From an uncultured Dehalococcoidia bacterium (GTDB taxonomy: Bacteria; Chloroflexota; Dehalococcoidia; Lucifugimonadales; UBA3495): DNA of 64,000 bases. This document shows, in pieces, positions 1-64,000 of the stretch. The translations under genes and the position numbers were made by a program. The notes below the pieces were generated by a model. That model was not told where the DNA came from. It saw only the letters and a list, made by a program, of their open reading frames with translations, and made no database searches. Position 1 is the stretch's first letter. The number at the start of each line of letters is the position of its first letter. The stretch covers positions 3,600,768 to 3,664,767 of the forward strand of contig OY282456.1 in NCBI GenBank assembly GCA_958296225.1, given 5' to 3'.

Positions 1-842
1 AGCGCGGCCTGGCCCTGGGCATCCTGGGCACCGTAACCGGCGGGGCCATGCTGCTGATGTGGTGGCTGAGCAGCTGGGTGGCCGGCGAGTGGGGCTGGCG
101 CGCCGCCTTCCGCTACCCGCCGCTGATTATTATGGCCCTGGGCATCGCCTTCTACCTGTTTTCCCGCGACCGCCCGCGGGACGTTGGCCTGCCCGAATAC
201 ATCGAAGAGGACGAAATTTCCGCCGCGCCGGAATCGGTCAGCGACGAAGAGCTCAAAGGGCTCGGCCCCTACAAAGTCCTGCTGTCCAACTCCCGCTTCC
301 AGCTGGCCTGCCACGTCAAGGGGCTGGAAAACGTGGCCCGCTACGGTCTGACGACGTGGGTGCCCCTGTATTACTTTGAGGCCGGCGGCCTGGACATTAC
401 CCAAACCGTCCTCATCACTTTCCTGCTGCCCCTGGGCTACCTGATTGCGCCCCCGGTCGCCGGCGTCGTCTCCGACCGCCTGCTGGGGAGCCGCCGCCGT
501 CCGCTGGTAATAGCGTCCTGCTTCCTGTCCGCCGCCGCCCTGGTGGCAATCGCGCTGGCTCCGCCGTCCAACGCCGGGCTGGGCGCGGCGCTGATGCTGT
601 GGGGCGGTATCAGTATGGGCGTGTCCCTCATTTCTGCCATCTCGGTGGACCTGTCGGGGCGCAAGATGGCCGGCACCGGGGCGGGAGTGCTGGATGCCCA
701 CGGCTACCTCTACGCCGGCGCCCAGGCCATGATATTCAGCGTCCTGCTGGATATGTCCGGCAGCCCGTGGCCGATAGTGTTCCTGGCCATGGCCGCCACC
801 CGCCTGATTTCCGCCGCTATGATTAGCCGGGTGCGGGTGTAA
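1..842 (+). CDS. MFS transporter, C-terminal portion (5' end outside window)
   Basis: Frame is open from the window edge (codons phased from nt 3) to TAA at 840-842. Several hydrophobic helices. The loop DRPRDVGLPEYIEE resembles organophosphate/oxalate-formate type MFS antiporters. Confidence 0.7.
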   Translation, partial: RGLALGILGTVTGGAMLLMWWLSSWVAGEWGWRAAFRYPPLIIMALGIAFYLFSRDRPRDVGLPEYIEEDEISAAPESVSDEELKGLGPYKVLLSNSRFQLACHVKGLENVARYGLTTWVPLYYFEAGGLDITQTVLITFLLPLGYLIAPPVAGVVSDRLLGSRRRPLVIASCFLSAAALVAIALAPPSNAGLGAALMLWGGISMGVSLISAISVDLSGRKMAGTGAGVLDAHGYLYAGAQAMIFSVLLDMSGSPWPIVFLAMAATRLISAAMISRVRV

Positions 843-849
843 CATCGCC

Positions 850-1385
850 GGCAGCGTTCCGTTTCAGGTGGTTTGGTTATTCCTCTGTGGTGGTGGGCTG
901 GGTTCATTGGCAATGCGTCCTTTTGCTGGTTCAGGTGGTTGGCGGGATGCGGTGCGCGGGCCAGAGGTTACCGGTCATTGTCAGCCCCACGGCCGGGGGG
1001 GTTACGCAAGGTTTTGCTCCGATGGTTCGTGAGCCGCGCTTTTAAGGGCGCAGCCACGCAGCGCGGTGGCAGTCGCTGTTGGCCGGTTAGACCGTACTCG
1101 CGTAAGCATTGGACGAGGGGTCTCCACGACGCCGGTATGCGATTTTAGTGCTGACTGGCCGTTGACGACCGGTTGACCTCTGGCTGGACTGAGATTCACG
1201 TGATAGATTGCAGTATAGTACCGATGTTCGCGGTTGTCAAAGGGGGTTGTCAGTAGGCGGGGCCGGGGCAAAGTGCGGGCGGCAGGTTTTGCGAGCGCCG
1301 GAGCGGGAGCGCTGCCCCTCTCCCACAAGGGGAGAGGGCTTTAATGACTTTGCAAAGCCCCGACCACCTAAAACGGAACGCTACC
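850..1385. mobile_element. MITE-like non-autonomous element, long member (536 bp), with 9-bp target-site duplication
   Basis: Terminal inverted repeats GGCAGCGTTCCGTTTCAGGTGGTTTGGTT (850-878) and the reverse complement of GGTAGCGTTCCGTTTTAGGTGGTCG (1361-1385). AACATCGCC is present at both 841-849 and 1386-1394. No convincing ORF inside. Confidence 0.75.
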
Positions 1386-1439
1386 AACATCGCCAGCCTT
1401 CTTGTCATTGCCAGCGCGGCGTGGCAATCTCGAAGGGCC

Positions 1440-2624
1440 ATGCCGCGCGCCGTCGGACGAATCGCTTACCGCTGCTACGTAGCCATCATCATAGGCGGCG
1501 TGGCCATTGCCGCCGTGCTGACGCTGTGCCGGCCGGCGACTACGGCTATCCAAACCGCTGCCTTCGCGGCACAGGTGCTGCCCTCTCCGGTGAAGATACA
1601 GCCCGGGATTACTGCGGAGCCACGACGCCTGACGACCACTTTCCAGCGCCACGACGGAACCGACGCCGATGCCGACATTTACGTGATTCCCGACGGGCGA
1701 CGCCGGGCCGGGTTGCTGATATTCCTGGGCGCCAACGCCGCCGGCGCCGACGACCCCGAAGTGGTCAACCTGGGCCAAGCCCTGGCCCGCGCCGGCTTTG
1801 CGGTAATGTACTACTGGTCGCCGACGATGGGACTGCAAGCCCAGGTGGATGCTGGCGAAATCCCCAACATCGTCGCCGGATTTGAGCATCTCAGCCAGCA
1901 GCAATACGTTGACCCGCAGCGGGTTGGGATGGCCGGCTTTTCGGTGGGCGCGTCCTTCGCTCTGGTAGCCGCCGCGGACGAACGTATCGCCGACGACATC
2001 GCTTTCGTCAACGCTTTCGGCGGTTACTACGACACTGCCGACCTGATGACGCAAATCGCCGCCGGGCGCGCGGTCAGTGATGATACCGAAACCCGGTGGG
2101 AAGTCGACCGGCTCACCCAACGGGTGTACAACAATATGCTAATCGGAGCGTTATCCGACCCGGCCCACCGCGAGGCGGCCCAAGCCATCGCCGCCGGCGC
2201 CGGTTACGAAGCGCCCGCCGGGTTGCCCGTTGACGCCGCCGCGGCGCTGTCCCTGCTGGCAGGCGCGGACAGCATCGCTCAGGCGCAAGAAATTTACGAC
2301 CGGCTGCCCCCCGATTTTCAGGCGCAGGTCGATTCCATATCGCCATCCCACCATGTTGGAGAATGGAGCGGCGATACCGTGATGCGGGTGATGCACGACC
2401 GGGGCGACCCACTCATCCCGGTGGGCGAGTCCCGTCGCTTGGTGGATGCTCTCCGCCAGCAGCGGCCCGACGTGGCCGTGTCCTACACCGAAACCGACAT
2501 CTTCCGCCACGTCCGCCCGGATGCTGACCGGGACTTGCAATCGCTGCTCCGGGGCGCCGGGCAGCTGTACCGGCATATGTACCACATCATCGCGGTGGCG
2601 CGGCGGCCGGCGCCGCCCGGCTAG
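1440..2624 (+). CDS. alpha/beta hydrolase (dienelactone hydrolase / prolyl oligopeptidase-like), N-terminal TM helix
   Basis: Nucleophile elbow GFSVGAS, later HDRGDPLIP and FRHV (Ser-Asp-His order). The track ORF starts at 1344, but its first 32 aa are a translation of the MITE terminus (DHLKRNAT), so ATG 1440 is preferred. Confidence 0.65.
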   Translation: MPRAVGRIAYRCYVAIIIGGVAIAAVLTLCRPATTAIQTAAFAAQVLPSPVKIQPGITAEPRRLTTTFQRHDGTDADADIYVIPDGRRRAGLLIFLGANAAGADDPEVVNLGQALARAGFAVMYYWSPTMGLQAQVDAGEIPNIVAGFEHLSQQQYVDPQRVGMAGFSVGASFALVAAADERIADDIAFVNAFGGYYDTADLMTQIAAGRAVSDDTETRWEVDRLTQRVYNNMLIGALSDPAHREAAQAIAAGAGYEAPAGLPVDAAAALSLLAGADSIAQAQEIYDRLPPDFQAQVDSISPSHHVGEWSGDTVMRVMHDRGDPLIPVGESRRLVDALRQQRPDVAVSYTETDIFRHVRPDADRDLQSLLRGAGQLYRHMYHIIAVARRPAPPG

Positions 2625-3361
2625 GCGGCGGCGTCGGGTGGCGTGATGCCGTGTTCGCGGAGCAGCCGTTCGAGGGCCTGGACGCGCGCTTCGGCAGCTT
2701 GCCGGGCGGCGGCTTCTTCCAGTCGGGCGGCGGTTTCTTCCTGAAGGTTGCGCAGCCAGGTTTGGCTTACCGGGTCGAATAGCCTGATTTCGCCGTCGCG
2801 GACGCAAATATCGAGTCCCAGGGTTTGGCAGCGCCCGCGCAGGATGCCTTCGTGGTCAGCAACAAGGACGGGTTCGTATTGCCCCCGGCGGTTGAGGAGT
2901 TCGCCGACCAGGGGCGGCTGAAAATAGTCGCCGTTGGTGGGGTCGAAACGCCAGTACTCGGTTACGCCCATCGCCGCGTAGATATCACGCTTTTCCCTGG
3001 CGTCTCTGATGTAGGTTCCGGGCGATGCAACCTCCAGTATGAAGTCGGGGGCTTTGCCCTCGCGCCAAACGAAAAAGGAGCCTCTCGGATGGTCGGCGAC
3101 GCCGAATACCACAAAGACGTCGGGCGCCAGACTGCGGTCGGGGTTGTTCATCTCGTAATAGACGAGCATATCGGCCGAGACATAGACATCGGGCCGGTGC
3201 GCGAAATGCTGGATTAGCGTTTCGCTGGTGTCAATTATCGCCCGGCGCTGGGCATCGGATTCGGCCATGGGTTCATCGTCAGAGCAGGGGTAATGGATGT
3301 TGGGGTCTTCTTCCCCGGCCGCGAGGGGGGTGAGACCGGTTTTGACGGGCCTGGTCGCCAT
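2621..3361 (-). CDS. Uma2 family (DUF820) PD-(D/E)xK endonuclease-like protein
   Basis: Family-typical segments YPCSDDEPMAES, PDVFVVFGV, APDFILEVASP and REKRDIYAAMGVTEYWRFDP, plus a C-terminal Ala/Glu coiled tail. Confidence 0.85.
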   Translation of the reverse strand: MATRPVKTGLTPLAAGEEDPNIHYPCSDDEPMAESDAQRRAIIDTSETLIQHFAHRPDVYVSADMLVYYEMNNPDRSLAPDVFVVFGVADHPRGSFFVWREGKAPDFILEVASPGTYIRDAREKRDIYAAMGVTEYWRFDPTNGDYFQPPLVGELLNRRGQYEPVLVADHEGILRGRCQTLGLDICVRDGEIRLFDPVSQTWLRNLQEETAARLEEAAARQAAEARVQALERLLREHGITPPDAAA

Positions 3362-3380
3362 GAGCGTTACTCTCTATCAG

Positions 3381-3731
3381 TCAGTTGCGATTCTTCAGCC
3401 GCTCCAGCTGCTGCACCGTACCCGGCAGTTTCCAGTCCACGTACAGCAGGACGTGCTCCTTGATGGCCTCTTCATGCACCCGGCAGGAAAAGCAGGCCCG
3501 GTCGATGCAGAGGCCGTGGCGGGGGCGGAGGGCCTCCCGCAGCGCCGTTAGCTGCCCGGCCAGGTCGGAATCAACGGCCTTGCCCTCCCGCGCCAAATCC
3601 AGCAGCGCGTCCATCTGCCCGGCCAGCCGCTCCAGCAGTTCGTTATAGCGCTGCAACCCCTGCTCCACGAAGTTGCGCGGCTCCGTCGCCGTCAGATAGG
3701 GAATCATCTGCATATCAGGAACATCGGCCAT
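3381..3731 (-). CDS. hypothetical protein (116 aa, helical, CxxC-like CFSC)
   Basis: ORF with codon usage like its neighbours, 20 nt downstream of the Uma2 gene on the same strand. No family recognised. Confidence 0.45.
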   Translation of the reverse strand: MADVPDMQMIPYLTATEPRNFVEQGLQRYNELLERLAGQMDALLDLAREGKAVDSDLAGQLTALREALRPRHGLCIDRACFSCRVHEEAIKEHVLLYVDWKLPGTVQQLERLKNRN

Positions 3732-3779
3732 GCTGCACCTGCCATAGGGGGCGTTACGGCGTCATCCGCCGGCGATACT

Positions 3780-3888
3780 GTACCACACCCGCCGACTCCG
3801 CCCGGTCATTGCGAGTTCGCATTATCGCAACTTACTGGCCGCAATCCAGATGGTACCACACCCGCCGACTCCGCCCGGTCATTGCGAG
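3780..3888. repeat. two identical 36-nt direct repeats (3780-3815 and 3853-3888) separated by 37 nt
   Basis: GTACCACACCCGCCGACTCCGCCCGGTCATTGCGAG occurs twice. The second copy contains the stop codon and last codons of the DUF1385 gene. Confidence 0.9.
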
Positions 3889-4829
3889 GGGAGGGGGGCG
3901 GTCTCGTCGGCGGCCTGGCCATCCGCCGCCAGGGCCGCGGTCATGGCGGCGATGGCTACCTCGATTTGGGCCTCATCCGGCTGGCGGGTGGTGATGAGCT
4001 GCAGCAGCAGGCCCGGCGCCGCGAGAGCCTGGCCGAACCAGGCGCGGCGGTGCGCTCCGGCGAAGCGGATGATTTCGTAGCTCGCCGCCGCTACCACCGG
4101 AATCAGCACGATGCGGGAGAGGATGCGCCATTCCAGGTCGGGGCGGCCCAGCAGGGCGAACACCAGCACCGACACCACGGCAACCGTCAGCAGAAACGCC
4201 GTGCCGCAGCGGGGGTGCGGCGTGGGATGCCGTCGCACGTTGTCCACGGTGAGGGCCTGGCCGGCCTCGTAGGTATGCACCGCCATGTGCTCGGCCCCGT
4301 GGTAGGCGTACACGCGGCGAATGTCCTTCATCGCCGATATGCCGGCCACGTAGGCGACCAGAATCACCAGGCGGATAACTCCCTCAATGAGGTTGCTCAC
4401 CACCGACGACGCCAGGAACGGGTCGATGAGCCGTACCGCCAGCAGGGGCAGCACCAGAAAAATGCCGATGCCCAGCGCCAGGGCAATCGCCATGGTCAGC
4501 CCCATTGTCCAGCCGCTGACCTGGGGTTGGGCGCCGTTTCCCGCGCCCGGCTCCTCGGCGGCGAGGATGGCCGAACGCTGCAGCGACTTCATGCCCAGCC
4601 ACAGGGTTTCGGCGAGAATCAGCGCCCCGCGCAGGAAGGGTATGCGACGCACTCGCCCCGAGAACCGGGTGCTGACCGGCTCGGTGGCGCAGTAGATGCC
4701 GCCGTCAGGGCGGCGCACCGCCAAGCTATAGTGGCGCACTCCGCGAATCATTACGCCCTCAATCACCGCCTGCCCGCCGTAGAGGGGGCGGGAGGGCGGC
4801 GACGGGGCGGCTGGGGGCTGGCTACTCAT
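3879..4829 (-). CDS. DUF1385 domain-containing membrane protein
   Basis: YGGQAVIEGVMIRG and YHGAEHM signatures plus several TM helices. Start placed at ATG 4829 (MSSQPP), just after the stop of the upstream gene. The track's longer start would overlap that gene. Confidence 0.8.
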   Translation of the reverse strand: MSSQPPAAPSPPSRPLYGGQAVIEGVMIRGVRHYSLAVRRPDGGIYCATEPVSTRFSGRVRRIPFLRGALILAETLWLGMKSLQRSAILAAEEPGAGNGAQPQVSGWTMGLTMAIALALGIGIFLVLPLLAVRLIDPFLASSVVSNLIEGVIRLVILVAYVAGISAMKDIRRVYAYHGAEHMAVHTYEAGQALTVDNVRRHPTPHPRCGTAFLLTVAVVSVLVFALLGRPDLEWRILSRIVLIPVVAAASYEIIRFAGAHRRAWFGQALAAPGLLLQLITTRQPDEAQIEVAIAAMTAALAADGQAADETAPLPSQ

Positions 4830-5229
4830 CCAACTTGTACCAGGCTTCTTTGAACCGGTCGTCAGAGAAAGATTCGGGCTGCAGCCAGAGCGCGCCGTCG
4901 CACTCATCTTCCAGCCGGCCGGGGCCGCGCACGTCATCCCGGGAGAGCAGGTACGTTACCGGCGTCTGCTCCAGGATGTGGGTACTGATGACCAGATACT
5001 CCCAATCCCAGTCCAGACCGTGCCGGTCGTAAAACCGCACTGCCTGGCGGCGTTCCTGGGAGTGGAACTTGAGCCGCACCTCTCGCCCATCCGCCGGAAT
5101 CCCGGCGATGACCGCATCCTCATTGGGGCTGCGGCGGGCGATGAAGCATTGCCAGCCGTGTTCGGCCAGCCGCTCCGCCAGGTAGATGCGGCCGTATTCA
5201 CGCACGGTTTGGGGAACGTAGCGCGGCAT
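4822..5229 (-). CDS. hypothetical protein (135 aa), possible PD-(D/E)xK-like fold
   Basis: Clean ORF immediately upstream of the DUF1385 gene. The segment NEDAVIAGIPADGREVRLK has a D...ExK-like spacing. Weak call. Confidence 0.5.
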   Translation of the reverse strand: MPRYVPQTVREYGRIYLAERLAEHGWQCFIARRSPNEDAVIAGIPADGREVRLKFHSQERRQAVRFYDRHGLDWDWEYLVISTHILEQTPVTYLLSRDDVRGPGRLEDECDGALWLQPESFSDDRFKEAWYKLDE

Positions 5230-5266
5230 TTTGGGTTGTCCTTGACGGGGTTGGGCGCAAAGCCAC

Positions 5267-5292
5267 AGGGGCGACGCGCGCGCGTCGCCCCT
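5267..5292 (-). terminator. GC-rich palindromic hairpin downstream of rpmE (REP-like / possible terminator)
   Basis: AGGGGCGACGCG CG CGCGTCGCCCCT, a perfect 12-bp stem 30 nt after the rpmE stop. No clear U-tract. Confidence 0.4.
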
Positions 5293-5322
5293 ACAATAGC
5301 ATTGCCACGGTTGGACGTGGGG

Positions 5323-5526
5323 TCATCCGTCGAGGTTAAACCGGCGCGAGAACCGTTCGATGCGCCCTTGCGTATCGACGATGCGCTGCTCGCCGGTATA
5401 GAAGGGGTGGCAGCGTCCGCAAATTTCTATGCGCAGGGCCTGCTTGGTGGCGCCGGTCTGGAAGACGTTGCCGCAGGAGCACGTAACCGTGGCGCTGAAA
5501 TACCGGGGGTGAATTTCTGCTTTCAT
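5323..5526 (-). CDS. rpmE: 50S ribosomal protein L31
   Basis: MKAEIHPRYF...CSCGN...ICGRCHPFYTG...RIERFSRRF. Start at the internal ATG 5526. The upstream part of the track ORF is non-coding. Confidence 0.95.
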   Translation of the reverse strand: MKAEIHPRYFSATVTCSCGNVFQTGATKQALRIEICGRCHPFYTGEQRIVDTQGRIERFSRRFNLDG

Positions 5527-5536
5527 GACAATACCT

Positions 5537-5815
5537 CTACGCCGCCGCTGCCGACACGTCGGCCCTGGGGTACACGCTGACCCGCCGTTTGCCTCTGGCC
5601 GCCCACTCGTAGGTAACCTGGCCGTCAATCTTGGCGAACAGGGTGTAGTCCCGGCCCATGCCCACGTTGGAGCCGGGCCGGATGCGGGTGCCGCGCTGGC
5701 GGACGATGATGGAGCCACCGGTTACGCGCTCGCCTCCGTAGCGCTTGACGCCCAGCCGTTTGGCGTTGCTGTCGCGGCCGTTGTTGGTGCTGCCGCCGGC
5801 CTTCTTGTGGGCCAT
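5537..5815 (-). CDS. rpmA: 50S ribosomal protein L27
   Basis: [29 protein letters not shown]...IIVRQRGT. Confidence 0.97.
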
Positions 5816-5819
5816 TGCT

Positions 5820-6140
5820 CTAGCCTCCCGTCTCGATACCCTGAATCAGGATGCGAGTGTAGTTTTGCCGATGCCCGCGCTTGCGGCGGTACCGGGTCTT
5901 GGCTTTGTACTTGTACACGATGACCTTGCGGTCTTTGTAGTGGGACTGCACCTCGGCGATAACCCGCGCGCCAGCCACGATAGGCGCGCCAAAACGCACC
6001 TGCCCATCCCGCGACACTGCGAGCACCTCAGGCAGCTCGGTGGTAGTCCCTTCCTCGGCAGTGAGCAGTTCCACATCGAGCACATCGCCCGGCGAGACGC
6101 GGTATTGCTTGCCGCCCGTTTTAACGATTGCGTAATCCAT
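5820..6140 (-). CDS. rplU: 50S ribosomal protein L21
   Basis: [24 protein letters not shown]...[20 protein letters not shown]. Confidence 0.97.
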
Positions 6141-6211
6141 TTTGATAATCTCCCAAACGGCCTATCATTTTAGGGGCGGGGCGTTCGGGCTGTCAAGCGT
6201 GATGCTGCTGG

Positions 6212-6333
6212 GGTAGCGTTTCGTTTTAGGTGGTCGAGGCTTTGCAAAGTCAGAGATGCCGCTCTTGCCGTTCCTGGATTCCCGCTATAGCGGGAATGGG
6301 GAATAACCAAACCACCTGAAACGAAACGCTCCC
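6212..6333. mobile_element. MITE, short member (122 bp) of the same TIR family
   Basis: Left end GGTAGCGTTTCGTTTTAGGTGGTCGAGGCTTTGCAAAGTC matches the right end of the 850-1385 element. Right end (reverse complement GGGAGCGTTTCGTTTCAGGTGGTTTGGTTATTCC) matches that element's left end. Internal hairpin ATTCCCGC TATA GCGGGAAT. Lies upstream of rplU. Confidence 0.75.
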
Positions 6334-7247
6334 GATTCCAACCCGTATCCGCCGGAATTAACGCCGTCGCCGCGCTGCTGGTAGTGGCGGCGACCACCGC
6401 CGGCGGCAGCCAGTCCCCACCCGTCCCCCGGACGCTGGCCGCCGCAGTCCGTCAGGCGGAGATTGCTTTGTGGGGTGGAGCGCCCGCCAAAAGCAGTGGC
6501 CGCCGCTCACCGTGCCTGCCGCCGACCACCACGCCACGCTGTAGGTATTCTCCAGGAACAAGGGCATCCACTCGGCGCTGCGGGACCGGCTGCGACGATT
6601 GCAGCGATGGACCAGGGGATACAACAAGAGCCTGGCGATGCTGCGGGATTCGATAGCCCTGGTCTGCTTACGGCTGGGTCTAATCTAACACCAACACGCG
6701 TTGGGAATAGCATGACAACCGCGGTCGGTATCACGAGTGTCATAATCAGCATCGCCTCCGTTTTCGAGACTGTGTCAGCGGGCGGTTGGTAAACTCTTGT
6801 AATCCCATAGCCGGCCTCCCTGCACTGGAAACTCGCTAGGGGCTGTTGACAATTAGAATTCTACTCATCGTTCCGGTGAAAGCCGGAATCTGTAGGTTGT
6901 TTGGTGACTGATTACTTGACCGCAATAGTGAATTACACTACTGGATTCCCACGAAAGCAGGAATGATGGTCATTTGTCAACAGACTCTAGAATGAGTCCA
7001 CAAAATCCGAGTCTGAGAAAGAGTCACCTTTGGAGTGTGACGTGAACGTTCATCGGCACTACACGGAGAGCGATAAACTGGTAGTCCTTCCGGTGTAGTT
7101 TCCCAGGCACCTACCCCGGAAAGTGTGCATAGCACCGAAACGCAGTCTTGCCCAGATTCTGCCGCACCGTCCAATTCATCTGCGACATCCCCCCAAATCC
7201 ACCAATTTTCGCCCATATCGTATGTATTCATCATTCCCTCGCTGGCG

Positions 7248-7280
7248 ACGTAGGGACGGGTTTCAAACCCGCCCCTACGT
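7248..7280. repeat. REP-like hairpin ACGTAGGGACGGGTTTCAAACCCGCCCCTACGT
   Basis: Near-perfect palindrome just 3' of the xanthine-dehydrogenase-family gene. A sister copy lies at 32668-32692. Confidence 0.7.
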
Positions 7281-7301
7281 ATTTGTCCCATCCGGCGTTA
7301 C

Positions 7302-9596
7302 TTACTGCCCGTTGGCCTCTTGCAAGGCTTCCAGCACCGCCGTGGGCGACAGCGGCAGCTTGTTCACCCGCACGCCGGTAGCGTGGTAGATGGCGTTGTG
7401 CAGCGCGGCCAGGGGCGGGATGATGGGGGCTTCGCCCACGCCGCGCAGTCCGTAGGGATGGCGGGGGTTGGGCACTTCCACCACCACGGTGTCAATCATG
7501 GGCAGGTCCAGCGCCGTGGGCATCCGGTAGTCCAGGAAGCTGGAGTTGAGCATCCGCCCGTCGTCGGCGTAGGTGTAATCTTCGGACAGCGCCCAGCCCA
7601 GGCCCTGCACCGTGCCGCCCTGCATCTGTCCTTCCACGTAGCTGGGATGCACGGAAGTGCCGGAGTCAATGAAGGCGGTGCAGCGCAGGATGTCCACTTT
7701 GCCGGTCTCCGGGTCAACCGCAACGTCGATAATGTTGCCGGCGAAAATGGGCCCGACGCCGGTGGAGGTGGCCGACGCCGAGGCGGTCAGCGGCCCGCCG
7801 GTGCGCATCATCCGTCCGGCCACCTCGGCGAGGGTCAGGCGGTCTTCGGGATTGCGGCGGCAGGTGAACGCGCCGTCGGCGAAAGCGACGTCTTCCGGCT
7901 GCACTTCCCACACCATGGCGCAGCGCTGGGCCATCTGGTCGCGCAAGTCCTCGGCGGCGGCGATGGCGGCCAGGCCGGTGTCGAAGGCGATGCGGCTGCC
8001 GCCCGTGGTGGCCGTCCAGCCGACGGTGTCGGTGTCCACCACCGTCGGAGCAATCTGGTCAACATCAATGCCCAGGGTTTCGGCGACCTGCATGGCGACT
8101 GCGGTGCGGGTGCCGCCAATGTCCACCGAGCCGGTAATCAGGTTCAGCGTGCCGTCGGCGTTCACGTTGATGGTGGCCGAGGACGCTTGCCCCGCCTGCC
8201 AGCGGAAACCAACCGCTACGCCGCGGCCCTGGTTAGGCCCGGCCAGCGGGGTCTGATTGTGGTCGCTGTTGACCATGGCCTCTTCCATTTCGCGGCAGCC
8301 AAACACCCGGTGAGGGACGCCGTTGGGCATCCGGTCGCCCTCTTGCACGGCGTTCTGGAGGCGGAACTCCATCGGGTCTTTGCCCAGCATTTCGGCCAGT
8401 TCGTCCACCACGGCTTCCACGGCGAAGGCGGCTTGCGGCTGTCCCGGCGCGCGGTAGGCCTGCACCTTCTGCTTGTTGCACACCACGTCCAGGCCGTCCA
8501 CCAGCATATGGGCCATCTTGTAGGGGCCGAAGCCGGTCAGCGCACCGCCGCCCACGGGGGAACCGGGGTATGCGCCCGCCTCGTACACCATATAGATTTG
8601 GCCGGCCAGCATCGTGCCGTCGTTCTTCACGCCCATCTTGCAACGCATAAACGTAGCCGACGTTGGCCCGCTGCCCACGAAGACCTCGGTGCGGTCCATG
8701 GCCACTTTCACCGGCCGGCCCGTCTTACGGGACAGCACCGCCGCTACCGGGTCCAGGTAGGCGATGGCCTTGGCGCCGAACCCGCCGCCGATTTCCATAG
8801 GCACCACCTTTACTTGCGATTCGGGGATGCTCAGGATGGCGGCGGTTTGGGCGCGGATGTTGAACAGGCCCTGAGTGCTGGTCCAAACGGTAACGCGGCC
8901 GTCGGCAGACCACATAGCGGTGGAAACATGGGGTTCAATGTAGCCCTGGTGCACCGTCTGGGTCTCAAACTCCCGCTCGATTACGATGTCGGAGTCGCGG
9001 AAGCCCTGCTCCACGTCGCCGACCTTGTGCTGGATGTGTCCGGCCACGTTGCTCTTGACGCCGGTATCGTCCCCGCGGGCGAACCGTTCAAGCCGGAAGT
9101 AGGTAGTCATATCGTCGTGCAGGAGCGTAGCGTCGTCGGCCATGGCCTCGCGCCAGGTGAGGACGGTGGGCAGCACTTCGTAGTCAACTGCCACCAGTTG
9201 CAGCGCCTCTTCGGCGATGTGCGCGCTCGTGGCGCATACGGCGGCCACGGCATGGCCCACGTACAGAACCTTGTCCTTAGCCAGCATATTCTCGGCAATC
9301 ATGCGGGCGTTGCCCTGCACTTCGGCAAAGTCCAGAATCTGGTCCCTGGTGATGGGGAAGTCGGCCGACGTAGCCACGGCGACCACGCCGGGCAGGGCCT
9401 CGGCCTTGCTGGTGTCAATATTGCGGATGCGGGCGTGGGAATGGGGGCTACGCAGGACCTTGGCGTGAAGCATACCGGGCAGGTTAATATCGGCGCCGTA
9501 GCGGGCGGCGCCGGTTACTTTGTCCACGCCATCGTGCCGGATGGGTCGGGTACCGATGACACGGTACGGGCCGGTTTGTTCTGTGGTAGTGGTCAT
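7302..9596 (-). CDS. xanthine dehydrogenase / aldehyde oxidase / CoxL-family molybdopterin-binding subunit
   Basis: 764-aa ORF with family-typical N-terminus (IGTRPIRHDGVDKVTGAARYGADI), GGGFG, and C-terminal RGVGEAPIIP. Start at ATG 9596, preceded by AGGAGG. Confidence 0.9.
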   Translation of the reverse strand: MTTTTEQTGPYRVIGTRPIRHDGVDKVTGAARYGADINLPGMLHAKVLRSPHSHARIRNIDTSKAEALPGVVAVATSADFPITRDQILDFAEVQGNARMIAENMLAKDKVLYVGHAVAAVCATSAHIAEEALQLVAVDYEVLPTVLTWREAMADDATLLHDDMTTYFRLERFARGDDTGVKSNVAGHIQHKVGDVEQGFRDSDIVIEREFETQTVHQGYIEPHVSTAMWSADGRVTVWTSTQGLFNIRAQTAAILSIPESQVKVVPMEIGGGFGAKAIAYLDPVAAVLSRKTGRPVKVAMDRTEVFVGSGPTSATFMRCKMGVKNDGTMLAGQIYMVYEAGAYPGSPVGGGALTGFGPYKMAHMLVDGLDVVCNKQKVQAYRAPGQPQAAFAVEAVVDELAEMLGKDPMEFRLQNAVQEGDRMPNGVPHRVFGCREMEEAMVNSDHNQTPLAGPNQGRGVAVGFRWQAGQASSATINVNADGTLNLITGSVDIGGTRTAVAMQVAETLGIDVDQIAPTVVDTDTVGWTATTGGSRIAFDTGLAAIAAAEDLRDQMAQRCAMVWEVQPEDVAFADGAFTCRRNPEDRLTLAEVAGRMMRTGGPLTASASATSTGVGPIFAGNIIDVAVDPETGKVDILRCTAFIDSGTSVHPSYVEGQMQGGTVQGLGWALSEDYTYADDGRMLNSSFLDYRMPTALDLPMIDTVVVEVPNPRHPYGLRGVGEAPIIPPLAALHNAIYHATGVRVNKLPLSPTAVLEALQEANGQ

Positions 9597-9655
9597 TGGA
9601 TTCCTCCTGCGGGTGAGCATTGGCGTCTGGGAGTTAGCACAAGCGGTTTAGGTTC

Positions 9656-10069
9656 TTATGTCGGTTCCTGGAAATCGGAAATTTTGCCATAACGTGAGAG
9701 ACGAAAGACATTGGCAGATGACGACTCGGCATAGGCTTGCAGGATTGACCAGTACCTGGAGAGAGCATCCCATAACTCGAGCCTGGATGCTGTGGACCAC
9801 CAGTCATCTGCCAGAATGGCGAATTTGAGTGGACTAGCAAACATCTCCCTATGGTGCGGTCGCATTTTGTCGCGTGTGACAATAGTCCATTGCTCATTGT
9901 CATCTTGAACTCGCTGCTCCAATATGGGCATCCAGTCGCCGTCTTTCACTCCGAGGAGGGCCAATTCCCGCGTTGACAAAACTACTGGGTTATCGTGTTC
10001 GGGGTAAAACTGTTGGTTCAATAATCTGGCAAAAAAGGGAGGCCAACCTTCATCAAGAAGATATAGCAT
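9656..10069 (-). CDS. PIN-like (DUF5615-type) putative toxin
   Basis: Starts MLYLLDEGWPP, typical of DUF5615/PIN-like partners of DUF433 proteins. Overlaps the upstream DUF433 gene by 17 nt. The region looks more A/T-rich than its flanks by eye. Confidence 0.55.
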   Translation of the reverse strand: MLYLLDEGWPPFFARLLNQQFYPEHDNPVVLSTRELALLGVKDGDWMPILEQRVQDDNEQWTIVTRDKMRPHHREMFASPLKFAILADDWWSTASRLELWDALSRYWSILQAYAESSSANVFRLSRYGKISDFQEPT

Positions 10070-10736
10070 AGTCCTCCCACAGCATTGTTTCAAAGCGGTG
10101 GGCAAGCTGGACTTGGGTGACTCTTACCTCGTAGTCTTCGGCCACGGTATGATAATCCCCGTCTTCCGCCAGCAAGGCTTGATGCAGGATGTATGTTGGC
10201 ACGTAGCAACCACATAGCACAGGTGAGCCAAAAGACAGGCGCGGGTCAATTACTACAACGGCGTCCGGGGCAGCAATGTTCCATTCTTGGGAAATGTTCC
10301 ACCTTATGGGTATGCCTTGCTCGTCATACTCAATGGGCGCGGTCAACGATTTCAACTCTGCCGGGTCGTGCTTGAATACTTGGCGATCGTGGGTAAGAAA
10401 GCGGTGGTGAGACAGGACGTGGTCTTTGTTGCCGAGCTTTTTTGCATCGTAACGCGCAAAGTGGCATACTTCATGCCATGGTATCCCAATTTTATGCAGG
10501 GCCCGGGCAACGCGGAGTTCCATCAAGTCCCGGAACGCCAGGAAGGATTCCCGCCGCCGAGGTTGCTCACCCCATGGCTTGCCGTCGCCGTCGCGCTGAC
10601 GGGCGTAGCTCCGCACGTGTCGCAGCGAAAACCGGACCAAGCGAGCCGACAGGGCAACGGAGTAGCTCCCCGCGTATCGCTCAATCTTGCGGGAAACCGG
10701 ATAGTTGGTCAAGGGTAGATTGTCTGCTGCGAGCAT
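10053..10736 (-). CDS. DUF433 domain protein with N-terminal HTH-like extension (putative antitoxin)
   Basis: C-terminal DPRLSFGSPVLCGCYVPTYILHQALLAEDGDYHTVAEDYEV matches the DUF433 signature. About 150-aa N-terminal extension. Confidence 0.65.
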   Translation of the reverse strand: MLAADNLPLTNYPVSRKIERYAGSYSVALSARLVRFSLRHVRSYARQRDGDGKPWGEQPRRRESFLAFRDLMELRVARALHKIGIPWHEVCHFARYDAKKLGNKDHVLSHHRFLTHDRQVFKHDPAELKSLTAPIEYDEQGIPIRWNISQEWNIAAPDAVVVIDPRLSFGSPVLCGCYVPTYILHQALLAEDGDYHTVAEDYEVRVTQVQLAHRFETMLWEDYAISS

Positions 10737-10776
10737 AATTGCCTCGTTACACTGCGGTTTTGACCGTCTCCAATAT

Positions 10777-11544
10777 TCAGTGGGTGAGGAACTTGGGCAG
10801 AAAATACTCCCGCGTCGGGTCGGGAGGCATCCCCGGCAGGTCTGCCGGCACGATGCCGTCGCTTTCCAGGGCGGAGCGGACGATGCCTTTGTTGAAGGGG
10901 CTGATGTTGTCGTCGGTCATAAAATCGCGGACGGGCATCCAGAGACACTCTTCAATCTCCTTCTCGCCCATCTTGATTTCGTCGGTCAGGGCGCGGAGGC
11001 GGCAGACGAAGTAGATGTCGGACTTGCCGTAGCGGTAACCGTGCCAGTGGCGGAAGCAGGCCAGCGCCTCAAACTCCGCCGCAACGCCCGTTTCCTCCAG
11101 AACCTCGCGGACGATGGAATCGACGATGTGCTCGCCGGGTTCCAGCGCGCCGCCGGGCAGCTTGTAGAAGGGGGGCCGGTTGTCGATGCGATACCGCTCG
11201 CACACCACCAGCAACTCGTCCCGGTCGTTCACCACGACGCCGCCAGCGCCCACGTAGTGAGTGGCGTAGGGCGGGATGAAAGAATCGGGGATGAGCGTCA
11301 GCGTGGCCGTGATGCTGTCGGCGTCGGCGTGGTGATACCTGAAGCCACGCTGCGTTGCGATGGGCACATGGGTCGCCAGAGCGATGGGAAGGTCCACCCA
11401 GGCCACCTCGTAGCCGGCATCCTGCCACGCTGCGATGGCGGCGTCCAGTCGGGCCGCAAATTCGCCCGGGTCTGACGGCAATTCGGCAGTATTGACAACC
11501 ACCCCACGGAAGGGATTTGGCGTAGCGGCCAGGGGAGAAACCAA
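10777..11544 (-). CDS. NUDIX hydrolase with N-terminal accessory domain
   Basis: Nudix box GGALEPGEHIVDSIVREVLEETGV. Start set at TTG 11544, 6 nt after AGGAGG. The track's ATG 11673 adds an Arg/Pro-rich non-coding-looking leader. Confidence 0.8.
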   Translation of the reverse strand: MVSPLAATPNPFRGVVVNTAELPSDPGEFAARLDAAIAAWQDAGYEVAWVDLPIALATHVPIATQRGFRYHHADADSITATLTLIPDSFIPPYATHYVGAGGVVVNDRDELLVVCERYRIDNRPPFYKLPGGALEPGEHIVDSIVREVLEETGVAAEFEALACFRHWHGYRYGKSDIYFVCRLRALTDEIKMGEKEIEECLWMPVRDFMTDDNISPFNKGIVRSALESDGIVPADLPGMPPDPTREYFLPKFLTH

Positions 11545-11843
11545 GACGCACCTCCTGGTGGGACGCGGTGGGACGCGCAGTAATCCGGTCGGCAAACAGC
11601 CCGGCGAATTGTCCCGACCAATACGGCGGCAGTATAGCACAGGCGGACGGCGACGCTGCGCGGGTATGGGCATCGCCGCAAATTCGCAACCCTACCAGGA
11701 CAATCGCATTGCGATTACACCAGCCGCGTCAATCCCCTCTTTCGCGGGAATCCACTCCGCCCCGATTGGTTAAATCCGGTTTATCCGGTACATCCCGGTA
11801 AAATCCGCGCTCCACCGCCCGAAAAGGAACGCCGCTCACTCGC

Positions 11844-11987
11844 GGTAGCGTTGCAATTTAGGTGGTTGCACTTTGCTGTCATGCCGGCGCCAGCCGGAAT
11901 CCACCAAATCCCAATCGGAAAAATCCTGTCCATCCTGTCCATCGCTGTAAAAAACGGACTCAAACCACCTGAATTGCAACGTTGCCC
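11844..11987. mobile_element. MITE, diverged subfamily (144 bp)
   Basis: Ends GGTAGCGTTGCAATTTAGGTGGTTGCAC and reverse complement GGGCAACGTTGCAATTCAGGTGGTTTGAG. Same AGGTGG core as the main family. Confidence 0.6.
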
Positions 11988-12146
11988 AAGGGTTACGAAT
12001 TTACCGGGAGGGGTCGGATAAACGGGATCATACCGGTTACGCGGGATAACGAACGATGGTCAAAGCCCAATGGGATTGACTTGTTAAATCATATGCCCTA
12101 TGCTTGGTATAGACATACAGCATACGGTTGCTTGATGGAGGCTAAA

Positions 12147-12866
12147 ATGCGAATCGGTGTCAACATCCCCGACGAACTGCACAGCAGGATGGAACCGCTG
12201 AAGCAGCTGATAAACGTATCGCAGGTTTGCCGTGAAGCCATCACGGCCTACGTCGAACGTTACGAGCGCATGAATGAGGGTCTGGACGTTGACGGCGTTG
12301 AGGAAGTAGTCAATCAGCTCTGGTACGAAGAAGAAAGGCGGATGCTCGAGGATGATTGGCCGGAGCTCGGGTATCAGGACGCTAAAGCCTGGGTGCAGAA
12401 GGCGACGCTGAAAGATTGGGAGCGCTTGCATCATATGCAAGGGGTGGTCAAAAAGCTGAGAGGGCTAACGTGGCTTGTCCCGGTTCCACACTTGTCTGGG
12501 GTCAAGGGATTCACGGAAAGATGGGATAAACTCATGGAGGATATTGATGAACGGAGCGACGATTTCCAATGGGACTACTTTGAACAGGATGGCTTCGACA
12601 CATCCCCTGCCCATGAGGAATATATGCGCGCCTGGCTGACGTACACTGAGGCCGTATGGCAGCGGTACACTCAAACGCGCGCGCAGTACCTTGAGGAGCG
12701 ACGCCAGGCACAAGATGAAGAGCGCGCAAACCGACCGGCGCCCGAAGTCCCGCCACACCTTTTGCCGGAACCCCGGCATCAGGCGGAGAAGCCCAAGTTC
12801 CGGGTCGTTCCGCACCATGGCAAGTTTGTCGACGGCATTGACCCGCTGAAGCTCAATCAGCTGTGA
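12147..12866 (+). CDS. ribbon-helix-helix (CopG/VapB-like) antitoxin with long Trp-rich C-terminal extension
   Basis: MRIGVNIPDELHSRMEPLKQLINVSQVCREAITAYVERYERM is an RHH fold signature. GGAGG lies 5 nt before ATG 12147. Immediately upstream of vapC. Confidence 0.6.
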   Translation: MRIGVNIPDELHSRMEPLKQLINVSQVCREAITAYVERYERMNEGLDVDGVEEVVNQLWYEEERRMLEDDWPELGYQDAKAWVQKATLKDWERLHHMQGVVKKLRGLTWLVPVPHLSGVKGFTERWDKLMEDIDERSDDFQWDYFEQDGFDTSPAHEEYMRAWLTYTEAVWQRYTQTRAQYLEERRQAQDEERANRPAPEVPPHLLPEPRHQAEKPKFRVVPHHGKFVDGIDPLKLNQL

Positions 12867-12911
12867 CCTGATTGAGTCGGGCAGCTTGGCGGCAGAAGCA
12901 GAGGCAGCCGT

Positions 12912-13337
12912 GTGATTGTGCCGGACATCAACCTGCTGGTGTACGCTTATAACGAAGGCTCGCCTCACCACGACGCAGCGCTGCGTTGGTGGGAAGTGCT
13001 GATGAACGGCACCGAGCAGGTTGGCCTGCCCTGGATTGTCGCAGTCGGGTTTGTAAGACTGACGACTAATCCCGCAATGCTGACGCCGCCCATGACGCCG
13101 GCGCAGGCAGTTGGCTATGTCCGGGATTGGCTGCGTCGCGACCATGTCACGCCCCTCAATCCCGGCCCGGAGCACCTTGCGCTCCTGCAACAGAATCTTG
13201 CTGCGGCCGGGGCCGGCGCTAACCTGGTTCCCGACGCCCACATCGCGGCGCTGGCCATGGAATACGGGGCCGAAGTACATTCCAACGACGCTGACTTTGC
13301 CCGGTTTCCCGGCCTGCAATGGCACAACCCGTTGTAA
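12912..13337 (+). CDS. vapC: type II toxin VapC (PIN domain ribonuclease)
   Basis: (GTG)IVPDINLLVYAY...PWIVAVGFVRLTTNP...VPDAHIAALAMEYGAEVHSNDADFARF shows the conserved PIN acidic residues. Confidence 0.85.
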   Translation: MIVPDINLLVYAYNEGSPHHDAALRWWEVLMNGTEQVGLPWIVAVGFVRLTTNPAMLTPPMTPAQAVGYVRDWLRRDHVTPLNPGPEHLALLQQNLAAAGAGANLVPDAHIAALAMEYGAEVHSNDADFARFPGLQWHNPL

Positions 13338-13347
13338 CGGGCCTTGC

Positions 13348-14907
13348 CTACCGGCTCCGCAGCGCCCGCCCCGGCAGCGCCCCCGTATGCCGCCCATCGT
13401 CAATAACCAGCGTTCCGTTGACGGCCACGTAGTCGATGCCTACCGGGAATTGCAGCGGGTCGTCAAAAGTTGCCGGCGTGTCCACCTGCTGCGGGTCAAA
13501 CAAAACCAAATCCGCTTTGGCGCCGTCCCGTATCACCCCCCGGTCGGCCAGGCCCAGCCTTTGCGCCGGCGCGCCGGTCATCTTGCGGATGGCTTCCTCC
13601 AGCGGGAACAGTCCTTCGCCGCGCACGAATTGGGCCAGCACGTAGGGATAGGTGCCGTAGGTGCGCGGGTTGGGCCGGCCGCCGGTCAGGATGGCGTCGC
13701 TGCCAATCATCTGCGCCGGATGCGCGGCAATCTCGCGGATGTTTTCCAGGTTGCCGGTGCGGGCTACGAAAGCGACTTGCAGGTTTTCTTCCAGCAGCAG
13801 GTCGCACACTGCGTCCACCATGCGACCGCCCCGGTGCCGGGCCAGCTCCTCCAGCGAGCGGCCTTCCCACTCTTTGTTTTTATCCGAGGCGATGTTAGCG
13901 AAAATGTAATTGTCCAGCGTCTGGCCGCCCCACTGCGGTTCCACGGCCCGCACCATCAAATCGCGCACGTTGGGGTTGGCGATGCGCGCCAGCAGCGCTT
14001 GCGGCCCGCCGGCGTGCACCCAATAGGGCAGCAGCGAGTGCAGGATAGTGCTGGCCGCCGGGTAGGGATACTGGTCATAGGTTACGTCCTGCCCCCGGTT
14101 GCGGGCGTCGTCCACCAGCGCCGTCATCTGCGCGCCCAGGCCGGCCACCGGGCTGTGGTAGTGGGAGATATGCACCGGCGCGCCGGAGCGTCGTCCGATT
14201 GCCAGCGCCTCCCGAAAGGGGTCCAGCAGGCGGTCGCCCAGAGTGTAGCGGGCGTGAGTGCAGTAGAAACCGCCTTCCGCGGCGGCCACGCTGGCGATGG
14301 CCGCCAGTTCGTCCGTGTTGCTGTACGCGCCGGGCGCATAGGTCAGCCCCGTCGTGAACCCAAAGGCCCCGTCGCGCATTCCCTGGCGGGTCAATTCCTG
14401 CATCGTCGCCAACTCTCCGTCGGTGGGCAGGCGCGACGACCAGCCCATGGCGGCCACCCGGATGGCGGCGTGGGGTACGAAGTGCAGCACGTTGCAAGCC
14501 GAGTTGCCGTCAAACAGCGCCAGAAAATCGGCCACGCTGCTCCAGCGCACGTCCGGCGGCGTGCCGTTCACCGCCGCCAGATAGACCAGCAGCTGCTCCA
14601 GGCCCCGGGGCGTCGTCGGAGCATAGGACAGGCCGTCCATCCCCAAAGCCTCGGTGGTAACGCCCTGCCGGATTTTGGCCTCGTGAGCCGGCTCCGTAAG
14701 CAGTTTCAGGTCGGAATGGGAGTGCATATCAATGAAGCCGGGGCAAATCACGTAGCGGCTCGCATCGACGACGCGCCCCGCGTCAATGGCCGAAACGTCG
14801 CCGGAGATGACTTGCACCGTGTCGCCGGTAACGGCCACGCTGCCCCGGTACCCGGCCGCGCCGGCGCCGTCGATAATCGTCCCGTTAGCGAATAGCAAAT
14901 CAGCCAT
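13348..14907 (-). CDS. N-acyl-D-amino-acid deacylase (D-aminoacylase) family amidohydrolase
   Basis: MADLLFANGTIIDG...PGFIDMHSHSD...VHISHYH. Real start is ATG 14907. The track ORF 13348..16209 is an artefactual upstream extension running antisense through sufT and mrp. Confidence 0.85.
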   Translation of the reverse strand: MADLLFANGTIIDGAGAAGYRGSVAVTGDTVQVISGDVSAIDAGRVVDASRYVICPGFIDMHSHSDLKLLTEPAHEAKIRQGVTTEALGMDGLSYAPTTPRGLEQLLVYLAAVNGTPPDVRWSSVADFLALFDGNSACNVLHFVPHAAIRVAAMGWSSRLPTDGELATMQELTRQGMRDGAFGFTTGLTYAPGAYSNTDELAAIASVAAAEGGFYCTHARYTLGDRLLDPFREALAIGRRSGAPVHISHYHSPVAGLGAQMTALVDDARNRGQDVTYDQYPYPAASTILHSLLPYWVHAGGPQALLARIANPNVRDLMVRAVEPQWGGQTLDNYIFANIASDKNKEWEGRSLEELARHRGGRMVDAVCDLLLEENLQVAFVARTGNLENIREIAAHPAQMIGSDAILTGGRPNPRTYGTYPYVLAQFVRGEGLFPLEEAIRKMTGAPAQRLGLADRGVIRDGAKADLVLFDPQQVDTPATFDDPLQFPVGIDYVAVNGTLVIDDGRHTGALPGRALRSR

Positions 14908-14976
14908 CGTCGCCCTCCCCGGCTGGCGCCGTCGTTCCATTAGTTGCCCCGGAATCATACACCGCGGCGACCGACA

Positions 14977-15006
14977 TTGTACAAAGCAGACCGACCTCCC
15001 TATAAT
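14977..15006 (+). promoter_or_regulatory. candidate sigma-70 type promoter TTGTAC-18 nt-TATAAT
   Basis: Lies in the divergent intergenic region between the D-aminoacylase and SufT-like genes, 34 nt upstream of ATG 15040. Confidence 0.35.
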
Positions 15007-15039
15007 GGCTGCAACTACCCATGCCGAAGGAGGCCAACC

Positions 15040-15348
15040 ATGCCGGGAACGGTAAATAGCGATGAAGTCTACGAAGCGCTCCGCACAGTCTATGACCCGG
15101 AAATCCCGGTCAACGTGGTGGACTTGGGCCTGATTTACGATGTGCAGGTCAGCGACGCCAACGACGTGTTCGTTCAGATGACCCTGACCTTCCCCGGCTG
15201 CGGCATGGGGCCGCACATCGCCCAGCAAGCCGAGTGGGCCATTCAGGACGTGGAAGGCGTCGAGGAAGTCAACATCGAACTGACTTTCGATCCGCCCTGG
15301 TCTCCCGACCTGATTAGCGAAGAAGCCCGCAATATGCTGGGTATCTAG
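15040..15348 (+). CDS. DUF59/MIP18-family Fe-S assembly protein (SufT-like)
   Basis: VYEALRTVYDPEIPVNVVDLGLIYDV...FPGCGMGP. AGGAGG 5 nt before ATG 15040. Confidence 0.85.
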   Translation: MPGTVNSDEVYEALRTVYDPEIPVNVVDLGLIYDVQVSDANDVFVQMTLTFPGCGMGPHIAQQAEWAIQDVEGVEEVNIELTFDPPWSPDLISEEARNMLGI

Positions 15349-15408
15349 GCAACGCCGCCATTCCCGCGCCAGCCGGAATGACCAAATCGGATTGGAGATT
15401 ACCGCACG

Positions 15409-16230
15409 ATGGCAACCCCGCAGCAGCCCAACGCTCAGCAGAACGCCCGCTTGCAGCAAATCCGACGCCAATGGGAGCAGAAGCGGCAGATTACCGACCG
15501 CCTCGCCGCCGTCCGCACCAAAATCGGCGTGTACAGCGGCAAGGGCGGCGTCGGCAAAACCACCGTCGCCTGCAACCTGGCTACCATCCTGGCCGCCCAG
15601 GGCGAGCGGGTGGGGTTGCTGGACGTGGACATCGATTGCCCCAACGTTACCCGCGTTATGGGCATCCTGGACAAACCCGACTACCGGGACGGTCAAATCA
15701 GCCCCGCCCAGGGCCACGGCGTCAAAGTGGTGTCCATGGCCTTTTTCCAGGAAAACGAGGACGAGGCCATCATCTGGCGCGGCCCGATGATTCACAACGC
15801 CATTAACCAGTTTCTGCAAGCCACCGATTGGGGCGAACTGGACTACCTCATCGTTGACTTGCCGCCGGGAACTTCGGACTCCCCGCTCACCGTGATGCAG
15901 ACGCTGCCCATGGACGGGTTCATCGTAGTCAGCACCCCCCAGGACCTGGCCATCATTGACGCCAAACGCTGCATCAATATGATTCGCAAGCTGAATCTGA
16001 ACGTCGTTGGCGTGGTCGAAAACTACTCCGGGGACATCTTCGGCGAAGGCGCCGGCCGCCAGCTGGCCGACGACATCGACGCCCCGTTCCTGGGCAGTAT
16101 GTCCCTGCGCGGGGCCTACCGCGACACCAGCCGCCCCACCGTGCTGGTAGATGAAACGGTCAGCAAAGAGTACGCCGCCGTAGCCGACCAGCTGCGACAT
16201 AGCCTGCAAGCCCTAGGCCTGGAAGCCTAG
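15409..16230 (+). CDS. Mrp/NBP35 (ApbC) family iron-sulfur cluster carrier ATPase
   Basis: Deviant Walker A GKGGVGKTTVACNLA, DVDIDCPN and DYLIVDLPPGTSD. Confidence 0.9.
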   Translation: MATPQQPNAQQNARLQQIRRQWEQKRQITDRLAAVRTKIGVYSGKGGVGKTTVACNLATILAAQGERVGLLDVDIDCPNVTRVMGILDKPDYRDGQISPAQGHGVKVVSMAFFQENEDEAIIWRGPMIHNAINQFLQATDWGELDYLIVDLPPGTSDSPLTVMQTLPMDGFIVVSTPQDLAIIDAKRCINMIRKLNLNVVGVVENYSGDIFGEGAGRQLADDIDAPFLGSMSLRGAYRDTSRPTVLVDETVSKEYAAVADQLRHSLQALGLEA

Positions 16231-16255
16231 CCAACTCCGGCGCTGTTCCAATTCG

Positions 16256-16282
16256 CAGGGGCAATCCTGGCGGTTGCCCCTG
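16256..16282. terminator. bidirectional hairpin between convergent mrp and accDA genes
   Basis: CAGGGGCAA-9 nt-TTGCCCCTG followed by TTTCGTG. Confidence 0.5.
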
Positions 16283-16306
16283 TTTCGTGCGCCGCCCGGG
16301 CGCTAC

Positions 16307-18151
<1,845 letters not shown>

Positions 18152-18373
18152 CTAGCCCCTCCTTTTAGTTGCCGAGAACTGGTTGCCGAAACGCCTGTGA
18201 CCGGCGCCGTTCGATTTCGTCCTGCTACGGTCGTTCTCCCGGCTCTTACGGTAAGGATTATATTGTACACAATCATTATTTCAACAATGTTGCCGCCCGT
18301 GACCGCCGGTTCGGGAAATCCCCGGGCAAGATGAAATTACGCCAGATACCCCCGTCCGTTGCGCGGCGGCTCC

Positions 18374-19603
18374 CTAAAACAGCGGTCGTTGCGTCTCCGG
18401 CGCGGCGGCTGGCGCAACCTGCCGGATGGCGTCGAGCCAGTCTTCCAGTTCGTAAAAGGTGCGGTGGTTGAAATTCCGCAGGAAGGGGTGGCCCAGGCCG
18501 TCGTCGGACGGGTCGGCGTACACCAGCACCGGGCGGGCCGGCTCGGCGGCATGGGAGGCGTACATCAGCTCCGAGTACATCCCGGTGGACAGGCGGCCCC
18601 CCAGGGTGATGCGGTAGGCGGCGACGCACTGGGCCTGCTCCACCATCGTCAAATCCCGGTGCCGAATCTGATTCTCCAGGTCGTCCCAGACTTCCAGCGC
18701 TTCCCGCGGGTCCAGCGTCATGGGATAGGCCGGTGGACGGCCTTCGGTGAGGGCGCCGGCGGTTTCCAGGGGCCAGCGGGCTTCGTCGGCGCAGATGGCG
18801 ATTTCCGGCACGGCGTCGGCGTAGGCGGATTGAGCCTTGTCGAACACCTGGGGCGTTCCCTCGTCCAGTGTGAGCGGGTCGAACACGATGAAGCGCCGGT
18901 GCAGTTCATGGCGGATGTCGTCAATTTTCGCCCGCAGCGCGGTGTCGTAGCGCACGGCGGTGATGGGAAAGCTGGCATATACCAGCGGATACTGGCGGCG
19001 GCGAAAGATGAGCCGGTAGAGCATCTCGGCGGGGTGTTTGACGCTGACGACGTAGTGAGGAACGGCGCGCTCCTGGTAGAGATTGCGCGCCAACAGGTCG
19101 GCCATGGCGATTTCGGCGGTGCGCCAGGCCAGAATCTCCCGCAGCCGCAGCTGAAAGTTGGTATGCCGGTCGGCGTCCCGGCGTTGCAGGGCGCTGCGGA
19201 TGTCCAGCATATCGTCAACCAGGGTGATGATGCAGTCGGGCCGCCAGCGGCGGATGGTGGGAATATCAATCAGCGAAAACTGCCGGCCGCTGGTGTAGTA
19301 GGTCAGGTGCGCCGCAATCAGGCTGTGACGCGGGTCGGTGGCCTCCAGCTGCTCGGCGATTTCCAGGCCGGCCCGCCGCCACGCCGCCAACTGGTAGGTG
19401 GGGCGAAAGGCGGCCAGCACGCCGGCCAGCTCATTCCCCTGCGCCGCCAGCGCGCCCTCAATGCTGGCGGCCAGCAGCTCGCGAGGGTCAACGTCGTCAT
19501 CGGCAGGGGCCGCTACTTCGCCATGGGCGCGCAAACGGCCCAGCAGGTTGGCCACGACGACGTTTTTGTTGACGCCGGAAATACCGGCCAGCAGAGCGCG
19601 CAT
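18374..19603 (-). CDS. hypothetical two-domain protein (degenerate P-loop kinase-like N-domain; nucleoside 2-deoxyribosyltransferase-like C-domain)
   Basis: 409-aa clean ORF. GISGVNKN sits where a Walker A GxxGxGK(S/T) would be. The C-half has VYASFPI...FDPL...E, resembling the NDT/Rossmann-like fold. Family assignment is tentative. Confidence 0.55.
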   Translation of the reverse strand: MRALLAGISGVNKNVVVANLLGRLRAHGEVAAPADDDVDPRELLAASIEGALAAQGNELAGVLAAFRPTYQLAAWRRAGLEIAEQLEATDPRHSLIAAHLTYYTSGRQFSLIDIPTIRRWRPDCIITLVDDMLDIRSALQRRDADRHTNFQLRLREILAWRTAEIAMADLLARNLYQERAVPHYVVSVKHPAEMLYRLIFRRRQYPLVYASFPITAVRYDTALRAKIDDIRHELHRRFIVFDPLTLDEGTPQVFDKAQSAYADAVPEIAICADEARWPLETAGALTEGRPPAYPMTLDPREALEVWDDLENQIRHRDLTMVEQAQCVAAYRITLGGRLSTGMYSELMYASHAAEPARPVLVYADPSDDGLGHPFLRNFNHRTFYELEDWLDAIRQVAPAAAPETQRPLF

Positions 19604-19656
19604 AGGGTAACGATGCCCGGATGCCCGCAGGATGTCAAGTTGGCGGGCGAGTGAGC

Positions 19657-20190
19657 AGTAGCGTTCCGTTGTAGGTGGTTTGGTTTATGAGGCCCCGGTT
19701 TTGGAGTAATACCGGCAGGTTGTGCGGTGTCCATACGGCGCCCATCTTTTCTCGCCGCCGCAGCTCCCGGTGGTGCCGTTCCAAAGGGGAGGTCGTCTTG
19801 TGCCGCGCTTGCCCGGTGGCCAAATGCCGCCGTCCTTCCCCCAGGGCTTTCCGGCACCAGTACGTCCTCTGGCCTCCGGTCAACGCGGCCACCCGCGCCG
19901 CATAGCCCCTGGCCTCCGCCAGGCCGGACGATGCCAGTAGTCGCCGCGCCTCACGCCAGCCCTTCTCCCCAATGTTCCGCCGGTACTCCCGCAGCAGATG
20001 AAAATGGCAGAGCTGGTGGGGCGCTTGCCGGCCATAAACCATCGGGATGGCCGCGGCGATGGCCGCATCCCCGTCGCTCACCAGGTGCGTTGGCTGGATT
20101 GGCTCCCTGCCGACAAGCCCGGTCAATCTGACTTCGGAGCCGGTATTTGCAGCCATCCTACAACTAAACCACCTGAAACGGAACGCTGCC
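19657..20190 (-). mobile_element. TIR-bounded internally deleted IS carrying the C-terminal third of an IS256/MULE-like DDE transposase
   Basis: Ends AGTAGCGTTCCGTTGTAGGTGGTTTGGTT and reverse complement GGCAGCGTTCCGTTTCAGGTGGTTTAGTT. The internal ORF (19635..20156) has SDGDAAIAAAI...QLCHFHLLREYRRNI...TTSPLERHHRELRRREK, the IS256-type pattern. The N-terminal roughly two thirds of a normal transposase are missing. Confidence 0.65.
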
Positions 20191-20293
20191 TAACCTTTGC
20201 CGCCGGTTGCCCCATCCCCCGGCATAGGGCATAATTGCGCCCGTCAATCGCAGCATCACCCCGCCGGCCGGTGCGTCGGCGCCGAGGCATATC

Positions 20294-21526
20294 ATGGACT
20301 TTGAACCCCGTTACACCGCCGAGCAGGAAGCTTTCCGCGCCGAGGTGCAATCCTGGCTGGCCGACAACATTCCCGCCGGAATTGAGAATCCCGCCGATTC
20401 TATCGACTTGACCTATGAGCAGTACCAGATGCGCCGGGAGTTGGGGCGGCGGCTGGGGGACAAGGGCTGGCTGTGGCCCACCGCTCCGCAAGAGTATGGC
20501 GGCGGCGGGCTTACCGTTGACCACTCGGTGGTGCTGGAAGAGGAGATTGACGGTTACAACCTTTCGCTGCCGCCTTACTATGACTCCGGCGGACGGCTGG
20601 GCGGCAACTCCATTCTGGTCTGGGGCTCCGAGGAACAGAAGCAGGAGTTCTTGCCCAAGATTTTCAAGGGCGAAATCCGCACCTGGCAGCTGCTCACTGA
20701 ACCGGAAGCCGGTTCCGACCTGGCCAACGCCAAGACCGCCGCCCGGCGCGACGGCGATGATTACGTCATCAACGGGCAGAAAGTCTATGTCGGCAGCGCC
20801 CACGGCTCCGACTATATGTGGACGATTACCTGCACCGACCCCGAGGGCGACCGCCACCAGAACCTGAGCTGGTTTATGGTGCCGTCCAACCTGCCCGGCA
20901 TCAGCGTGTTCCCCATGGACTTGTTATCATCGGCTGGCGAGTCCGGGGCCGGTTCGGGCGTCAAGAACATCGTTTATTTCGACAACGTGCGCGTGCCGGC
21001 GCGCAACCTCATCGGCGGCGAGAACGAAGGCTGGAAGGTTGCCACCACTCACCTGGAGCTGGAGCACGGCACCGGCGGCAAGATTGGCCGCAACTGGATT
21101 GTTGACCGCATCTTTGACTACTGCAAGTCCAACAACCGGCGGGGTCAACCGTTGAGCAAAGACCCGGACGTTCGGGAGCGACTCATCGACATTTACATTG
21201 ACGCCGAGATTGGGCGTTTGTTCCAGCTGCGCAACTACTGGATGCGCCACAGCAACGCCCTGATTACCTACGAAGGCCCCCAGGCGTCGTACTTCCGCAA
21301 GATGTCCGGGCTGCGGATTGCCACCGGCATTCTGGACGTCCTGGGGCCGGCGGCTTTGACGAAGGATGCGCAGTGGGGCGCCGGTGAAGGCCACATCGAG
21401 GCGAACCAACGGGCCGCGATTATCGCTTTGCATCCCGGCGGCACTACCGACATCCAGAAGGTCATCATGGCCCGACGCATCGGCATCGGTCGGCAGCAGC
21501 GGGAGCGGGCCGGCGCGCTGGCGTGA
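20294..21526 (+). CDS. acyl-CoA dehydrogenase family protein
   Basis: LTEPEAGSDLANAKTAARRDGDDYVINGQKVYVG. Length and domain order are typical. Confidence 0.85.
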   Translation: MDFEPRYTAEQEAFRAEVQSWLADNIPAGIENPADSIDLTYEQYQMRRELGRRLGDKGWLWPTAPQEYGGGGLTVDHSVVLEEEIDGYNLSLPPYYDSGGRLGGNSILVWGSEEQKQEFLPKIFKGEIRTWQLLTEPEAGSDLANAKTAARRDGDDYVINGQKVYVGSAHGSDYMWTITCTDPEGDRHQNLSWFMVPSNLPGISVFPMDLLSSAGESGAGSGVKNIVYFDNVRVPARNLIGGENEGWKVATTHLELEHGTGGKIGRNWIVDRIFDYCKSNNRRGQPLSKDPDVRERLIDIYIDAEIGRLFQLRNYWMRHSNALITYEGPQASYFRKMSGLRIATGILDVLGPAALTKDAQWGAGEGHIEANQRAAIIALHPGGTTDIQKVIMARRIGIGRQQRERAGALA

Positions 21527-21589
21527 ATTTTTTACCGGGACGGACAGGACAGGATAGACAGGATTTAACCGCGCAGGAGCGACTGACCA

Positions 21590-22711
21590 ATGGACTTGGC
21601 CCTTACCGAAGAACAGGAAATGCTCAAAGCGGCGGTGCGCCGGTTTGTGGACACCGAGTATCCCAAGGAGGTGCTGCTGGATTTGGCCGCCACCGGGCAA
21701 ACGGCGCCGTCCGAACCGTGGCAGAAGCTGGCGGCGACGGGCTGGCTGGGTATCATCATCCCTGCCGAGTACGGCGGCGAGGGCGGTTCCTATACCGACG
21801 CCGGCGTGTTGTTCGAGGAGTTGGGCCGGGGCCCGGTGCCGGGGCCGCATCTCAGCAGCGCGGCTCTGGGAGCGCTGACGATTCTGGAGGCCGGGACTGA
21901 GGAGCAAAAGCGCGCGCTGCTGCCGGATTTGGCGGCGGGACGGCGTACTGTGGCGCTGGCGATTACAGAGGCCGATTACCAGTGGGACGAGGATGACGTG
22001 CAGGCCGTTGCCGCCGCCGACGGCGCGGGTTATCGCATATCCGGCAGCAAGGTGTACGTGTACGATGCGGCGGCTACCACTGACCTCATCTGCGCGGTGC
22101 GTACTGAGAACCGGCAGCACGTGGGCCTGGCGATGGTGCCGGCGGATGCTCCGGGCGTTTCCATCCGGCGGTTGGAGGGGTTTGCCTGGAACCTGGCCGA
22201 AGTGCGGCTGGACGGCGTGCAGATTGAGCAGTCGGCGGTGCTGGGCGGGTCCTTCGCGAGCGGTTGGGCGGCTTTGCAGCGGGCGGTGGCGAGCGCCATC
22301 CCGCTGCTGTGCGCCTATCAGGTGGGCGGTTCGCAGCGGGTCTATGAGATGTCGGTGGATTACAGTCGCACGCGCATCCAGTTCGGTACCCCTATCGGGC
22401 GGTTCCAGCGGGTGCAGGACCACATCATCAATCTGGTCAACGAGCTGGACGCAGCCCGCTGGACGACCTACGAAGCCCTTTGGAAACTGGACAGCGCGCG
22501 GGCCGCCGCCGACAGCATCCACCTGGCCAAAGCGGTGAGCAGCGTCGCCTATTACAACGCCTGCAACCACGCCCACGAGGTACACGCCGGAGTTGGCAGC
22601 ACTACCGAGTACGGCCTCACCCTGCACACCACGGCATCGCGCACGCTGTATCAGTTCCTGGGCGACCCCAAGTTCCACCGGCGGAGGCTGGCGGACGCGC
22701 TGGATTTGTAA
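21590..22711 (+). CDS. acyl-CoA dehydrogenase family protein (second, divergent paralogue)
   Basis: MDLALTEEQEMLKAAVRRF..., YRISGSKVYVYD, RIQFGTPIGRFQRVQDHI. The tandem arrangement suggests a heteromeric ACAD pair. Confidence 0.8.
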   Translation: MDLALTEEQEMLKAAVRRFVDTEYPKEVLLDLAATGQTAPSEPWQKLAATGWLGIIIPAEYGGEGGSYTDAGVLFEELGRGPVPGPHLSSAALGALTILEAGTEEQKRALLPDLAAGRRTVALAITEADYQWDEDDVQAVAAADGAGYRISGSKVYVYDAAATTDLICAVRTENRQHVGLAMVPADAPGVSIRRLEGFAWNLAEVRLDGVQIEQSAVLGGSFASGWAALQRAVASAIPLLCAYQVGGSQRVYEMSVDYSRTRIQFGTPIGRFQRVQDHIINLVNELDAARWTTYEALWKLDSARAAADSIHLAKAVSSVAYYNACNHAHEVHAGVGSTTEYGLTLHTTASRTLYQFLGDPKFHRRRLADALDL

Positions 22712-22802
22712 GCTTCCCCCATAGGTTAAGGGGGCCGATGCAGAAGGGATGCTGCCTGTGCGATAGTGATGGTATCCATCTAACCACTATCGGAGCTTCC
22801 TT

Positions 22803-23365
22803 GTGAGCAATATACCGGAGGTTGCCCAGGCCCGGCATCGCCTTCTCACCGATGTCTCCGGACAAGCCGCGTCCGCGACGGGACTGGTACAACGGCGTTC
22901 CAGACTCACCGGCCCCGGCTTTGCCCAGACCCTGGTTTTGGGGTGGCTGGCAAACCCTGAGGCTAGCCTCGCGGCCCGCATCCGGACGGCGGCCGTGTTG
23001 GGGGCGCCAGTCAGTCCGCAAGCCCGGTTCCGGCGGTTCACCCCCAGGCGGCGGAATGTTAATACCAAGTCCTGCCGGAGGCGGTGTCCGCGGTGATTGC
23101 CACTGCCCCGGTGGCGATTCCCATATTGCGGCGGTTCAGCGTGGCGCTAAACCGGAGCCCCGGACGCCCCGCAGCAAACAATCGCCGCTTTATCAACGCC
23201 GTGTTCCGGGTACTGCGCGCCGGCGCTCCCGGGCGCGATTTGCCCCCGGACTACGGCGATTGGAGAAACACTCACCGCCGCTTTATTCGCTGGCGCAATA
23301 AAAACGTGCGGCGTCACGTCATACCTGGCGATTTGCCAGATACGGGCTCTGGCGCTGTGGGCTAA
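22803..23365 (+). pseudogene. juxtaposed fragments of two different transposases (IS4-family N-terminus; IS5/DUF4096-type fragment)
   Basis: ATGLVQRRSRLTGPGFAQTLVLGWLANPEASL...VSPQA and SAVIATAPVAIPILRRF (IS4-like N-terminus, frame-shifted). Then NNRRFINAVFRVLRAGAPGRDLPPDYGDWRNTHRRFIRWRNKNV (DUF4096-type). Neither has a DDE domain. Confidence 0.55.
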
Positions 23366-24049
23366 AATAATTTGACTACTCGCCTTGGGAAGTACACCAG
23401 CTTAGGCACTTCCAGCAGAGTTATAAAGGGATACATCAAGCCGCCGGAGTAGTTGCGCAACAACATAACCGGCGCCGCCCGGCCCGGCGTCATTTCCGGC
23501 GACTCGGTCAAGTGCGCCATAGTGCGGGCATCCGGTGGGCCAGACGGCTCGAAAACCACCACCCGCACTCCACGGACAATCCGCCAGGCGCCGTTTCAAT
23601 CCGTGAGCGCACCGAGGCCCACTCCAAGCGGCCCAAACCGCTGCTCAGCGGCGGCAGCGCAACGGAACGCTGGTATCAGGGTAGCAAGGCGCCGGCCGCC
23701 GGCGACGGCGTTCTTTTATGTTCGCCATCCGATTGTCGTGCCGCCCACCTGACGATTTGCGATTGCGGCATCGCAATGCAGGCCATCGTAGTTGACAATT
23801 GACGCCAGCCGGTCGCCATGAACGATGTGGTAAATCCTGGGATGTTCCGGGGCTGGCATAGTTGGCATAGTTCGGACGTCCCTCCAGCGTAATCGGCAAA
23901 CGCCATTCCTACATTTGTGCTACTATTGTGGCCGGTTGCCGGAATTACCGCAAATGGACGTCGGGCCACGCCAGGCTTCCGGTTAGCCCGTATCCCGGTC
24001 GTCCCTGTGCTAAACTACGCCCATCAACTTCCCACGGAGCCACGCCACT

Positions 24050-25177
24050 ATGACCAGCACCACCAAAGACCCCATCCTCGTCGTCATCCAGCTTACCGGC
24101 GGCAACGACTACCTGAATACCGTCATCCCCTATGCCGACGGGCGTTATCACGACAGCCGGCCTACCGTGGGCGTCCCTGCCTCCGATGTGCTGGCCATTG
24201 ACGACCGCTTCGGTTTCAACCCGGCGCTGGCGGAAATCAAGACCCTCTACGACGCCGGCAGGGTGGCCGTCATCAACGGCATTGGCTATCCCACGCCCAA
24301 CCGTTCCCACTTCCGCAGCATGGACATCTGGCACACCTGCGAGCCGGAAAAGGTGGGCACCGAAGGCTGGCTGGGCCGCGTCATCCGCGACCTTGACCCT
24401 CACGCCGAAAACGTGCTCACCGGCGTCAACTTCGGGCGCGGCCTCCCCCGGGCCATGGCCTTGACCGGCGTGCCCGTGGCCTCCGTGGCCGTGCTGGAGA
24501 CCTACGGCGTGCTGACCGGCATCACCGGCGAGCCGGAACGTTCCCAGGCGTTGGATATTTTCGCCCGTATGTACTCCCCCACCGTCGGCCTGGGCGCCAC
24601 CATGGACTACCTGGGGCAGACCGGCCTCGACGCCCTGAAAGGCGCCGACATCCTCAAAGCCGCCCCCGATAGATACGCTTCCAGCGTGGAATACGCCGAT
24701 ACCGGCATCGCCCGCAACTTGCAGGGCATCGCCAAGGTGCTCACCGCCAACCTGGGCACCCGCGTTTTCTACACCCAGCAGGGCGGCTACGACACCCACG
24801 CCAGCGAGGAGACCGTGCACCCCAAACTGCTGGCCGACCTGAGCCGCGCCGTCAGCGATTTCTACGCCGACCTGCGCGAGCATAACGCCGCTGATAACGT
24901 GGTAATGTTCGCCTTTACCGAATTCGGCCGGCGCGTCAAGGACAACGGCAGCGGTACCGACCACGGCAGCGGCGGCGTAGCCTTCGCCATCGGCGACCCG
25001 GTGTCCGGCGGCATATACGGCGAATACCCGTCCCTGGCCGAGGCCGATTTGGTAGAGGGTGACCTGGCATTCAACACCGACTTCCGCGGCGTCTATGGAA
25101 CGCTGGTTGAGCAGTGGCTGGGTCTGGACGCCAACCCCGTCGTGGGCGGCAGTTTCGAGCAGCCGCAGTTTGTGTAG
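24050..25177 (+). CDS. DUF1501 domain-containing protein (sulfatase/alkaline-phosphatase superfamily)
   Basis: ILVVIQLTGGNDYLNTVIPY, PNRSHFRSMDIWH, GGYDTHA and TEFGRRVKDNGSGTDHGSGG. No twin-arginine leader is visible. Confidence 0.85.
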   Translation: MTSTTKDPILVVIQLTGGNDYLNTVIPYADGRYHDSRPTVGVPASDVLAIDDRFGFNPALAEIKTLYDAGRVAVINGIGYPTPNRSHFRSMDIWHTCEPEKVGTEGWLGRVIRDLDPHAENVLTGVNFGRGLPRAMALTGVPVASVAVLETYGVLTGITGEPERSQALDIFARMYSPTVGLGATMDYLGQTGLDALKGADILKAAPDRYASSVEYADTGIARNLQGIAKVLTANLGTRVFYTQQGGYDTHASEETVHPKLLADLSRAVSDFYADLREHNAADNVVMFAFTEFGRRVKDNGSGTDHGSGGVAFAIGDPVSGGIYGEYPSLAEADLVEGDLAFNTDFRGVYGTLVEQWLGLDANPVVGGSFEQPQFV

Positions 25178-25192
25178 GGAGAGGTGACGCCA

Positions 25193-25594
25193 ATGACGCA
25201 GAGTATGATATTGCCCGGCTCTAACATCGGAGGAAAAGGAGTGGGGACATTCAACATCGAATTCAACATTGGCAGCGCGGACGGCGGCCATTCGCTCCCC
25301 TTGGCGGGAATGGTGGATACTGGCTCGCTTTACTCCATCATCCCGGCGTCAATTTTGGACGAGCTGGGCATTGCGCGGGATGAGGATGAATTGTTCAGCC
25401 TTGCCAACGGGTCGGTTGTGGAAATGTCCATCGGGCTGGCGCTCGTCACAATAAATGGCCGGGCTAGAACCGTTCACGTTGCTTTTGGCTACGACGACGA
25501 AGTTATTCTGATTGGCGCGATGACTCTGGAGCGATTTGGGGTTGCTGCCGACCCGGTTCACCAGCGACTGGTTCCAGCCCGAGTGACGATGTAA
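25193..25594 (+). CDS. retropepsin-like (clan AA) aspartic protease, copy 1
   Basis: MVDTGSLYSIIPASILDELGI (DTG active-site motif) and ILIGAMTLERFG. GGGAGAGG upstream. Start could also be GTG 25184. Confidence 0.75.
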   Translation: MTQSMILPGSNIGGKGVGTFNIEFNIGSADGGHSLPLAGMVDTGSLYSIIPASILDELGIARDEDELFSLANGSVVEMSIGLALVTINGRARTVHVAFGYDDEVILIGAMTLERFGVAADPVHQRLVPARVTM

Positions 25595-25608
25595 CCGGAG
25601 AAAAGTTT

Positions 25609-26046
25609 ATGATGACGCAGCCGCGACTTACCGAGCAGCAGCAACCTTTTGTGTACCCGTTGATACTGCCGGGAACCACCATCGGGGGCCAAGTAGAGAT
25701 TCTTAACGTGCCGCTCATCGTCTATAGCCCGGATATGTCCCAGTCGCGTTCTCTCGTCGGCATGGTGGATACCGGGGCCTTGCACACCGTCATTCCGGCG
25801 TCCATCCTGGAGGCTCTGGGCATTCCGGTCTATACGCGCCGGGAGTACCAACTGGCCGACGGCTCTGCCGTCGCGATGCCGCTGGGTTCGGCCCCAATCG
25901 AGCTGGAAGGCGAAATCATCGCCGTGCCGGCGCTGTTTGGCGCAGACCCGCGCAACATTCTGATTGGCGCAACTACGCTGGCTACTTTCGGATGGGCGTC
26001 AGACCCGAAGCATCGGCGTTTCATTCCCGCCGACCTTACGCTGTGA
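25609..26046 (+). CDS. retropepsin-like (clan AA) aspartic protease, copy 2
   Basis: MVDTGALHTVIPASILEALGI and ILIGATTLATFG. Paralogue of the preceding gene, 14 nt downstream. Confidence 0.75.
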   Translation: MMTQPRLTEQQQPFVYPLILPGTTIGGQVEILNVPLIVYSPDMSQSRSLVGMVDTGALHTVIPASILEALGIPVYTRREYQLADGSAVAMPLGSAPIELEGEIIAVPALFGADPRNILIGATTLATFGWASDPKHRRFIPADLTL

Positions 26047-26055
26047 GGCTACGCT

Positions 26056-26487
26056 ATGACTACCCTGCTACACATCACCGAGGCCGCCATCCGGGCAAAA
26101 TCGACGGAAAAGTCGTATGAGCGCGGCGAGGAGTACTATTGCCAGGGCACAGTGGAGTCAGCGACGCTGCGCGGCAACCGGCTGTTCGCTGAGGTGCAGG
26201 GCAGCGAGTGGGAGCCTTATCAGGTCGGCGTTGCTATCGCCGATGGTGACTTCACCGCATCCTGCACCTGCCCCTACGATTGGGAAGGTTACTGCAAGCA
26301 CATCGTCGCGGCAATGCTGACCTACATCGACCCCGACGATGACCATTCCATCCCCATCGCCACGGCAACTCCCATTGACGACCTGCTGGCCGGGCTGGAC
26401 GCCGCTGCGCTGCGGGTGCTGGTACACCGGCTGATTGACGCCGAACCCAGGCTGGTTGACATCGTGGACGGTTTCTGCAATAGATGA
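26056..26487 (+). CDS. SWIM zinc-finger protein (short, 143 aa)
   Basis: CTCPYDWEGYCKHIVA is the CxCxnCxH SWIM signature. Starts 9 nt after protease 2. Confidence 0.75.
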   Translation: MTTLLHITEAAIRAKSTEKSYERGEEYYCQGTVESATLRGNRLFAEVQGSEWEPYQVGVAIADGDFTASCTCPYDWEGYCKHIVAAMLTYIDPDDDHSIPIATATPIDDLLAGLDAAALRVLVHRLIDAEPRLVDIVDGFCNR

Positions 26488-26571
26488 CAAGTATGACGAA
26501 CCGGGGCAGCGTCAGACGGCGCCCGGACTGCTGACGCAATAGCACGCCAGTCTAGCCGTGTAAAATACAGT

Positions 26572-27768
26572 ATGACTACTCACTCCAACGGTAGCCACTC
26601 CACCCCCACATCTCCCGGTTCCGCCGTCTATGTGGACACCGAAAACCTGCGGGACAACACCCATGCCCAGCAGGTTATCGCCCAGACGGTTGCGGCTTGG
26701 CCGCCTGACCATCCTCCCGTCGGCGCACTCTCCCTCTACGTCCGCGCCGACAAGGAGGAACTGTGGCGGCTGTGGGCTGAGGAGTCGTACCCGGACTTGC
26801 GTATCCGCGTCCGCGGCGTCCAGCATTTCAGCAAAACAGCCGCCAAGAACTCCGCCGACCTGGCCATTACCGCCGACGCCATCGCCGACCTGGCCACCGG
26901 GCAAACCGCCGCCGTCGCCGTCATCAGCAACGATAGTGACTTTGGCGCATTGTTCGTCAAAGTCCGCGAGCTGGCCCGTTCCGCTCACTTGGAGCGCATC
27001 CCCTTCCTCTGGATTATCGCTGAGGGCGGCGGCGCATTGTCGCCGGAAATCGCACAGTTCATCCCGGAGCGGTTCCGGTGGAATTTGTCCGCGCCGCTCC
27101 CGGCGCCGGGGCCAGCGCCTACGGTCGGCAAGGCGACGCCGAAATCGCTGCCAGCGGCGACCAAGCCCGCCCTGCCGGCCGCTCCGGTCGCTAACGACGG
27201 CGCCGACGATGGCAACGAGGCCATCGCTCAGGAATTGATACGCCGGCTGCCCGTCGGAAATTTCAAGGTTGCCGAGGCCCAGAAGGTTATCCAGAAACGT
27301 TGGCCCAAGCTTTCAGTCGCCGGCGATACCGCCAAGCTTGGCCAGTTCCTGCTCAATGAAGTCTGGCCGCTGCTGCAAAAGCGCGGCGTAACGATGCCCC
27401 GCAAGAGCTCGCCGCGCACTTACGAAATCACGCAAGCCGCCAAAAACTCCATTGCGGCGCCAGCAGAGCCGGCTCGCCAGGATAAAACCGCGAACGGAGC
27501 CGCCGAACCCACCCCGGCACAGCTGGCTGCCGCTGTTGCTGGCGGCATAACCAGCGACATCTTTAGCGCATCCGACGCCCAGGCGGCCATCAAAGCACGC
27601 TGGCCAGAGCATCCGGCGGCGGCGGCGATACCGCAACGGTTCGGCGTCTGGTTCAAGAACCACCTCTGGCCGCTGATGGAGCAGCACGGCGTGGCCATCG
27701 CCAAAGAAAAACCCCGCCGCTACGAAATGACTCCCGACGCAAGGCACCGTCTCACCGCCCCCGGCTAG
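26572..27768 (+). CDS. NYN-domain (LabA-like PIN-fold nuclease) protein with two tandem ~80-aa C-terminal repeat domains
   Basis: VYVDTENL..., KNSADLAITADAI and AVISNDSDFGALF (NYN acidic residues). An Ala/Pro linker is followed by two repeats sharing RWP...WPL(L/M).(K/Q).GV...P(R)xYE(I/M)T. Confidence 0.75.
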   Translation: MTTHSNGSHSTPTSPGSAVYVDTENLRDNTHAQQVIAQTVAAWPPDHPPVGALSLYVRADKEELWRLWAEESYPDLRIRVRGVQHFSKTAAKNSADLAITADAIADLATGQTAAVAVISNDSDFGALFVKVRELARSAHLERIPFLWIIAEGGGALSPEIAQFIPERFRWNLSAPLPAPGPAPTVGKATPKSLPAATKPALPAAPVANDGADDGNEAIAQELIRRLPVGNFKVAEAQKVIQKRWPKLSVAGDTAKLGQFLLNEVWPLLQKRGVTMPRKSSPRTYEITQAAKNSIAAPAEPARQDKTANGAAEPTPAQLAAAVAGGITSDIFSASDAQAAIKARWPEHPAAAAIPQRFGVWFKNHLWPLMEQHGVAIAKEKPRRYEMTPDARHRLTAPG

Positions 27769-27886
27769 CGAGCGGCCAATTTGCTGACGCCCGCCCGGTT
27801 GACACTTCCGCTCTGCTGTAAGAACATAGGTTCGTTGACGCCGGCGTACTGCCATCATCCCACGCCGGCCAGGAGCGACCAACCCT

Positions 27887-29266
27887 ATGCTCATCAAACG
27901 GACGCCCGACCGCTACGACAAGCTGCAAATCCTCGGTGGTATGCTTGCCTCCGACGACATCCTCACCGGGGGCAAAGTCAGCAGCGGCCCCCACCGCATG
28001 GCCTACTCCGACCCGCGCAAGAATCCTGCCCCCGGCATCTACAAGGCCAGCCTGCCCAACGGCAAGAAAATCAACCTGATGCGCGTGATGTTCACCGACT
28101 TCTGCAAGATGGACTGCGCCTACTGCCCCAACAGCATCTACGTGCCGCGCAAACGCTACGCCTTCAAGCGCGACGAGCTGGCCGACACCTTTATGGAACT
28201 GCACGGCCGCCTGGCCGTGGACGGCCTGTTTCTCAGCTCCGGCATTGCCGGCGACGGCTCCAAAACCACCCAGCGGCTGGTGGAAACCGTGGAAATCATC
28301 CGCAAAAAGCACGGCTTCAAGGGCTACATACATATGAAAGTGATGCCCGGCGCCAGCCGCGAGCTGGTGGAAAAGGCCCACCGCCTGGGCAGCCGCCTGT
28401 CGGTGAACATTGAGACGCCGGAGCCGGATATGATGCGGCGCATCAGCCCGCACAAGGACTTGCAACAAGACATCCTTGACCCCATGGCCTGGATTAACGA
28501 CCTGACGCGGGAAAGCAGCGGCGGCGCCGTGGGCCAGGCCACGCAGTTCGTAGTCGGCGCCGCCGACGAGTCCGACCGCCAGATTTACCGCCGCGTTGAC
28601 CAGATGTATACTGACTGGAACCTCAAGCGCGTCTATTACCCGCCCTTCCGTCCCGCCCGCCATACGCCGATGGAGGAAAAGCCGCCGGTGCCCGCCGGCC
28701 GGGAGCATCGCCTGTACCAGATGGACTGGCTGCGCCGGGTCTATCGGTTCGGCAGCGACGAAATTGACCTGGCCTTTGACCACGGCGGCTTTCTGTCGCT
28801 GGAGCAAGACCCCAAGACGGTCATCGCCATGGAGAACCTGGACGCTTTCCCCATTGACCTGAACACCGCCGGCAAAGACCGGCTGCTCCGCATCCCAGGC
28901 ATCGGCCCGGTGTCCGCCGGCCGCATCCTGGAAAACCGCCGGAATCACACCATTGACAACTGGCGCGACTTGCAGGCCATGGGCGTAGTTCGCAAGCGGG
29001 CCTGGCCCTACGTCGTATTCCCCGGCCAGCGCCCGCCGTCCGGCAAGCAGCTGCGGCTGGACCTGTTCGGCGAGGCGCAAGACCGGCGGGCGGCGGAGGC
29101 GGCCGCCGTCAGCCTGCCACCGCCCAAATCGCCGGCCCTGTCCGCCGTAATGGAGCGGCCGGCGGCGTATCAGGCCAGCGGGTCTTACACCAGCCACGAG
29201 TGCATCCCGGGCAGCCGAGGGGCGATGTGCGCCGGCTGCCCGGTGAACCCGGCGGCGGACGCATAG
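27887..29266 (+). CDS. radical SAM protein with C-terminal helix-hairpin-helix (putative DNA modification/repair radical SAM family, COG4277-like)
   Basis: CKMDCAYCPN (CX3CX2C) and LLRIPGIGPVSAGRILENRR (HhH). Confidence 0.75.
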   Translation: MLIKRTPDRYDKLQILGGMLASDDILTGGKVSSGPHRMAYSDPRKNPAPGIYKASLPNGKKINLMRVMFTDFCKMDCAYCPNSIYVPRKRYAFKRDELADTFMELHGRLAVDGLFLSSGIAGDGSKTTQRLVETVEIIRKKHGFKGYIHMKVMPGASRELVEKAHRLGSRLSVNIETPEPDMMRRISPHKDLQQDILDPMAWINDLTRESSGGAVGQATQFVVGAADESDRQIYRRVDQMYTDWNLKRVYYPPFRPARHTPMEEKPPVPAGREHRLYQMDWLRRVYRFGSDEIDLAFDHGGFLSLEQDPKTVIAMENLDAFPIDLNTAGKDRLLRIPGIGPVSAGRILENRRNHTIDNWRDLQAMGVVRKRAWPYVVFPGQRPPSGKQLRLDLFGEAQDRRAAEAAAVSLPPPKSPALSAVMERPAAYQASGSYTSHECIPGSRGAMCAGCPVNPAADA

Positions 29267-29516
29267 GGGGATATGGTTTCCGAGTTAAACGCCTTGACCA
29301 TGTGCGTCTTGAAAATTGCCCTAGCCTCCCTGATTACAACGTTCGACTGCCTTCCCTTGATGAGTCGATTCAAGCGAGTACTGAGCTCAGCGTCTTGAGG
29401 GGATTGTTGCTCGCACCATACGGCAAAGCAGCGGACACTGCCATAGCCAAGTTATAGACGTGCGAACGATAGGTAAGCATCGTGTTTCCTCCAGGTGTCT
29501 ATCAAATTGAAGACGG

Positions 29517-30317
29517 TTACTCCGCCTCCAAATCCTCCGACGGAATCTCGTACCAGTACAGCTGCTCCGATTCAATCAGCGGTCGCAAACCCCAGTCAAA
29601 CCGCACTCCGGCCACGGCCGCCAGCGCCGGCTGTCCGGTGAACCGGGTCATCAGCTCCGCGTTGCGCCGCGCGCGGCGGGAATCCCGGCCGTTCGCCGTG
29701 AACGACGCTTCCACTGCAATATAGCGCTGGCCGCCTTCCTCGTCGGCAACCTGCATCATCAGGTCGGCCCGGTGGAAGATCTGCAAGTCCCCGCGGGACA
29801 GGTCGGAAACATCCTGCCTCCGCGTCAACTCCATCAGGTCGGCCCGCGTCAGCCTTTGCTCCAGCTCAAAGCCCATCTCACGGGCAATCAGGTCGGCATC
29901 ATTGCGAACGATGTCGTAAATAATCCTGCCTTTTATCCAACCCAGGTCATCCTGCATCCGGTCTTGTCTGACTTCCAGCCGCGCCTGGCTTTCGGCCAGC
30001 TGCGCGTGGCTCCTGACCAGTTCTGCCTGGCTCTTGGCGAGCTCGGCCTGGCTTTCGGCGAGCTTGGCTTGGTTTTCCTCCATGCGCGCCAGGGTCTCGG
30101 CAAATCGCGTCTGGTTTTCCTCCAGCCGCGCCTGACCCTGTTCCAAAGCGTCTATCCGACGCGCCAACTCGGCGACCGCCCGCGCCAGTTCGGCAACGGT
30201 TTGAGGAAGCTCCAGCAGTTCCCGCGTCAGCAGGCGCGCCCGCAAGGCTTCAACCAACGGCGGGTTCGCATCGAGAATGCGCATCAGGTCATCTATATCG
30301 TTGATGGCAGTGGTCAT
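29517..30317 (-). CDS. coiled-coil protein with C-terminal PD-(D/E)xK-like module (DUF3782-like)
   Basis: The centre is degenerate repeats (ENQTRFAETLARMEENQAKLAESQAELAKSQAELVRSHAQLAESQARLE). The C-terminus has ADLMMQVADEEGGQRYIAVEASF...RARRNAELM. Confidence 0.6.
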   Translation of the reverse strand: MTTAINDIDDLMRILDANPPLVEALRARLLTRELLELPQTVAELARAVAELARRIDALEQGQARLEENQTRFAETLARMEENQAKLAESQAELAKSQAELVRSHAQLAESQARLEVRQDRMQDDLGWIKGRIIYDIVRNDADLIAREMGFELEQRLTRADLMELTRRQDVSDLSRGDLQIFHRADLMMQVADEEGGQRYIAVEASFTANGRDSRRARRNAELMTRFTGQPALAAVAGVRFDWGLRPLIESEQLYWYEIPSEDLEAE

Positions 30318-30441
30318 TGCGCTTAACCTCCGCTGCTATTGTAGCACCCTCTCCCCCGGCGCATCCGCCGTCCCCGGCAGCCCTGTGCTATCATTGCCCC
30401 GCAATCGCTCAATCCCATTGCCCCCGGAGGCCAATCACCCC

Positions 30442-31575
30442 GTGAAGAGTTACTACTTCTCCGAGTTTCCCTACCACGAATACCCCGACGCAGAGGGCGA
30501 GAAGTATCCCTCGCTGCGCCTCACCTTCCCCAACACCTGGTTCAACCCCAACACGGCCAACGGCCTGTTCAAGCGCTACTTTGACGAGTGCGTTTATGCC
30601 GACGAACTGGGCTTTGACGGCATTATGCTCAACGAGCACCACAACACGCCGTCGTGCATGAACGCGGCCACCAACCTGTCGGCGGCGGTGCTGGCCCGCA
30701 TCACCCACCAGGCCAAAATACTTTTGCTGGGCAACATCCTGCCCATCCACGACAACCCCATCCGCCTGGCCGAAGAACTGGCGATGATTGACGTCATCTC
30801 CGGCGGCCGGCTCATCTCCGGTTTCGTCCGCGGCACCGGCGTGGAAACCGTCTCCACCAATAACAACCCTACCGCTAACCGTGAGCGGTTCGAGGAATGC
30901 CACGACCTGGTTATCAAAACCTGGACCACGCCCGGCCCCTTCCGCTGGGAAGGCAAACATTACAATTTCCGCGTCGTCAATCCGTGGATGGTGCCCATCC
31001 AGCAGCCACACCCGCCCATCTGGGTGCCGGGCACATCATCCCCGGAAACCGCCGAGTGGTCAGGACGCCACGGCTATACTTACGTCGCCTTCCTTACCGA
31101 CCTAGACGTTACCGAAGAGCTGTTCGGGATGTACGCTCAGGCTGCCAACGCCGCCGGCCGGGAGGCGACGCCGGACAATTTCGGCTACCTGCTCTGCTGC
31201 TACGTGGGCGACACCCAGGAAGAGGCCGACGAGCAGGCTAAACATTTCATCTGGCGTATGGGGCCAACCCTGCGCGGCCCCCGCGAGTACATGGCCCCCG
31301 TCGGCTACCGTTCCGCCGCCGGCTCTGCCATCGCCGCCCGCCGCACCGGCCTCAAACCCCTCAATATGCAGACCTTTGAGGAGCTGAAAGAAAACTACCA
31401 CATCGTCTGCGGCACCCCGGACACCGTGCTGGAAAAGCTGGAATACCTGCACCGGCGCCTGGGCATGGAGCACCTGGTGTTCTACGGCCAGGAATCCCGC
31501 ATGGGCCACGAGGCTACGATGAAAAACATCGGGCTGTTCGGCAAAGAAGTGCTGCCGGTGATACAGCAGTGGTAG
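30442..31575 (+). CDS. LLM-class (luciferase-like) flavin-dependent oxidoreductase
   Basis: YADELGFDGIMLNEHHNTPSCMN and DVISGGRLISGFVRGTG. Start set at GTG 30442. The track's upstream 55 aa look non-coding. Confidence 0.8.
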   Translation: MKSYYFSEFPYHEYPDAEGEKYPSLRLTFPNTWFNPNTANGLFKRYFDECVYADELGFDGIMLNEHHNTPSCMNAATNLSAAVLARITHQAKILLLGNILPIHDNPIRLAEELAMIDVISGGRLISGFVRGTGVETVSTNNNPTANRERFEECHDLVIKTWTTPGPFRWEGKHYNFRVVNPWMVPIQQPHPPIWVPGTSSPETAEWSGRHGYTYVAFLTDLDVTEELFGMYAQAANAAGREATPDNFGYLLCCYVGDTQEEADEQAKHFIWRMGPTLRGPREYMAPVGYRSAAGSAIAARRTGLKPLNMQTFEELKENYHIVCGTPDTVLEKLEYLHRRLGMEHLVFYGQESRMGHEATMKNIGLFGKEVLPVIQQW

Positions 31576-31640
31576 TTGGCGATTTGGCGACACCCTGGGC
31601 ATTGTGAACCGCCGGGGCGCAGTGGTAGGATGGCTGGCAA

Positions 31641-32375
31641 ATGGCCGATGTCCAGCGCACATACACGTTCACCGCAAACCTTACCAAGGGCGGCCACCGC
31701 CGCTTGGATGAAGTGCTGGAAACTTGCCGCGAACTTTATAATGACTACCTGACGGCACGCAAAACTGCCTATAATGCCTTGGGCGCAACCTTGAACGGCA
31801 AAAGTCAATCCGCCCCGGTAAAGCAGAACCGGGCTGCCGGCGACGAGCCAATCATACCCCAGCCAGACGCCCGTATGGTGTATGTCAACACCGACCCGCC
31901 GCCCATTTACGGCGGTATGTCTATGACCGGGTTAGGTCCGGCGCAACGCAAACGCCGGGCCGCCGGCTACGGTTGCACCGTTGCAGAATTGGAACCGCCG
32001 AGCCTCCCCCATAGCATCCGCCGGGAGTTGAATCCCGGTGAGGTCAAGGAACTAGCCGCCGCTCGCCGGTCGCACAATTCCTATCGGCTATGGCGCGCCT
32101 TATGGCCCAGCGATGCAGAACAGGAAAGCCTGCGAGAACAGTATGCCTGGACACGCTGGCGCAACCGCAACGCCTGGCCGGCGCTGGACGACGCCCTGGA
32201 GAATATTGACGACAAGTCCTCACTGAGCAACCATCTGACCGCTATCAGGAAAATCGACCCTGATTTGGAAGGCATCAACCGCCGCCTGGAAGTCGCAACC
32301 GTCATAGAGCGCCTGGACAAGGCATTCAGCGCCTATTTTGACCGCATGAGGAGGGATTTATGGCTGGCCTGCTAA
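31641..32375 (+). pseudogene. N-terminal fragment of a TnpB (IS200/IS605 OrfB)-like protein; RuvC and Zn-finger parts absent
   Basis: QRTYTFTANL...LDEVLETCRELYNDYLTARKTAY and LTAIRKIDPDLEGINRRLEVATVIERLDKAFSAYFDRMRR match the TnpB N-terminal architecture. The ORF ends just where GYPRFK and the RuvC-I motif would follow. No TnpA nearby. Confidence 0.45.
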
Positions 32376-32542
32376 CAGCACTGAAGGTTGTAATGCCGAT
32401 TTTAACGTTTGCCACGCTCGTGGCCGCTGTTACTGGCGGTTCGTCGCCGCTAAGCCTGGCCGCAAGCGCGGTCATCCTGTTCGGCGGCTGGTTCCTGTTG
32501 GTGCGGGTGCAAATCCGCGCCAGCAGACGCCGCCAACAATAA
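32360..32542 (+). CDS. small two-TM membrane protein (60 aa)
   Basis: GGAGG (32350-32354) 5 nt before ATG 32360. Two clear hydrophobic helices and a basic tail RASRRRQQ. Confidence 0.4.
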   Translation: MAGLLTALKVVMPILTFATLVAAVTGGSSPLSLAASAVILFGGWFLLVRVQIRASRRRQQ

Positions 32543-32667
32543 CCGCTCTGGCAAGGCAGCACGGGAGAGGGTGGCCCCGTGCGTGGGTGGAGATTTCTCG
32601 GTGGAACATCCGCGCCGTCATCAGGATGATGATTGTCCGCTATTAGCAGTCCCCACATATACGCATT

Positions 32668-32692
32668 AGGGGCGGGTTTGAAACCCGCCCCT
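32668..32692. repeat. REP-like hairpin AGGGGCGGGTTTGAAACCCGCCCCT
   Basis: Perfect palindrome 26 nt 3' of the usp stop. Sister of the 7248-7280 copy. Confidence 0.7.
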
Positions 32693-32717
32693 GTGCCGTT
32701 GCGCCAATCGGCAGTGG

Positions 32718-33719
32718 CTACACGGCGGCCAGCGCTTTCTCCCGAACCTCGCCCACCAACTCCCCGGCCCGCGTTGGCCCGCGCACCAGCAGCGTCGGAA
32801 CCGGCGAATGGCGCACTACCCGGTCGGCCACGCTGCCCAGCAGCGCCCGCTCCACGCCGCGACGACCGTGGGTCGTCATCAACACCAGCGCGTTGTCCAG
32901 CCGGTCGGCCAGCCCAATCACCGCGTCCGCCGGATGCTCTAGCGAATGCACCACGTCCACATCAAAGGCCCCGAACTGCGCGCCCAGGCCCTCCGCTTTG
33001 CGCCGCAGATATTCCACGGCCAGCGCCGCCAGACTCGCGGACATTTCCGTTGGGCCGCCCAATTGGAACCCGGATTCGCCATTCAGCCGCGTCCACTCGG
33101 TATGCGCCCGGAAGTACTCCGAGTTCTGGGTGCTGCGGAGCAGAACCACGCGGGCGCCGAAGGCCGTCGCCAGCTCCGCCGCGTAGGGCAGCGCGTCCTC
33201 GGCAAAGGTTGAACCGTCCAGCGGCACGATGATGTGGTCGCAGGACTGCGGAACTACCGGGCAGTCCCGCTCGTTGCACCGCACGATGAGCGTCGGATTT
33301 TTCACCTCCCGGACCACTTTGGCGGTCACGCTGCCCATCACCATGCGGGACCAGCCCCCGCGCCCGTGGGTTGACATCACGATGAGCGCGTCGGGGTCGT
33401 GGTTCGCCAGGTTAACGATGACTGCGGCGGCGGGGCCTTCCTGCGCTGCGACGTGAACCGGCGTGGTAACGCCCATCCTTTCCAAGCGACGCCTTTCGCC
33501 CGTCAGAAAGGCGGTGATGCGGTCGTGCTCGGCGGCGGTCATGGAGCCGCGGTAACGCCCGCGCTCCCGGTCGGCCTGCCAGTCGGGGGCCGGCGCGAAA
33601 GCCCGCACCAGCGTCATCGCGGCGCCGGCAGCATGGGCCATCAAGCGGGCCGCCGGCAAAGCCTGGGCGGACACTTCCGACCCGTCGAGAGGGACGATGA
33701 TGTTCTTGCACAGTGTCAT
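32718..33719 (-). CDS. universal stress protein, tandem UspA domains
   Basis: NIIVPLDGS..., MSTHGRGGWSRMVMGSVTAKVV, a second HIIVPLDGS... and MTTHGRRGVERALLGSVADRVV. Confidence 0.85.
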   Translation of the reverse strand: MTLCKNIIVPLDGSEVSAQALPAARLMAHAAGAAMTLVRAFAPAPDWQADRERGRYRGSMTAAEHDRITAFLTGERRRLERMGVTTPVHVAAQEGPAAAVIVNLANHDPDALIVMSTHGRGGWSRMVMGSVTAKVVREVKNPTLIVRCNERDCPVVPQSCDHIIVPLDGSTFAEDALPYAAELATAFGARVVLLRSTQNSEYFRAHTEWTRLNGESGFQLGGPTEMSASLAALAVEYLRRKAEGLGAQFGAFDVDVVHSLEHPADAVIGLADRLDNALVLMTTHGRRGVERALLGSVADRVVRHSPVPTLLVRGPTRAGELVGEVREKALAAV

Positions 33720-33852
33720 AACGCCACCTCCTGGTGCGCTACAATTGCGTAGCGAAAGATTCCCTAGTTTGTGAAACCTGTCACATTTTATATTGGGATA
33801 TTCCTTATCTGTGATAACAATAGTATATCGCCTGGGCCGTAATTTGGCAATA

Positions 33853-33963
33853 GGCAGCGTTTCGTTTTAGGGGTCGCGGTTTCCGGGCTGCTTTCGAGAC
33901 GCGCCGGGGCAGGTTTGACCTGCCCCGGCGGGAATGGCAGCCGCCTGAAATGGAACTCTACCC
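33853..33963. mobile_element. degenerate MITE copy (111 bp) between the two usp genes
   Basis: GGCAGCGTTTCGTTTTAGG-GGTCGCGG and reverse complement GGTAGAGTTCCATTTCAGGCGGCTGCC. Internal hairpin GCCGGGGCAGG TTTGA CCTGCCCCGGC. Confidence 0.5.
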
Positions 33964-34024
33964 GCCAAACAAGCCGCCGCCGCGGGCGCCAGTCACTGAC
34001 TGGCCGGCTACCGGGGCTGGCGGG

Positions 34025-34957
34025 CTACCGGATTACCAGCACCGGCGTGTTGGAGTAGCGAATCACCCGGTCGGTTATGCTGCCCATCACCATACGGCCC
34101 ACCCCGCTGCGCCCGTGGGTGGTCATCACCACCAGCGACGGCTGCACGTTGGCTTGTTCGATAATGCTCTGAGCGATGTTGTCGTGAGCCACGTGCTCGG
34201 CGACTACGCCGTGAGCGTGGTCAATGGCCATGCGGTTGCTGACGTCAGCCAGGTACATAGCGGCGCTTTCAGCGTCCTCGGCCGTCAACTCCTCCGGGGA
34301 AGCGGGGTCGAAATTCGGAATGGCCCCCATCTCCAGAGTCGCGGCGGTAAGCTGCTGCCGGTAGTAACCCGGCGTCGGCGTAACCCGCAGCACCGTGATG
34401 CGAGCGGACAGCGCCGCCGCCACGCTGACGGCATGGGGCAGCGCCAATTCGGACAGCGCCGAGCCGTCCAGCGGAACCACTACCGACCGCAGCGATGCCT
34501 CCGGCGCGGCTGGCCCCGTTACCGTGGCGCGCACGATGAGCATAGGGTTGGGCATCGTGTGCAGCACCTTGTCGGTAACACTGCCCATAACCCACCGCGA
34601 GATTCCACCGCGACCGTGGGTACACATAACCACCAGCGCCGTGGGGTCGGCGCTGGCCTGGGCCACGATGGTATCCGCTGCCGCCCCCCGCTGCGTCGCC
34701 ACGCCCACGGCGTGCCCGGCCGCTTCCAGACGCTGGCGCACCGGGTCCAGCGATGCCAAAGCCCGCTCTTGCGCGCCCCGCTGTAGCTGCTCGACCGCCC
34801 GTTGGTGTCGCGGCCCCAGCAGGCCGGGCGATAGAATGTCGAACGCCTGCACCAGTTCAATGGGCGCCGACAGCGACCTGGCCACCAGCTGCGCATAAGG
34901 CAGAGCCTGTTCCGATAATTCCGACCCGTCCAGCGGTACGATTACTTTTGAGTACAT
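34025..34957 (-). CDS. universal stress protein, tandem UspA domains
   Basis: KVIVPLDGSELSEQALPYA, CTHGRGGISRWVMGSVTDKVL, a second VVVPLDGS and TTHGRSGVGRMVMGSITDRVI. Start chosen at MYSKVIVP. Confidence 0.85.
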   Translation of the reverse strand: MYSKVIVPLDGSELSEQALPYAQLVARSLSAPIELVQAFDILSPGLLGPRHQRAVEQLQRGAQERALASLDPVRQRLEAAGHAVGVATQRGAAADTIVAQASADPTALVVMCTHGRGGISRWVMGSVTDKVLHTMPNPMLIVRATVTGPAAPEASLRSVVVPLDGSALSELALPHAVSVAAALSARITVLRVTPTPGYYRQQLTAATLEMGAIPNFDPASPEELTAEDAESAAMYLADVSNRMAIDHAHGVVAEHVAHDNIAQSIIEQANVQPSLVVMTTHGRSGVGRMVMGSITDRVIRYSNTPVLVIR

Positions 34958-35041
34958 GGCGAATTGCATTCTCCCGGCTGAGGTAATCGCGGTTGCGGTT
35001 ATCAGGGACAGCATAGCCGTTCCCCAACAAACATTCTACCA

Positions 35042-35443
35042 TTAAGGCCGCAATGCCGCCGGCGTAACGTCGGTTTGCGCGAAATCATTGCCCTTGAACA
35101 GCAGGGGCAACCCCCGCGCCGACGCCAGGGCGTAGGCGAAAGTATCGCCGAAATTGAGCTAGGCGGGGTGATTACGGCCCCGTCCATACCGTCGATAAGC
35201 ATCAGCGGCAACCCACAGCTGCGCCTCATCCGGCGGAACCAGGCGGACAAAGGGGCGGCCCAGAAAATGGACTGCGGCCTGGGAAACGGCGTCTCCTTTT
35301 CCCATAGCGACTATCATAAGTTCAACCGCCGTAGCGGTGGACACCAGCACATCTCCATCGCTTCGCATCGCAAGGTGAAACGACGGCCCTTCGTCTTCAT
35401 CCATCAGGACCGCCATTATCGCTGAAGTGTCTGCCACCATCAT
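35042..35443 (-). pseudogene. vapC: VapC (PIN) toxin interrupted by an in-frame TAG
   Basis: MMVADTSAIMAVL...GRGRNHPA[TAG at 35159-35161]LNFGDTFAYALASARGLPLLFKGNDFAQTDV. The reading frame continues unbroken to TAA at 35042. Confidence 0.8.
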
Positions 35444-35739
35444 TTGGGCAGTCCGTTCTCATCGTACAGTTCTTCCTGCCAGACTTTGGAGGGCGGATTA
35501 TTTTCGTCATATTCGTCAGGATGCTCCTCACGCCAACGACGGCCGGCCGCGCTTAAGAGTCTATACTCTTCTGCTATTTCTGTAGAAGTCATCTTGCGGC
35601 GCGGCGGGGGCGCTTTGGCCTCCAGGTCGTCCAGCGCCATTTTGAGCACTTGCTCCGTAGCGTCCGGCCCATCCAAGCCCAACCGCCGGGCCAAAGCGGC
35701 GATGCGGGCGGCGGTTTTGGGTTTCAGTGTGGCAGCCAC
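35440..35739 (-). CDS. VapB-type antitoxin
   Basis: 99-aa ORF whose stop overlaps the vapC start (ATGA). N-terminal TAARIAALARRLGLDGPDATEQVLKMAL is typical of VapB/Rv0623-like antitoxins. Confidence 0.65.
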   Translation of the reverse strand: MAATLKPKTAARIAALARRLGLDGPDATEQVLKMALDDLEAKAPPPRRKMTSTEIAEEYRLLSAAGRRWREEHPDEYDENNPPSKVWQEELYDENGLPK

Positions 35740-35828
35740 ATTGTTCTCCTTGCGGCTATGGCGCGTCTTGAATAAACACGTCGGCGGGGTTGACGCCGCA
35801 GTGTTGCAGTAATGGCCACATCAACCGA

Positions 35829-37179
35829 CTAGCCAGCGTGCTTTCTGAGCGACGCCCTAAATCGCCGCAAGGCCCTTCGTCGCTGGCGTTTGATACGCGA
35901 TGAACCCATTAATTTGGCGGACTTTTCCATGTAGCTGATAAAGTTGCCGCTGAACTTCTGGCGTGCCTTCCGAGCTCTAGCCTTTTTGCCACGGGTCGGC
36001 AGCTCCGAGTACATATTATAAAGTGCTTGTTGGCGGAGCGGCGCTCCGGGTTCGCGGCGAATTTCGGCTGCGCCGATAGCTTTTTTCAGCTTCCGGTGAT
36101 AGCGATGGATAGATGACGGACGGATTACCACATCAGTTCCGTTGAACATAAAGCCAAGATATTGTAGCTGGCGGTGTTGAGATAGTTCAGCGCTGTGCAA
36201 AATTTGCGTTTTCGGCTCGCTACGATTCAGCGATAAATGCTGCAATTCCTCGTCCAGTCTGCTCAACGCCTCGTCCCCGTAGCCACACGGTATGACCGCC
36301 AGAACATCGTCGCAGTACCTCCAGTACCGCCCGCCAAGCCCGGTTATCCATTCGTACATAGCCAAGTCCAAGTCGGCCATATACATATTGGACAGCAGAG
36401 GGCTGAGCTGCGTACCCTGCGGGATGCCCACTCCCTGCGATAAGCCGGGGTTGGGCTTTACCAAGCCACGCGGAAGGACTTTCTCGCGAAACTGCTTCGG
36501 CGTACATAACCGTTGCGGTTGATTCTCGCGCTTGGATCTCCCGAACATTCTGATACCAAACAGGTTGTAGATTTTATGGCGTTCAACAACGCTATACTTG
36601 GTAACAGCGTTGTACACAGCATAATGGTCGTCTGGCAGGCGTTCATTGTCGATGAAATGTCCTCAAATTGATTTCAGTTGCTTATGATTGATATTGTCGA
36701 AAAATGACTCCACGTCAGTAGCAATGATTTGATAGCCGGGGTTAGCCTTTATGAAGTCAAACGCTTCTTTGGCCAAGGTTATGTTGTTCACGACATTACG
36801 CCGAAAGGCTGTCACTGCCGTGTCCAATCCATTAAATTGCAGCCAGTTTTCGTAAGGGGCTTCAAGGAGAGATTTGTAGTATGCGAAAATATAGCCGTCC
36901 TTGTGGGCAGGATAGGCAATAGGGCGTTCTTTCGGATCTTTTATGAAAGGCGCCGGGCTTACCGCAAAGGCTTTTTTGATGCGCGGAGTGATGAGTGAGT
37001 AAGTTAGCAAAGGGTAGAACGGATGGCGCGCCACACGCTCCGCATTTCCAACGATAGAATCGTTGTGCCGCACTCCAGATAATGGAGGTAGCGAATTGAT
37101 GATTGAACTCGCCGTTGCTGTGTCCGCTCTGCGGATGTGCTATAACGGCGAACTCTATCGCCTGTGCGATAGATGACAT
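35829..37179 (-). pseudogene. reverse transcriptase (Abi/defence-type or unclassified bacterial RT) with in-frame TGA and probable N-terminal frameshift
   Basis: RT motifs KERPIAYPAHKDGYIFAYY (1/2), IATDVESFFDNINH (A), GIPQGTQLSPLLSNMYM (B), YWRYCDDVL (C) and LQYLGFMF (E-like). TGA at 36663-36665 is in frame (KSI*GHFIDNE). The upstream N-terminal part sits in another frame (track ORF 36862..37347). Region is A/T-richer by eye. Confidence 0.8.
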
Positions 37180-37565
37180 CGTTGTAACAGAACCCATGTC
37201 GATAATGCAACCGGAGGCGGCTAGTCGAGAGAATTGCGAAACTAGCGATGCGCCGGAGTAACGACCGAATTCGTCAAAAGCGCGACGGAATACGTTACAG
37301 AATCTGGGTCGTTCCTGCAGGGGCCACGGCCCACCAGTACACTGCAACCGCCCGCCGGGCTGCTACCAGGTTACGCCCGGCACGTAGAACATTGCTCCGA
37401 ATTTGCCGGCGCCGCCAGAGTTAGATCTCAGCCGCTCAGGCACTCGCAGTGGCACCCCGCAGCACTGCGCCGGCAACTGGGCGAACGGTTTTCCTCGCGA
37501 GCCCGCCCGGCGCGCCGCCGGTGTCTCGTCAGCGACGCCCCGCCGGCGCCGGGCATTACGCCGTC

Positions 37566-38940
37566 TTACCCCACCAGTCACAACAACCGCAGTCGGGATT
37601 CTGGCAGATCAACGCCGGCGGATGCTCGGCTTTCCCGCGCCGCGCTGGCGGCAGTTTCACCGTCATACGCCGCATCCCTACGTAGTCGTCGGATTTCAGG
37701 CGGGCCAACACCGTGGCCAGGTGCTACAGCCGCGACATCCTGACGTGCCGGCTCACTTTGGCCATCCCCTGGCGCTGGCGCCTGTTGAGCAACCGCGAGT
37801 GTTTCCCGCTGCGAAAGTAACGCTCAATTGCCGTCCGCATCCGGTAAATCCGTTGCCACTCGGCGGTAAAACCCGGCAGGATGCCGATAATCCGCAGCAA
37901 CTTGCCCGCCGGCTTTTCCCAAACCGCGTAGTCACAGCAGGCAGACCAGTGAACCTTACGTTGCAACTCGCAACCACTACCGGGACACCGGAACCGGTGT
38001 CTTCGCTCCAGGTCGGAACCCAGGTACTCCACCGGCTCACCGCCCAGGCAGGTAGGCCGACCATCGGCAGTGTAGATGCCGTCGTACAGCCGCCGGCCTT
38101 TATCGTCCTTACGCGGCCGCGGCGCCGCAACAATTGGAACGATGCCGTGGTCCACCAGGTGCTGCCGCCGTTCCTGTCCCGCGTAGGCTTTGTCGCCGAT
38201 GCCGTACTGCGGCGTCAGCCACGGATGCAACCGCCGGACTGCGGCCCGCAATTGGGGCAGCTGCGGCCCGTCGCCAGCGTTGGCCGGCAGGACGATGCCC
38301 GCCAGCGGGACACCGTAGTAAGCATCGCCGGCTTCGTGGACCTTGTAGCCGTAAAACAGCTCATCTTTTTTGGCGCTGCTCTGGTTCTTGGCCGTCCGGT
38401 GTCCCCAGCTGGCATCCTGGTCAGCAGGCACGCTGCGCTTGGGATTGCCGTAGGCGGCAATGTCCGTAGAGTCAAAGGCGATGTAATCGCCCAGTCGGGG
38501 CGCGTCGGCCGGTACGATGCCGGCGGCTCACAACCGCTCCAACTCGTCGCGGATTTCAACTATCACCCTGGCGGACGATGCTGGCGATGGCTTCCTGACG
38601 CGCGGTGAGCGCTTTCTTGAAGCGACTGTAGGCGCCGGCGCCGGGAGCCGGCTCCAAGCCACACACATCCAATAACACCGCTGGCGTCCAGCTCAGACAG
38701 GAAACGGCTAGCGTAGCGGATATTGAGGACGTGCTGCGGTAAGCAGGCACAGAGCTTTGGCATCGCGCAGTGGCCCTTGCGGCCGCCTTTCCGGTGCGGC
38801 GCATCCAGCGTTGCCGCCAGCGGTCCGGCGTGCTTTTGCACGGCCCCGATTATGCTGGCCAAAAAACGGTAGCCACTTCTTGGCACAGCTGAGGATAGTG
38901 ACGGCATTGGTGAATGGCCAGCCTGTTGCTGGTCAGCCAC
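37566..38940 (-). mobile_element. decayed IS4/IS5-superfamily insertion sequence (transposase in at least 3 frames with in-frame stops)
   Basis: DUF772-like N-terminus (GRKGHCAMPKLCACLPQHVLNIRYASRFLSEL, then in another frame CGLEPAPGAGAYSRFKKAL). DDE core YGYKVHEAGD...GIGDKAYAG...RMRTAIERYFRSGK. In-frame TGA after ELERL and TAG after MSRL. Confidence 0.65.
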
Positions 38941-39296
38941 CAGTTGCGAGTATTATCGCAAGCGGCCATCAGGGACGCTCCTCCACCAAAGGGCTCCAGT
39001 GGTTACAGAGGCTGTCGGAGGTAGTGACTCCGGCGGCCTCGCCGTTATTTCGCTACGCTTGACGGCCTTGCTCCAGGAAGAGCCTAGCCTATCAAAACGC
39101 TCGCCCTATACTACTAAAATAGTCTTGCCAATGCAAAAGGTTTTGGCGTTTTTCGCCTTGCTTTATGGAAACTCCAAGCGGACATCGTTCTGCAACCGCT
39201 GTCGTACCGGCTTCTTGCCGGCACTAGACTATAATGGTAGGCTAGTGTAGCAACGTGGCCCGTTGTCAAAGACACACCGACCACCAAAGGAGCTAC

Positions 39297-39491
39297 ATGA
39301 TGGCCTACGTCAAAATTGACGGCTTTCTCTGCGAGCGTTGCGCGCACCGCTGGATACTGAAGCAGCCGGGCCTGCCCGAACCCAAGGTCTGCCCCAAGTG
39401 CAAGAGCTACCAGTGGAACACGCCGCGGATGCGTCCGCCCCGGGCCAACCCCTACCGCAACGACCCGGCGCTGGCCCGCAAAGCCGCCTAA
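39297..39491 (+). CDS. small zinc-ribbon protein (about 64 aa)
   Basis: CERC...17 aa...CPKC four-Cys ribbon. AAGGAG (39287-39292) precedes ATG 39297/39300. 70 nt upstream of the helicase gene. A TATAAT lies at 39230-39235. Confidence 0.55.
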   Translation: MMAYVKIDGFLCERCAHRWILKQPGLPEPKVCPKCKSYQWNTPRMRPPRANPYRNDPALARKAA

Positions 39492-39561
39492 TCGCTGCTA
39501 TCGACGGGCAAACAGCCCGCAACTAGGCACCACCGCACCGCCCGTACATCGGAGGACGCTA

Positions 39562-42500
39562 ATGCCCAGCCTCCCGCACGTTTTGGACAACGAAACCTTC
39601 ACCGTAGCCGACCATCTGCGCCGCAACTTGCGCGCCGCCGACGAGTTCAACTTCGTCTCCGCCTACTTCACCATCTACGGCTACGAACTGCTGGCTGAGG
39701 AACTGGAAAGCGTCGGCGCAGTGCGCTTCCTGTTTGGGAACCCAACCTCCATAGAACAGGTGGACCCCGGAGCGCAGGAACCCAAGTCCTTCGAGCTGAC
39801 GGAGCAAGGCTTGACGCCCAACCACACGCTGCAGCAACGGCAACTGGCGCAGCGGTGCGCGGCCTGGGTTGCCCGCGATAGCGTGGCTATCCGCTCCGTC
39901 AGGCAGTCCAACTTTCTTCATGGCAAGCTGTACCTCACCGATGGGCCGGACGGTGCCGCCGGCGTAGTCGGCAGCTCCAACTTCACCAGGCGCGGGCTGG
40001 GCGGCAGCGGCCAGGCCAATCTGGAAATCAACCTGTCAACCGACGACGCCATCACGCTGTCCGAACTGCGGGAGTGGTTCAACCGCCTTTGGAATAACGA
40101 GCAACGCACGGAGGATGTCAAAGGGCGGGTACTGGATGCGCTGGCCCGCATCGGCGAGGACTACGCCCCGGAGCGGGTGTACTACAAAACCCTGTACGAG
40201 CTGTTCCGCAAGGACATTGCGGCTATGCAGGCCGGCGACGACGCCCTGAACGCCGCCGGATTTACCGGCAGCCAAATCTGGAACGCCCTCTACGAGTTCC
40301 AGAAAGACGGCGTCCGCAGCGTCATCGCCAAGCTGCGGGCGCACAACGGCTGCATCCTGGCCGACAGCGTGGGCCTGGGCAAAACCTACACCGCGCTGGC
40401 CGTCATCAAATACTGTGAGCTGCGCAACGAACGCGCGCTGGTGCTTTGTCCCAAAAAGTTGTGGGAAAACTGGTCGCTGTACCAGGCCGCCAACAATCAT
40501 ATTCAAAATCCTTTCGGCGATGACCGCTTCGGCTACACCCTGCTGGCTCATACCGATTTGTCGCGGGATTCCGGCATGGCCGGCAACGTTGACCTCGCTA
40601 ACTTCAATTGGGCCAACTACGATTTGGTGGTCATTGACGAGTCGCACAACTTCCGCAATGACGAAGGCCGACGCTACCGGCGGCTGCTGGACGAAGTTAT
40701 CGCCAGCGGCGCGCGCACCAAAGTGCTGATGCTGTCGGCCACGCCGGTGAACACTTCGCTGGCTGATTTGCGGAATCAGATTTATCTGATGACCGAAAAG
40801 CGGGAGGATGCCTTCCGCCAAAGCCTGGGTGTGAGCAGCATTCGCGGCGTGATGGCGGCGGCGCAAAAGCAGTTCCGGGAATGGGAAACCGAGCAGGGCC
40901 GGCGCGCCCAGCGGGATAAATCCCGGCTGCTGGACAACCTGGGCGCCGACTTCCTGCGGCTGCTGGACGGCGTGTCCATATCCCGCTCCCGCCGGCTGGT
41001 GGAACAGTTCTACGCCGCCGAAATGGAGCGCATCGGGCAGTTCCCCGAACAGGCCCCTCCGGTCAACGAACACCCGCCCACCGACCTGGCCGGCAGCCTG
41101 TCCTACCAAGACCTGGCCGAACTCATTGGCCGGTTCCGGCTGGCCCTCTACCAGCCCTCGGCCTATGTCACCGACCCCAAACGGCTGGCGGAACTGGCTG
41201 CAACCCGCCAGCAGTACAACTTCAACCAGCAGGACAGCGAACGCTTCCTCATCGGAATGATGCGGACTAACTTCCTCAAGCGGCTGGAGAGCTCGGCCCA
41301 CTCGCTCACCCTGACGCTGCAACGCACTATCGGCAAGATTGACCGCCTGCTGGCCCGGATTGACCGCTACCAAAAGGGCAATCCAGCCACGGCCAACCTG
41401 TCCGGCTCGGACATTCTGCCCGACAACGATGATGACGACGAGGAGTTTTTCGTCAACCGGGGCCGCAATCCCTATCGCTTGTCAGAGCTGGACTTGCCCC
41501 GCTGGCAGGCCGATTTGCGGCAGGACCAGGCCACCCTTTCGGCCGCGCTGCAACAGGTCAAAGCCGTTACCCCGGAACGGGATGGCAAGCTGGCCGCAAT
41601 CAATGACGCCATCCGCGACAAGGTGGAACGCCCAACCTCCGACCGGGAGGGCAACCCCAACCGCAAGCTGCTGGTATTCACCACCTTCAAAGATACGGCC
41701 GAATATCTGTACGATAACCTGGCCGGCCTGGCCAAAAAGCTGGGCATCAACATCGCCATGGTATCCGGCGCGGAAACCCGTACCGCCGCGGGCGCCAACA
41801 ACTTCAACGCCATCCTCGCCAACTTTGCGCCCGCGGCCCGCCAACGCCGGGCCGATGCCGCCGGCAACGCCGACATTGACCTGCTGATTGCCACCGACTG
41901 CATTTCCGAAGGGCAGAACTTGCAGGACTGTGACACCGTCATCAACTACGACATCCACTGGAACCCGGTGCGCCTCATCCAGCGGTTCGGGCGCATTGAC
42001 CGCATCGGCAGCCGCAGCCGCACCGTGCGGATGGTGAACTACTGGCCCACATCCGATATGGACGCCTACCTGCAACTGCGCAGCCGGGTGCAGGCGCGCA
42101 TGGCCCTGGCCGACATCGCCGCCAGCGGCGATGAGGACCCCTTTACCGAAGCGGATGCCCGGCTGGAATTGAATTTCCGCAACGAACAGCTGCGGCGGCT
42201 CCGCCAGGAAGCCCTCACCCTGGAGGATTTGGACGATGCCCCCACCCTGGGGGACTTTACCCTCGACCACTTCATCGCCCAGCTGCTGCGCTACCTGGAA
42301 CGCAACCGGGATGAACTGGAAGCCATGCCCCCCGGCGTCTATGCCGTTGCCGCAGCGGGCCCAACCGCCCCCGGCGTAATCTTTTGCCTGCGCCAGCGCA
42401 ACGCCGGCGACGCCGGCAACCCGCAGCGCCAGTACGCCAGCCCCCGGCATCCTTACTACTTCGTCTATATCCTGCCCGACGGCGCCATCCGCTACGGCTG

Positions 42501-42801
42501 CGCCAGCCTGCAACAAACGCTGGCCGTCTTTGAGGCGGCGGCGGTGGGGCAAACCGTCCCCATTACCGAACTCTGCGACCGCTTTGACCGGGAAACCGGC
42601 CAGGGCCGCAATATGGCCCTTTACGACCGGCTGCTCACCAGCGCCATCGCTCAAATCCTCCAGGCCCACGCCGGAACGCAGGCCGACCTGCTGGGCCGCG
42701 ACGGCGCGCGGGATTTCAGGCTGCCGCCGGCGGTGGAAAACCCCACCGCCGCAACCGACTTCGAGCTGGTAACCTGGCTGGTCATCAAGGGCGACGACTA
42801 A
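39562..42801 (+). CDS. PLD-family (single HKD) nuclease domain fused to SNF2-family SF2 helicase/translocase
   Basis: HGKLYLTD...GSSNFTRRGL (HxKx4D...GSxN). Helicase motifs DSVGLGKT (I), VVIDESHNFRN (II, DExH), MLSATPVN (III), LVFTTF (IV), DCISEGQNL (V) and QRFGRIDRIGS (VI). GGAGG 6 nt before the ATG. Confidence 0.9.
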   Translation: MPSLPHVLDNETFTVADHLRRNLRAADEFNFVSAYFTIYGYELLAEELESVGAVRFLFGNPTSIEQVDPGAQEPKSFELTEQGLTPNHTLQQRQLAQRCAAWVARDSVAIRSVRQSNFLHGKLYLTDGPDGAAGVVGSSNFTRRGLGGSGQANLEINLSTDDAITLSELREWFNRLWNNEQRTEDVKGRVLDALARIGEDYAPERVYYKTLYELFRKDIAAMQAGDDALNAAGFTGSQIWNALYEFQKDGVRSVIAKLRAHNGCILADSVGLGKTYTALAVIKYCELRNERALVLCPKKLWENWSLYQAANNHIQNPFGDDRFGYTLLAHTDLSRDSGMAGNVDLANFNWANYDLVVIDESHNFRNDEGRRYRRLLDEVIASGARTKVLMLSATPVNTSLADLRNQIYLMTEKREDAFRQSLGVSSIRGVMAAAQKQFREWETEQGRRAQRDKSRLLDNLGADFLRLLDGVSISRSRRLVEQFYAAEMERIGQFPEQAPPVNEHPPTDLAGSLSYQDLAELIGRFRLALYQPSAYVTDPKRLAELAATRQQYNFNQQDSERFLIGMMRTNFLKRLESSAHSLTLTLQRTIGKIDRLLARIDRYQKGNPATANLSGSDILPDNDDDDEEFFVNRGRNPYRLSELDLPRWQADLRQDQATLSAALQQVKAVTPERDGKLAAINDAIRDKVERPTSDREGNPNRKLLVFTTFKDTAEYLYDNLAGLAKKLGINIAMVSGAETRTAAGANNFNAILANFAPAARQRRADAAGNADIDLLIATDCISEGQNLQDCDTVINYDIHWNPVRLIQRFGRIDRIGSRSRTVRMVNYWPTSDMDAYLQLRSRVQARMALADIAASGDEDPFTEADARLELNFRNEQLRRLRQEALTLEDLDDAPTLGDFTLDHFIAQLLRYLERNRDELEAMPPGVYAVAAAGPTAPGVIFCLRQRNAGDAGNPQRQYASPRHPYYFVYILPDGAIRYGCASLQQTLAVFEAAAVGQTVPITELCDRFDRETGQGRNMALYDRLLTSAIAQILQAHAGTQADLLGRDGARDFRLPPAVENPTAATDFELVTWLVIKGDD

Positions 42802-42817
42802 CGAGGGGAAACGAACT

Positions 42818-45800
42818 ATGAACGGACTTATCCCGGAACGCATCCGCGCCGCTTTGCAGCCGCTGGCCGGCGGCGATTTCGCGGCCGCCGCGCCCAGCCT
42901 CCTGGGGGAATTGGGCTACCGCAGTACGCGCACCCTGCCCGGCCAGTCGGGGGACGCCGGCGATTTTGTCCGGCAGTTCCGGGCGGCCAGCCCGGGTACG
43001 CAATCCGAGCGGGATTTCCTGGGGGAAGCCCAGTCCGTCCATATCCTCTTTCAGCTCACCAACGCCGAAATCGCCCAGCCGGAGCAAAAAGCCTTGTTCG
43101 ACGGCGGCGGGTTTGACACGGGCAACGCCCAGAGCTTCCTCTTTGCCGCCGTGGCATTGCGCGGCAGCGCCTACCCCCGCGGCCGGTATGCCGCCTTTAC
43201 CCGCGAGCTCAACAAACGCTTCCCGCATCCCATGGTCGTCCTGTTCCGCACCGCCAGCGGACGAATTACGCTGGCCTTTGTCCATCGCCGCCCCAACCGC
43301 CACCATCCCAACCGGGACGTGCTGGGCAGCGTTTCGCTCATCCGCGAAATCAACCCCGCCGACCCGCACCGGGCGCACCGGGACATCCTGGCCGAGCTGT
43401 CGCTGCCGGAACGTCTGCGATGGATGACGGCCCACGGCAAGCCGCACAACTTTGACGGCCTGCTGGAATCCTGGCTGGCAGCCCTGGACACTGAGGAACT
43501 GAACCGGCAGTTTTACCGGGAGCTGTTCCGGTGGTTCGAGGGCGCCGTCGCGACGGCCCGCTTTCCGGCCGGGGCGGCCCGGACGCTGCCCCCGGAGGAA
43601 CACGTCATCCGGCTGATTACCCGTCTGATGTTCGTGTGGTTCATCAAGGAGAAGGGGCTGGCCGCCGCAGACCTGTTCATTGAGCATCGGGTAGCGCAGC
43701 TGCTGCCAGACTATGACCGGGACGGCGGCGATTCCTACTACCGCGCCGTGCTGCAAAACCTGTTTTTCGCCACCCTGAACACCGAAATCAAAGACCGCCG
43801 TTTCAGCCGGCAAACGCGCGACGACCATCGCAACTTTTCCGTGTACCGCTACCGGGACGAAATCGCGCAGCCGGACGCTCTGCGCGCGCTGTTCGCGGCG
43901 ACACCCTTCATCAACGGCGGCCTCTTTGACTGCCTGGACAGCTTTGACGCCCAGGGCGCCGGCGGCGTCCGCGTGGACTGCTTTACCGACAATCCCCAGC
44001 ACCGGGCCGGCTACTCCATCCCCAACCGCCTGTTTTTCGGCGACGACGCCAGCCCCGGCCTGATTGACCTGTTCAACCGCTACAAGTTCACCGTGGAGGA
44101 AAACACCCCCGCCGAGCAGGAAGTCGCCCTGGACCCGGAACTGCTGGGCAAGGTCTTTGAGAACCTGCTGGCCGCCTTCAACCCGGAGACCAGGGAAAAC
44201 GCGCGCAAGGAAACCGGCTCGTACTACACGCCGCGCGCCGTGGTGGACTATATGGTGGACGAGGCCCTGACGGCCACGCTGGCGCAAAAGGCGTTTTCAG
44301 ATGACGGCGACGGGCAAGACCGCTTGCGCTATCTGCTGGACTACGGCGACGCTTTCGCTGACGCGGAAACCCTGTTCACTCCGCCGGAACGGGAGGCCGT
44401 CGTGCGCGCCGTCGCCGGCCTCAAAGCGCTGGACCCGGCCGTGGGCTCCGGCGCCTTTCCTATGGGCATCCTGCACAAGCTGACGCTGGCCCTGCGCCGG
44501 CTGGACCCGGACAACCGCATCTGGGAACGCATCCAGCGGGAACAGGCCGGCATCCGCGCCGACGCCGCCTTTGACACCGACGACCGGGCCGCCCGCGACG
44601 CCGAACTGGACGAAATCAGCGCCACTTTTGAGCGCTACCGCGATTCCGACTTCGGGCGCAAGCTGTACCTCATCCAGAACAGCATCTACGGGGTGGACAT
44701 CCAGTCCATCGCCACGCAGCTTGCCAGGCTGCGCTTTTTCATCTCCCTGGCCATTGAGCAGCAGCCCAACGACAACCCGGCGGACAACTACGGCATCAAG
44801 CCGCTGCCCAACCTGGAAACGCGGTTCGTGGCGGCGGACACGCTGCTGGCCCTGGCACGGCCGGCGCAGCGGACGCTGGGACAGACCGACGCCGTGGTGC
44901 GGCTGGAGCGGGAACTGGCCGCCAACCGGGAACGGCACTTCCACGCCAGCAGCCGGGCCGTCAAGCTGGCCTGCCGGAAGGAGGATCAACGCCTGCGGGA
45001 ACGGCTGGCCCAGGCACTGCAAACCGCCGGCTTTTCCGCAGGGTCGGCCAGCCAAATCGCCGCCTGGGAACCCTTTGACCAGAGCGCGGACGCCGCCGGC
45101 TGGTTTGACGCCGAGTATATGTTCGGCGTGGCCGACGGTTTTGACGTGGTGATTGGCAACCCGCCGTACATCAATGTTGAAAACCTGTCCGCCCGGATGC
45201 GGGATTATCTGTTCGCTAATTACGAAACCTGCATGATGCGTACAGATATTTACATCGCATTTCTGGAAAAATCCTTGTCCATCCTCAACGACAACGGGTT
45301 GATGTGCTTCATCATTCCCGCCGCTTTCACGACGCAGCAGTACGCCACCAAAATGCGCCAACGGCTGATTGCCAACCACCATGTCCGCGAGTTCGTGGAC
45401 GCCAGCAGCTACCGCATTTTCGAGAACGCCGTCGTGTTCAATGTCGTCTTGCAAGTTACGAAAAGTCGGAGCGACGCGCCGACACGGGTACGCATCCACG
45501 CCAGCAGTGCTGATTTTGACAACCGCAGTGGTACGGAGTTCACCGTCGACCAGAATCGCTTCGCCACGCTGAAAGACGCCCGCTTTGATACCAACCCGGA
45601 CATCGCCGGCGCCGTTGTCATCAAGGACAAAGTCTGGCGCAACGCCGTCCGCTTCGACCAGATTTGCCTGGTAGCCTACGGCGCGCGACTCAATCACCGC
45701 ACCGCAAAAATTGGCAAAGCCCACTATATCAGCGATACGCTCATCGCCGGTGGCAAGCCTTTCTGCGAAGGCAAGAACATTGAACGCTACTCATTTTCCC

Positions 45801-46468
45801 AGGATGGCTGGCTGAACTACCAACCCAGCGAACATTACAACCCGATGTTCCCCGAACTATTCGAAAGCGAAAAGCTGATGTTCATCAGAATTGTTAAAGA
45901 CAAGCTGCGGTTCGCCTACGACGAGAAGGGCTTTTACAACAGCCACACCGTAGTCAACTGCGTGCGGCTGGACTTGTTGGCCGGAGCAACACACCGGACT
46001 GCGGTATCAGCGCGCAAAGGCGCTGACTTGGCCCTCGCCAGCAGGTTTGACTATAAGTACCTGCTGGCGGTGCTAAACTCGCAATTCGTCAACTGGTACT
46101 TCCTAAACTTCCTGAGCGACAACCTGAATTTCTACCCCAACGACGCCAAGCAGCTGCCCATACCCAAAGCCACCGCCGCGCAGCAGCGCCCCATCATCCG
46201 GCTGGTAGAGCGGATATTGCAGGCCAAAGCGTCCAACCCGGCGGCGGACACCGGCGCGCTGGAGGCGGAAATCGACTGGCTGGTCTATGACCTGTACGGG
46301 CTAACCAACGAGGAGACGGCGGTGGTGGCCGATTTGTTCTGGGAAGGAACGCAGAGCGAAGCGGAGGAAGACCAGGCGCTGCTGCGGGCAATGGCCGAGT
46401 CCGACGTCAATGACCGGGTAAGCCTGTCCGAAGTGCGGGCAATCCTGCGGGCGCCCGATGACCGTTGA
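42818..46468 (+). CDS. large gamma-class N6-adenine DNA methyltransferase with C-terminal target-recognition region (Eco57I/Type IIG-like architecture, no intact nuclease motif seen)
   Basis: LDPAVGSGAFPMGIL (motif I) lies upstream of VIGNPPYI (motif IV, nt 45158-45169). LVYDLYGLTNEE is the C-terminal element typical of this family. 16-nt gap after the helicase gene. Confidence 0.88.
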   Translation: MNGLIPERIRAALQPLAGGDFAAAAPSLLGELGYRSTRTLPGQSGDAGDFVRQFRAASPGTQSERDFLGEAQSVHILFQLTNAEIAQPEQKALFDGGGFDTGNAQSFLFAAVALRGSAYPRGRYAAFTRELNKRFPHPMVVLFRTASGRITLAFVHRRPNRHHPNRDVLGSVSLIREINPADPHRAHRDILAELSLPERLRWMTAHGKPHNFDGLLESWLAALDTEELNRQFYRELFRWFEGAVATARFPAGAARTLPPEEHVIRLITRLMFVWFIKEKGLAAADLFIEHRVAQLLPDYDRDGGDSYYRAVLQNLFFATLNTEIKDRRFSRQTRDDHRNFSVYRYRDEIAQPDALRALFAATPFINGGLFDCLDSFDAQGAGGVRVDCFTDNPQHRAGYSIPNRLFFGDDASPGLIDLFNRYKFTVEENTPAEQEVALDPELLGKVFENLLAAFNPETRENARKETGSYYTPRAVVDYMVDEALTATLAQKAFSDDGDGQDRLRYLLDYGDAFADAETLFTPPEREAVVRAVAGLKALDPAVGSGAFPMGILHKLTLALRRLDPDNRIWERIQREQAGIRADAAFDTDDRAARDAELDEISATFERYRDSDFGRKLYLIQNSIYGVDIQSIATQLARLRFFISLAIEQQPNDNPADNYGIKPLPNLETRFVAADTLLALARPAQRTLGQTDAVVRLERELAANRERHFHASSRAVKLACRKEDQRLRERLAQALQTAGFSAGSASQIAAWEPFDQSADAAGWFDAEYMFGVADGFDVVIGNPPYINVENLSARMRDYLFANYETCMMRTDIYIAFLEKSLSILNDNGLMCFIIPAAFTTQQYATKMRQRLIANHHVREFVDASSYRIFENAVVFNVVLQVTKSRSDAPTRVRIHASSADFDNRSGTEFTVDQNRFATLKDARFDTNPDIAGAVVIKDKVWRNAVRFDQICLVAYGARLNHRTAKIGKAHYISDTLIAGGKPFCEGKNIERYSFSQDGWLNYQPSEHYNPMFPELFESEKLMFIRIVKDKLRFAYDEKGFYNSHTVVNCVRLDLLAGATHRTAVSARKGADLALASRFDYKYLLAVLNSQFVNWYFLNFLSDNLNFYPNDAKQLPIPKATAAQQRPIIRLVERILQAKASNPAADTGALEAEIDWLVYDLYGLTNEETAVVADLFWEGTQSEAEEDQALLRAMAESDVNDRVSLSEVRAILRAPDDR

Positions 46469-46810
46469 GCCGAACCCAGCCGCCTGTTTGGCCGGGACGC
46501 GCGGCGGCTGGGCCCGGCTCAACTGCGGCGCCGGCTGGATGGGGCAATCCAGGAACTGATTGCAGCCGCCAGCATCACCGAGGTCAGCGGAGTCAAAAGG
46601 CTCCAAGGCCAACACTACCGCATCAGAATAGGCGACTACCGCTTGGGCATAACCATAGCCGGCGAAACCGCCATCCTGCGCCGGTTCCTGCCCCGAGGCG
46701 AAATCTACCGCACTTCCCCTGATGGCAGCGGCCGGCGGGCGGGGGATGGCGGTATGCTGGAGTGGCGGCAACCGCGGGCGGTGCGGCGTGTAGCCGGCCG
46801 GCCGGTGTAG
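46469..46810 (+). pseudogene. RelE/ParE-family toxin-like reading frame lacking a start codon, in frame with the methyltransferase stop
   Basis: Directly after TGA 46466-46468: AEPSRLFGRDARRLGPAQLRRRLDGAIQELIAAASITEVSGVKRLQGQHYRIRIGDYRLGITIAGETAILRRFLPRGEIYR. No ATG, GTG or TTG at the N-terminus. Confidence 0.6.
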
Positions 46811-46840
46811 GGGCCTGACCGCTAGGGAAGTGGCGGCGGC

Positions 46841-46880
46841 GTGGCGGTGTGGCGGTGTGGCGGTGTGGCGGTGTGGCGGT
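46841..46880. repeat. tandem octamer (GTGGCGGT) x5
   Basis: Five perfect head-to-tail copies plus a partial GTGG, abutting TGgTATGAT (46882-46890). Confidence 0.95.
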
Positions 46881-46919
46881 GTGGTATGATGGGGTAAATC
46901 CACAGCGGGGGTGATGCCG

Positions 46920-47129
46920 ATGGCTACTCGCAATACTTACAACTACACCTACCGGAGGGGGCGCCAGGTTTCTAGCCGGGAGGTTGCCGACGACTCGGAG
47001 CGCCGCGAGCGCGAACACCAACGGGCGCGCCCCGGCGGCAAGCTGACGGTTGACGGCCGGGCCAAGACCCGCGCCGGCGCCCGGAAGGTTGAGAGCCGGC
47101 AAACGAAGACTCGGGGCTACTACGCCTGA
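46920..47129 (+). CDS. small highly basic hypothetical protein (about 69 aa)
   Basis: ORF MATRNTYNYTYRRGRQVSSRE... lies between an extended -10-like element and a perfect hairpin. No family recognised and composition is low-complexity. Confidence 0.3.
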   Translation: MATRNTYNYTYRRGRQVSSREVADDSERREREHQRARPGGKLTVDGRAKTRAGARKVESRQTKTRGYYA

Positions 47130-47135
47130 TTAAAT

Positions 47136-47176
47136 GCGATTGAGCCGCAGCAGACCTAATGCTGCGGCTCAATCGC
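47136..47176 (+). terminator. perfect 17-bp stem hairpin (GCGATTGAGCCGCAGCA-7 nt-TGCTGCGGCTCAATCGC)
   Basis: Begins 7 nt after the stop of the small basic ORF and ends 51 nt before the FRG gene ATG. The U-tract is weak. Confidence 0.5.
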
Positions 47177-47227
47177 AACATCCTGATTTCAGGCCAAGAT
47201 TCCAATTGCCGGGGGCTAATTATCAAT

Positions 47228-48466
47228 ATGCAGAATAATTCTGAAGCCGCTACCCAATCTGGCACATCCGAACTGGACGCAGTCCTGCAAGTGGTTAACG
47301 AGCTGGCTCGGAAGTCAGCCAGCGGCAACTATATTTACCGGGGTGAACCGGAGTGCTATGACCAAGTATCGTCGAGCCTCTACCGGGATTTTCCAGTTGA
47401 TTTACCGTTGGGCTTCAATGTCGATGCCTTACAAGAAGAAGATTTGGTGGAGGCTCGGAAATTCACGTTTGAGACCGACGATTTCGCGATTTTGACTGAA
47501 CTCCAACACTATGGCGGTAAGACCAATTTGATTGACTTCACGGCGGATTATCTCATCGCCCTTTTCTTTGCCTGCGACGGTAAGCATCTAAAGGACGGCA
47601 GGGTCGTTTTACTGGAGCGGGAAGGAGAGATGGACGACCATATTTACGGGCCCCGCAATCCGATTAATCGCGTCATCGCGCAAAAGAGCGTATTTGTGCG
47701 GCCTCCACTGGGCTACGTTGAGCCGGATGATATTGTCATCATTCCAAACAGCCTCAAGCGTTTTATGCTGGATTACTTGCGGAAATCTCATGGGATTTCC
47801 GCACAAACCATCTATAACGACCTGCTCGGATTCGCCCGGTATCGGGAAATCCACCAGGATGCTCTTAGGCATTTCCATACCGCTTTTACGAATGAGATGA
47901 ATGGGGATTACCAAAGTGCGATAAACTCTTACACAAAATCACTCGACCTCAACCCATCGGTGTTTGTCTATAACAATCGCGGCATAGCATACGCCTCCAT
48001 AAACGATTACGACAGTGCCATCGGCGACTTCAATCAAGCCATCGCATTAGACCCGGACGATGCGGCGGCTTACAACAGTCGCGGTCTTGCTTACGCCTCC
48101 ATAGGCGATTATGAACACGCTATTGAGGACTTTGACCAATCTATCGCATTAGACCCTGACGATGCCGATAGTTACAGCAATCGCGGTCTTGCTTACCTTA
48201 GCAAAGGTGATTATAACCAAGCCATCACCGACTTTAGCCAATCTATCACACTGGACCCGGATATTGCCAATAATTACGTCAATCGCGGCGAGGCCTGGTT
48301 GCATTTGTGCGAGTGGGATAACGCCAGGGAAGACTTGGGTACTGCCGATGATATGGGCGTAGATATTGTGCAATCATTCCGCAACGACTACGAAAACGTT
48401 GCCGACTTTGCGCAGCGCAACGGCATCACCCTGCCGGCTGATATTGCCGAAATGTTGGACGGTTAA
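47228..48466 (+). CDS. FRG-domain protein fused to C-terminal TPR repeats
   Basis: YIYRGEPECYDQVSSSLYR and LQHYGGKTNLIDFTADYLIALFFAC (FRG signatures). Then 4-5 TPR units (AIxDFxQxIxLDPD...YxNRGLAY). Start at ATG 47228, because the track start lies inside the upstream hairpin. Gene is A/T-richer by eye. Confidence 0.8.
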   Translation: MQNNSEAATQSGTSELDAVLQVVNELARKSASGNYIYRGEPECYDQVSSSLYRDFPVDLPLGFNVDALQEEDLVEARKFTFETDDFAILTELQHYGGKTNLIDFTADYLIALFFACDGKHLKDGRVVLLEREGEMDDHIYGPRNPINRVIAQKSVFVRPPLGYVEPDDIVIIPNSLKRFMLDYLRKSHGISAQTIYNDLLGFARYREIHQDALRHFHTAFTNEMNGDYQSAINSYTKSLDLNPSVFVYNNRGIAYASINDYDSAIGDFNQAIALDPDDAAAYNSRGLAYASIGDYEHAIEDFDQSIALDPDDADSYSNRGLAYLSKGDYNQAITDFSQSITLDPDIANNYVNRGEAWLHLCEWDNAREDLGTADDMGVDIVQSFRNDYENVADFAQRNGITLPADIAEMLDG

Positions 48467-48641
48467 ACGGGCGTAAATCGCGCGGTCGGGTGCGCGCTGG
48501 GCTGTTTGGGCGGCCAGTGTTGATTGGGATGTGCTGGCGCCGTCGGCATGGGGCGCTCTGGCCCTGAGAACCTTAACAAATTCCGTGAGAGAGTGGGTGC
48601 CAGTGCGACAGCGTGATGATGAGAAGGCAGGGTAATGTCTA

Positions 48642-48672
48642 ACCCCTCGCCCGGCTGGGTGAGGGGTTTTTT
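48642..48672 (+). terminator. canonical rho-independent terminator
   Basis: ACCCCTC-12 nt-GAGGGGT followed by TTTTT. Confidence 0.7.
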
Positions 48673-48687
48673 GACCTAGCAATCCGA

Positions 48688-49746
48688 CTAAACGGACGCC
48701 GCCAGCCGGCGGATGGTGCCGTTGACGCGGGATAGGGCTTCGTCCACGTCGGCAGCCGAGACCTGGCGGTGGGTGACCATCCTCAATGCCTGGTCGCGGC
48801 TGTGGCTGACCAGCACGCCGTCCTCGCGCAGGGCGGCGATGACTTCTCTGGCGTCGCCGACTTTATCCCGGTCAACTTCAAAGATGACGATGTTGGTCTG
48901 GATGCTCTCCGGGTCAACGGACAGTCCCGCGATGTTGGCCAGGCCGGCTGCCAGGCGTCGGGCGTTGGCGTGGTCGTCGGCCAGGCGCTCAATCATGGTG
49001 TCCAGCGCCACCAGGCCGGCGGCGGCCAGGACGCCGGCCTGGCGCATTCCGCCGCCCACCATCTTGCGCCACTTGCGCGCCCGGTTGATGAACTCCTCAG
49101 AGCCACAGAGCACCGAACCCACCGGACAGGACAGGGCTTTGGACAGGCAGAAACTTACGTCGTCCACGTCTCCGGTCAGCGCGGCGGCGGGGACTTCCAG
49201 GGCGACGGCGGCGTTGAAGATGCGCGCGCCGTCCAGATGCACGGCAGCGCCGGCGGCGTGAGCCACGTCAACGACGTCTTTCGTGTCCTGGGGAGTCATC
49301 ACTCCGCCGCTGCAACGGTTGTGGGTGTTTTCCAGACAGACCAGCGTGGTTGCCGGCACGTGGATGTTGGAACTGTCGCGGACGGCGGCGGCCACGTCCT
49401 CCGGGGCGATGCGCCCGTTAGGGTCGTTAGGCACCAGGCGAATTTGAGCGCCGGCCAGGGCGGTAGCGCCGGCGGACTCGTTCCAGAACATATGCGCTTC
49501 CTGGCCCATAATCATCTCATCGCCCCGGCTGCACCAGGTCAGGGCGGCGATGAGGTTGCTCATGGTGCCGCTGGCCGTCAACAAGCCGGCCTCCTGCCCC
49601 ATCAGCTGGGCGGCCCGTTCCTGCAGGGCGTTGATGGTGGGGTCTTCTCCGAACACGTCGTCGCCCACTTCGGCGGCGGCCATGGCGCGGCGCATCTCGT
49701 CGGTGGGGTGCGTAACGGTATCGCTGCGCAGGTCAATCAAAGCCAT
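48688..49746 (-). CDS. ltaE: low-specificity L-threonine aldolase
   Basis: [39 protein letters not shown]...SGTMSN...CLSKAL. Confidence 0.88.
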
Positions 49747-49810
49747 AGAGCCTCCGGGAGGGCGGTTGGGGTTGCGGTTATTCTAGCACTAATGCGACCG
49801 GTGGGGGCCA

Positions 49811-50454
49811 CTATAGCGGGTGGGCAGTGTTAGCCAGTGACTCCAAGCGGGCCAGCCAAGCGTTGAAACGGGGGCGCTGGGAGCGGATGGTATCCAGCCC
49901 GATTTGCTCAGCCAGCAATGGCCCATGAACGTGCTTGATATACTTAGGTATCTCCTGTGCAATTCGTTTGCTGGGGGCCGTTGCCGGGCTGTCATTGATG
50001 TCTTCGGGCGTCTGGAATCGGGTACGGATTTCCCGCAACGCGGTCATGGAATTGTCCGATATGTCGGGCAATCCGGCAAAGCCTCTGAAATCGGAGAACA
50101 GCAGGCTCTCAAATTCGTACTGCTGCACATAAGAGAACAGTCGCGATTGGTCCCAGTCGCGGCCCATTTTCTGGTTGACCGCTTCATCGATGCGCTGCTG
50201 CAATTCATCGGGTGTTGCATCACCCTTGTCGCGGAACCCGTAAAAATCTACCAAAGATGTGAAGAAGCCGAAATCCCAAGGGGAACTTAGCAAATTCGCC
50301 ATATCCGACGCCAATCGCGCAACGGTTACGTCACCGCCGCTATAACCGAGCAAGACGGGCTCCGGTTCCACTCCTCTAGTCCGCAGGTAACCGGCCAGGA
50401 CTCTATTGATGAATTCCTCTTCCGTTCGCCTCGTAGAGAAATCTCGGCTTCCAT
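49811..50454 (-). pseudogene. DUF4276-family gene with N-terminal frameshift
   Basis: LVDFYGF, YVQQYEFESLLFSD, EDINDSPATAPSKRI and RPRFNAWLARLE match DUF4276. The N-terminus MEAEISLRGE / TEEEFINRVLAGYL is split between two frames near nt 50420. Confidence 0.65.
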
Positions 50455-50748
50455 CCGAGGCGTAATGCGGTTGCCGCCAAACAGCTGGTCGTCGGCGCCG
50501 CCGTGCAACTCCACAAAGTCGCCCAACCTGCGGGAGCGGAGCATCCAGCTCAGCATCTCAAAGAACCGGATGAAGTTGGACTTGCCAGAGCCGTTGGCCC
50601 CAATCAGAACCATCGCACTGGGCAAATCGGTAAGCTCCACATCAAACAGCGACCGGAAGCCGCGAATGCGGACGGCGTCAATTGCTGCCGGCCGGTTGCG
50701 AGTATCCGAGGCAGCGTCCGGTGGTTCGGGTACGGTTAGAACAGTCAT
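50455..50748 (-). pseudogene. remnant (about 98 aa, P-loop only) of an AAA/ABC-like ATPase normally partnered with DUF4276
   Basis: IDAVRIRGFRSLFDVELTDLPSAMVLIGANGSGKSNFIRFFEML. The rest of the ATPase is missing and the frame runs straight into the DUF4276 start. Confidence 0.6.
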
Positions 50749-50884
50749 ATCGGGCCTTGTGTCAAGCGTTGGCAAAACGTTGCGGTAAGCATTATAGCAA
50801 AGTCGGGCATCTCTGAAGCGGCGCAAAATCTGCTATCATAGCGACGTATATTCAGCCCCAGAATGGCGGCCCGGAGGTGGAGTT

Positions 50885-51526
50885 ATGCGGCAAAGCGCAG
50901 TTAGTTTTTTGACCAAGGGAATGACTTTGGAGGGTATTATCGCTCTCCCGGACGGTGAAGGGCCTTTTCCCGGCGTGGTGATGTGCCACCCCCATCCGCT
51001 GAACGGCGGGAATATGGACAACAACGTGGTCGTCGCCGTTACCTTCGGGCTGGCGGACGCTGGCATTGCCTCGCTGCGTTTTAACTTTCGCGGCGTGGGC
51101 AACAGCACGGGCGAACACGCGAAAGGGGAGAAGGAACACGAGGAAACGCTGGCCGCCATGGACTTCCTGGGGGCATTGCCCGACGTGGACGACAGCCGCA
51201 TCGGGCTGGGCGGCTATTCTTTCAGCACCCGCGTTATTTGCGCTCACAAGCAACTTTACAAGAAACCCCGGGCCATCGCTCTGGTGGCGCCGTCGCTGGA
51301 GGCGATTACCGACAGTCCGTTGCAGTCGGACAAGACCCCGCGCCTGATTATCACCGGCGACCGGGACCGGCTGGCGAACTCCGACGGCGTTGCGGAGCAA
51401 CTGGCCCGGTTCAACCCGCCGGCCGATTACCACGTAGTAGCCGGCGCCGACCACTTCTGGGTGGGACAGGAACGAGAGATGGCCGACAAGGTGGTAGGGT
51501 TTTTCCGAGACCACCTGACCAAGTAA
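50885..51526 (+). CDS. alpha/beta hydrolase (COG2945-like)
   Basis: GVVMCHPHPLNGGNMDNNVV...FNFRGVGNSTGEH...GGYSFS. Confidence 0.75.
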   Translation: MRQSAVSFLTKGMTLEGIIALPDGEGPFPGVVMCHPHPLNGGNMDNNVVVAVTFGLADAGIASLRFNFRGVGNSTGEHAKGEKEHEETLAAMDFLGALPDVDDSRIGLGGYSFSTRVICAHKQLYKKPRAIALVAPSLEAITDSPLQSDKTPRLIITGDRDRLANSDGVAEQLARFNPPADYHVVAGADHFWVGQEREMADKVVGFFRDHLTK

Positions 51527-51560
51527 AGCCGCGGACGCAGATTGCCACGCCAGGCGCGCA

Positions 51561-52199
51561 ATGACAACGCGCATTGAGGAGACCAAACGGCGCACGCCGC
51601 TGTACCGGGACTGGACTCTGCTGCAACTGGCGGCGCTGACGCTGGTGCTGGACCAGCTGACCAAGTTCGTCGTCCGCCAAACCCTGGCCTGGCATCACTC
51701 CTGGCCGCACCACGGCTTTTTTCGCTTTACCCACGTGCAAAACACGGGCAGCGCTTTTGGCCTGTTCCAGGACCAGAACCTGCCGCTCCTGCTGGTTTCG
51801 GTGGTGGGCGTGGCGGTGCTGGCCTATATTTACCGCAGCCAGGAACGGCCCGGCCTGATGATGCGAACCAGCATCGCCCTGATGCTGGGCGGAGCCATGG
51901 GCAATTTGCTCGACCGCATCCTGCAAGGCCACGTTACCGACTTCATCGACATCGGCCCGTGGCCCGTGTTCAACCTGGCCGACTCCGCGATTGTAGTGGG
52001 CCTGATTATGATGGGCTGGCTGCTGGTGATACGCCGGGATAAAGCTACGGATACCACTGCCGCCACTGCCGACGCCGGCATCGCCCCATCAACTTGCCCC
52101 CTCTGCGACGGCCCGATGATTGGCTTGCCCAACGGCGCGCGCTGCGCCGATTGCGGCGTCCGCGAGCGCATCCTAACCCCGGAGGAACGTGAACCGTGA
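51561..52199 (+). CDS. lspA: lipoprotein signal peptidase II with C-terminal Zn-ribbon-like extension
   Basis: FRFTHVQNTGSAFGLF and VTDFIDIGPWPVFNLADSAIVVG. An extra tail contains CPLC...12 aa...CADC. Confidence 0.85.
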   Translation: MTTRIEETKRRTPLYRDWTLLQLAALTLVLDQLTKFVVRQTLAWHHSWPHHGFFRFTHVQNTGSAFGLFQDQNLPLLLVSVVGVAVLAYIYRSQERPGLMMRTSIALMLGGAMGNLLDRILQGHVTDFIDIGPWPVFNLADSAIVVGLIMMGWLLVIRRDKATDTTAATADAGIAPSTCPLCDGPMIGLPNGARCADCGVRERILTPEEREP

Positions 52200-53152
52200 C
52201 CGCCGCCGCCGTCAGCGCAAGGTACGAGTTCGTCGTGGGCGGCAATCCCAGGCCGTCGCGTCTGGACGCCTGGCTGGCCGGCCAGCCCCGGATGCCGGCC
52301 GCCGGGCTGTCCCGCAGCCGCCTGCACGCCCTGGCGACGGACGGCCTCATTACCGTGAACGGCGCGCCGGCCCGGCCGGCGCAGCGCGTCCGCCACCGGG
52401 ATGTCATCGTGGTTCTGGCGCCGCCGCCCCAATCGCCGGCCGACCTGGCCCCGCAGGACATACCCATAGCAGTAGTCTATGAGGACAGCCATATAGTGGT
52501 AGTGGACAAACCGGCCGGGTTGGCCGTGCATCCGGGCCCCGGGCATCCCGACGGCACGCTGGTCAACGCCCTGCTGGCCCGGTGCCCGGACATTCGCGGC
52601 ATCGGGGGCGAGCTGCGGCCGGGAATCGTACATCGTCTTGACCGCGACACATCGGGCCTGCTGGTGGCAGCCAAGGGCCAACTAGCGCATCAAAATCTGA
52701 CTGAGCAGCTCAAAAACCGCGCCATGGTCAAAGAATACCTGGCGGTTGCCGTGGGCCGGGTGACGCCGGAATCGGGTACGATTGACGCGGCCATCGCGCG
52801 ACACCCGTACCATCGGCAGCGTATGGCCGTCAGCGCCGGCGGCCGCAGAGCCCGCACCCATTACGAAACCGAGGAAGTGCTGGCGGGCAATACGCTGCTG
52901 CGGGTAAGGCTGGAAACGGGCCGCACTCACCAAATCAGGGTGCATCTGGCCTATCTGGGCTATCCGGTGTTGGGGGATGCGATTTACGGGCGGGGGAGCG
53001 GGGGGGCAGGGCGGCAGTTTCTGCACGCCGCGCGGCTGGGCTTTTGGCATCCGGCTAGCGGGGAATGGTCGGAGCACCGGGCGCCGCTGCCCGACGAACT
53101 GGCCCACGCTTTGGGCAGGATGCGAAACCGTCCGCCAACTTATCCTGATTAG
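52196..53152 (+). CDS. RluA-family (RluD-like) 23S rRNA pseudouridine synthase
   Basis: S4-like N-terminus (RLDAWLAG), HRLDRDTSGLLVAAK and HQIRVHLAYLGYPVLGD. GTGA overlap with lspA. Confidence 0.88.
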   Translation: MTAAAVSARYEFVVGGNPRPSRLDAWLAGQPRMPAAGLSRSRLHALATDGLITVNGAPARPAQRVRHRDVIVVLAPPPQSPADLAPQDIPIAVVYEDSHIVVVDKPAGLAVHPGPGHPDGTLVNALLARCPDIRGIGGELRPGIVHRLDRDTSGLLVAAKGQLAHQNLTEQLKNRAMVKEYLAVAVGRVTPESGTIDAAIARHPYHRQRMAVSAGGRRARTHYETEEVLAGNTLLRVRLETGRTHQIRVHLAYLGYPVLGDAIYGRGSGGAGRQFLHAARLGFWHPASGEWSEHRAPLPDELAHALGRMRNRPPTYPD

Positions 53153-53243
53153 AGCGAATCGGGTCCGGGCAGGATATAACAGGATATAATCGGATGATGA
53201 ACCAAACCACGGTTGCAAATCTCTCTGACCAGGCGGCGGGAAC

Positions 53244-54953
53244 ATGAGCACTAATCCGACTACGGCAACGGGGGATGTCCCCGCCGATTTCATCCGCACT
53301 ATCATCAACGAGGACCAGGCTGCCGGCGCTTACGATGGCCGCGTGGTAACGCGCTTTCCTCCCGAACCTAACGGCTACCTGCACATTGGCCACGCCAAGT
53401 CGATTTGCCTCAACTTTGGCGTGGGCGAGCAGTACGCCGGGGCGCGGTGCCATATGCGCTTTGACGACACTAACCCAACGCGGGAGGACATTGAGTACGT
53501 GGAGTCCATCCTGGCCGATATCCAGTGGCTGGGTTTTGACTGGGGCGAGAATTTGTTTTACGCCTCGGACTACTTTGAGCAGTTGTACCAGTATGCCGAG
53601 CAGTTGATTCGGGACGGCAACGCCTACGTGGATGGCCTGACCGCCGAGGAAATGCGGGAGTACCGGGGAACGCTGACGGAAGCGGGCCGGGAAAGTCCGC
53701 ATCGCAACCGCCCGGCGGCGGAGAGCCTGGACCTGTTCCGCCGGATGCGGGCCGGGGAGTTTCCCGACGGCGCATACGTCCTGCGGGCCCGCATTGATAT
53801 GACCTCGCCCAACGTGAATATGCGCGACCCAACGCTGTACCGCATCCGCCACGCCGAGCATCATCGCACCGGCAACGACTGGTGCATCTATCCGATGTAC
53901 GACTACGCGCACTCGCTATCCGATTCCATTGAGGGCATTACCCACTCGCTATGCACGCTGGAGTTTGAAGACCATCGCCCGCTGTATGACTGGTGCCAGG
54001 AAGTTCTGGGCATTTACCGGAGCCGGCAGATTGAGTTCGCGCGGCTGAATCTGACCCATACCGTGATGAGCAAACGGATGCTGCGGCAGCTGGTGGAGGA
54101 CGGCCACGTGGCAGGGTGGGACGACCCCAGGATGCCCACCCTCAGCGCCCTGCGTCGCCGGGGTTACACGCCCGAATCCATCCGCGATATGTGCGAGCGG
54201 GTGGGGGTGGCCCGCCGCAACAGCGTAACCGAGCTGGCGTTGCTGGAAGCCTGCTTACGGGAAGACCTGAACCGGCGCGCGCCCCGTCGCATGGCCGTGC
54301 TGCGGCCCCTGAAGGTGGTCATCACCAACTACCCGGAAGGCGAAAGCGAAGAGTTCCAGGCCATCAATAACCCCGAAGACGCGGCGATGGGCGCGCGCAG
54401 CGTGCCTTTCAGCCGGGAGGTGTACATTGAGCGGGACGATTTCATGGAGAACCCGCCGCGCCGGTTCTACCGCCTGGCGCCGGGCCGGGAGGTTCGGCTC
54501 CGTTACGCCTGCCTGATAACCTGCACGGATGTGGTCAAGGATGCCGACGGCAGCATCGTTGAGGTTCACTGCACTTATGACCCCGACAGCCGCGGCGGCA
54601 ACGCTCCCGACGGACGGCGGGTACAAGGCACCATCCATTGGGTTTCCGTCGCCCACGCCGCGCCGCTAGAAGTGCGCCTGTATGACAACCTGTTCACCGA
54701 CCCGGACCCGGCCGGCGCCGCCAGCGACGCCGGGCAGGAGTTCACCAACTTTATCAACGACGCCTCGCTGGAGGTAGTAACCGCTCTGGCAGAGCCGGCG
54801 CTGTCCGAGGCCAAGCCGGGCGACCGCTGCCAGTTTGAGCGGCTGGGGTACTTCTGCGCCGATATTGTCGATTCCCGGCCCGGCGCGCCGGTGTTCAACC
54901 GGACCACCACGCTGCGGGACAGCTGGGCGCGCATCAGCCGGCAGCAGGGGTAG
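53244..54953 (+). CDS. glnS: glutamine--tRNA ligase
   Basis: [17 protein letters not shown] (HIGH), [11 protein letters not shown] (KMSKS-type) and a GlnRS-type anticodon-binding C-terminus. Confidence 0.9.
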
Positions 54954-54961
54954 GCGGGCAA

Positions 54962-55882
54962 ATGCACTGCGCGGCTGGGAAGCCCAAAGCGCCGCCCATC
55001 AAGACGCAGGGCATCAAGACCAAGCTGGCGCCGTTCATCGCCAGCCGCGTGGAATGGGACCGGCGGGGACGATGGGTAGAGCCGTTTCTGGGTTCCGGGG
55101 CGGTTTTGCTGAACGTCCGGCCGCCCCGGGCTTTGGCGGCCGATTCCTGCGCGCCCATCATCAATTTTTACCGGGCGTTGCAGAGCGGGCAGATTACCGC
55201 CGCCCGTGTGGAGACGTTTCTGCAACGCGAAGGGGAACGGCTGCAAACCGAAGGGGCGAGCCGATACTATGCAATCCGGGAACGATTTAACGATACCGGC
55301 AACCCGCTGGATTTTCTGTTCGTAAGCCGGGCGTGTTTCAACGGGCTGATGCGCTTTAACCGGAAAGGGCGGTTCAACACGCCGTTCTGCAAAAAGCCGG
55401 AGCGGTTTCGCCCGGCGTACATTACGAAAATCTGCAATCAGGTGCAATGGGCCAGCGACGCGATGCGGGGGCGGGATTGGGAGTTTGCTCGCGTTGACTG
55501 GCGAGAGACGCTGGCCGGCGTTGGAGAGGAGGATTTTATCTATGCCGACCCGCCCTATGCCGGGCGGCACGCCGACTATTACAACGCCTGGGGCGAGACT
55601 GACGGGTTGGAACTGGCGCAGGCGCTCAAAGGGGCGCCGTGCCGGTTCCTGTGCTCAACGTGGATGGGAAACCGATTCCGGCGCAACGAGCGGCTGTTGG
55701 AGTGGTTCGCCGGCTACCGGATTGAAACCTTTGAGCATTACTATCATCTGGGTGCTACTGAATCGCTACGCCACGCGATGCAGGAGGGGCTGGTAATCGG
55801 GTTTGGGAATGACTGTTCTAGCGCTTGGGTCGGTAATCCCAAGGGTCAAGACAAGCGTCGTAGAGAGTTTGGTCCATCCTGA
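54962..55882 (+). CDS. Dam-family (D12 class) N6-adenine DNA methyltransferase
   Basis: EPFLGSGAVLLN (motif I) and FIYADPPYAGR (DPPY). The last ~25 aa run antisense into the NYN gene. Confidence 0.8.
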   Translation: MHCAAGKPKAPPIKTQGIKTKLAPFIASRVEWDRRGRWVEPFLGSGAVLLNVRPPRALAADSCAPIINFYRALQSGQITAARVETFLQREGERLQTEGASRYYAIRERFNDTGNPLDFLFVSRACFNGLMRFNRKGRFNTPFCKKPERFRPAYITKICNQVQWASDAMRGRDWEFARVDWRETLAGVGEEDFIYADPPYAGRHADYYNAWGETDGLELAQALKGAPCRFLCSTWMGNRFRRNERLLEWFAGYRIETFEHYYHLGATESLRHAMQEGLVIGFGNDCSSAWVGNPKGQDKRRREFGPS

Positions 55883-56444
55883 ACCAATCGGTACCGTTGA
55901 TGCCCCGACGTGTCGTAGCTCTAGCGCTCGCTGGAAAGGCGGAAACGATTTTCAACCAACGTCCCTCGGAATGGGAAATTTCCCGGATTTCCTGCGCTAC
56001 TTCGGCCAAGTCCTGGTCCTGGCTGAAAATTACCGCCACATCCAGTTGACCCACGCGCGCCATTCTAACCACGTCCAATCCAATGCGCAGGTCAATGCCT
56101 TTTTCCTGCCGGGCAACTATCTTTTCCCGATTAGCGCCATCGGTCAGTATCTCGTTCTCAATCTGGTAACGCAGCGGACGAGCCGTTACCGTTATGCCGG
56201 CGCGTTGCATAGCAAGGAAACGGCTCTGCCAATATCCGTACCACATAGGATCTCTGACGGCATCGGGAACGCCCGTGTAAAAGCGCACACCGTAATTCTG
56301 CCAGTCATTCTCCCGGCATACGGCGTCGCTCAGTTTCGCGGGGTCATAGTTCGGATGATAATGCCCAAATGCCGCCATCGCGTGCCGGAATAGATTCTGA
56401 CCGTCATAGAACGATACAGCTCGTTTGACAGTGGGCTCGTTCAT
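55818..56444 (-). CDS. NYN-domain (LabA/DUF88-like) protein
   Basis: AVSFYDGQNLF, EKGIDLRIGLDVV and AVIFSQDQDLAEV. Convergent with the Dam gene, overlapping it by 65 nt. A/T-richer by eye. Confidence 0.75.
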   Translation of the reverse strand: MNEPTVKRAVSFYDGQNLFRHAMAAFGHYHPNYDPAKLSDAVCRENDWQNYGVRFYTGVPDAVRDPMWYGYWQSRFLAMQRAGITVTARPLRYQIENEILTDGANREKIVARQEKGIDLRIGLDVVRMARVGQLDVAVIFSQDQDLAEVAQEIREISHSEGRWLKIVSAFPASARATTRRGINGTDWFRMDQTLYDACLDPWDYRPKR

Positions 56445-56630
56445 TGTCTTAGGGCCAAAAAATAACCCCTTTGGGCCCTTTCGGGATGTCCGCCGGGGGG
56501 GAATTGCTATGCAGTATAATCAATAACGGGGTCGGCGTCAAGGGATTCTCGCGGCGGGCAATTGCCTGATGCCGCGCCGACGGCTCCGACTGCTGGAACG
56601 TGAATGATACCTAACGGGAGGTTATCACCA

Positions 56631-58103
56631 ATGCCCAATGCTGTCCGCGTGCGCTATGCGCCCAGCCCTACCGGGAACCCGCATATTGGCAATATTCGCA
56701 CCGCTATGTTCAACTGGCTGTTCGCTCGCCGCAATAAAGGCCGGTTTATCGTGCGGGTGGAGGATACCGACCAGGGCCGCATTACCGAGGGCGCGGTGGA
56801 CCACATCCTCGACGGCCTGGAATGGCTGGGGATTGACTGGGACGAAGGGCCGCGCGTCGGCGGCGGTTACGGCCCCTACTTCCAGTCCCAACGGCTGGAA
56901 CGCTACCACGCCGCCGCGGAGCGGCTGGTTGCCGCCGGGGAGGCATACCGCTGCTACTGCCCGCCGGAGCGGGTGGACGCGCTGCGGAAAGAGCAGGCGC
57001 GCAACCGGCAGCGGGTGGGCTATGACAGCCATTGCCGCTACCTCGCGGAGTCGGAGCGACTAGCCAACGATGCCGCTGGGATGCCGTCGGTGCTGCGGTT
57101 CGCCATGCCTCAATCGGGGGTTACGTCGGTGGACGACGCCATCCGGGGCCACGTGGAATGGCAGAACGAACTTACCGATGACTTTGTGCTGGTGAAATCG
57201 GACGGGTTCCCCACCTATCACATGGCGGTGGTGGTGGACGACCACGCTATGGAAATATCCCACGTGCTGCGCGCCGAGGAATGGCTGCCCAGCACGCCGC
57301 GCCACGTGCAGTTGTACCGGGCGCTGGGGCTGACCATGCCCCGTTTCGGGCACCTGCCGATGATTCTGGGCGCTGACCGGGCCAAACTGTCCAAGCGGCA
57401 CGGCGCAACCTCGCTGATGGAATACCGGGACGACGGGTTTTTGCCGGAGGCGCTGATTAACTTCATGGCGCTGCTGGGCTGGTCGTTGGACGGGGAAACC
57501 GACATTATGGCGGCGGACACCATCCGGGAGCACTTTACGCTGGAACGGGTGGGCAAACCCGCCGCCATCTTTGACCTGGACAAGCTCCAGTGGATGAACG
57601 GCGTGTACATCCGGCAGACGGACGCCGTTGACCTGGCTGACCGCATCCGGCCTTTTCTGGAGCGCGAGTACCCGGCTGACCTGCTGCCCATTGACCGGGA
57701 ATATCTGCTCCGCATTGTGCCGTTGGTGCAAGAGCGCATCAAGACGCTGGCCGACGCGCCGGCTATGATTTCGTACTTCTTTGAGGATGCGCCGGAATAC
57801 GACGGGGCGATGCTGGTCCAGCGGGGTATGGACGCCGCCGGTACGCTGGCCGCCCTGCAACGGGCCGAGGCGGACTTGTCGGCCGTGGCCGCCGGTGATT
57901 TCGGCCACGAATCCCTGGAAGCCCGGTTACGCGCTACCGGGGCCGAACTCGGGCTGTCGGGGCGGCAATTTTTTGGCACGCTGCGGACTGCGCTCACGGG
58001 CCGCACCGCCACGCCGCCGCTGTTCGAGATGATGGAGGTTATGGGGCAAGAGCGGGTGGCGCAGCGGCTGGCGGTGGCGGCGGCGAAACTGGCGGACGCC
58101 TGA
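56631..58103 (+). CDS. gltX: glutamate--tRNA ligase
   Basis: VRVRYAPSPTGNPHIGNIRTA (HIGH) and KLSKRHG (KMSKS). Start at ATG 56631, preceded by GGGAGG. Confidence 0.92.
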   Translation: MPNAVRVRYAPSPTGNPHIGNIRTAMFNWLFARRNKGRFIVRVEDTDQGRITEGAVDHILDGLEWLGIDWDEGPRVGGGYGPYFQSQRLERYHAAAERLVAAGEAYRCYCPPERVDALRKEQARNRQRVGYDSHCRYLAESERLANDAAGMPSVLRFAMPQSGVTSVDDAIRGHVEWQNELTDDFVLVKSDGFPTYHMAVVVDDHAMEISHVLRAEEWLPSTPRHVQLYRALGLTMPRFGHLPMILGADRAKLSKRHGATSLMEYRDDGFLPEALINFMALLGWSLDGETDIMAADTIREHFTLERVGKPAAIFDLDKLQWMNGVYIRQTDAVDLADRIRPFLEREYPADLLPIDREYLLRIVPLVQERIKTLADAPAMISYFFEDAPEYDGAMLVQRGMDAAGTLAALQRAEADLSAVAAGDFGHESLEARLRATGAELGLSGRQFFGTLRTALTGRTATPPLFEMMEVMGQERVAQRLAVAAAKLADA

Positions 58104-58145
58104 CTTTTGCGAAACCCGTTATTGCCAAGATAGGCCGTCCCCAAG

Positions 58146-58183
58146 ACGCCCCGGATTCCCGCGAAAACGGGAATCCGGGGCGT
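58146..58183. repeat. perfect 16-bp-stem hairpin ACGCCCCGGATTCCCG-6 nt-CGGGAATCCGGGGCGT (GGAATCC/GGATTCC repeat family)
   Basis: Lies 43 nt after the gltX stop. Related short hairpins occur at about 6270-6295, 6875-6895, 6943-6965, 11885-11900 and 15362-15382. Confidence 0.7.
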
Positions 58184-58662
58184 ACTGGCGGGACAGGGTT
58201 TTGGATTCCGGCCCGGTATTGAGTAGGGGAGTGACCCTGTTGCCGGCGCCGGGCTGACGGCTGACGGCAGTCCGGGATGAGGGCTGACGGCCACGCCCAA
58301 CCCGCCGGCGGCAGGCCGGCGAGATGGCCGCGCTACGCTGGCGATGACAGAGGGAGCAGGCAGAGACGGCGCCGGGCGGCTGCCGGCCCGTGGCGCGCCG
58401 TAAAAAATTAACGCTTGGTAAATTTTTAGGAAAATGACCGCAATTAGAACTAAATTACCTTGACGCCTTCCCAAGCGGGGGTTGTAAAGTAACGGCGGGA
58501 AATTCCCACTTGATGGAACCAACCTAACGGCTTCCGGCGTTGCCCGATGCGGGCAAGCTCTCTGCCTAGCCCATTCTCCGTGCTTCAAATCATATAAACC
58601 GGGCGGTTGTGGTGGACAGGGGCTGGATACCGATTTCTAATGAACGGCAAGGAGAACCCTGA

Positions 58663-59493
58663 ATGCTCGCTACCGGAGTAACCGTCGTCAGCGACGGGGT
58701 GTTCAAAGTGGACGGAGGCGCGATTTTCGGTCGCATTCCCAAAATGATGTGGGAGAATCTGGTTACGACCGACCGCAAGAACCGGCTCACCATGGGCCTG
58801 AACTGCCTCCTCCTCCAATGCAACGGACGGCATATCCTGGTGGATACCGGGGTCGGCCCCAAGGACAATTATCGGGACAAAGAGATGTACGGCCTGGTTC
58901 CCAGCCGCCTGATGCGCAGCCTCAAAGGCATGGGCCTGGGCCCCAGGGACATTGACGGCGTGGTGCTTTCGCATCTGCATTTCAGCCACGCCGGCGGGGC
59001 GACCCGCATGGACCGGCAGGGGGATATGGTGCCGTCTTTCCCCAAGGCCACCTACTACGTGCAACGGGCGAGCTGGGAGGACGCCCAGCTACCTTCCATC
59101 AGGAACGCCGACGCTTTTCGAGTTGAGGACTTCGCGCCCATCGCGGAGCGGGGCCAGCTGGAGTTGCTGGACGGGGATACCGAGCTGTTCCCCGGCTTGA
59201 ACCTGATTGTTACCGACGGCCACTGCAACGGCCACCAGATTGCAGTTTTCACCCACGGCGGCGAGCGCATCGTGTACCTGGGCGACCTGGTGCCGACGCC
59301 GCACCACCTGGGACTTACGGTGATTTCCTCTTTTGACCACGAACCGGAGACGACGCTGGACCAAAAGCGGGAGGTTCTGTCGGATGCGGAAAGACACGGC
59401 TGGCTGCTGGTGTTTTCCCACGGCCACGAGACCAGGGCCGGTTACCTGGAGCGCCGGCAGGATATGACCTACCTGCGGCCCGTGGAGTTTTAG
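58663..59493 (+). CDS. MBL-fold metallo-hydrolase
   Basis: VVLSHLHFSHAGG (HxHxxH-type metal motif), later TDGHCNGH and VFSHGH. Confidence 0.75.
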   Translation: MLATGVTVVSDGVFKVDGGAIFGRIPKMMWENLVTTDRKNRLTMGLNCLLLQCNGRHILVDTGVGPKDNYRDKEMYGLVPSRLMRSLKGMGLGPRDIDGVVLSHLHFSHAGGATRMDRQGDMVPSFPKATYYVQRASWEDAQLPSIRNADAFRVEDFAPIAERGQLELLDGDTELFPGLNLIVTDGHCNGHQIAVFTHGGERIVYLGDLVPTPHHLGLTVISSFDHEPETTLDQKREVLSDAERHGWLLVFSHGHETRAGYLERRQDMTYLRPVEF

Positions 59494-59589
59494 GGAGGGA
59501 CGCCGCACTTCCGGGCTCCTCTCCTCGCTGAGAGACGCCCCTCACCCCCCAAACCCCTCTCCCACAATGGGGAGAGGGGCCGGCGACGC

Positions 59590-60885
59590 CTACGGCAGTT
59601 CTGCCGTCATTGCCTTGCCTTCCAGTTTGATGAGGCGGGCCGGGGTGATGCGGTTGGCGAGGTCAAGCCCGGTTGCGGTGGTTGCGCGCACGTAGTTGTC
59701 GGTGAGGCCGTTCCAGAGCATCGCGCCATTGTCTGCGGGGCGCGCCGTTTCCCACAGCACGCTCCGCGTTTGCCCGGCCAGGCGGCGGCGGTAGTTTGTG
59801 AACCCGTCTGCGCCCACGGCTGCCATTTCCGCAGCCCGGCGGCGCTTCTCGGCGTCTGCTACCCGACCGGGCAAGTAATGAGCCGTGGTTCCGGGCCGCT
59901 GCGAATAGGGGAACACGTGGATGTCGGAGAACTGCATCTGGGCGGCCAGGGCGAGGCTGGCGGCGTGGTCTCCGGCGCTCTCGCCGGGGAAGCCAACGAT
60001 GATGTCGGTGGTGATTCCGGCGTCGGGAACCGTATCGCGGATTAAGGCGATGGCGCGGCGATAGGCGGCGGTGTCGTAGCGGCGGCGCATCGCCGTTAGT
60101 GTGGCGTCGCAGCCGCTTTGCAGGGGGACGTGGAAATGGGGACAAAGGCGCGGGTTATGCCAGCGTTGGAGCAGGTCGGCGGTAATCTCGTGGGCCTGCA
60201 AAGAGGACACGCGGAGGCGGGGCAGGTCGGTCTCCGCCAGGATGCGGTCGAGCAACTGCGACAAGTTCACGCCGTCCCGGTCAAAGCCGTAGGTTCCCAG
60301 TTGCGTTCCGGTCAGCGTCACTTCCTGGAATCCGCTGGCGACGTGGCGCTGGACTGCTGCAACCAGGTCGTCCGGCGGGATGCTGCGCTCGCGCCCGCGC
60401 ACTTTGGGCACGATGCAGTAGGCGCAAACCTGGTCGCAGCCTTCCTGAATCTTGACCATCGCCCGGCTGCGACGCAAGATGCCGGCGACGGTTGCGGGGG
60501 CGGGTTTGGCCGCGGCAGCCCGGCGGTCGCCGCGCCGCCGGTTCAGGGCGGCAATCGCCAGCGCGGCCAGCTCCGGTTTTTCCCGGTTGCCCACTACCAG
60601 GGATACCTCCGGCATCCGGCGCAGTTCGTCGGCGGCGCGCTGGGGGTAGCAGCCGGCGGCCACCACCACGGCATCCGGGTTGGCGCGGTGGGCGGCGCGC
60701 AGGGACTGGCGGGCTTTGGAGTCGGCGGTGGCGGTTACGGTGCAGGTGTTGACGACGATGATGTCGGCATCCGGGTTGGCGTCCACCAGACGATAGCCGG
60801 CCTGGGCGAATTGGCGGGCGAGTACTGCGCTGTCGGCCTGGTTCAGTTTGCAGCCGTGGGTTTCGATGGCGACGGTTCCGGGCAT
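59590..60885 (-). CDS. mtaB: radical SAM methylthiotransferase, MtaB-like
   Basis: VAIETHGCKLNQADS (N-terminal UPF0004 cluster), EGCDQVCAYCIVP (radical SAM cluster) and a TRAM-like C-terminus. Confidence 0.8.
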   Translation of the reverse strand: MPGTVAIETHGCKLNQADSAVLARQFAQAGYRLVDANPDADIIVVNTCTVTATADSKARQSLRAAHRANPDAVVVAAGCYPQRAADELRRMPEVSLVVGNREKPELAALAIAALNRRRGDRRAAAAKPAPATVAGILRRSRAMVKIQEGCDQVCAYCIVPKVRGRERSIPPDDLVAAVQRHVASGFQEVTLTGTQLGTYGFDRDGVNLSQLLDRILAETDLPRLRVSSLQAHEITADLLQRWHNPRLCPHFHVPLQSGCDATLTAMRRRYDTAAYRRAIALIRDTVPDAGITTDIIVGFPGESAGDHAASLALAAQMQFSDIHVFPYSQRPGTTAHYLPGRVADAEKRRRAAEMAAVGADGFTNYRRRLAGQTRSVLWETARPADNGAMLWNGLTDNYVRATTATGLDLANRITPARLIKLEGKAMTAELP

Positions 60886-60947
60886 AGTGGCTTACCTGCG
60901 TAATCTGATACGTCCGTAATCTGACAGGTCCATAATTTGACCGGTCG

Positions 60948-61403
60948 TCAGTCGGGATTGGCGGCGGGCGGTGGCACAGCTCCGGCGGGAATCCGCGCCA
61001 CCAGGCGGTCAACGGCCTCGGTCAAGTCGTCCATTGCCATAAAGAGATAGTCAACGCGACTGCGCCGTTCCCGAACCCGCTCGGCGGCGTCGGCCACGGC
61101 GGAAAGGTGGTCAAAGGCGTCGCGGATGTAGCGGTCGCGCTCCTGCTCGCCGAGGCGGTGGACGAAATCCCGCAGGGCGGCGTCGGTATCCACCGCCGCG
61201 CCGTGCCAGAGGGCAACGCCGCGGGCCGCCGCTACCAGACTGCCCCACAGCAGTTCCTCGGCCTGGCTCCACTGCCCCCGGCGCATAGCAGTCTGTGCCG
61301 CATCCTGCAACCGCAGCGCCTGGCTACGATAGCGGGACAGACGGACGGGCAGGGACGGGTCGGCGTTGGGGCGATGGGAGGTCATTACTTCCAATTTTAG
61401 CAC
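60948..61403 (-). CDS. hypothetical helical protein (about 145-151 aa)
   Basis: Clean ORF with no recognised motif. Start is ambiguous (GTG 61403 or ATG 61385). Confidence 0.45.
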   Translation of the reverse strand: MLKLEVMTSHRPNADPSLPVRLSRYRSQALRLQDAAQTAMRRGQWSQAEELLWGSLVAAARGVALWHGAAVDTDAALRDFVHRLGEQERDRYIRDAFDHLSAVADAAERVRERRSRVDYLFMAMDDLTEAVDRLVARIPAGAVPPPAANPD

Positions 61404-61515
61404 ACGCCCGGAGACGTATTTTTACAGCGATAGACCGGATGGACTGGATTTTTCGGTTTGCCGGATAGTTGTAGTACACTGCGGGGCGATTTGCGGCCCA
61501 CGCCGTTAGCTGAGG

Positions 61516-62727
61516 ATGATGCCAATGTCTGCCGTTGCGCCTTTTCGCCATACTGCTTACCCCGTCCGGGTTTATGTCGGGGATGATGCTTTGTCCAACC
61601 TGCGGGCCGCGGTGGCGCGGGCCGGGGCCAGGCGTCCTTTTGTGGTTTGCGGGCAGTCGGTGGCGCGGCGCACTGACCTGCCGGAGCGCGTGGCCGCGGC
61701 GCTGGGGGAACCTCCCGCTGGGGTGTTTGACGGCGTGCAGACCGGCTCGCCGGTTCCGGCGGTGCTGGAAGGCGTCCGCATGGCCCGCGACGCCGATGCC
61801 GACCTCATCATCGCCGTGGGCGGCGGCAGCGCGGTGGTAACGGCGCGGGCCATCATCATTCTGCTGGCCGAGGGGGGCAGCCCGCGCGACCACGCCACCA
61901 GATACCCGCCGGGGCAGCCGCCGGTCAGTCCCCGGCTGATGCGGCCCAAGCTGCCTAACATTCTGGTTCTGACCACGCCCACCACGGCAGCCACTCGCGC
62001 CGGCACGGCCGTCATTGATGCCGAAACCGGCCACCGGCTGGAAATGTTCGACCCCAAAACCCGGCCGGCGGCGGTCATCTGGGACACGGAGGCACTGCTG
62101 ACCGCGCCCGCCGACTTGTGCATCAGCGCGTCCGGCTCCCTGTTCAGCGGGGTAGTCGGCGCATTGCAAGCGCCCACGCTGAACCCGCTGGCGACAGCCG
62201 ACCTGCTGGGCGCGCTGGGGCTGCTGGTGGAGAACCTGCCGGCAGCGCGCAAAGATGCGGATGACGGAGCGGCCAGGGTGAACCTGTGCGTGGCATCCCT
62301 GATGTACAACCGCGCGTGGGACAGCGGCGCCAGCGGTTCGGCCCTGGGCGTGGTCAGCGCGCTGGCGCACAGCCTGGATACCCGCTACGCCGGCTGCAGC
62401 CACGGCGCGGCGTATTCCATTACCACCGCGCCCGGGATGCGGTTCAACCGGGATTACAACCGGGGCGGGCAGGCAAGGGTGGCCGAGGCGCTGGGCGTTC
62501 GGGAACCCGGCGCAACCGACGCACAAGCCGCCGACGCGGCGGCCGACGCCGTAGGCAGTTTTTTCGAGGCTATCGGCTTGCCGGTCAGGCTACGAGATGT
62601 CGGCGTCCCGGCGGAGGGCATCGCCGCCATCGCCGAGGATGCGCTAACGGATTTCGGCCTGCACCGCAACGTGCGGCTAGTGAACGGCGCAGCAGAGCTG
62701 GAAGGTCTGCTGCGGGCGGCGTGGTAG
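61516..62727 (+). CDS. iron-containing alcohol dehydrogenase family protein (maleylacetate reductase-like)
   Basis: PFVVCGQS...DADLIIAVGGGSAVVTARA. Length is typical. Start may be ATG 61525. Confidence 0.75.
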   Translation: MMPMSAVAPFRHTAYPVRVYVGDDALSNLRAAVARAGARRPFVVCGQSVARRTDLPERVAAALGEPPAGVFDGVQTGSPVPAVLEGVRMARDADADLIIAVGGGSAVVTARAIIILLAEGGSPRDHATRYPPGQPPVSPRLMRPKLPNILVLTTPTTAATRAGTAVIDAETGHRLEMFDPKTRPAAVIWDTEALLTAPADLCISASGSLFSGVVGALQAPTLNPLATADLLGALGLLVENLPAARKDADDGAARVNLCVASLMYNRAWDSGASGSALGVVSALAHSLDTRYAGCSHGAAYSITTAPGMRFNRDYNRGGQARVAEALGVREPGATDAQAADAAADAVGSFFEAIGLPVRLRDVGVPAEGIAAIAEDALTDFGLHRNVRLVNGAAELEGLLRAAW

Positions 62728-63164
62728 GGACGCCGCCTTGCCGAGTTGTCAAAAAATGGCGGCAGGGTGTACGTTCAGGGTACGCTTGATGCCATCCGGC
62801 GCAAGGGTGTCGGGAGGAGGTCAAGTTATGGTTACGCTCAATATGCGGGACGGGCAGAGCGCCGGGGCGGGAGAAGGCGCGCGCGGCGAACCCGTATGCT
62901 CCGCCGCATCATCTACGCCAACTGCCTCGCTAGCCTCGCCGCCATTGGGGTGATGCTGACAGGGCGCGAAACGGGACAATACAACCTGGCGCTGGCGGGG
63001 CCTCCTGTCGCTGTTCCTGGGGTCGGTGGGATGGGCCGCCGGCTTGGTCTGGCTGGTGATTTTCCTCGCTCGGGATATATGGGCGACGCGGGACAGCTAC
63101 CGGCTGCTGTTTGGTAAGGTGTTAAATCGCGGCTGAAATCGCAGGAGCACTACCCCTCACCCAA

Positions 63165-63194
63165 CCCTCTCCCACAAGGGGAGAGGGCTTTAAT
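63165..63194. repeat. REP-like element CCCTCTCCCACAAGGGGAGAGGGCTTTAAT
   Basis: Identical 30-mer at 1316-1345. A variant CCCCTCTCCCACAATGGGGAGAGGGG lies at 59554-59579. Each forms a 9-bp hairpin. Confidence 0.85.
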
Positions 63195-63356
63195 CTTTGA
63201 AAAGGCCATAGCCGCAGGCAAGGCGGTTCCTCGCCAGAACGCAGCGGGCGGGAAATGAGCATGAGCCCGGCGGCAATGATAACCAACGTTACGCCGGATG
63301 CCAGCGAAACCGGGAGAACATCGAGCAAATCCCGCAAGTTCATACCGGGTATGATG

Positions 63357-64000
63357 CTACGCAAGCTCTGCCTTGCCGATTATCTCCGATACGCTGCCGA
63401 TTTCCCACTGAGTCAACAAGTCGACCAGTTCCCCCAGGATGCGGAAGGGCGCGTTGAGGTTGGCCAGGTTGGCGCTGCCAACCTGCACGGCGGTGGCGCC
63501 GGCCAGCAGGTACTCGACGGCGTGGCGGCCCGTCATTACCCCGCCGACGCCGATGATGGGAACGTTCACGGCCTGCGCCGTGCGATGTACCAGCGCCATG
63601 GCAACCGGGCGCAGCGCCGGGCCGGACAAGCCGCCGTAGCCGGCGCCCAGCGTGGGGCGCCCGGTGTCAACGTCAATGTGCAGGGCGGGCATAGTGTTGC
63701 AGATGGTCAGCGCATCCGCCCCGGCGTCCACGGCGGCATGGGCAATCTCGGTGATGTCGGGCACGTTGGGCGACAGCTTGGCCCACAGCGGCAAGCCGGT
63801 CTGACGGCGCACGCCGGCGACGGCCGCCTCGGCAAGCCGGGGGTAGTGGCTGAACATCGCGCCATCGGCGACGTTGGGGCAGCTGAGGTTCAGCTCGATG
63901 GCGGCGAAACCGTCCACTCCGCGCGTGAAGGCGGCCATTTCTTCCCACTGCTCCGGGCTGTCGCCGGCCATGCTCATTACGATGTTGGCGTCCATCGCCG
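63357..64000 (-). CDS. pyrD: dihydroorotate dehydrogenase catalytic subunit (class 1B type), C-terminal part; 5' end outside window
   Basis: AIELNLSCPNV, GGLSGPALRPVAMALV and IIGVGGVMTGRHAVEYLLAGATAVQVGSAN. Confidence 0.88.
   Translation of the reverse strand, partial: AMDANIVMSMAGDSPEQWEEMAAFTRGVDGFAAIELNLSCPNVADGAMFSHYPRLAEAAVAGVRRQTGLPLWAKLSPNVPDITEIAHAAVDAGADALTICNTMPALHIDVDTGRPTLGAGYGGLSGPALRPVAMALVHRTAQAVNVPIIGVGGVMTGRHAVEYLLAGATAVQVGSANLANLNAPFRILGELVDLLTQWEIGSVSEIIGKAELA

Follow-up and report, generated by a model that had tools for sequence, protein, structure and literature searches.

RimB, of the Pseudomonas RimABK system, is a small stand-alone cytoplasmic protein with a single clan-AA lobe and one catalytic Asp (PMC11957791). 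Its gene shares an operon with that of a partner protein, and fusions of the two, RimB-RimK hybrids, occur (PMC11957791). TIGR03698 and Asp_protease_2 comprise uncharacterised archaeal and bacterial clan-AA proteins of ~120-145 aa with a DTG motif. LabA-like and MARF1-type NYN nucleases have conserved acidic residues in an N-terminal NYN domain and are fused to OST-HTH/LOTUS domains (PMC2848206). SWIM zinc fingers are found in ZSWIM8, in ~600-aa bacterial SWIM proteins and in DpdE, among which a long helical C-terminal body, a cullin-type partner and an SNF2 helicase domain occur. The TIGR03916 "putative DNA modification/repair radical SAM" family has a radical SAM core and a C-terminal HhH, and is usually paired with the UDG-like TIGR03915 protein.

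The window (the whole 64,000-nt stretch of DNA that was analysed) encodes relatives of these proteins side by side. Two retropepsin-like proteins, AP1 and AP2, resemble RimB in being small, stand-alone, cytoplasmic and single-lobed with one catalytic Asp, and fusions of AP to SWIM in related genomes are analogous to the RimB-RimK hybrids. Unlike RimABK, the locus has no RimK ATP-grasp ligase or RimA, and the partner of AP is a SWIM module. Unlike RimB, AP matches TIGR03698-type/Asp_protease_2 profiles, lacks a Rim context and belongs to a family with 13-15 copies in the genome of the window.

The locus is best read as a genus-specific islet in which a conserved backbone surrounds a hypervariable slot of AP and SWIM genes whose products probably cooperate, a reading with a probability slightly above even (about 0.55). 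The backbone consists of two or three conserved genes, for a leaderless DUF1501-type hydrolase paralogue, a predicted NYN RNase and, in most cases, a radical SAM/HhH enzyme (rSAM) that lacks its partner. The slot holds multi-copy, fast-turnover genes for small cytoplasmic retropepsin-like proteins, in some of which DTG has become DTR or has been lost, together with a 143-aa SWIM protein. As the initial annotation suspected, this is not a described system. PADLOC-DB v2 contains no match for DUF1501, NYN or rSAM, AP reaches PDC-M08B at E ~0.005-0.008 only, and what is left is a partial resemblance at the SWIM N-terminus. The candidate of a known anti-phage system was rejected, as the cluster genes do not match the component models of this database.

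Gene order and spacing of the locus

The six packed, co-directional ORFs of the initial annotation were confirmed in the ORF list of the window, all on the + strand (Table 1). Pfam profiles identify all of their domains, namely DUF1501, Asp_protease_2/gag-asp_proteas (twice), SWIM, NYN, Radical_SAM and HHH_3. The gaps measure 6 nt between DUF1501 and AP1, 14 nt between AP1 and AP2, 9 nt between AP2 and SWIM, 84 nt between SWIM and NYN, and 118 nt between NYN and rSAM. AP1 has 136 aa from a GTG and 133 aa from the ATG at 25193, which lies 15 nt from DUF1501. This ATG, with GGGAGAG upstream, is the likely start, and the public gene call P0241 begins there. Shine-Dalgarno-like GGAG/GAGG motifs precede the starts of AP1, AP2, SWIM and rSAM; none is evident upstream of the NYN start.

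Table 1. Features of the locus, in positions of the window
Feature	Coordinates	Strand	Details
Upstream boundary, IS/transposase fragments	22712..24049	.	ORF list, translations
DUF1501	24050..25177	+	375 aa; Pfam PF07394
AP1, retropepsin-like	25184..25594	+	PF13650; motif VDTGS; slot clade D
AP2, retropepsin-like	25609..26046	+	PF13650/PF13975; motif VDTGA; slot clade A
SWIM	26056..26487	+	143 aa; PF04434
NYN + two winged-helix repeats	26572..27768	+	PF01936; structure model
rSAM-HhH	27887..29266	+	PF04055 + PF12836

The ORF list and its translations contain no convincing gene in the ~1.3 kb upstream of DUF1501, and in a close relative this region contains a DUF4096/IS5-type fragment. A consensus scan for promoters and terminators was uninformative and found no clear promoter. 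Because the genes are separated by 6-14 nt or overlap by 4 nt and have their own Shine-Dalgarno sites, the slot genes and DUF1501 most likely share one transcript starting at the DUF1501 gene, which is probably the first of the transcription unit. An integron-type cassette array was also considered. Such arrays have attC sites of tens of nt between promoterless cassettes and a nearby integrase. This candidate was rejected, since attC sites cannot fit into gaps of 6-14 nt or overlaps, and the ORF list shows no integrase.

Backbone genes and the variable slot across the genus

The locus was compared across 36 genomes of the same genus, all uncultured marine SAR202-type Dehalococcoidia. The backbone order of DUF1501, slot, NYN and usually rSAM is repeated in 36/36, and the packing is thus non-random within the lineage; the NYN gene itself was found in 35 of them. 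An M20 peptidase gene takes the place of rSAM after NYN in 10 genomes, and in relatives PRTase-CE and NADAR-HhH genes follow rSAM. Across the 36 genomes, identity is 85-93% for DUF1501 and 82-88% for rSAM, with 50-70% for NYN, 58-74% for SWIM and 31-79% for AP. GC3 is 0.65-0.76 in slot genes vs 0.85-0.86 in the backbone (0.85 in DUF1501). Against the closest relative (96.6% nucleotide identity), DUF1501 has a dN/dS of 0.04. The values are 0.37 for SWIM and 0.28 for NYN, vs 0.04 for DUF1501 and LLM.

The slot contains 0-4 AP genes drawn from five clades. It is empty in two genomes (G025, G035), holds only SWIM in another (G001), has one AP in 13, and reaches three APs plus SWIM. SWIM is present in 18 of the 36 genomes, a distribution that requires at least 12 gains or losses on the DUF1501 tree. 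It is reduced to a remnant in G010, and its C-terminus is frameshifted in G026. In G012, an IS splits DUF1501-AP-SWIM from NYN-rSAM. As accessory genes, those of the slot are dispensable and have been repeatedly lost, duplicated, rearranged and fused.

The initial annotation proposed a check of neighbourhood conservation, and its outcome is divided. The order is kept within one genus and is absent around the homologues of DUF1501, SWIM, NYN and AP elsewhere. AP, SWIM or NYN lies within 1.5 kb of 0/29 DUF1501 homologues from other genera. Neither AP nor NYN lies within 4 kb of any of approximately 55 SWIM loci beyond the genus, and SWIM or NYN is absent from all 20 AP loci of other families. 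NYN homologues in two other families adjoin none of the cluster's neighbours, and the full-length NYN family has 247 members, all of this lineage. With the association confined to one genus and the slot changing fast, the cluster is a lineage-specific accessory islet rather than a conserved or portable multi-gene system. All co-occurrence falls inside one genus and so amounts to a single evolutionary origin, for which function and inheritance are not separable.

DUF1501 matches PF07394 (E 2.8e-22) and is alkaline-phosphatase/sulfatase-like and leaderless. rSAM scores 285.9 bits (E 6e-85) against TIGR03916, under the 343.5 cut-off. The TIGR03915 partner is missing from the whole genome, in a search that was positive in 2/14 control genomes. 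Membership of TIGR03916 was rejected on both grounds, and by sequence rSAM is a divergent relative of this family that shares its radical SAM core and C-terminal HhH but lacks the UDG-like partner. DUF1501 and rSAM look like mere neighbours of AP and SWIM, linked to them by genus-level synteny only.

The NYN protein scores 31.8 bits against PF01936 (cut-off 24.2). Its AlphaFold model (mean pLDDT 79) has an NYN domain at residues 17-171 and winged-helix repeats at 215-294 and 315-395, which bears out the tandem C-terminal domains of the initial annotation. All of 41 sequences share D22, D96, D102, D121 and D123, and Foldseek gives the LabA-like protein 2qip and the NYN domain of MARF1 as the best PDB matches. 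The protein is predicted to be a PIN-like RNase that ends in two winged-helix repeats in tandem. It resembles the LabA-like/MARF1-type nucleases (PMC2848206) in its N-terminal NYN domain, conserved acidic residues and tandem small domains of winged-helix type. Where those nucleases carry OST-HTH/LOTUS domains, its repeats match generic winged helices only (forkhead, PadR) in the PDB, and they have no Pfam match to OST-HTH/LOTUS (PF12872) at E <= 0.01. The modelled topology, H-E-H-H-E-E(-H), is compatible with a winged helix, the fold type of OST-HTH (alpha-beta-alpha-alpha-beta-beta).

Retropepsin-like and SWIM proteins of the slot

AP1 and AP2 are 45% identical, and each has a full DTG motif (VDTGS and VDTGA). 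AP1 scores 26.3 bits against PF13650 (cut-off 24.3) and 26.9 bits against PF13975, slightly under the cut-off of 28.2, while AP2 exceeds both cut-offs with 31.5 and 31.2 bits. Both proteins thereby pass the Pfam gathering score for Asp_protease_2, and AP2 also that for gag-asp_proteas. Against TIGR03698 (clan_AA_DTGF), AP1 reaches 37.5 bits and AP2 38.2 bits, under the curated threshold of 57.35, so that their sequences mark them as relatives of this family and not as members. They share its DTG motif and length, and differ from it in these scores, in an additional N-terminal "ILPGxxIGG" segment found in the slot APs, and in that several relatives are DTR-type or dead.

AP1 and AP2 contain the catalytic Asp-Thr/Ser-Gly and the second hydrophobic-Gly motif (LIGA) of retropepsins. 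Alignment A3 shows no variation at D45, T46 and G111-A112; the motif of several relatives is altered to DTR, ATR or VNAQ. The AP profile matches the retropepsin domains of Ddi1 and HTLV, and the Ddi1 RVP domain is the nearest solved structure. A protein of this type is predicted to dimerise and so form an aspartic protease. The AP family is present in 96/251 genomes of the class, some with at least 16 copies, and many copies contain stops. Outside the locus, one AP copy is fused to DUF2442, and others adjoin N6_N4 methyltransferases, a Panacea antitoxin and an HNH gene. The slot APs form one clade, separate from most other AP copies in the genome, which indicates local growth of the array instead of filling by random arrivals.

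The initial annotation took the two adjacent paralogues for an obligate heterodimer, which the distribution of their clades does not support. Of the genomes, 16 contain the AP1 clade and 7 the AP2 clade, and the two occur together only in G000 and G012; some genomes have a single AP or none. In the closest relative (locus L079), AP1 is intact and 99% identical, and AP2 beside it is a pseudogene with two frameshifts. Both proteins have complete DTG motifs. The obligate heterodimer was rejected on these grounds, and AP1 and AP2 would be two independent paralogues, each capable of forming a homodimer. A pairing may still hold for a different pair in relatives, in which each DTR-type AP has a DTG-type AP after it (13/13 genomes).

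In the SWIM protein, a helix/beta region at the N-terminus is followed by a CxCx7CxH zinc finger and by a helical hairpin at the C-terminus. The protein scores 25.9 bits against PF04434 (cut-off 19.6), and 45 sequences keep C70, C72, C80 and H82 without exception. In its structure model (pLDDT 92.7), the entire protein superposes on the N-terminus of ZSWIM8, its best PDB match (TMq 0.66, E 2e-6). It is also homologous to the ~600-aa bacterial SWIM proteins (PADLOC candidate PDC-S62), with 40-50% identity over their first ~135 residues. In PADLOC it covers positions 8-96 of 566 in PDC-S62 and 7-88 of 1282 in DpdE. Assignment to either was rejected, as only the N-terminal part is matched. Unlike ZSWIM8, the ~600-aa proteins and DpdE, it is without the long helical C-terminal body, the cullin-type partner and the SNF2 helicase domain. 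The SWIM protein is a stand-alone, truncated module.

Probable cooperation, possible coincidence or conflict

AP and SWIM probably act together. AP-SWIM is open in a single frame in four separate, diverged records (P0003, P0306, P0308, P0309), and the opposite order, SWIM-AP, occupies a single reading frame in G013. A remnant of a SWIM-tail/AP fusion is found in P0311. In public gene calls, AP/SWIM/AP genes overlap by 4 nt, an arrangement retained in many species. Two independent in-frame fusions and frequent 4-nt overlaps suggest cooperation, in which the SWIM module would be a binding or targeting adaptor of the protease-like protein.

The same genes may instead be packed by coincidence, as unrelated orphan or selfish small genes in a permissive intergenic slot of a conserved operon, functionally linked neither to one another nor to the genes around them, with the fusions being neutral indels. 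This reading is unlikely, though a number of findings agree with it. The association has a single origin in one genus, losses and pseudogenes are frequent, and elsewhere AP copies follow many unrelated genes. SWIM stands without any AP in G001, and 16 genomes have AP but no SWIM, so the two can do without each other. The fusions could be neutral accidents, as the stop codon of one gene overlaps the start codon of the next, or nearly so, and one indel is enough to join the frames. Fused APs have a degraded motif (DTR, ATR, VNAQ), which could be decay rather than a new function. Against coincidence are the two fusion geometries with their diverged AP-SWIM records, the overlaps kept across species, the local growth of the AP array from one clade, and purifying selection on the slot genes, as seen in the dN/dS of SWIM.

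The islet is possibly conflict-related. The initial annotation was right to list a conflict module beside coincidental packing among its possibilities. In a module for defence or addiction, the effector would be the NYN-winged-helix RNase, and AP and SWIM would be sensors or regulators that evolve fast. A protease could, for instance, remove an inhibitor or activate it, and the successive DTR-type and DTG-type APs could be heterodimers of pseudo-enzyme and enzyme. The hypervariable slot between conserved flanks would suit such a module, as would the SWIM module common to the PDC-S62 and DpdE N-termini and the AP copies near methyltransferases and a Panacea antitoxin. In G011, the slot includes a full-length gene for the defence candidate PDC-M32A (E 1e-126). 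Additional divergent NYN paralogues are present in G013, G021 and G012, and ParE/HTH, Fic, PIN and methyltransferase genes lie nearby in relatives. This role is nonetheless improbable. NYN is kept almost throughout the genus, even beside the empty slot of G025, and is therefore neither dependent on AP or SWIM as a partner nor an uncontrolled toxin. Moreover, no PADLOC model matches NYN and the AP matches are weak, no phage signal was found, and the combination is never seen outside the genus.

Tight co-directional packing, genus-wide synteny and the nucleic-acid-related SWIM, NYN and HhH domains could also be taken for one coherent six-gene RNA/DNA-processing system from DUF1501 through rSAM with an obligate AP1/AP2 heterodimer, but this is very improbable and contradicted by the distribution data: the AP1 and AP2 clades mostly occur alone, the closest relative combines an intact AP1 with a broken AP2, homologues from beyond the genus all lie in other neighbourhoods, M20 can replace rSAM, an IS parts the two halves in G012, and the DUF1501 of the window is one of 7 metabolic-type paralogues in its genome.

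Gene row and predicted proteins

The row studied (24050-29266) is composed of a DUF1501 gene, two retropepsin-like (clan AA) aspartic-protease-like genes (AP1 and AP2), a SWIM gene, a NYN gene, and a radical SAM-HhH gene (rSAM). All six ORFs were recovered where the initial annotation had placed them, every one on the + strand, and their domains were borne out by Pfam. The genes are spaced by 6, 14, 9, 84, and 118 nt, the first gap being 15 nt if AP1 begins at its alternative start. GGAG/GAGG motifs lie upstream of AP1, AP2, SWIM, and rSAM. A promoter/terminator consensus scan returned counts that did not differ from those of shuffled sequence and gave nothing at the gene junctions. Judged from sequence, the row is predicted to be co-transcribed. 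The genome carrying it is a single contig of 3.97 Mb, and close homologues are found in MAGs labelled Dehalococcoidia bacterium, Chloroflexota bacterium, and 'SAR202 cluster bacterium bin87'.

Coordinates of the gene row and of related features (G000 is the window's own genome, other G numbers are same-genus genomes, and L numbers are fetched loci)
Feature	Location	Strand	Basis or context
DUF1501	window 24050-25177	+	ORF, Pfam
AP1	window 25184-25594	+	ORF, Pfam; alternative start ATG 25193 as in public gene call P0241
AP2	window 25609-26046	+	ORF, Pfam
SWIM	window 26056-26487	+	ORF, Pfam
NYN	window 26572-27768	+	ORF, Pfam
Radical SAM-HhH	window 27887-29266	+	ORF, Pfam
Transposase fragment	window 19635-20156	-	
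IS-derived ORFs	L039 (G012) 8465-9568		directly after SWIM
Gene matching PDC-M32A	L037 (G011) 9876-11051		between SWIM and NYN
DUF1501 3' end copy	L064 (G029) ~10585-10772	-	between two AP genes
PRTase-CE and NADAR+HhH genes	L078 (G017) 13734-15677		3' of rSAM
Fic-domain gene	L079 (closest relative) 13222-14382		after rSAM
AP + N6_N4 methyltransferase	G000:C1 2237665-2239870		
AP + N6_N4 methyltransferase	G000:C1 2077621-2078939		
AP + N6_N4 methyltransferase	G000:C1 2074321-2076467		
Panacea-domain antitoxin gene	G000:C1 2240008-2240562		adjoins AP copy
Two-gene cassette	G000:C1 918600-919296		
Two-gene cassette	G000:C1 1005569-1006277		
Other DUF1501 paralogues	G000:C1 621168, 665185, 999536, 2061396, 3762999, 3881756		

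The single domains all belong to known families. AP1 and AP2 share 45% identity and carry the motifs VDTGS and VDTGA, respectively. Against clan-AA retropepsin profiles, both score over the Pfam cut-off and under the curated cut-off of TIGR03698, and a profile of the AP family weakly picks up the Ddi1 RVP and HTLV protease structures. The SWIM protein (143 aa) has an invariant CxCx7CxH motif and a high-confidence model (pLDDT 92.7). At full length it superposes on ZSWIM8's N-terminal module (TMq 0.66), and its sequence corresponds to residues 1 to ~135 in a ~600-aa bacterial SWIM family that is widespread and is listed in PADLOC as candidate PDC-S62. The NYN model (pLDDT 79) has an N-terminal NYN domain that matches LabA-like 2qip and the MARF1 NYN domain, followed by two winged-helix repeats whose sole matches are generic winged helices; the NYN acidic residues are invariant in an alignment of homologues. 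The rSAM protein is a relative of TIGR03916 that scores sub-threshold, and TIGR03915, the usual partner of TIGR03916 proteins, was not found anywhere in the window's genome. The DUF1501 protein is leaderless, 375 aa long, and one of seven paralogues in the genome (59-66% identity).

The slot between DUF1501 and NYN

The locus is best read as a lineage-specific accessory islet set into a conserved co-directional gene row. The ~20 kb around it were compared in all 36 same-genus genomes and two close metagenomic relatives. DUF1501 is 85-93% identical among the same-genus genomes, NYN is found in 35 of 36, and rSAM (82-88% identity) usually comes next after NYN, its place being taken by an M20 peptidase gene in 10 genomes. 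The slot between DUF1501 and NYN, which holds the AP and SWIM genes, is hypervariable. It is empty in G025 and G035. G001 has SWIM alone, 13 genomes have a single AP without SWIM, and G004, G011, and G016 have one AP with SWIM. Two APs with SWIM are present in the window's genome and in four more, the same set followed by a further AP in seven, and three APs with SWIM in G012. On a DUF1501 DNA tree of 38 tips, the presence of SWIM requires at least 12 changes. GC3 is lower in the slot genes (0.65-0.76) than in the backbone genes around them (0.85-0.86). The dN/dS ratios, which few substitutions underlie, are 0.37 for SWIM and 0.28 for NYN versus 0.04 for DUF1501 and LLM, the gene beyond rSAM. 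The closest relative is 96.6% identical across 6.2 kb, with AP1 99% identical at the amino-acid level and AP2 carrying two frameshifts. NYN is a conserved gene, independent of the slot genes; for DUF1501 and rSAM, the adjacency appears to be a matter of descent alone.

Three other arrangements were rejected. A NYN toxin with an AP/SWIM antidote conflicts with the retention of NYN in genomes with an empty slot, the gaps are too small for the attC sites of an integron-like cassette array, and DUF1501 as the functional partner of AP is at odds with the six other paralogues in the genome and 29 homologues elsewhere, none of which adjoins an AP gene.

Traces of rearrangement are found at several loci. 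An IS splits DUF1501-AP-AP-AP-SWIM from NYN-rSAM in G012, and the transposase fragment in the window resembles the IS-derived ORFs that interrupt that cluster; one IS family therefore reshapes the region in different species. In G029, a decayed copy of the DUF1501 3' end (residues ~281-375, 49-73% identity) has an internal deletion and its own stop codon at the end. This copy suggests that AP arrays expand when a unit of DUF1501 tail and AP is duplicated, or via recombination using the gene tail.

Gene content also varies between rSAM and LLM, which makes this interval a second variable slot. In several relatives, G017 among them, rSAM is followed by PRTase-CE (PF24390) and NADAR+HhH genes, a possible alternative set of partners for the partner-less TIGR03916-like enzyme. 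The window lacks both genes and has a convergent coiled-coil gene after rSAM, where the closest relative has a Fic-domain gene.

The initial annotation left the row as a possible conflict or RNA-processing module or as coincidental packing. When neighbourhood conservation was examined, the gene order recurred within the genus, and no such association surrounded the homologues elsewhere. The DUF1501 subfamily is common in the class (70/251 genomes at E <= 1e-40), and none of its best 29 homologues in other genera, including the sister genus (75% identity), has AP, SWIM, or NYN within 1.5 kb. A SWIM survey covered 80 loci from species representatives, of which only the ~25 same-genus loci have AP or NYN nearby. 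Neither gene occurs within 4 kb of ~20 small stand-alone SWIM genes (45-58% identity) of other Dehalococcoidia, or near ~35 long SWIM proteins of Anaerolineae, Alphaproteobacteria, and Cyanobacteria. The cluster neighbours are missing around NYN homologues of two other families, and 20 AP loci in other families have varied, unrelated contexts with neither SWIM nor NYN. Pure coincidence, to which these varied contexts lend some weight, is rather unlikely. The locus also serves as a caution that operon-like tight packing kept in dozens of genomes can still have a single origin in one genus.

AP-SWIM association and AP pairs

Overlaps of 4 nt join AP to SWIM, SWIM to AP, and SWIM to NYN in many species, both in our own and in public gene calls. 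In G013, one open frame spans SWIM and the next AP. In four separate public records (P0003, P0306, P0308, and P0309), the reading frame of an AP whose motif is DTR or ATR continues into SWIM, and a further record, P0311, is a SWIM-tail/AP fusion in which the AP motif is dead. The overlaps and the fusions, which occur in two geometries (SWIM-AP and AP-SWIM), suggest that AP and SWIM are linked functionally or physically. Two caveats apply: where stop and start nearly overlap, frames are easily fused by accident, and the AP halves of the fused proteins appear catalytically degraded. AP and SWIM probably cooperate, with SWIM predicted to act as the adaptor and an AP dimer as the protease. If the link is true, SWIM would be the first candidate adaptor for the small stand-alone retropepsin-like family, and a stand-alone bacterial counterpart of the module borne by eukaryotic ZSWIM8. 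In a full-library phmmer search with the fusion P0003, no match from beyond the lineage, among the best 150 listed, covers both halves.

The slot APs fall into five clades, within which the sole non-slot copy is a paralogue at genome position 2239364. A clade with a DTR motif has a DTG clade immediately after it in every case (13/13 genomes), often with an overlap of a few nt, and the two are the first APs after DUF1501 (L040, L042, L043, L045-L051, L053, L054, and L056). Because these genomes share ancestry, the pairing counts as one observation, not thirteen. From their motifs, the two proteins could form a pseudo-enzyme/enzyme pair.

To our knowledge, small stand-alone retropepsin-like proteins are almost unstudied, with RimB the only well-characterised bacterial example. 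As the initial annotation had supposed, the combination is not a described system. Literature searches turned up no account of a retropepsin combined with a toxin-antitoxin system or SWIM; they yielded only RimB and APRc. Likewise, we know of no earlier description of the AP-SWIM pairing and fusions, the DTR/DTG pairs, or the birth-and-death slot. Restricted to one uncultured genus, the locus is a natural variant series from which protease partners can be read in genomes, spanning 0-4 AP copies, DTG and DTR motifs, SWIM fusions in either order, and arrangements with and without SWIM.

AP copies elsewhere and defence-type contexts

The window's genome has 13-15 AP copies. The family is abundant in Dehalococcoidia, occurring in 96 of 251 genomes and 54 of 164 genera of the class, with at least 16 copies in some genomes, and many copies are broken by stop codons. 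No constant small partner gene accompanies AP elsewhere in the class among 20 loci. Three copies in the window's genome, one a fragment, lie immediately upstream of N6_N4 DNA methyltransferase genes, one of which carries a fused Mrr-like nuclease domain. A Panacea-domain antitoxin gene adjoins these, an HNH gene also neighbours AP, and one copy is fused to DUF2442.

The slot of G011 includes a 391-aa gene matched along its full length by the PADLOC phage-defence candidate PDC-M32A (E 1e-126); a candidate defence gene can therefore reside there. The flanks in relatives include ParE/HTH, Uma2, Fic, PIN, and methyltransferase genes. Taken with the methyltransferase and antitoxin contexts of AP, these observations indicate that the region behaves as an accessory or defence-type hotspot. 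A PADLOC scan of the cluster gave no system-level match, AP and NYN matching no known defence model, and a PHROGs scan gave no phage signal. Beside the accessory islet, a bolder reading is a new, lineage-born conflict module in which retropepsin-like proteins, including DTR-DTG pseudo-enzyme/enzyme heterodimers, and a SWIM adaptor would control the adjacent NYN-winged-helix RNase, as a protease-gated nuclease whose evolution through duplication, fusion, and loss would still be under way. With the hotspot character in its favour and the PADLOC result against it, such a module is quite improbable.

Next to no credence can be given to the six-gene heterodimer system first proposed, in which adjacent AP1 and AP2 would be obligate partners. 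The AP1 clade (VDTGSL) is present in 16 genomes and the AP2 clade (VDTGAL) in 7, and they occur together only in the window's genome and G012, plus the closest relative, where AP2 is a pseudogene. This distribution, with AP2 frameshifted beside AP1, and the complete DTG motif in both proteins rule out an obligate heterodimer.

A different retropepsin-like type is found in the two-gene cassettes of the window's genome, where it follows a ~100-aa protein (MEF..A..IY..KLVVIDV.SGDYE).

Follow-up and report, generated by a model that had tools for sequence, protein, structure and literature searches.

A PLD-SNF2 helicase-nuclease and an N6-adenine methyltransferase form a conserved gene pair resembling a two-subunit restriction-modification system

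Type-2 BREX-related (BR)/Hma systems are predicted to act through helicase-nucleases combining an HKD domain with an SNF2 motor; the hallmark of BR systems as a whole is a DUF499 AAA+ ATPase, and that of Type 2 is DUF3780, found in 98% of taxa (Rakesh & Krishnan 2026, PMC12839542). These systems and class 1 DISARM (DrmD, DrmMI, DrmA, DrmB, DrmC) are the closest described relatives of the gene pair reported here, gene 2 and gene 3, from a window (the whole stretch of DNA analysed, 64,000 nt) of an uncultured Dehalococcoidia bacterium. Like Type-2 BR/Hma systems, the pair couples an N6-adenine methyltransferase to an effector in which an HKD endonuclease precedes a Swi2/Snf2 helicase in one polypeptide, and its predicted logic is RM-like. 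Unlike them, it is accompanied by neither DUF499 nor DUF3780, in the window or in the conserved neighbour clusters of the two-gene clade, and it matches PADLOC HmaA weakly (7.7e-26). No BR-type methyltransferase was seen beside a gene-2 relative; the single DUF499 locus fetched (L171, reached via gene 1) carries DUF499 together with a DUF1156/N6_N4_Mtase enzyme but lacks a gene-2 homologue, and that methyltransferase is not an Eco57I/TaqI_C enzyme with the gene-3-type N-terminal domain. Class 1 DISARM likewise has an SNF2 helicase, a large N6A methyltransferase and a PLD nuclease, and its DrmD and DrmMI are also neighbours. The pair, in contrast, comes without DrmA and DrmB/DUF1998, its PLD domain is fused to SNF2 within gene 2, gene 2 reaches 144 bits against a DrmD cut-off of 610, and the DrmMI match is just 1e-14.

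Methylation and specificity in one part, with an SF2 motor and a nuclease for ATP-dependent restriction, are also found in Type III (Mod/Res) and Type ISP (LlaGI/LlaBIII) systems, and one-strand methylation with two-site control would be expected for the pair as well. The parts differ, however: the motor is of the SNF2 family, a PLD domain stands in for a PD-(D/E)xK or Mrr nuclease, and the methyltransferase is a gamma-class Eco57I-type enzyme rather than a beta-class Mod, while Type ISP is a single polypeptide. CglI/NgoAVII and SauUSI couple a PLD-family nuclease to an SF2 motor for ATP-dependent restriction, and the PLD domain of gene 2 matches RE_NgoFVII; their subunit organisation is different, their specificity comes from B3-like or SRA-like DNA readers and, to our knowledge, they have no dedicated Type IIG-like methyltransferase partner. 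The pair itself has been tabulated, unnamed, as a context of programmed inversions by Milman et al. 2023 (PMC9881135), who regard gene-3-type proteins as Type II RM enzymes and homologues of Cj0031, and our literature search found no paper that tests it. The first-pass annotation, which had not recognised a named system here, holds in that neither gene is claimed by any curated model, but the pair had already been tabulated (PMC9881135) and its effector type described (PMC12839542).

The three genes annotated at the outset as a co-directional operon lie in the order gene 1, gene 2, gene 3 in the ORF list (Table 1). The gaps of 70 nt (gene 1/gene 2) and 16 nt (gene 2/gene 3) and a Shine-Dalgarno-like sequence ahead of each start (AAGGAG, GGAGG and GAGGGG, respectively) were confirmed from the ORFs and the sequence. 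A hairpin with a 13-bp stem and a T-rich tail likely marks the 5' limit of the transcription unit. Genes 2 and 3 are intact, genuine coding sequences, and their GC3 of 0.81-0.82 matches that of host genes. The window lies in an island of defence genes plus remnants: besides a PIN toxin with a putative antitoxin, it contains a DRT2 reverse transcriptase broken into two ORFs, a transposase remnant, an FRG+TPR gene (Pfam), and DUF4276 with a truncated ATPase that matches PADLOC HEC-01. The defence-island context claimed earlier (reverse transcriptase, toxin-antitoxin modules, FRG gene and ATPase-DUF4276) is thus borne out, as is the reported absence of DrmA/DrmB (DUF1998), PglZ and BrxC, none of which was found in the window.

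Table 1. Positions in the window of the operon, its domains and motifs, and neighbouring features
Feature	Position	Strand	Basis or remark
PIN toxin and putative antitoxin	35159-35739		window neighbours
Terminator-like hairpin	39008..39040	+	upstream of gene 1; consensus match only
Gene 1, 64-aa CxxC...CxxC small protein	39297..39491	+	own Shine-Dalgarno; adjacent to pair
Gene 2, 1079-aa PLD(HKD)-SNF2 helicase-nuclease, proposed restriction/translocase subunit	39562..42801	+	Pfam, PADLOC
Single PLD/HKD nuclease domain, gene 2 residues 87-177	39820..40092	+	PLDc_2, RE_NgoFVII
HKD motif H120-x-K122 (HGKLYLTD)	39919-39942	+	
GSSNFT motif of gene 2	39970-39987	+	
SNF2 ATPase core of gene 2	40288..42009	+	Pfam
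C-terminal region, gene 2 residues 851-1079	42112..42798	+	moderate conservation
Gene 3, 1216-aa gamma-class N6-adenine methyltransferase with C-terminal TRD, proposed modification/specificity subunit	42818..46468	+	Pfam, PADLOC
Family-specific N-terminal alpha/beta domain, gene 3 residues 1-210	42818..43447	+	proposed coupling domain to gene 2
Conserved helical region, gene 3 residues 211-440	43448..44137	+	Type IIG profile similarity begins here
Methyltransferase core, gene 3 residues 441-870	44138..45427	+	motifs, structure match
Motif I DPAVGSGAF of gene 3	44432-44458	+	
Motif IV NPPY (GNPPY) of gene 3	45158-45169	+	
Hypervariable target-recognition domain (TRD), TaqI_C type	45428..46177	+	TaqI_C at residues 981-1112

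Gene 2 had been read as a single-HKD PLD module joined to a complete SNF2 motor; all the motifs quoted are present and Pfam agrees, with matches to PLDc_2 (7e-11), RE_NgoFVII (2.4e-5), SNF2-rel_dom, ResIII and Helicase_C. The SNF2 N-lobe (residues 243-405; DSVGLGKT, DESH, SAT) is followed by a long insert and then by Helicase_C (residues 697-816; QRFGRIDRIGS), and these motifs are without variation in 76/76 homologues. The top PADLOC model is PDLC01075 'HKD+Snf2' (1.6e-109), DrmD reaching merely ~1e-33, and the C-terminal part of this HKD+Snf2 profile is the sole match of the C-terminal region. The protein collection holds >8000 gene-2 homologues, and the PLD catalytic H/K/N are kept in 63/64 two-gene-clade loci. 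Gene 3, likewise annotated correctly as a gamma-class methyltransferase with an Eco57I/Type IIG-like TRD end (LVYDLYGLT), matches Eco57I (7.6e-34), TaqI_C (1.2e-12) and N6_Mtase in Pfam. Across 43 homologues, motif I and NPPY show little or no variation, the closest solved structure to the methyltransferase core is the adenine methyltransferase 7lni, and all NCBIfam PglX models score far under their cut-offs. The TRD has a mean pairwise identity of 0.21, versus 0.41-0.53 in the N-terminal parts of gene 3.

Genes 2 and 3 constitute a tightly conserved, near-obligate two-gene unit in fixed order. A gene-3-type methyltransferase adjoins the gene-2 relative in ~65/80 genome loci from >20 phyla, and with the exception of L008, L014 and L066 it follows immediately downstream in the same orientation. 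Conversely, when an alignment of the first 520 residues of gene 3 was used as query, 73/74 informative metagenome loci proved to have a gene-2 homologue as the adjacent upstream gene in the same orientation, the exception being L099. One relative, with a gene 2 79% identical, consists of the pair alone and lies elsewhere in its genome than the present pair does, its neighbours matching the Pfam families PF03602 (RsmD-type) and PF01467 (cytidylyltransferase); occasionally the pair resides on viral contigs. Extra nuclease or ATPase genes lie inside or after the pair in ~1/6 loci, so that it may not always act alone. The divergence of gene 2 follows that of gene 3 residues 1-440 (r = 0.50, reached by 0/2000 permutations), weakly that of the methyltransferase core (r = 0.25), whereas it shows no correlation with that of the TRD (r = -0.07); co-divergence of this kind is also expected from plain co-inheritance of neighbours.

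We consider the chances somewhat better than even that the pair is a two-subunit ATP-dependent restriction-modification-like defence, built on Type III/Type ISP logic from different parts. Gene 3 would use its variable TRD to recognise a short stretch of DNA and methylate an adenine there (N6, SAM-dependent), marking host DNA as self, and its family-specific N-terminal domain, in place of the Type IIG nuclease, would dock or activate gene 2. Gene 2 would supply an SNF2 double-strand DNA translocase and, in its single-HKD PLD domain, the only recognisable nuclease of the pair. In PLD enzymes generally (Nuc, BfiI), two HKD halves make up one active site; by analogy, cleavage would call for an encounter between two gene-2 molecules, for instance following translocation from two unmethylated sites, and such a two-site requirement would also spare hemimethylated host DNA after replication. 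The division of labour proposed in the first-pass annotation, with cleavage and translocation in gene 2 and modification and specificity in gene 3, is supported by the comparative data, namely the near-obligate linkage, the hypervariable TRD and the retention of the HKD site only in operons with no other nuclease. A physical complex, methylation sensitivity, translocation, cleavage and phage protection are inferred. Present across >20 bacterial phyla, the pair looks like a widespread, unnamed RM-like phage defence.

Alternatively, gene 3 could be a self-sufficient Type IIG RM enzyme with a divergent or novel N-terminal nuclease, gene 2 being an accessory or back-up effector akin to BrxHII. Gene 3 shares with Type IIG enzymes (Eco57I, MmeI, Cj0031) a homologous methyltransferase core, a TaqI_C TRD and the LVYDLYGLT-type C-terminal helix; REase_MTase_IIG models are its best in PADLOC (4.7e-60), which, given gene 3 by itself, would probably label it a Type IIG RM enzyme, and Milman et al. 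class such proteins as Type II RM, Cj0031 homologues (PMC9881135). Its first 440 residues are strongly conserved, with the polar residues Q79, R121, R158, R166 and H187 of the N-terminal domain invariant, and L099 has the methyltransferase without an upstream gene 2. Yet the PADLOC Type IIG profiles cover gene 3 from residue 221 on only, leaving residues 1-220 outside, and where Type IIG enzymes have their nuclease, gene 3 has an unrelated conserved domain, which occurs in 748 clusters (50% identity), at the N-terminus every time. Despite a confident AlphaFold2 model (pLDDT 85.6), this domain has no match in Pfam or NCBIfam, contains no PD-(D/E)xK or D...(D/E)xK motif and gave nothing below E=0.02 in Foldseek against PDB and BFVD (viral), although no match does not mean inactive. 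Pfam, NCBIfam, conserved residues and Foldseek thus revealed no recognisable nuclease domain in gene 3, in line with the earlier reading that it carries no PD-(D/E)xK motif. Gene 2 retains its HKD site precisely in those loci that have no other nuclease, and linkage in 73/74 loci is tighter than an optional accessory would give. We therefore regard a self-sufficient gene 3 as unlikely.

It is also quite unlikely that the pair acts by BREX/DISARM-like exclusion, methylation marking self and the SNF2 protein blocking replication or remodelling the invader with no classical site-triggered cleavage, the PLD domain serving a secondary purpose or one that does not involve DNA. Weak relationships do link gene 3 with PglX and DrmMI, and gene 2 with DrmD and BrxHII, and HKD-SNF2 proteins have been placed in BREX-related systems (PMC12839542); however, neither the window nor the two-gene-clade loci that were fetched contain PglZ, BrxC, DrmA or DrmB, and an active phosphodiesterase is suggested by the fact that the HKD catalytic residues are selectively kept. 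BREX and DISARM, as related methyltransferase-plus-SNF2 systems, do not behave like simple cleaving RM, which counts against a cleaving two-subunit system.

A role outside immunity, be it in epigenetic regulation, in DNA repair or remodelling, or as a selfish addiction module, is very unlikely. Phase-variable Type IIG-like methyltransferases such as Cj0031 can be regulators (PMC9881135), but the patchy spread over >20 phyla in different genomic contexts, the hypervariable TRD, the defence-gene neighbourhood and the occasional viral contigs fit defence, and an addiction-like property would be compatible with RM systems anyway. SauUSI has the domain order PLD - SF2 - C-terminal domain. That gene 2, which resembles it in this order, is a SauUSI-like modification-dependent Type IV nuclease against foreign modified DNA, with gene 3 an unrelated or counter-balancing methyltransferase, seems highly improbable: no SauUSI sequence match appeared among solved structures at E<=0.001, and the strict pairing with one methyltransferase family bearing a dedicated N-terminal domain would be left unexplained, although SauUSI is cited for HKD nucleases (PMC12839542).

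The first-pass annotation had counted gene 1, a putative Zn-ribbon protein, as the third member of the module, and here only the gene 2/gene 3 part stands. Gene 1 measures 64 aa with the ATG as its start, its reading frame beginning earlier with a GTG at 39255, and has only sub-threshold Zn-ribbon matches in Pfam. Searches by tblastn with gene 1 came back empty for both the 80 genome loci and the 80 metagenome loci. In 69 loci the DNA ahead of gene 2 holds no CxxC...CxxC ORF, bar one off-frame match judged spurious, and a counterpart is missing beside the 79%-identical relative. Just 19 clusters of homologues were found, located upstream of unrelated defence cargos, and DNA homology is confined to the gene 1 coding sequence. 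We therefore rejected gene 1 as a component of the system.

A sister clade of gene-2 homologues is related to gene 2 end to end (37-40% identity) and differs in its active site and partners. All 11/11 full-length members have other residues at the HKD positions (Q-R-D and others), and the partners, scored only in loci long enough to show them, are DUF4391, a Type III Mod (N6_N4 methyltransferase) and a Type III Res that itself contains an RE_endonuc domain. Between the two clades, the HKD site is retained only where the operon has no other nuclease. Our literature search found no paper describing this operon of PLD-dead SNF2, DUF4391, Type III Mod and Res, which is common on plasmids.

The three co-directional open reading frames (ORFs) proposed in the first-pass annotation were recovered at the same coordinates (see table), together with the claimed intergenic gaps of 70 and 16 nt and a Shine-Dalgarno-like sequence ahead of all three starts, and every motif quoted from genes 2 and 3 was found in their translations. 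Profile searches returned the domains expected there: gene 2 matches Pfam PLDc_2 (residues 87-177) followed by SNF2-rel_dom/ResIII and Helicase_C, and gene 3 matches Eco57I, N6_Mtase and TaqI_C, i.e., a gamma-class N6-adenine methyltransferase and a target-recognition domain (TRD) in one polypeptide. For gene 1, a CxxC...CxxC ORF, the Pfam Zn-ribbon matches all lie below threshold. GC3 of genes 2 and 3 (0.81-0.82) is at the level of host genes. The host is probably a sponge-associated Chloroflexota, its GlnRS belonging to a 90%-identity cluster with a name taken from Geodia barretti and a Chloroflexota MAG.

Features of the window and of related loci (L-numbers denote loci of relatives fetched from other genomes, metagenomes, plasmids and viral contigs)
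Feature	Location	Orientation	Remarks
Gene 1	39297-39491	co-directional with genes 2 and 3	64 aa
Gene 2	39562-42801	co-directional with genes 1 and 3	1079 aa
Gene 3	42818-46468	co-directional with genes 1 and 2	1216 aa
PIN toxin and putative antitoxin	within 35.1-50.8 kb island
DRT2 reverse transcriptase, two ORFs	35829-37073	-	profile match, 502 positions
Transposase remnant	within 35.1-50.8 kb island
FRG+TPR gene	47159-48466		PADLOC PDC-S15 match
Threonine-aldolase-like gene	within 35.1-50.8 kb island
HEC-01 pair (DUF4276 + ATPase)	49811-50826	-	PADLOC
Housekeeping flanks of island			lspA, pseudouridine synthase, glnS, D12-class methyltransferase, gltX
SMC_N-type ATPase gene	~3.7-5 kb downstream of helicase end		L002, L006, L015, L019 and others
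Second-clade loci			L065-L080; plasmid L082, L083; most of L173-L252
Gene 1 homologues	~8001-9225 of each locus		L164-L172
Cargo after gene 1 homologue	L164		Dnd-like cluster
Cargo	L165		MmeI-type methyltransferase with TRD shufflon, integrase, distant PLD-SNF2
Cargo	L168, L170		DUF4238
Cargo	L169		Mrr-helicase and methyltransferase
Cargo	L171		DUF499 system
Cargo	L172		TIR protein

The trio had been put forward as a candidate defense module. Genes 2 and 3 do travel together, and the Zn-ribbon gene 1 is without a counterpart in the loci searched. The protein collection contains more than 8000 homologues of gene 2, the best 120 of them at 67-80% identity, and at least 599 encoded relatives turned up when a single genome of each species was scanned. 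The best 80 genome loci of these relatives come from more than 20 phyla; in approximately 65 of them, the gene-2 homologue adjoins a gene-3-type methyltransferase, which lies directly downstream on the same strand except in 3 loci (L008, L014 and L066), where it lies upstream. The reverse search, with an alignment of the first 520 residues of gene 3 as query, pointed the same way: 73 of 80 metagenome loci carry a same-strand gene-2 homologue immediately upstream, 1 lacks it and 6 are too short on the upstream side. A relative with a gene 2 79% identical to that of the window is a bare pair in a different context, adjoining genes that match PF03602 (RsmD-type) and PF01467 (cytidylyltransferase).

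Residues 1-440 of gene 3 are strongly conserved in the homologue alignment and have no Pfam or NCBIfam match; the Type IIG profiles of PADLOC align from residue 221 on, leaving residues 1-220 uncovered. The first 210 residues yield a confident predicted model (pLDDT 85.6), for which Foldseek found no match in the PDB or BFVD (best E-values 0.07 and 0.02, respectively). This search superseded one with a 520-residue model, which returned only noise, because that model is multi-domain and partly of low confidence. The invariant residues of the N-terminal part (Q79, R121, R158, R166 and H187) do not form a D...(D/E)xK set, and no nuclease family is matched, in line with the initial impression that gene 3 has no intact PD-(D/E)xK motif. 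Gene 3 carries a dedicated N-terminal domain and no recognizable nuclease. Among 1.84 billion representatives, 748 clusters (50% identity) contain the domain, invariably at the N-terminus, with full-length members of 1100-1360 aa. The top 120 matches to the first 520 residues are, every one, 463-905 aa long; their shortness may stem from incomplete assemblies, from the way the search selects candidates, or from genes that are often disrupted or phase-variable.

Conservation is unevenly distributed along gene 3: mean pairwise identity is 0.41-0.53 for the N-terminal and motif-I parts but drops to 0.21 for the TRD. Because its TRD is hypervariable, the family could be a source of new m6A specificities. 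Programmed inversion (a shufflon) of the TRD at the window locus was considered and rejected, there being neither long inverted repeats nor a recombinase nearby. Divergence of gene 2 correlates with that of gene 3 residues 1-440 (r = 0.50; 0 of 2000 permutations as high), weakly with that of the methyltransferase core (r = 0.25) and not at all with that of the TRD (r = -0.07). These correlations, which do not prove contact, fit a motor and an N-terminal module that were inherited together or co-evolved, with specificity being freely exchanged.

Across 76 gene-2 homologues, the SNF2 motifs I, II, III and VI do not vary, and the fate of the HKD site follows the gene neighborhood. In the two-gene clade, in which the partner is a gene-3-type methyltransferase, 63 of 64 members retain H120, K122 and N140, the single exception being a K-to-R substitution. 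In a second, sister clade, other residues (Q-R-D, N-N-P and so on) take the place of the HKD set in all 11 full-length members; there, the gene-2 homologue is followed by DUF4391 (11/11) and, in sufficiently long loci, by Type III Mod and Res genes, the Res bearing an RE_endonuc domain of its own. Of the indirect evidence for gene 2 as the restriction nuclease of the pair, the strongest is retention of the HKD site only where it would be the sole recognizable nuclease; the dead-HKD sister clade offers a natural control. In some second-clade loci, a WYL regulator lies upstream, or an OLD-type nuclease is inserted together with DUF2130. Plasmids commonly carry the Type III-linked arrangement (134 records have a gene-2 relative; both of the 2 inspected are of the DUF4391/Mod/Res type), and it dominates on viral contigs, where 91 gene-2 relatives were found and 4 of the best 80 are of the two-gene type. 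We found essentially no literature on this DUF4391-containing operon or on DUF4391 itself.

The best PADLOC model for gene 2 is PDLC01075 "HKD+Snf2" (1.6e-109), with the DrmD, BrxH, HmaA and ZacC models reaching 1e-26 to 1e-33 only; for gene 3, the best are the REase_MTase_IIG models (4.7e-60), with PglX at 2e-20 and DrmMI at 1e-14. No NCBIfam model reaches its cut-off for either protein: gene 2 scores 144 bits against DISARM_DrmD (cut-off 610), 98 against DrmD_b (950) and 162 against phospholipD_antiphage (1100), and gene 3 scores 82.6 bits against BREX_1_MTaseX (500), with the remaining PglX models lower. Based on these library scores, therefore, neither protein is claimed by any curated model, and among solved structures there is no close relative of either. 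Gene 3 resembles Type IIG enzymes in combining a gamma-class N6-adenine methyltransferase and TRD in a single polypeptide, and a standard pipeline would probably call it, on its own, a Type IIG enzyme.

Evolutionarily, the pair is closest to components of Type-2 BREX-related (BR; Hma-type) and class 1 DISARM systems, and it lacks the genes that define either. With Type-2 BR systems, gene 2 shares an HKD endonuclease on the N-terminus of a Swi2/Snf2 helicase. Despite this fusion, membership was rejected: a DUF499 AAA+ ATPase is found neither in the window nor among the conserved neighbor clusters of the two-gene clade, and a stand-alone DUF3780 gene, present in 98% of taxa with Type-2 BR systems (PMC12839542), is missing from the window and the clustered neighbors. 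Class 1 DISARM fares no better, since DrmA and DrmB (DUF1998) are absent and the DrmD cut-off is missed; the first-pass annotation had noted the missing DISARM core, and no DUF1998 or DrmA-like gene was found among the scanned window ORFs or beside the pair in the clustered relatives. In its proposed working, the pair resembles Type III and Type ISP restriction-modification, and the defining genes of both are wanting. The Type III Mod is a beta-class enzyme (N6_N4_Mtase), whereas gene 3 is of the Eco57I/N6_Mtase type, and the Type III Res carries a PD-(D/E)xK endonuclease, whereas gene 2 has a PLD rather than an RE_endonuc domain. In Type ISP enzymes, one polypeptide comprises the nuclease, the helicase, the methyltransferase and the TRD, which are here split between two ORFs 16 nt apart. 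BREX can be dismissed, as the PglZ phosphatase and BrxC ATPase, already reported missing, were not found among the scanned window ORFs and the PglX cut-offs are missed.

HKD-Swi2/Snf2 helicase-nucleases have been described as effectors of DUF499-centered systems, both by Bell et al. (2020, PMC7641849) and for the Type-2 BREX-related/Hma systems of Rakesh & Krishnan (2026, PMC12839542), and an HKD-Swi2/Snf2 protein has been described as PbeA (PMC10853773). For a named PLD-SNF2 plus Eco57I-type system, our literature search returned one table entry (Milman 2023) and the DUF499-centered work only, and we found no paper naming, surveying or testing the two-gene system. The pair is both widespread and minimal.

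The best-supported reading, resting on domain, linkage and selection evidence, is that the pair constitutes a two-subunit, ATP-dependent restriction-modification-like defense. Gene 3 would read and methylate the target and, through its N-terminal module, recruit or license gene 2, which would translocate along double-stranded DNA and cut once two single-HKD domains pair. Complex formation, sensitivity to methylation, DNA cleavage and protection are inferred. Going further, we consider it possible, if not quite probable, that the pair represents a distinct, widespread and unnamed class of ATP-dependent restriction-modification, in which the nuclease of gene 3 was swapped for a docking domain, restriction fell to a PLD-SNF2 protein that needs to dimerize, and the HKD site was later lost upon recruitment to Type III Mod/Res operons, a series in which the passage of a motor protein from one restriction-modification system to another would be visible. 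If the pair works as proposed, restriction-modification-like defense of this kind would be present in hundreds of species from more than 20 phyla, where present annotation reads it as a "Type IIG enzyme" and a "helicase-related protein", and PLD plus SNF2 would be a third nuclease-motor solution among ATP-dependent restriction enzymes. The pair would also offer a minimal two-protein model of the SNF2-methyltransferase coupling found in the larger, hard-to-dissect BREX, DISARM and Hma systems.

Additional genes occur within or after the pair in some of the 80 genome loci. In 14 loci, the gene directly after the methyltransferase encodes an SMC_N-type ATPase of ~550 aa with a weak HEPN-like tail, a YhcG/DUF1016 nuclease lies between or after the two genes in 9, and a DUF4062-HATPase_c_4-Fic_C protein is found in or after the pair in 7. 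FRG/TPR proteins are found near the pair in 6 loci, including the window. In the other 5, FRG and/or TPR proteins (PDC-S15-like in PADLOC) lie within a few kilobases of the pair; 4 of these loci are from Poribacteria (L008, L014, L017 and L020) and 1 (L003) is from Latescibacterota, and the recurrence may reflect lineage or be a loose association.

The assignment of gene 1 to the operon was not sustained. Searches with tblastn found no match to it in the 80 genome or 80 metagenome loci, and no CxxC...CxxC ORF precedes gene 2 in 69 loci, bar one off-frame match judged spurious. Its homologues, 19 clusters only (69-89% identity), head at least 6 differing, unrelated defense cargos, frequently beside a DDE transposase. 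DNA homology between these loci is limited to the gene 1 coding sequence, on which ground the view of gene 1 as a passenger of the neighboring insertion sequence was rejected. From the scattered cargos and the confined homology, gene 1 emerges as a small, lineage-restricted gene associated with the edges of defense cargos. It may act as a regulator, possibly a portable one, or mark defense-cargo hotspots. In the locus designated L165, the order at 9343-18192 is an MmeI/Eco57I-type methyltransferase, an inverted partial TRD, an integrase and a longer PLD-SNF2 protein. The latter is 28% identical to gene 2 and the methyltransferase is without a gene-3-type N-terminal domain; the locus represents a distant variant of the PLD-SNF2 plus methyltransferase combination and is similar to the loci with inversions in Milman et al.

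The defense-island setting originally proposed held up, in that positions 35.1-50.8 kb constitute a decaying defense island holding the intact pair. The DRT2 reverse transcriptase is split between ORFs 36663-37073 and 35829-36617 (profile positions 97-218 and 237-466 of 502), either a pseudogene or a frameshift. In HEC-01, the DUF4276 component is nearly complete and the ATPase ORF covers approximately the first 87 of 363 profile positions; because of this truncation, HEC-01 is probably a decayed system. A 401-aa ORF at 37403-38608 was discarded as probably a shadow of the opposite-strand transposase remnant. The window context contains no tRNA gene. The D12-class (Dam-like) N6-adenine methyltransferase gene between glnS and gltX (54962-55882) has no adjoining nuclease gene and may be an orphan. 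Between gene 3 and the FRG+TPR gene, an 8-bp tandem repeat, GGCGGTGT, is present in ~7 copies (46827-46890). The start codon of the latter gene (47159) is straddled by a perfect inverted repeat of 18 bp, its arms 7 nt apart (47135-47177), which could be an operator or a hairpin.
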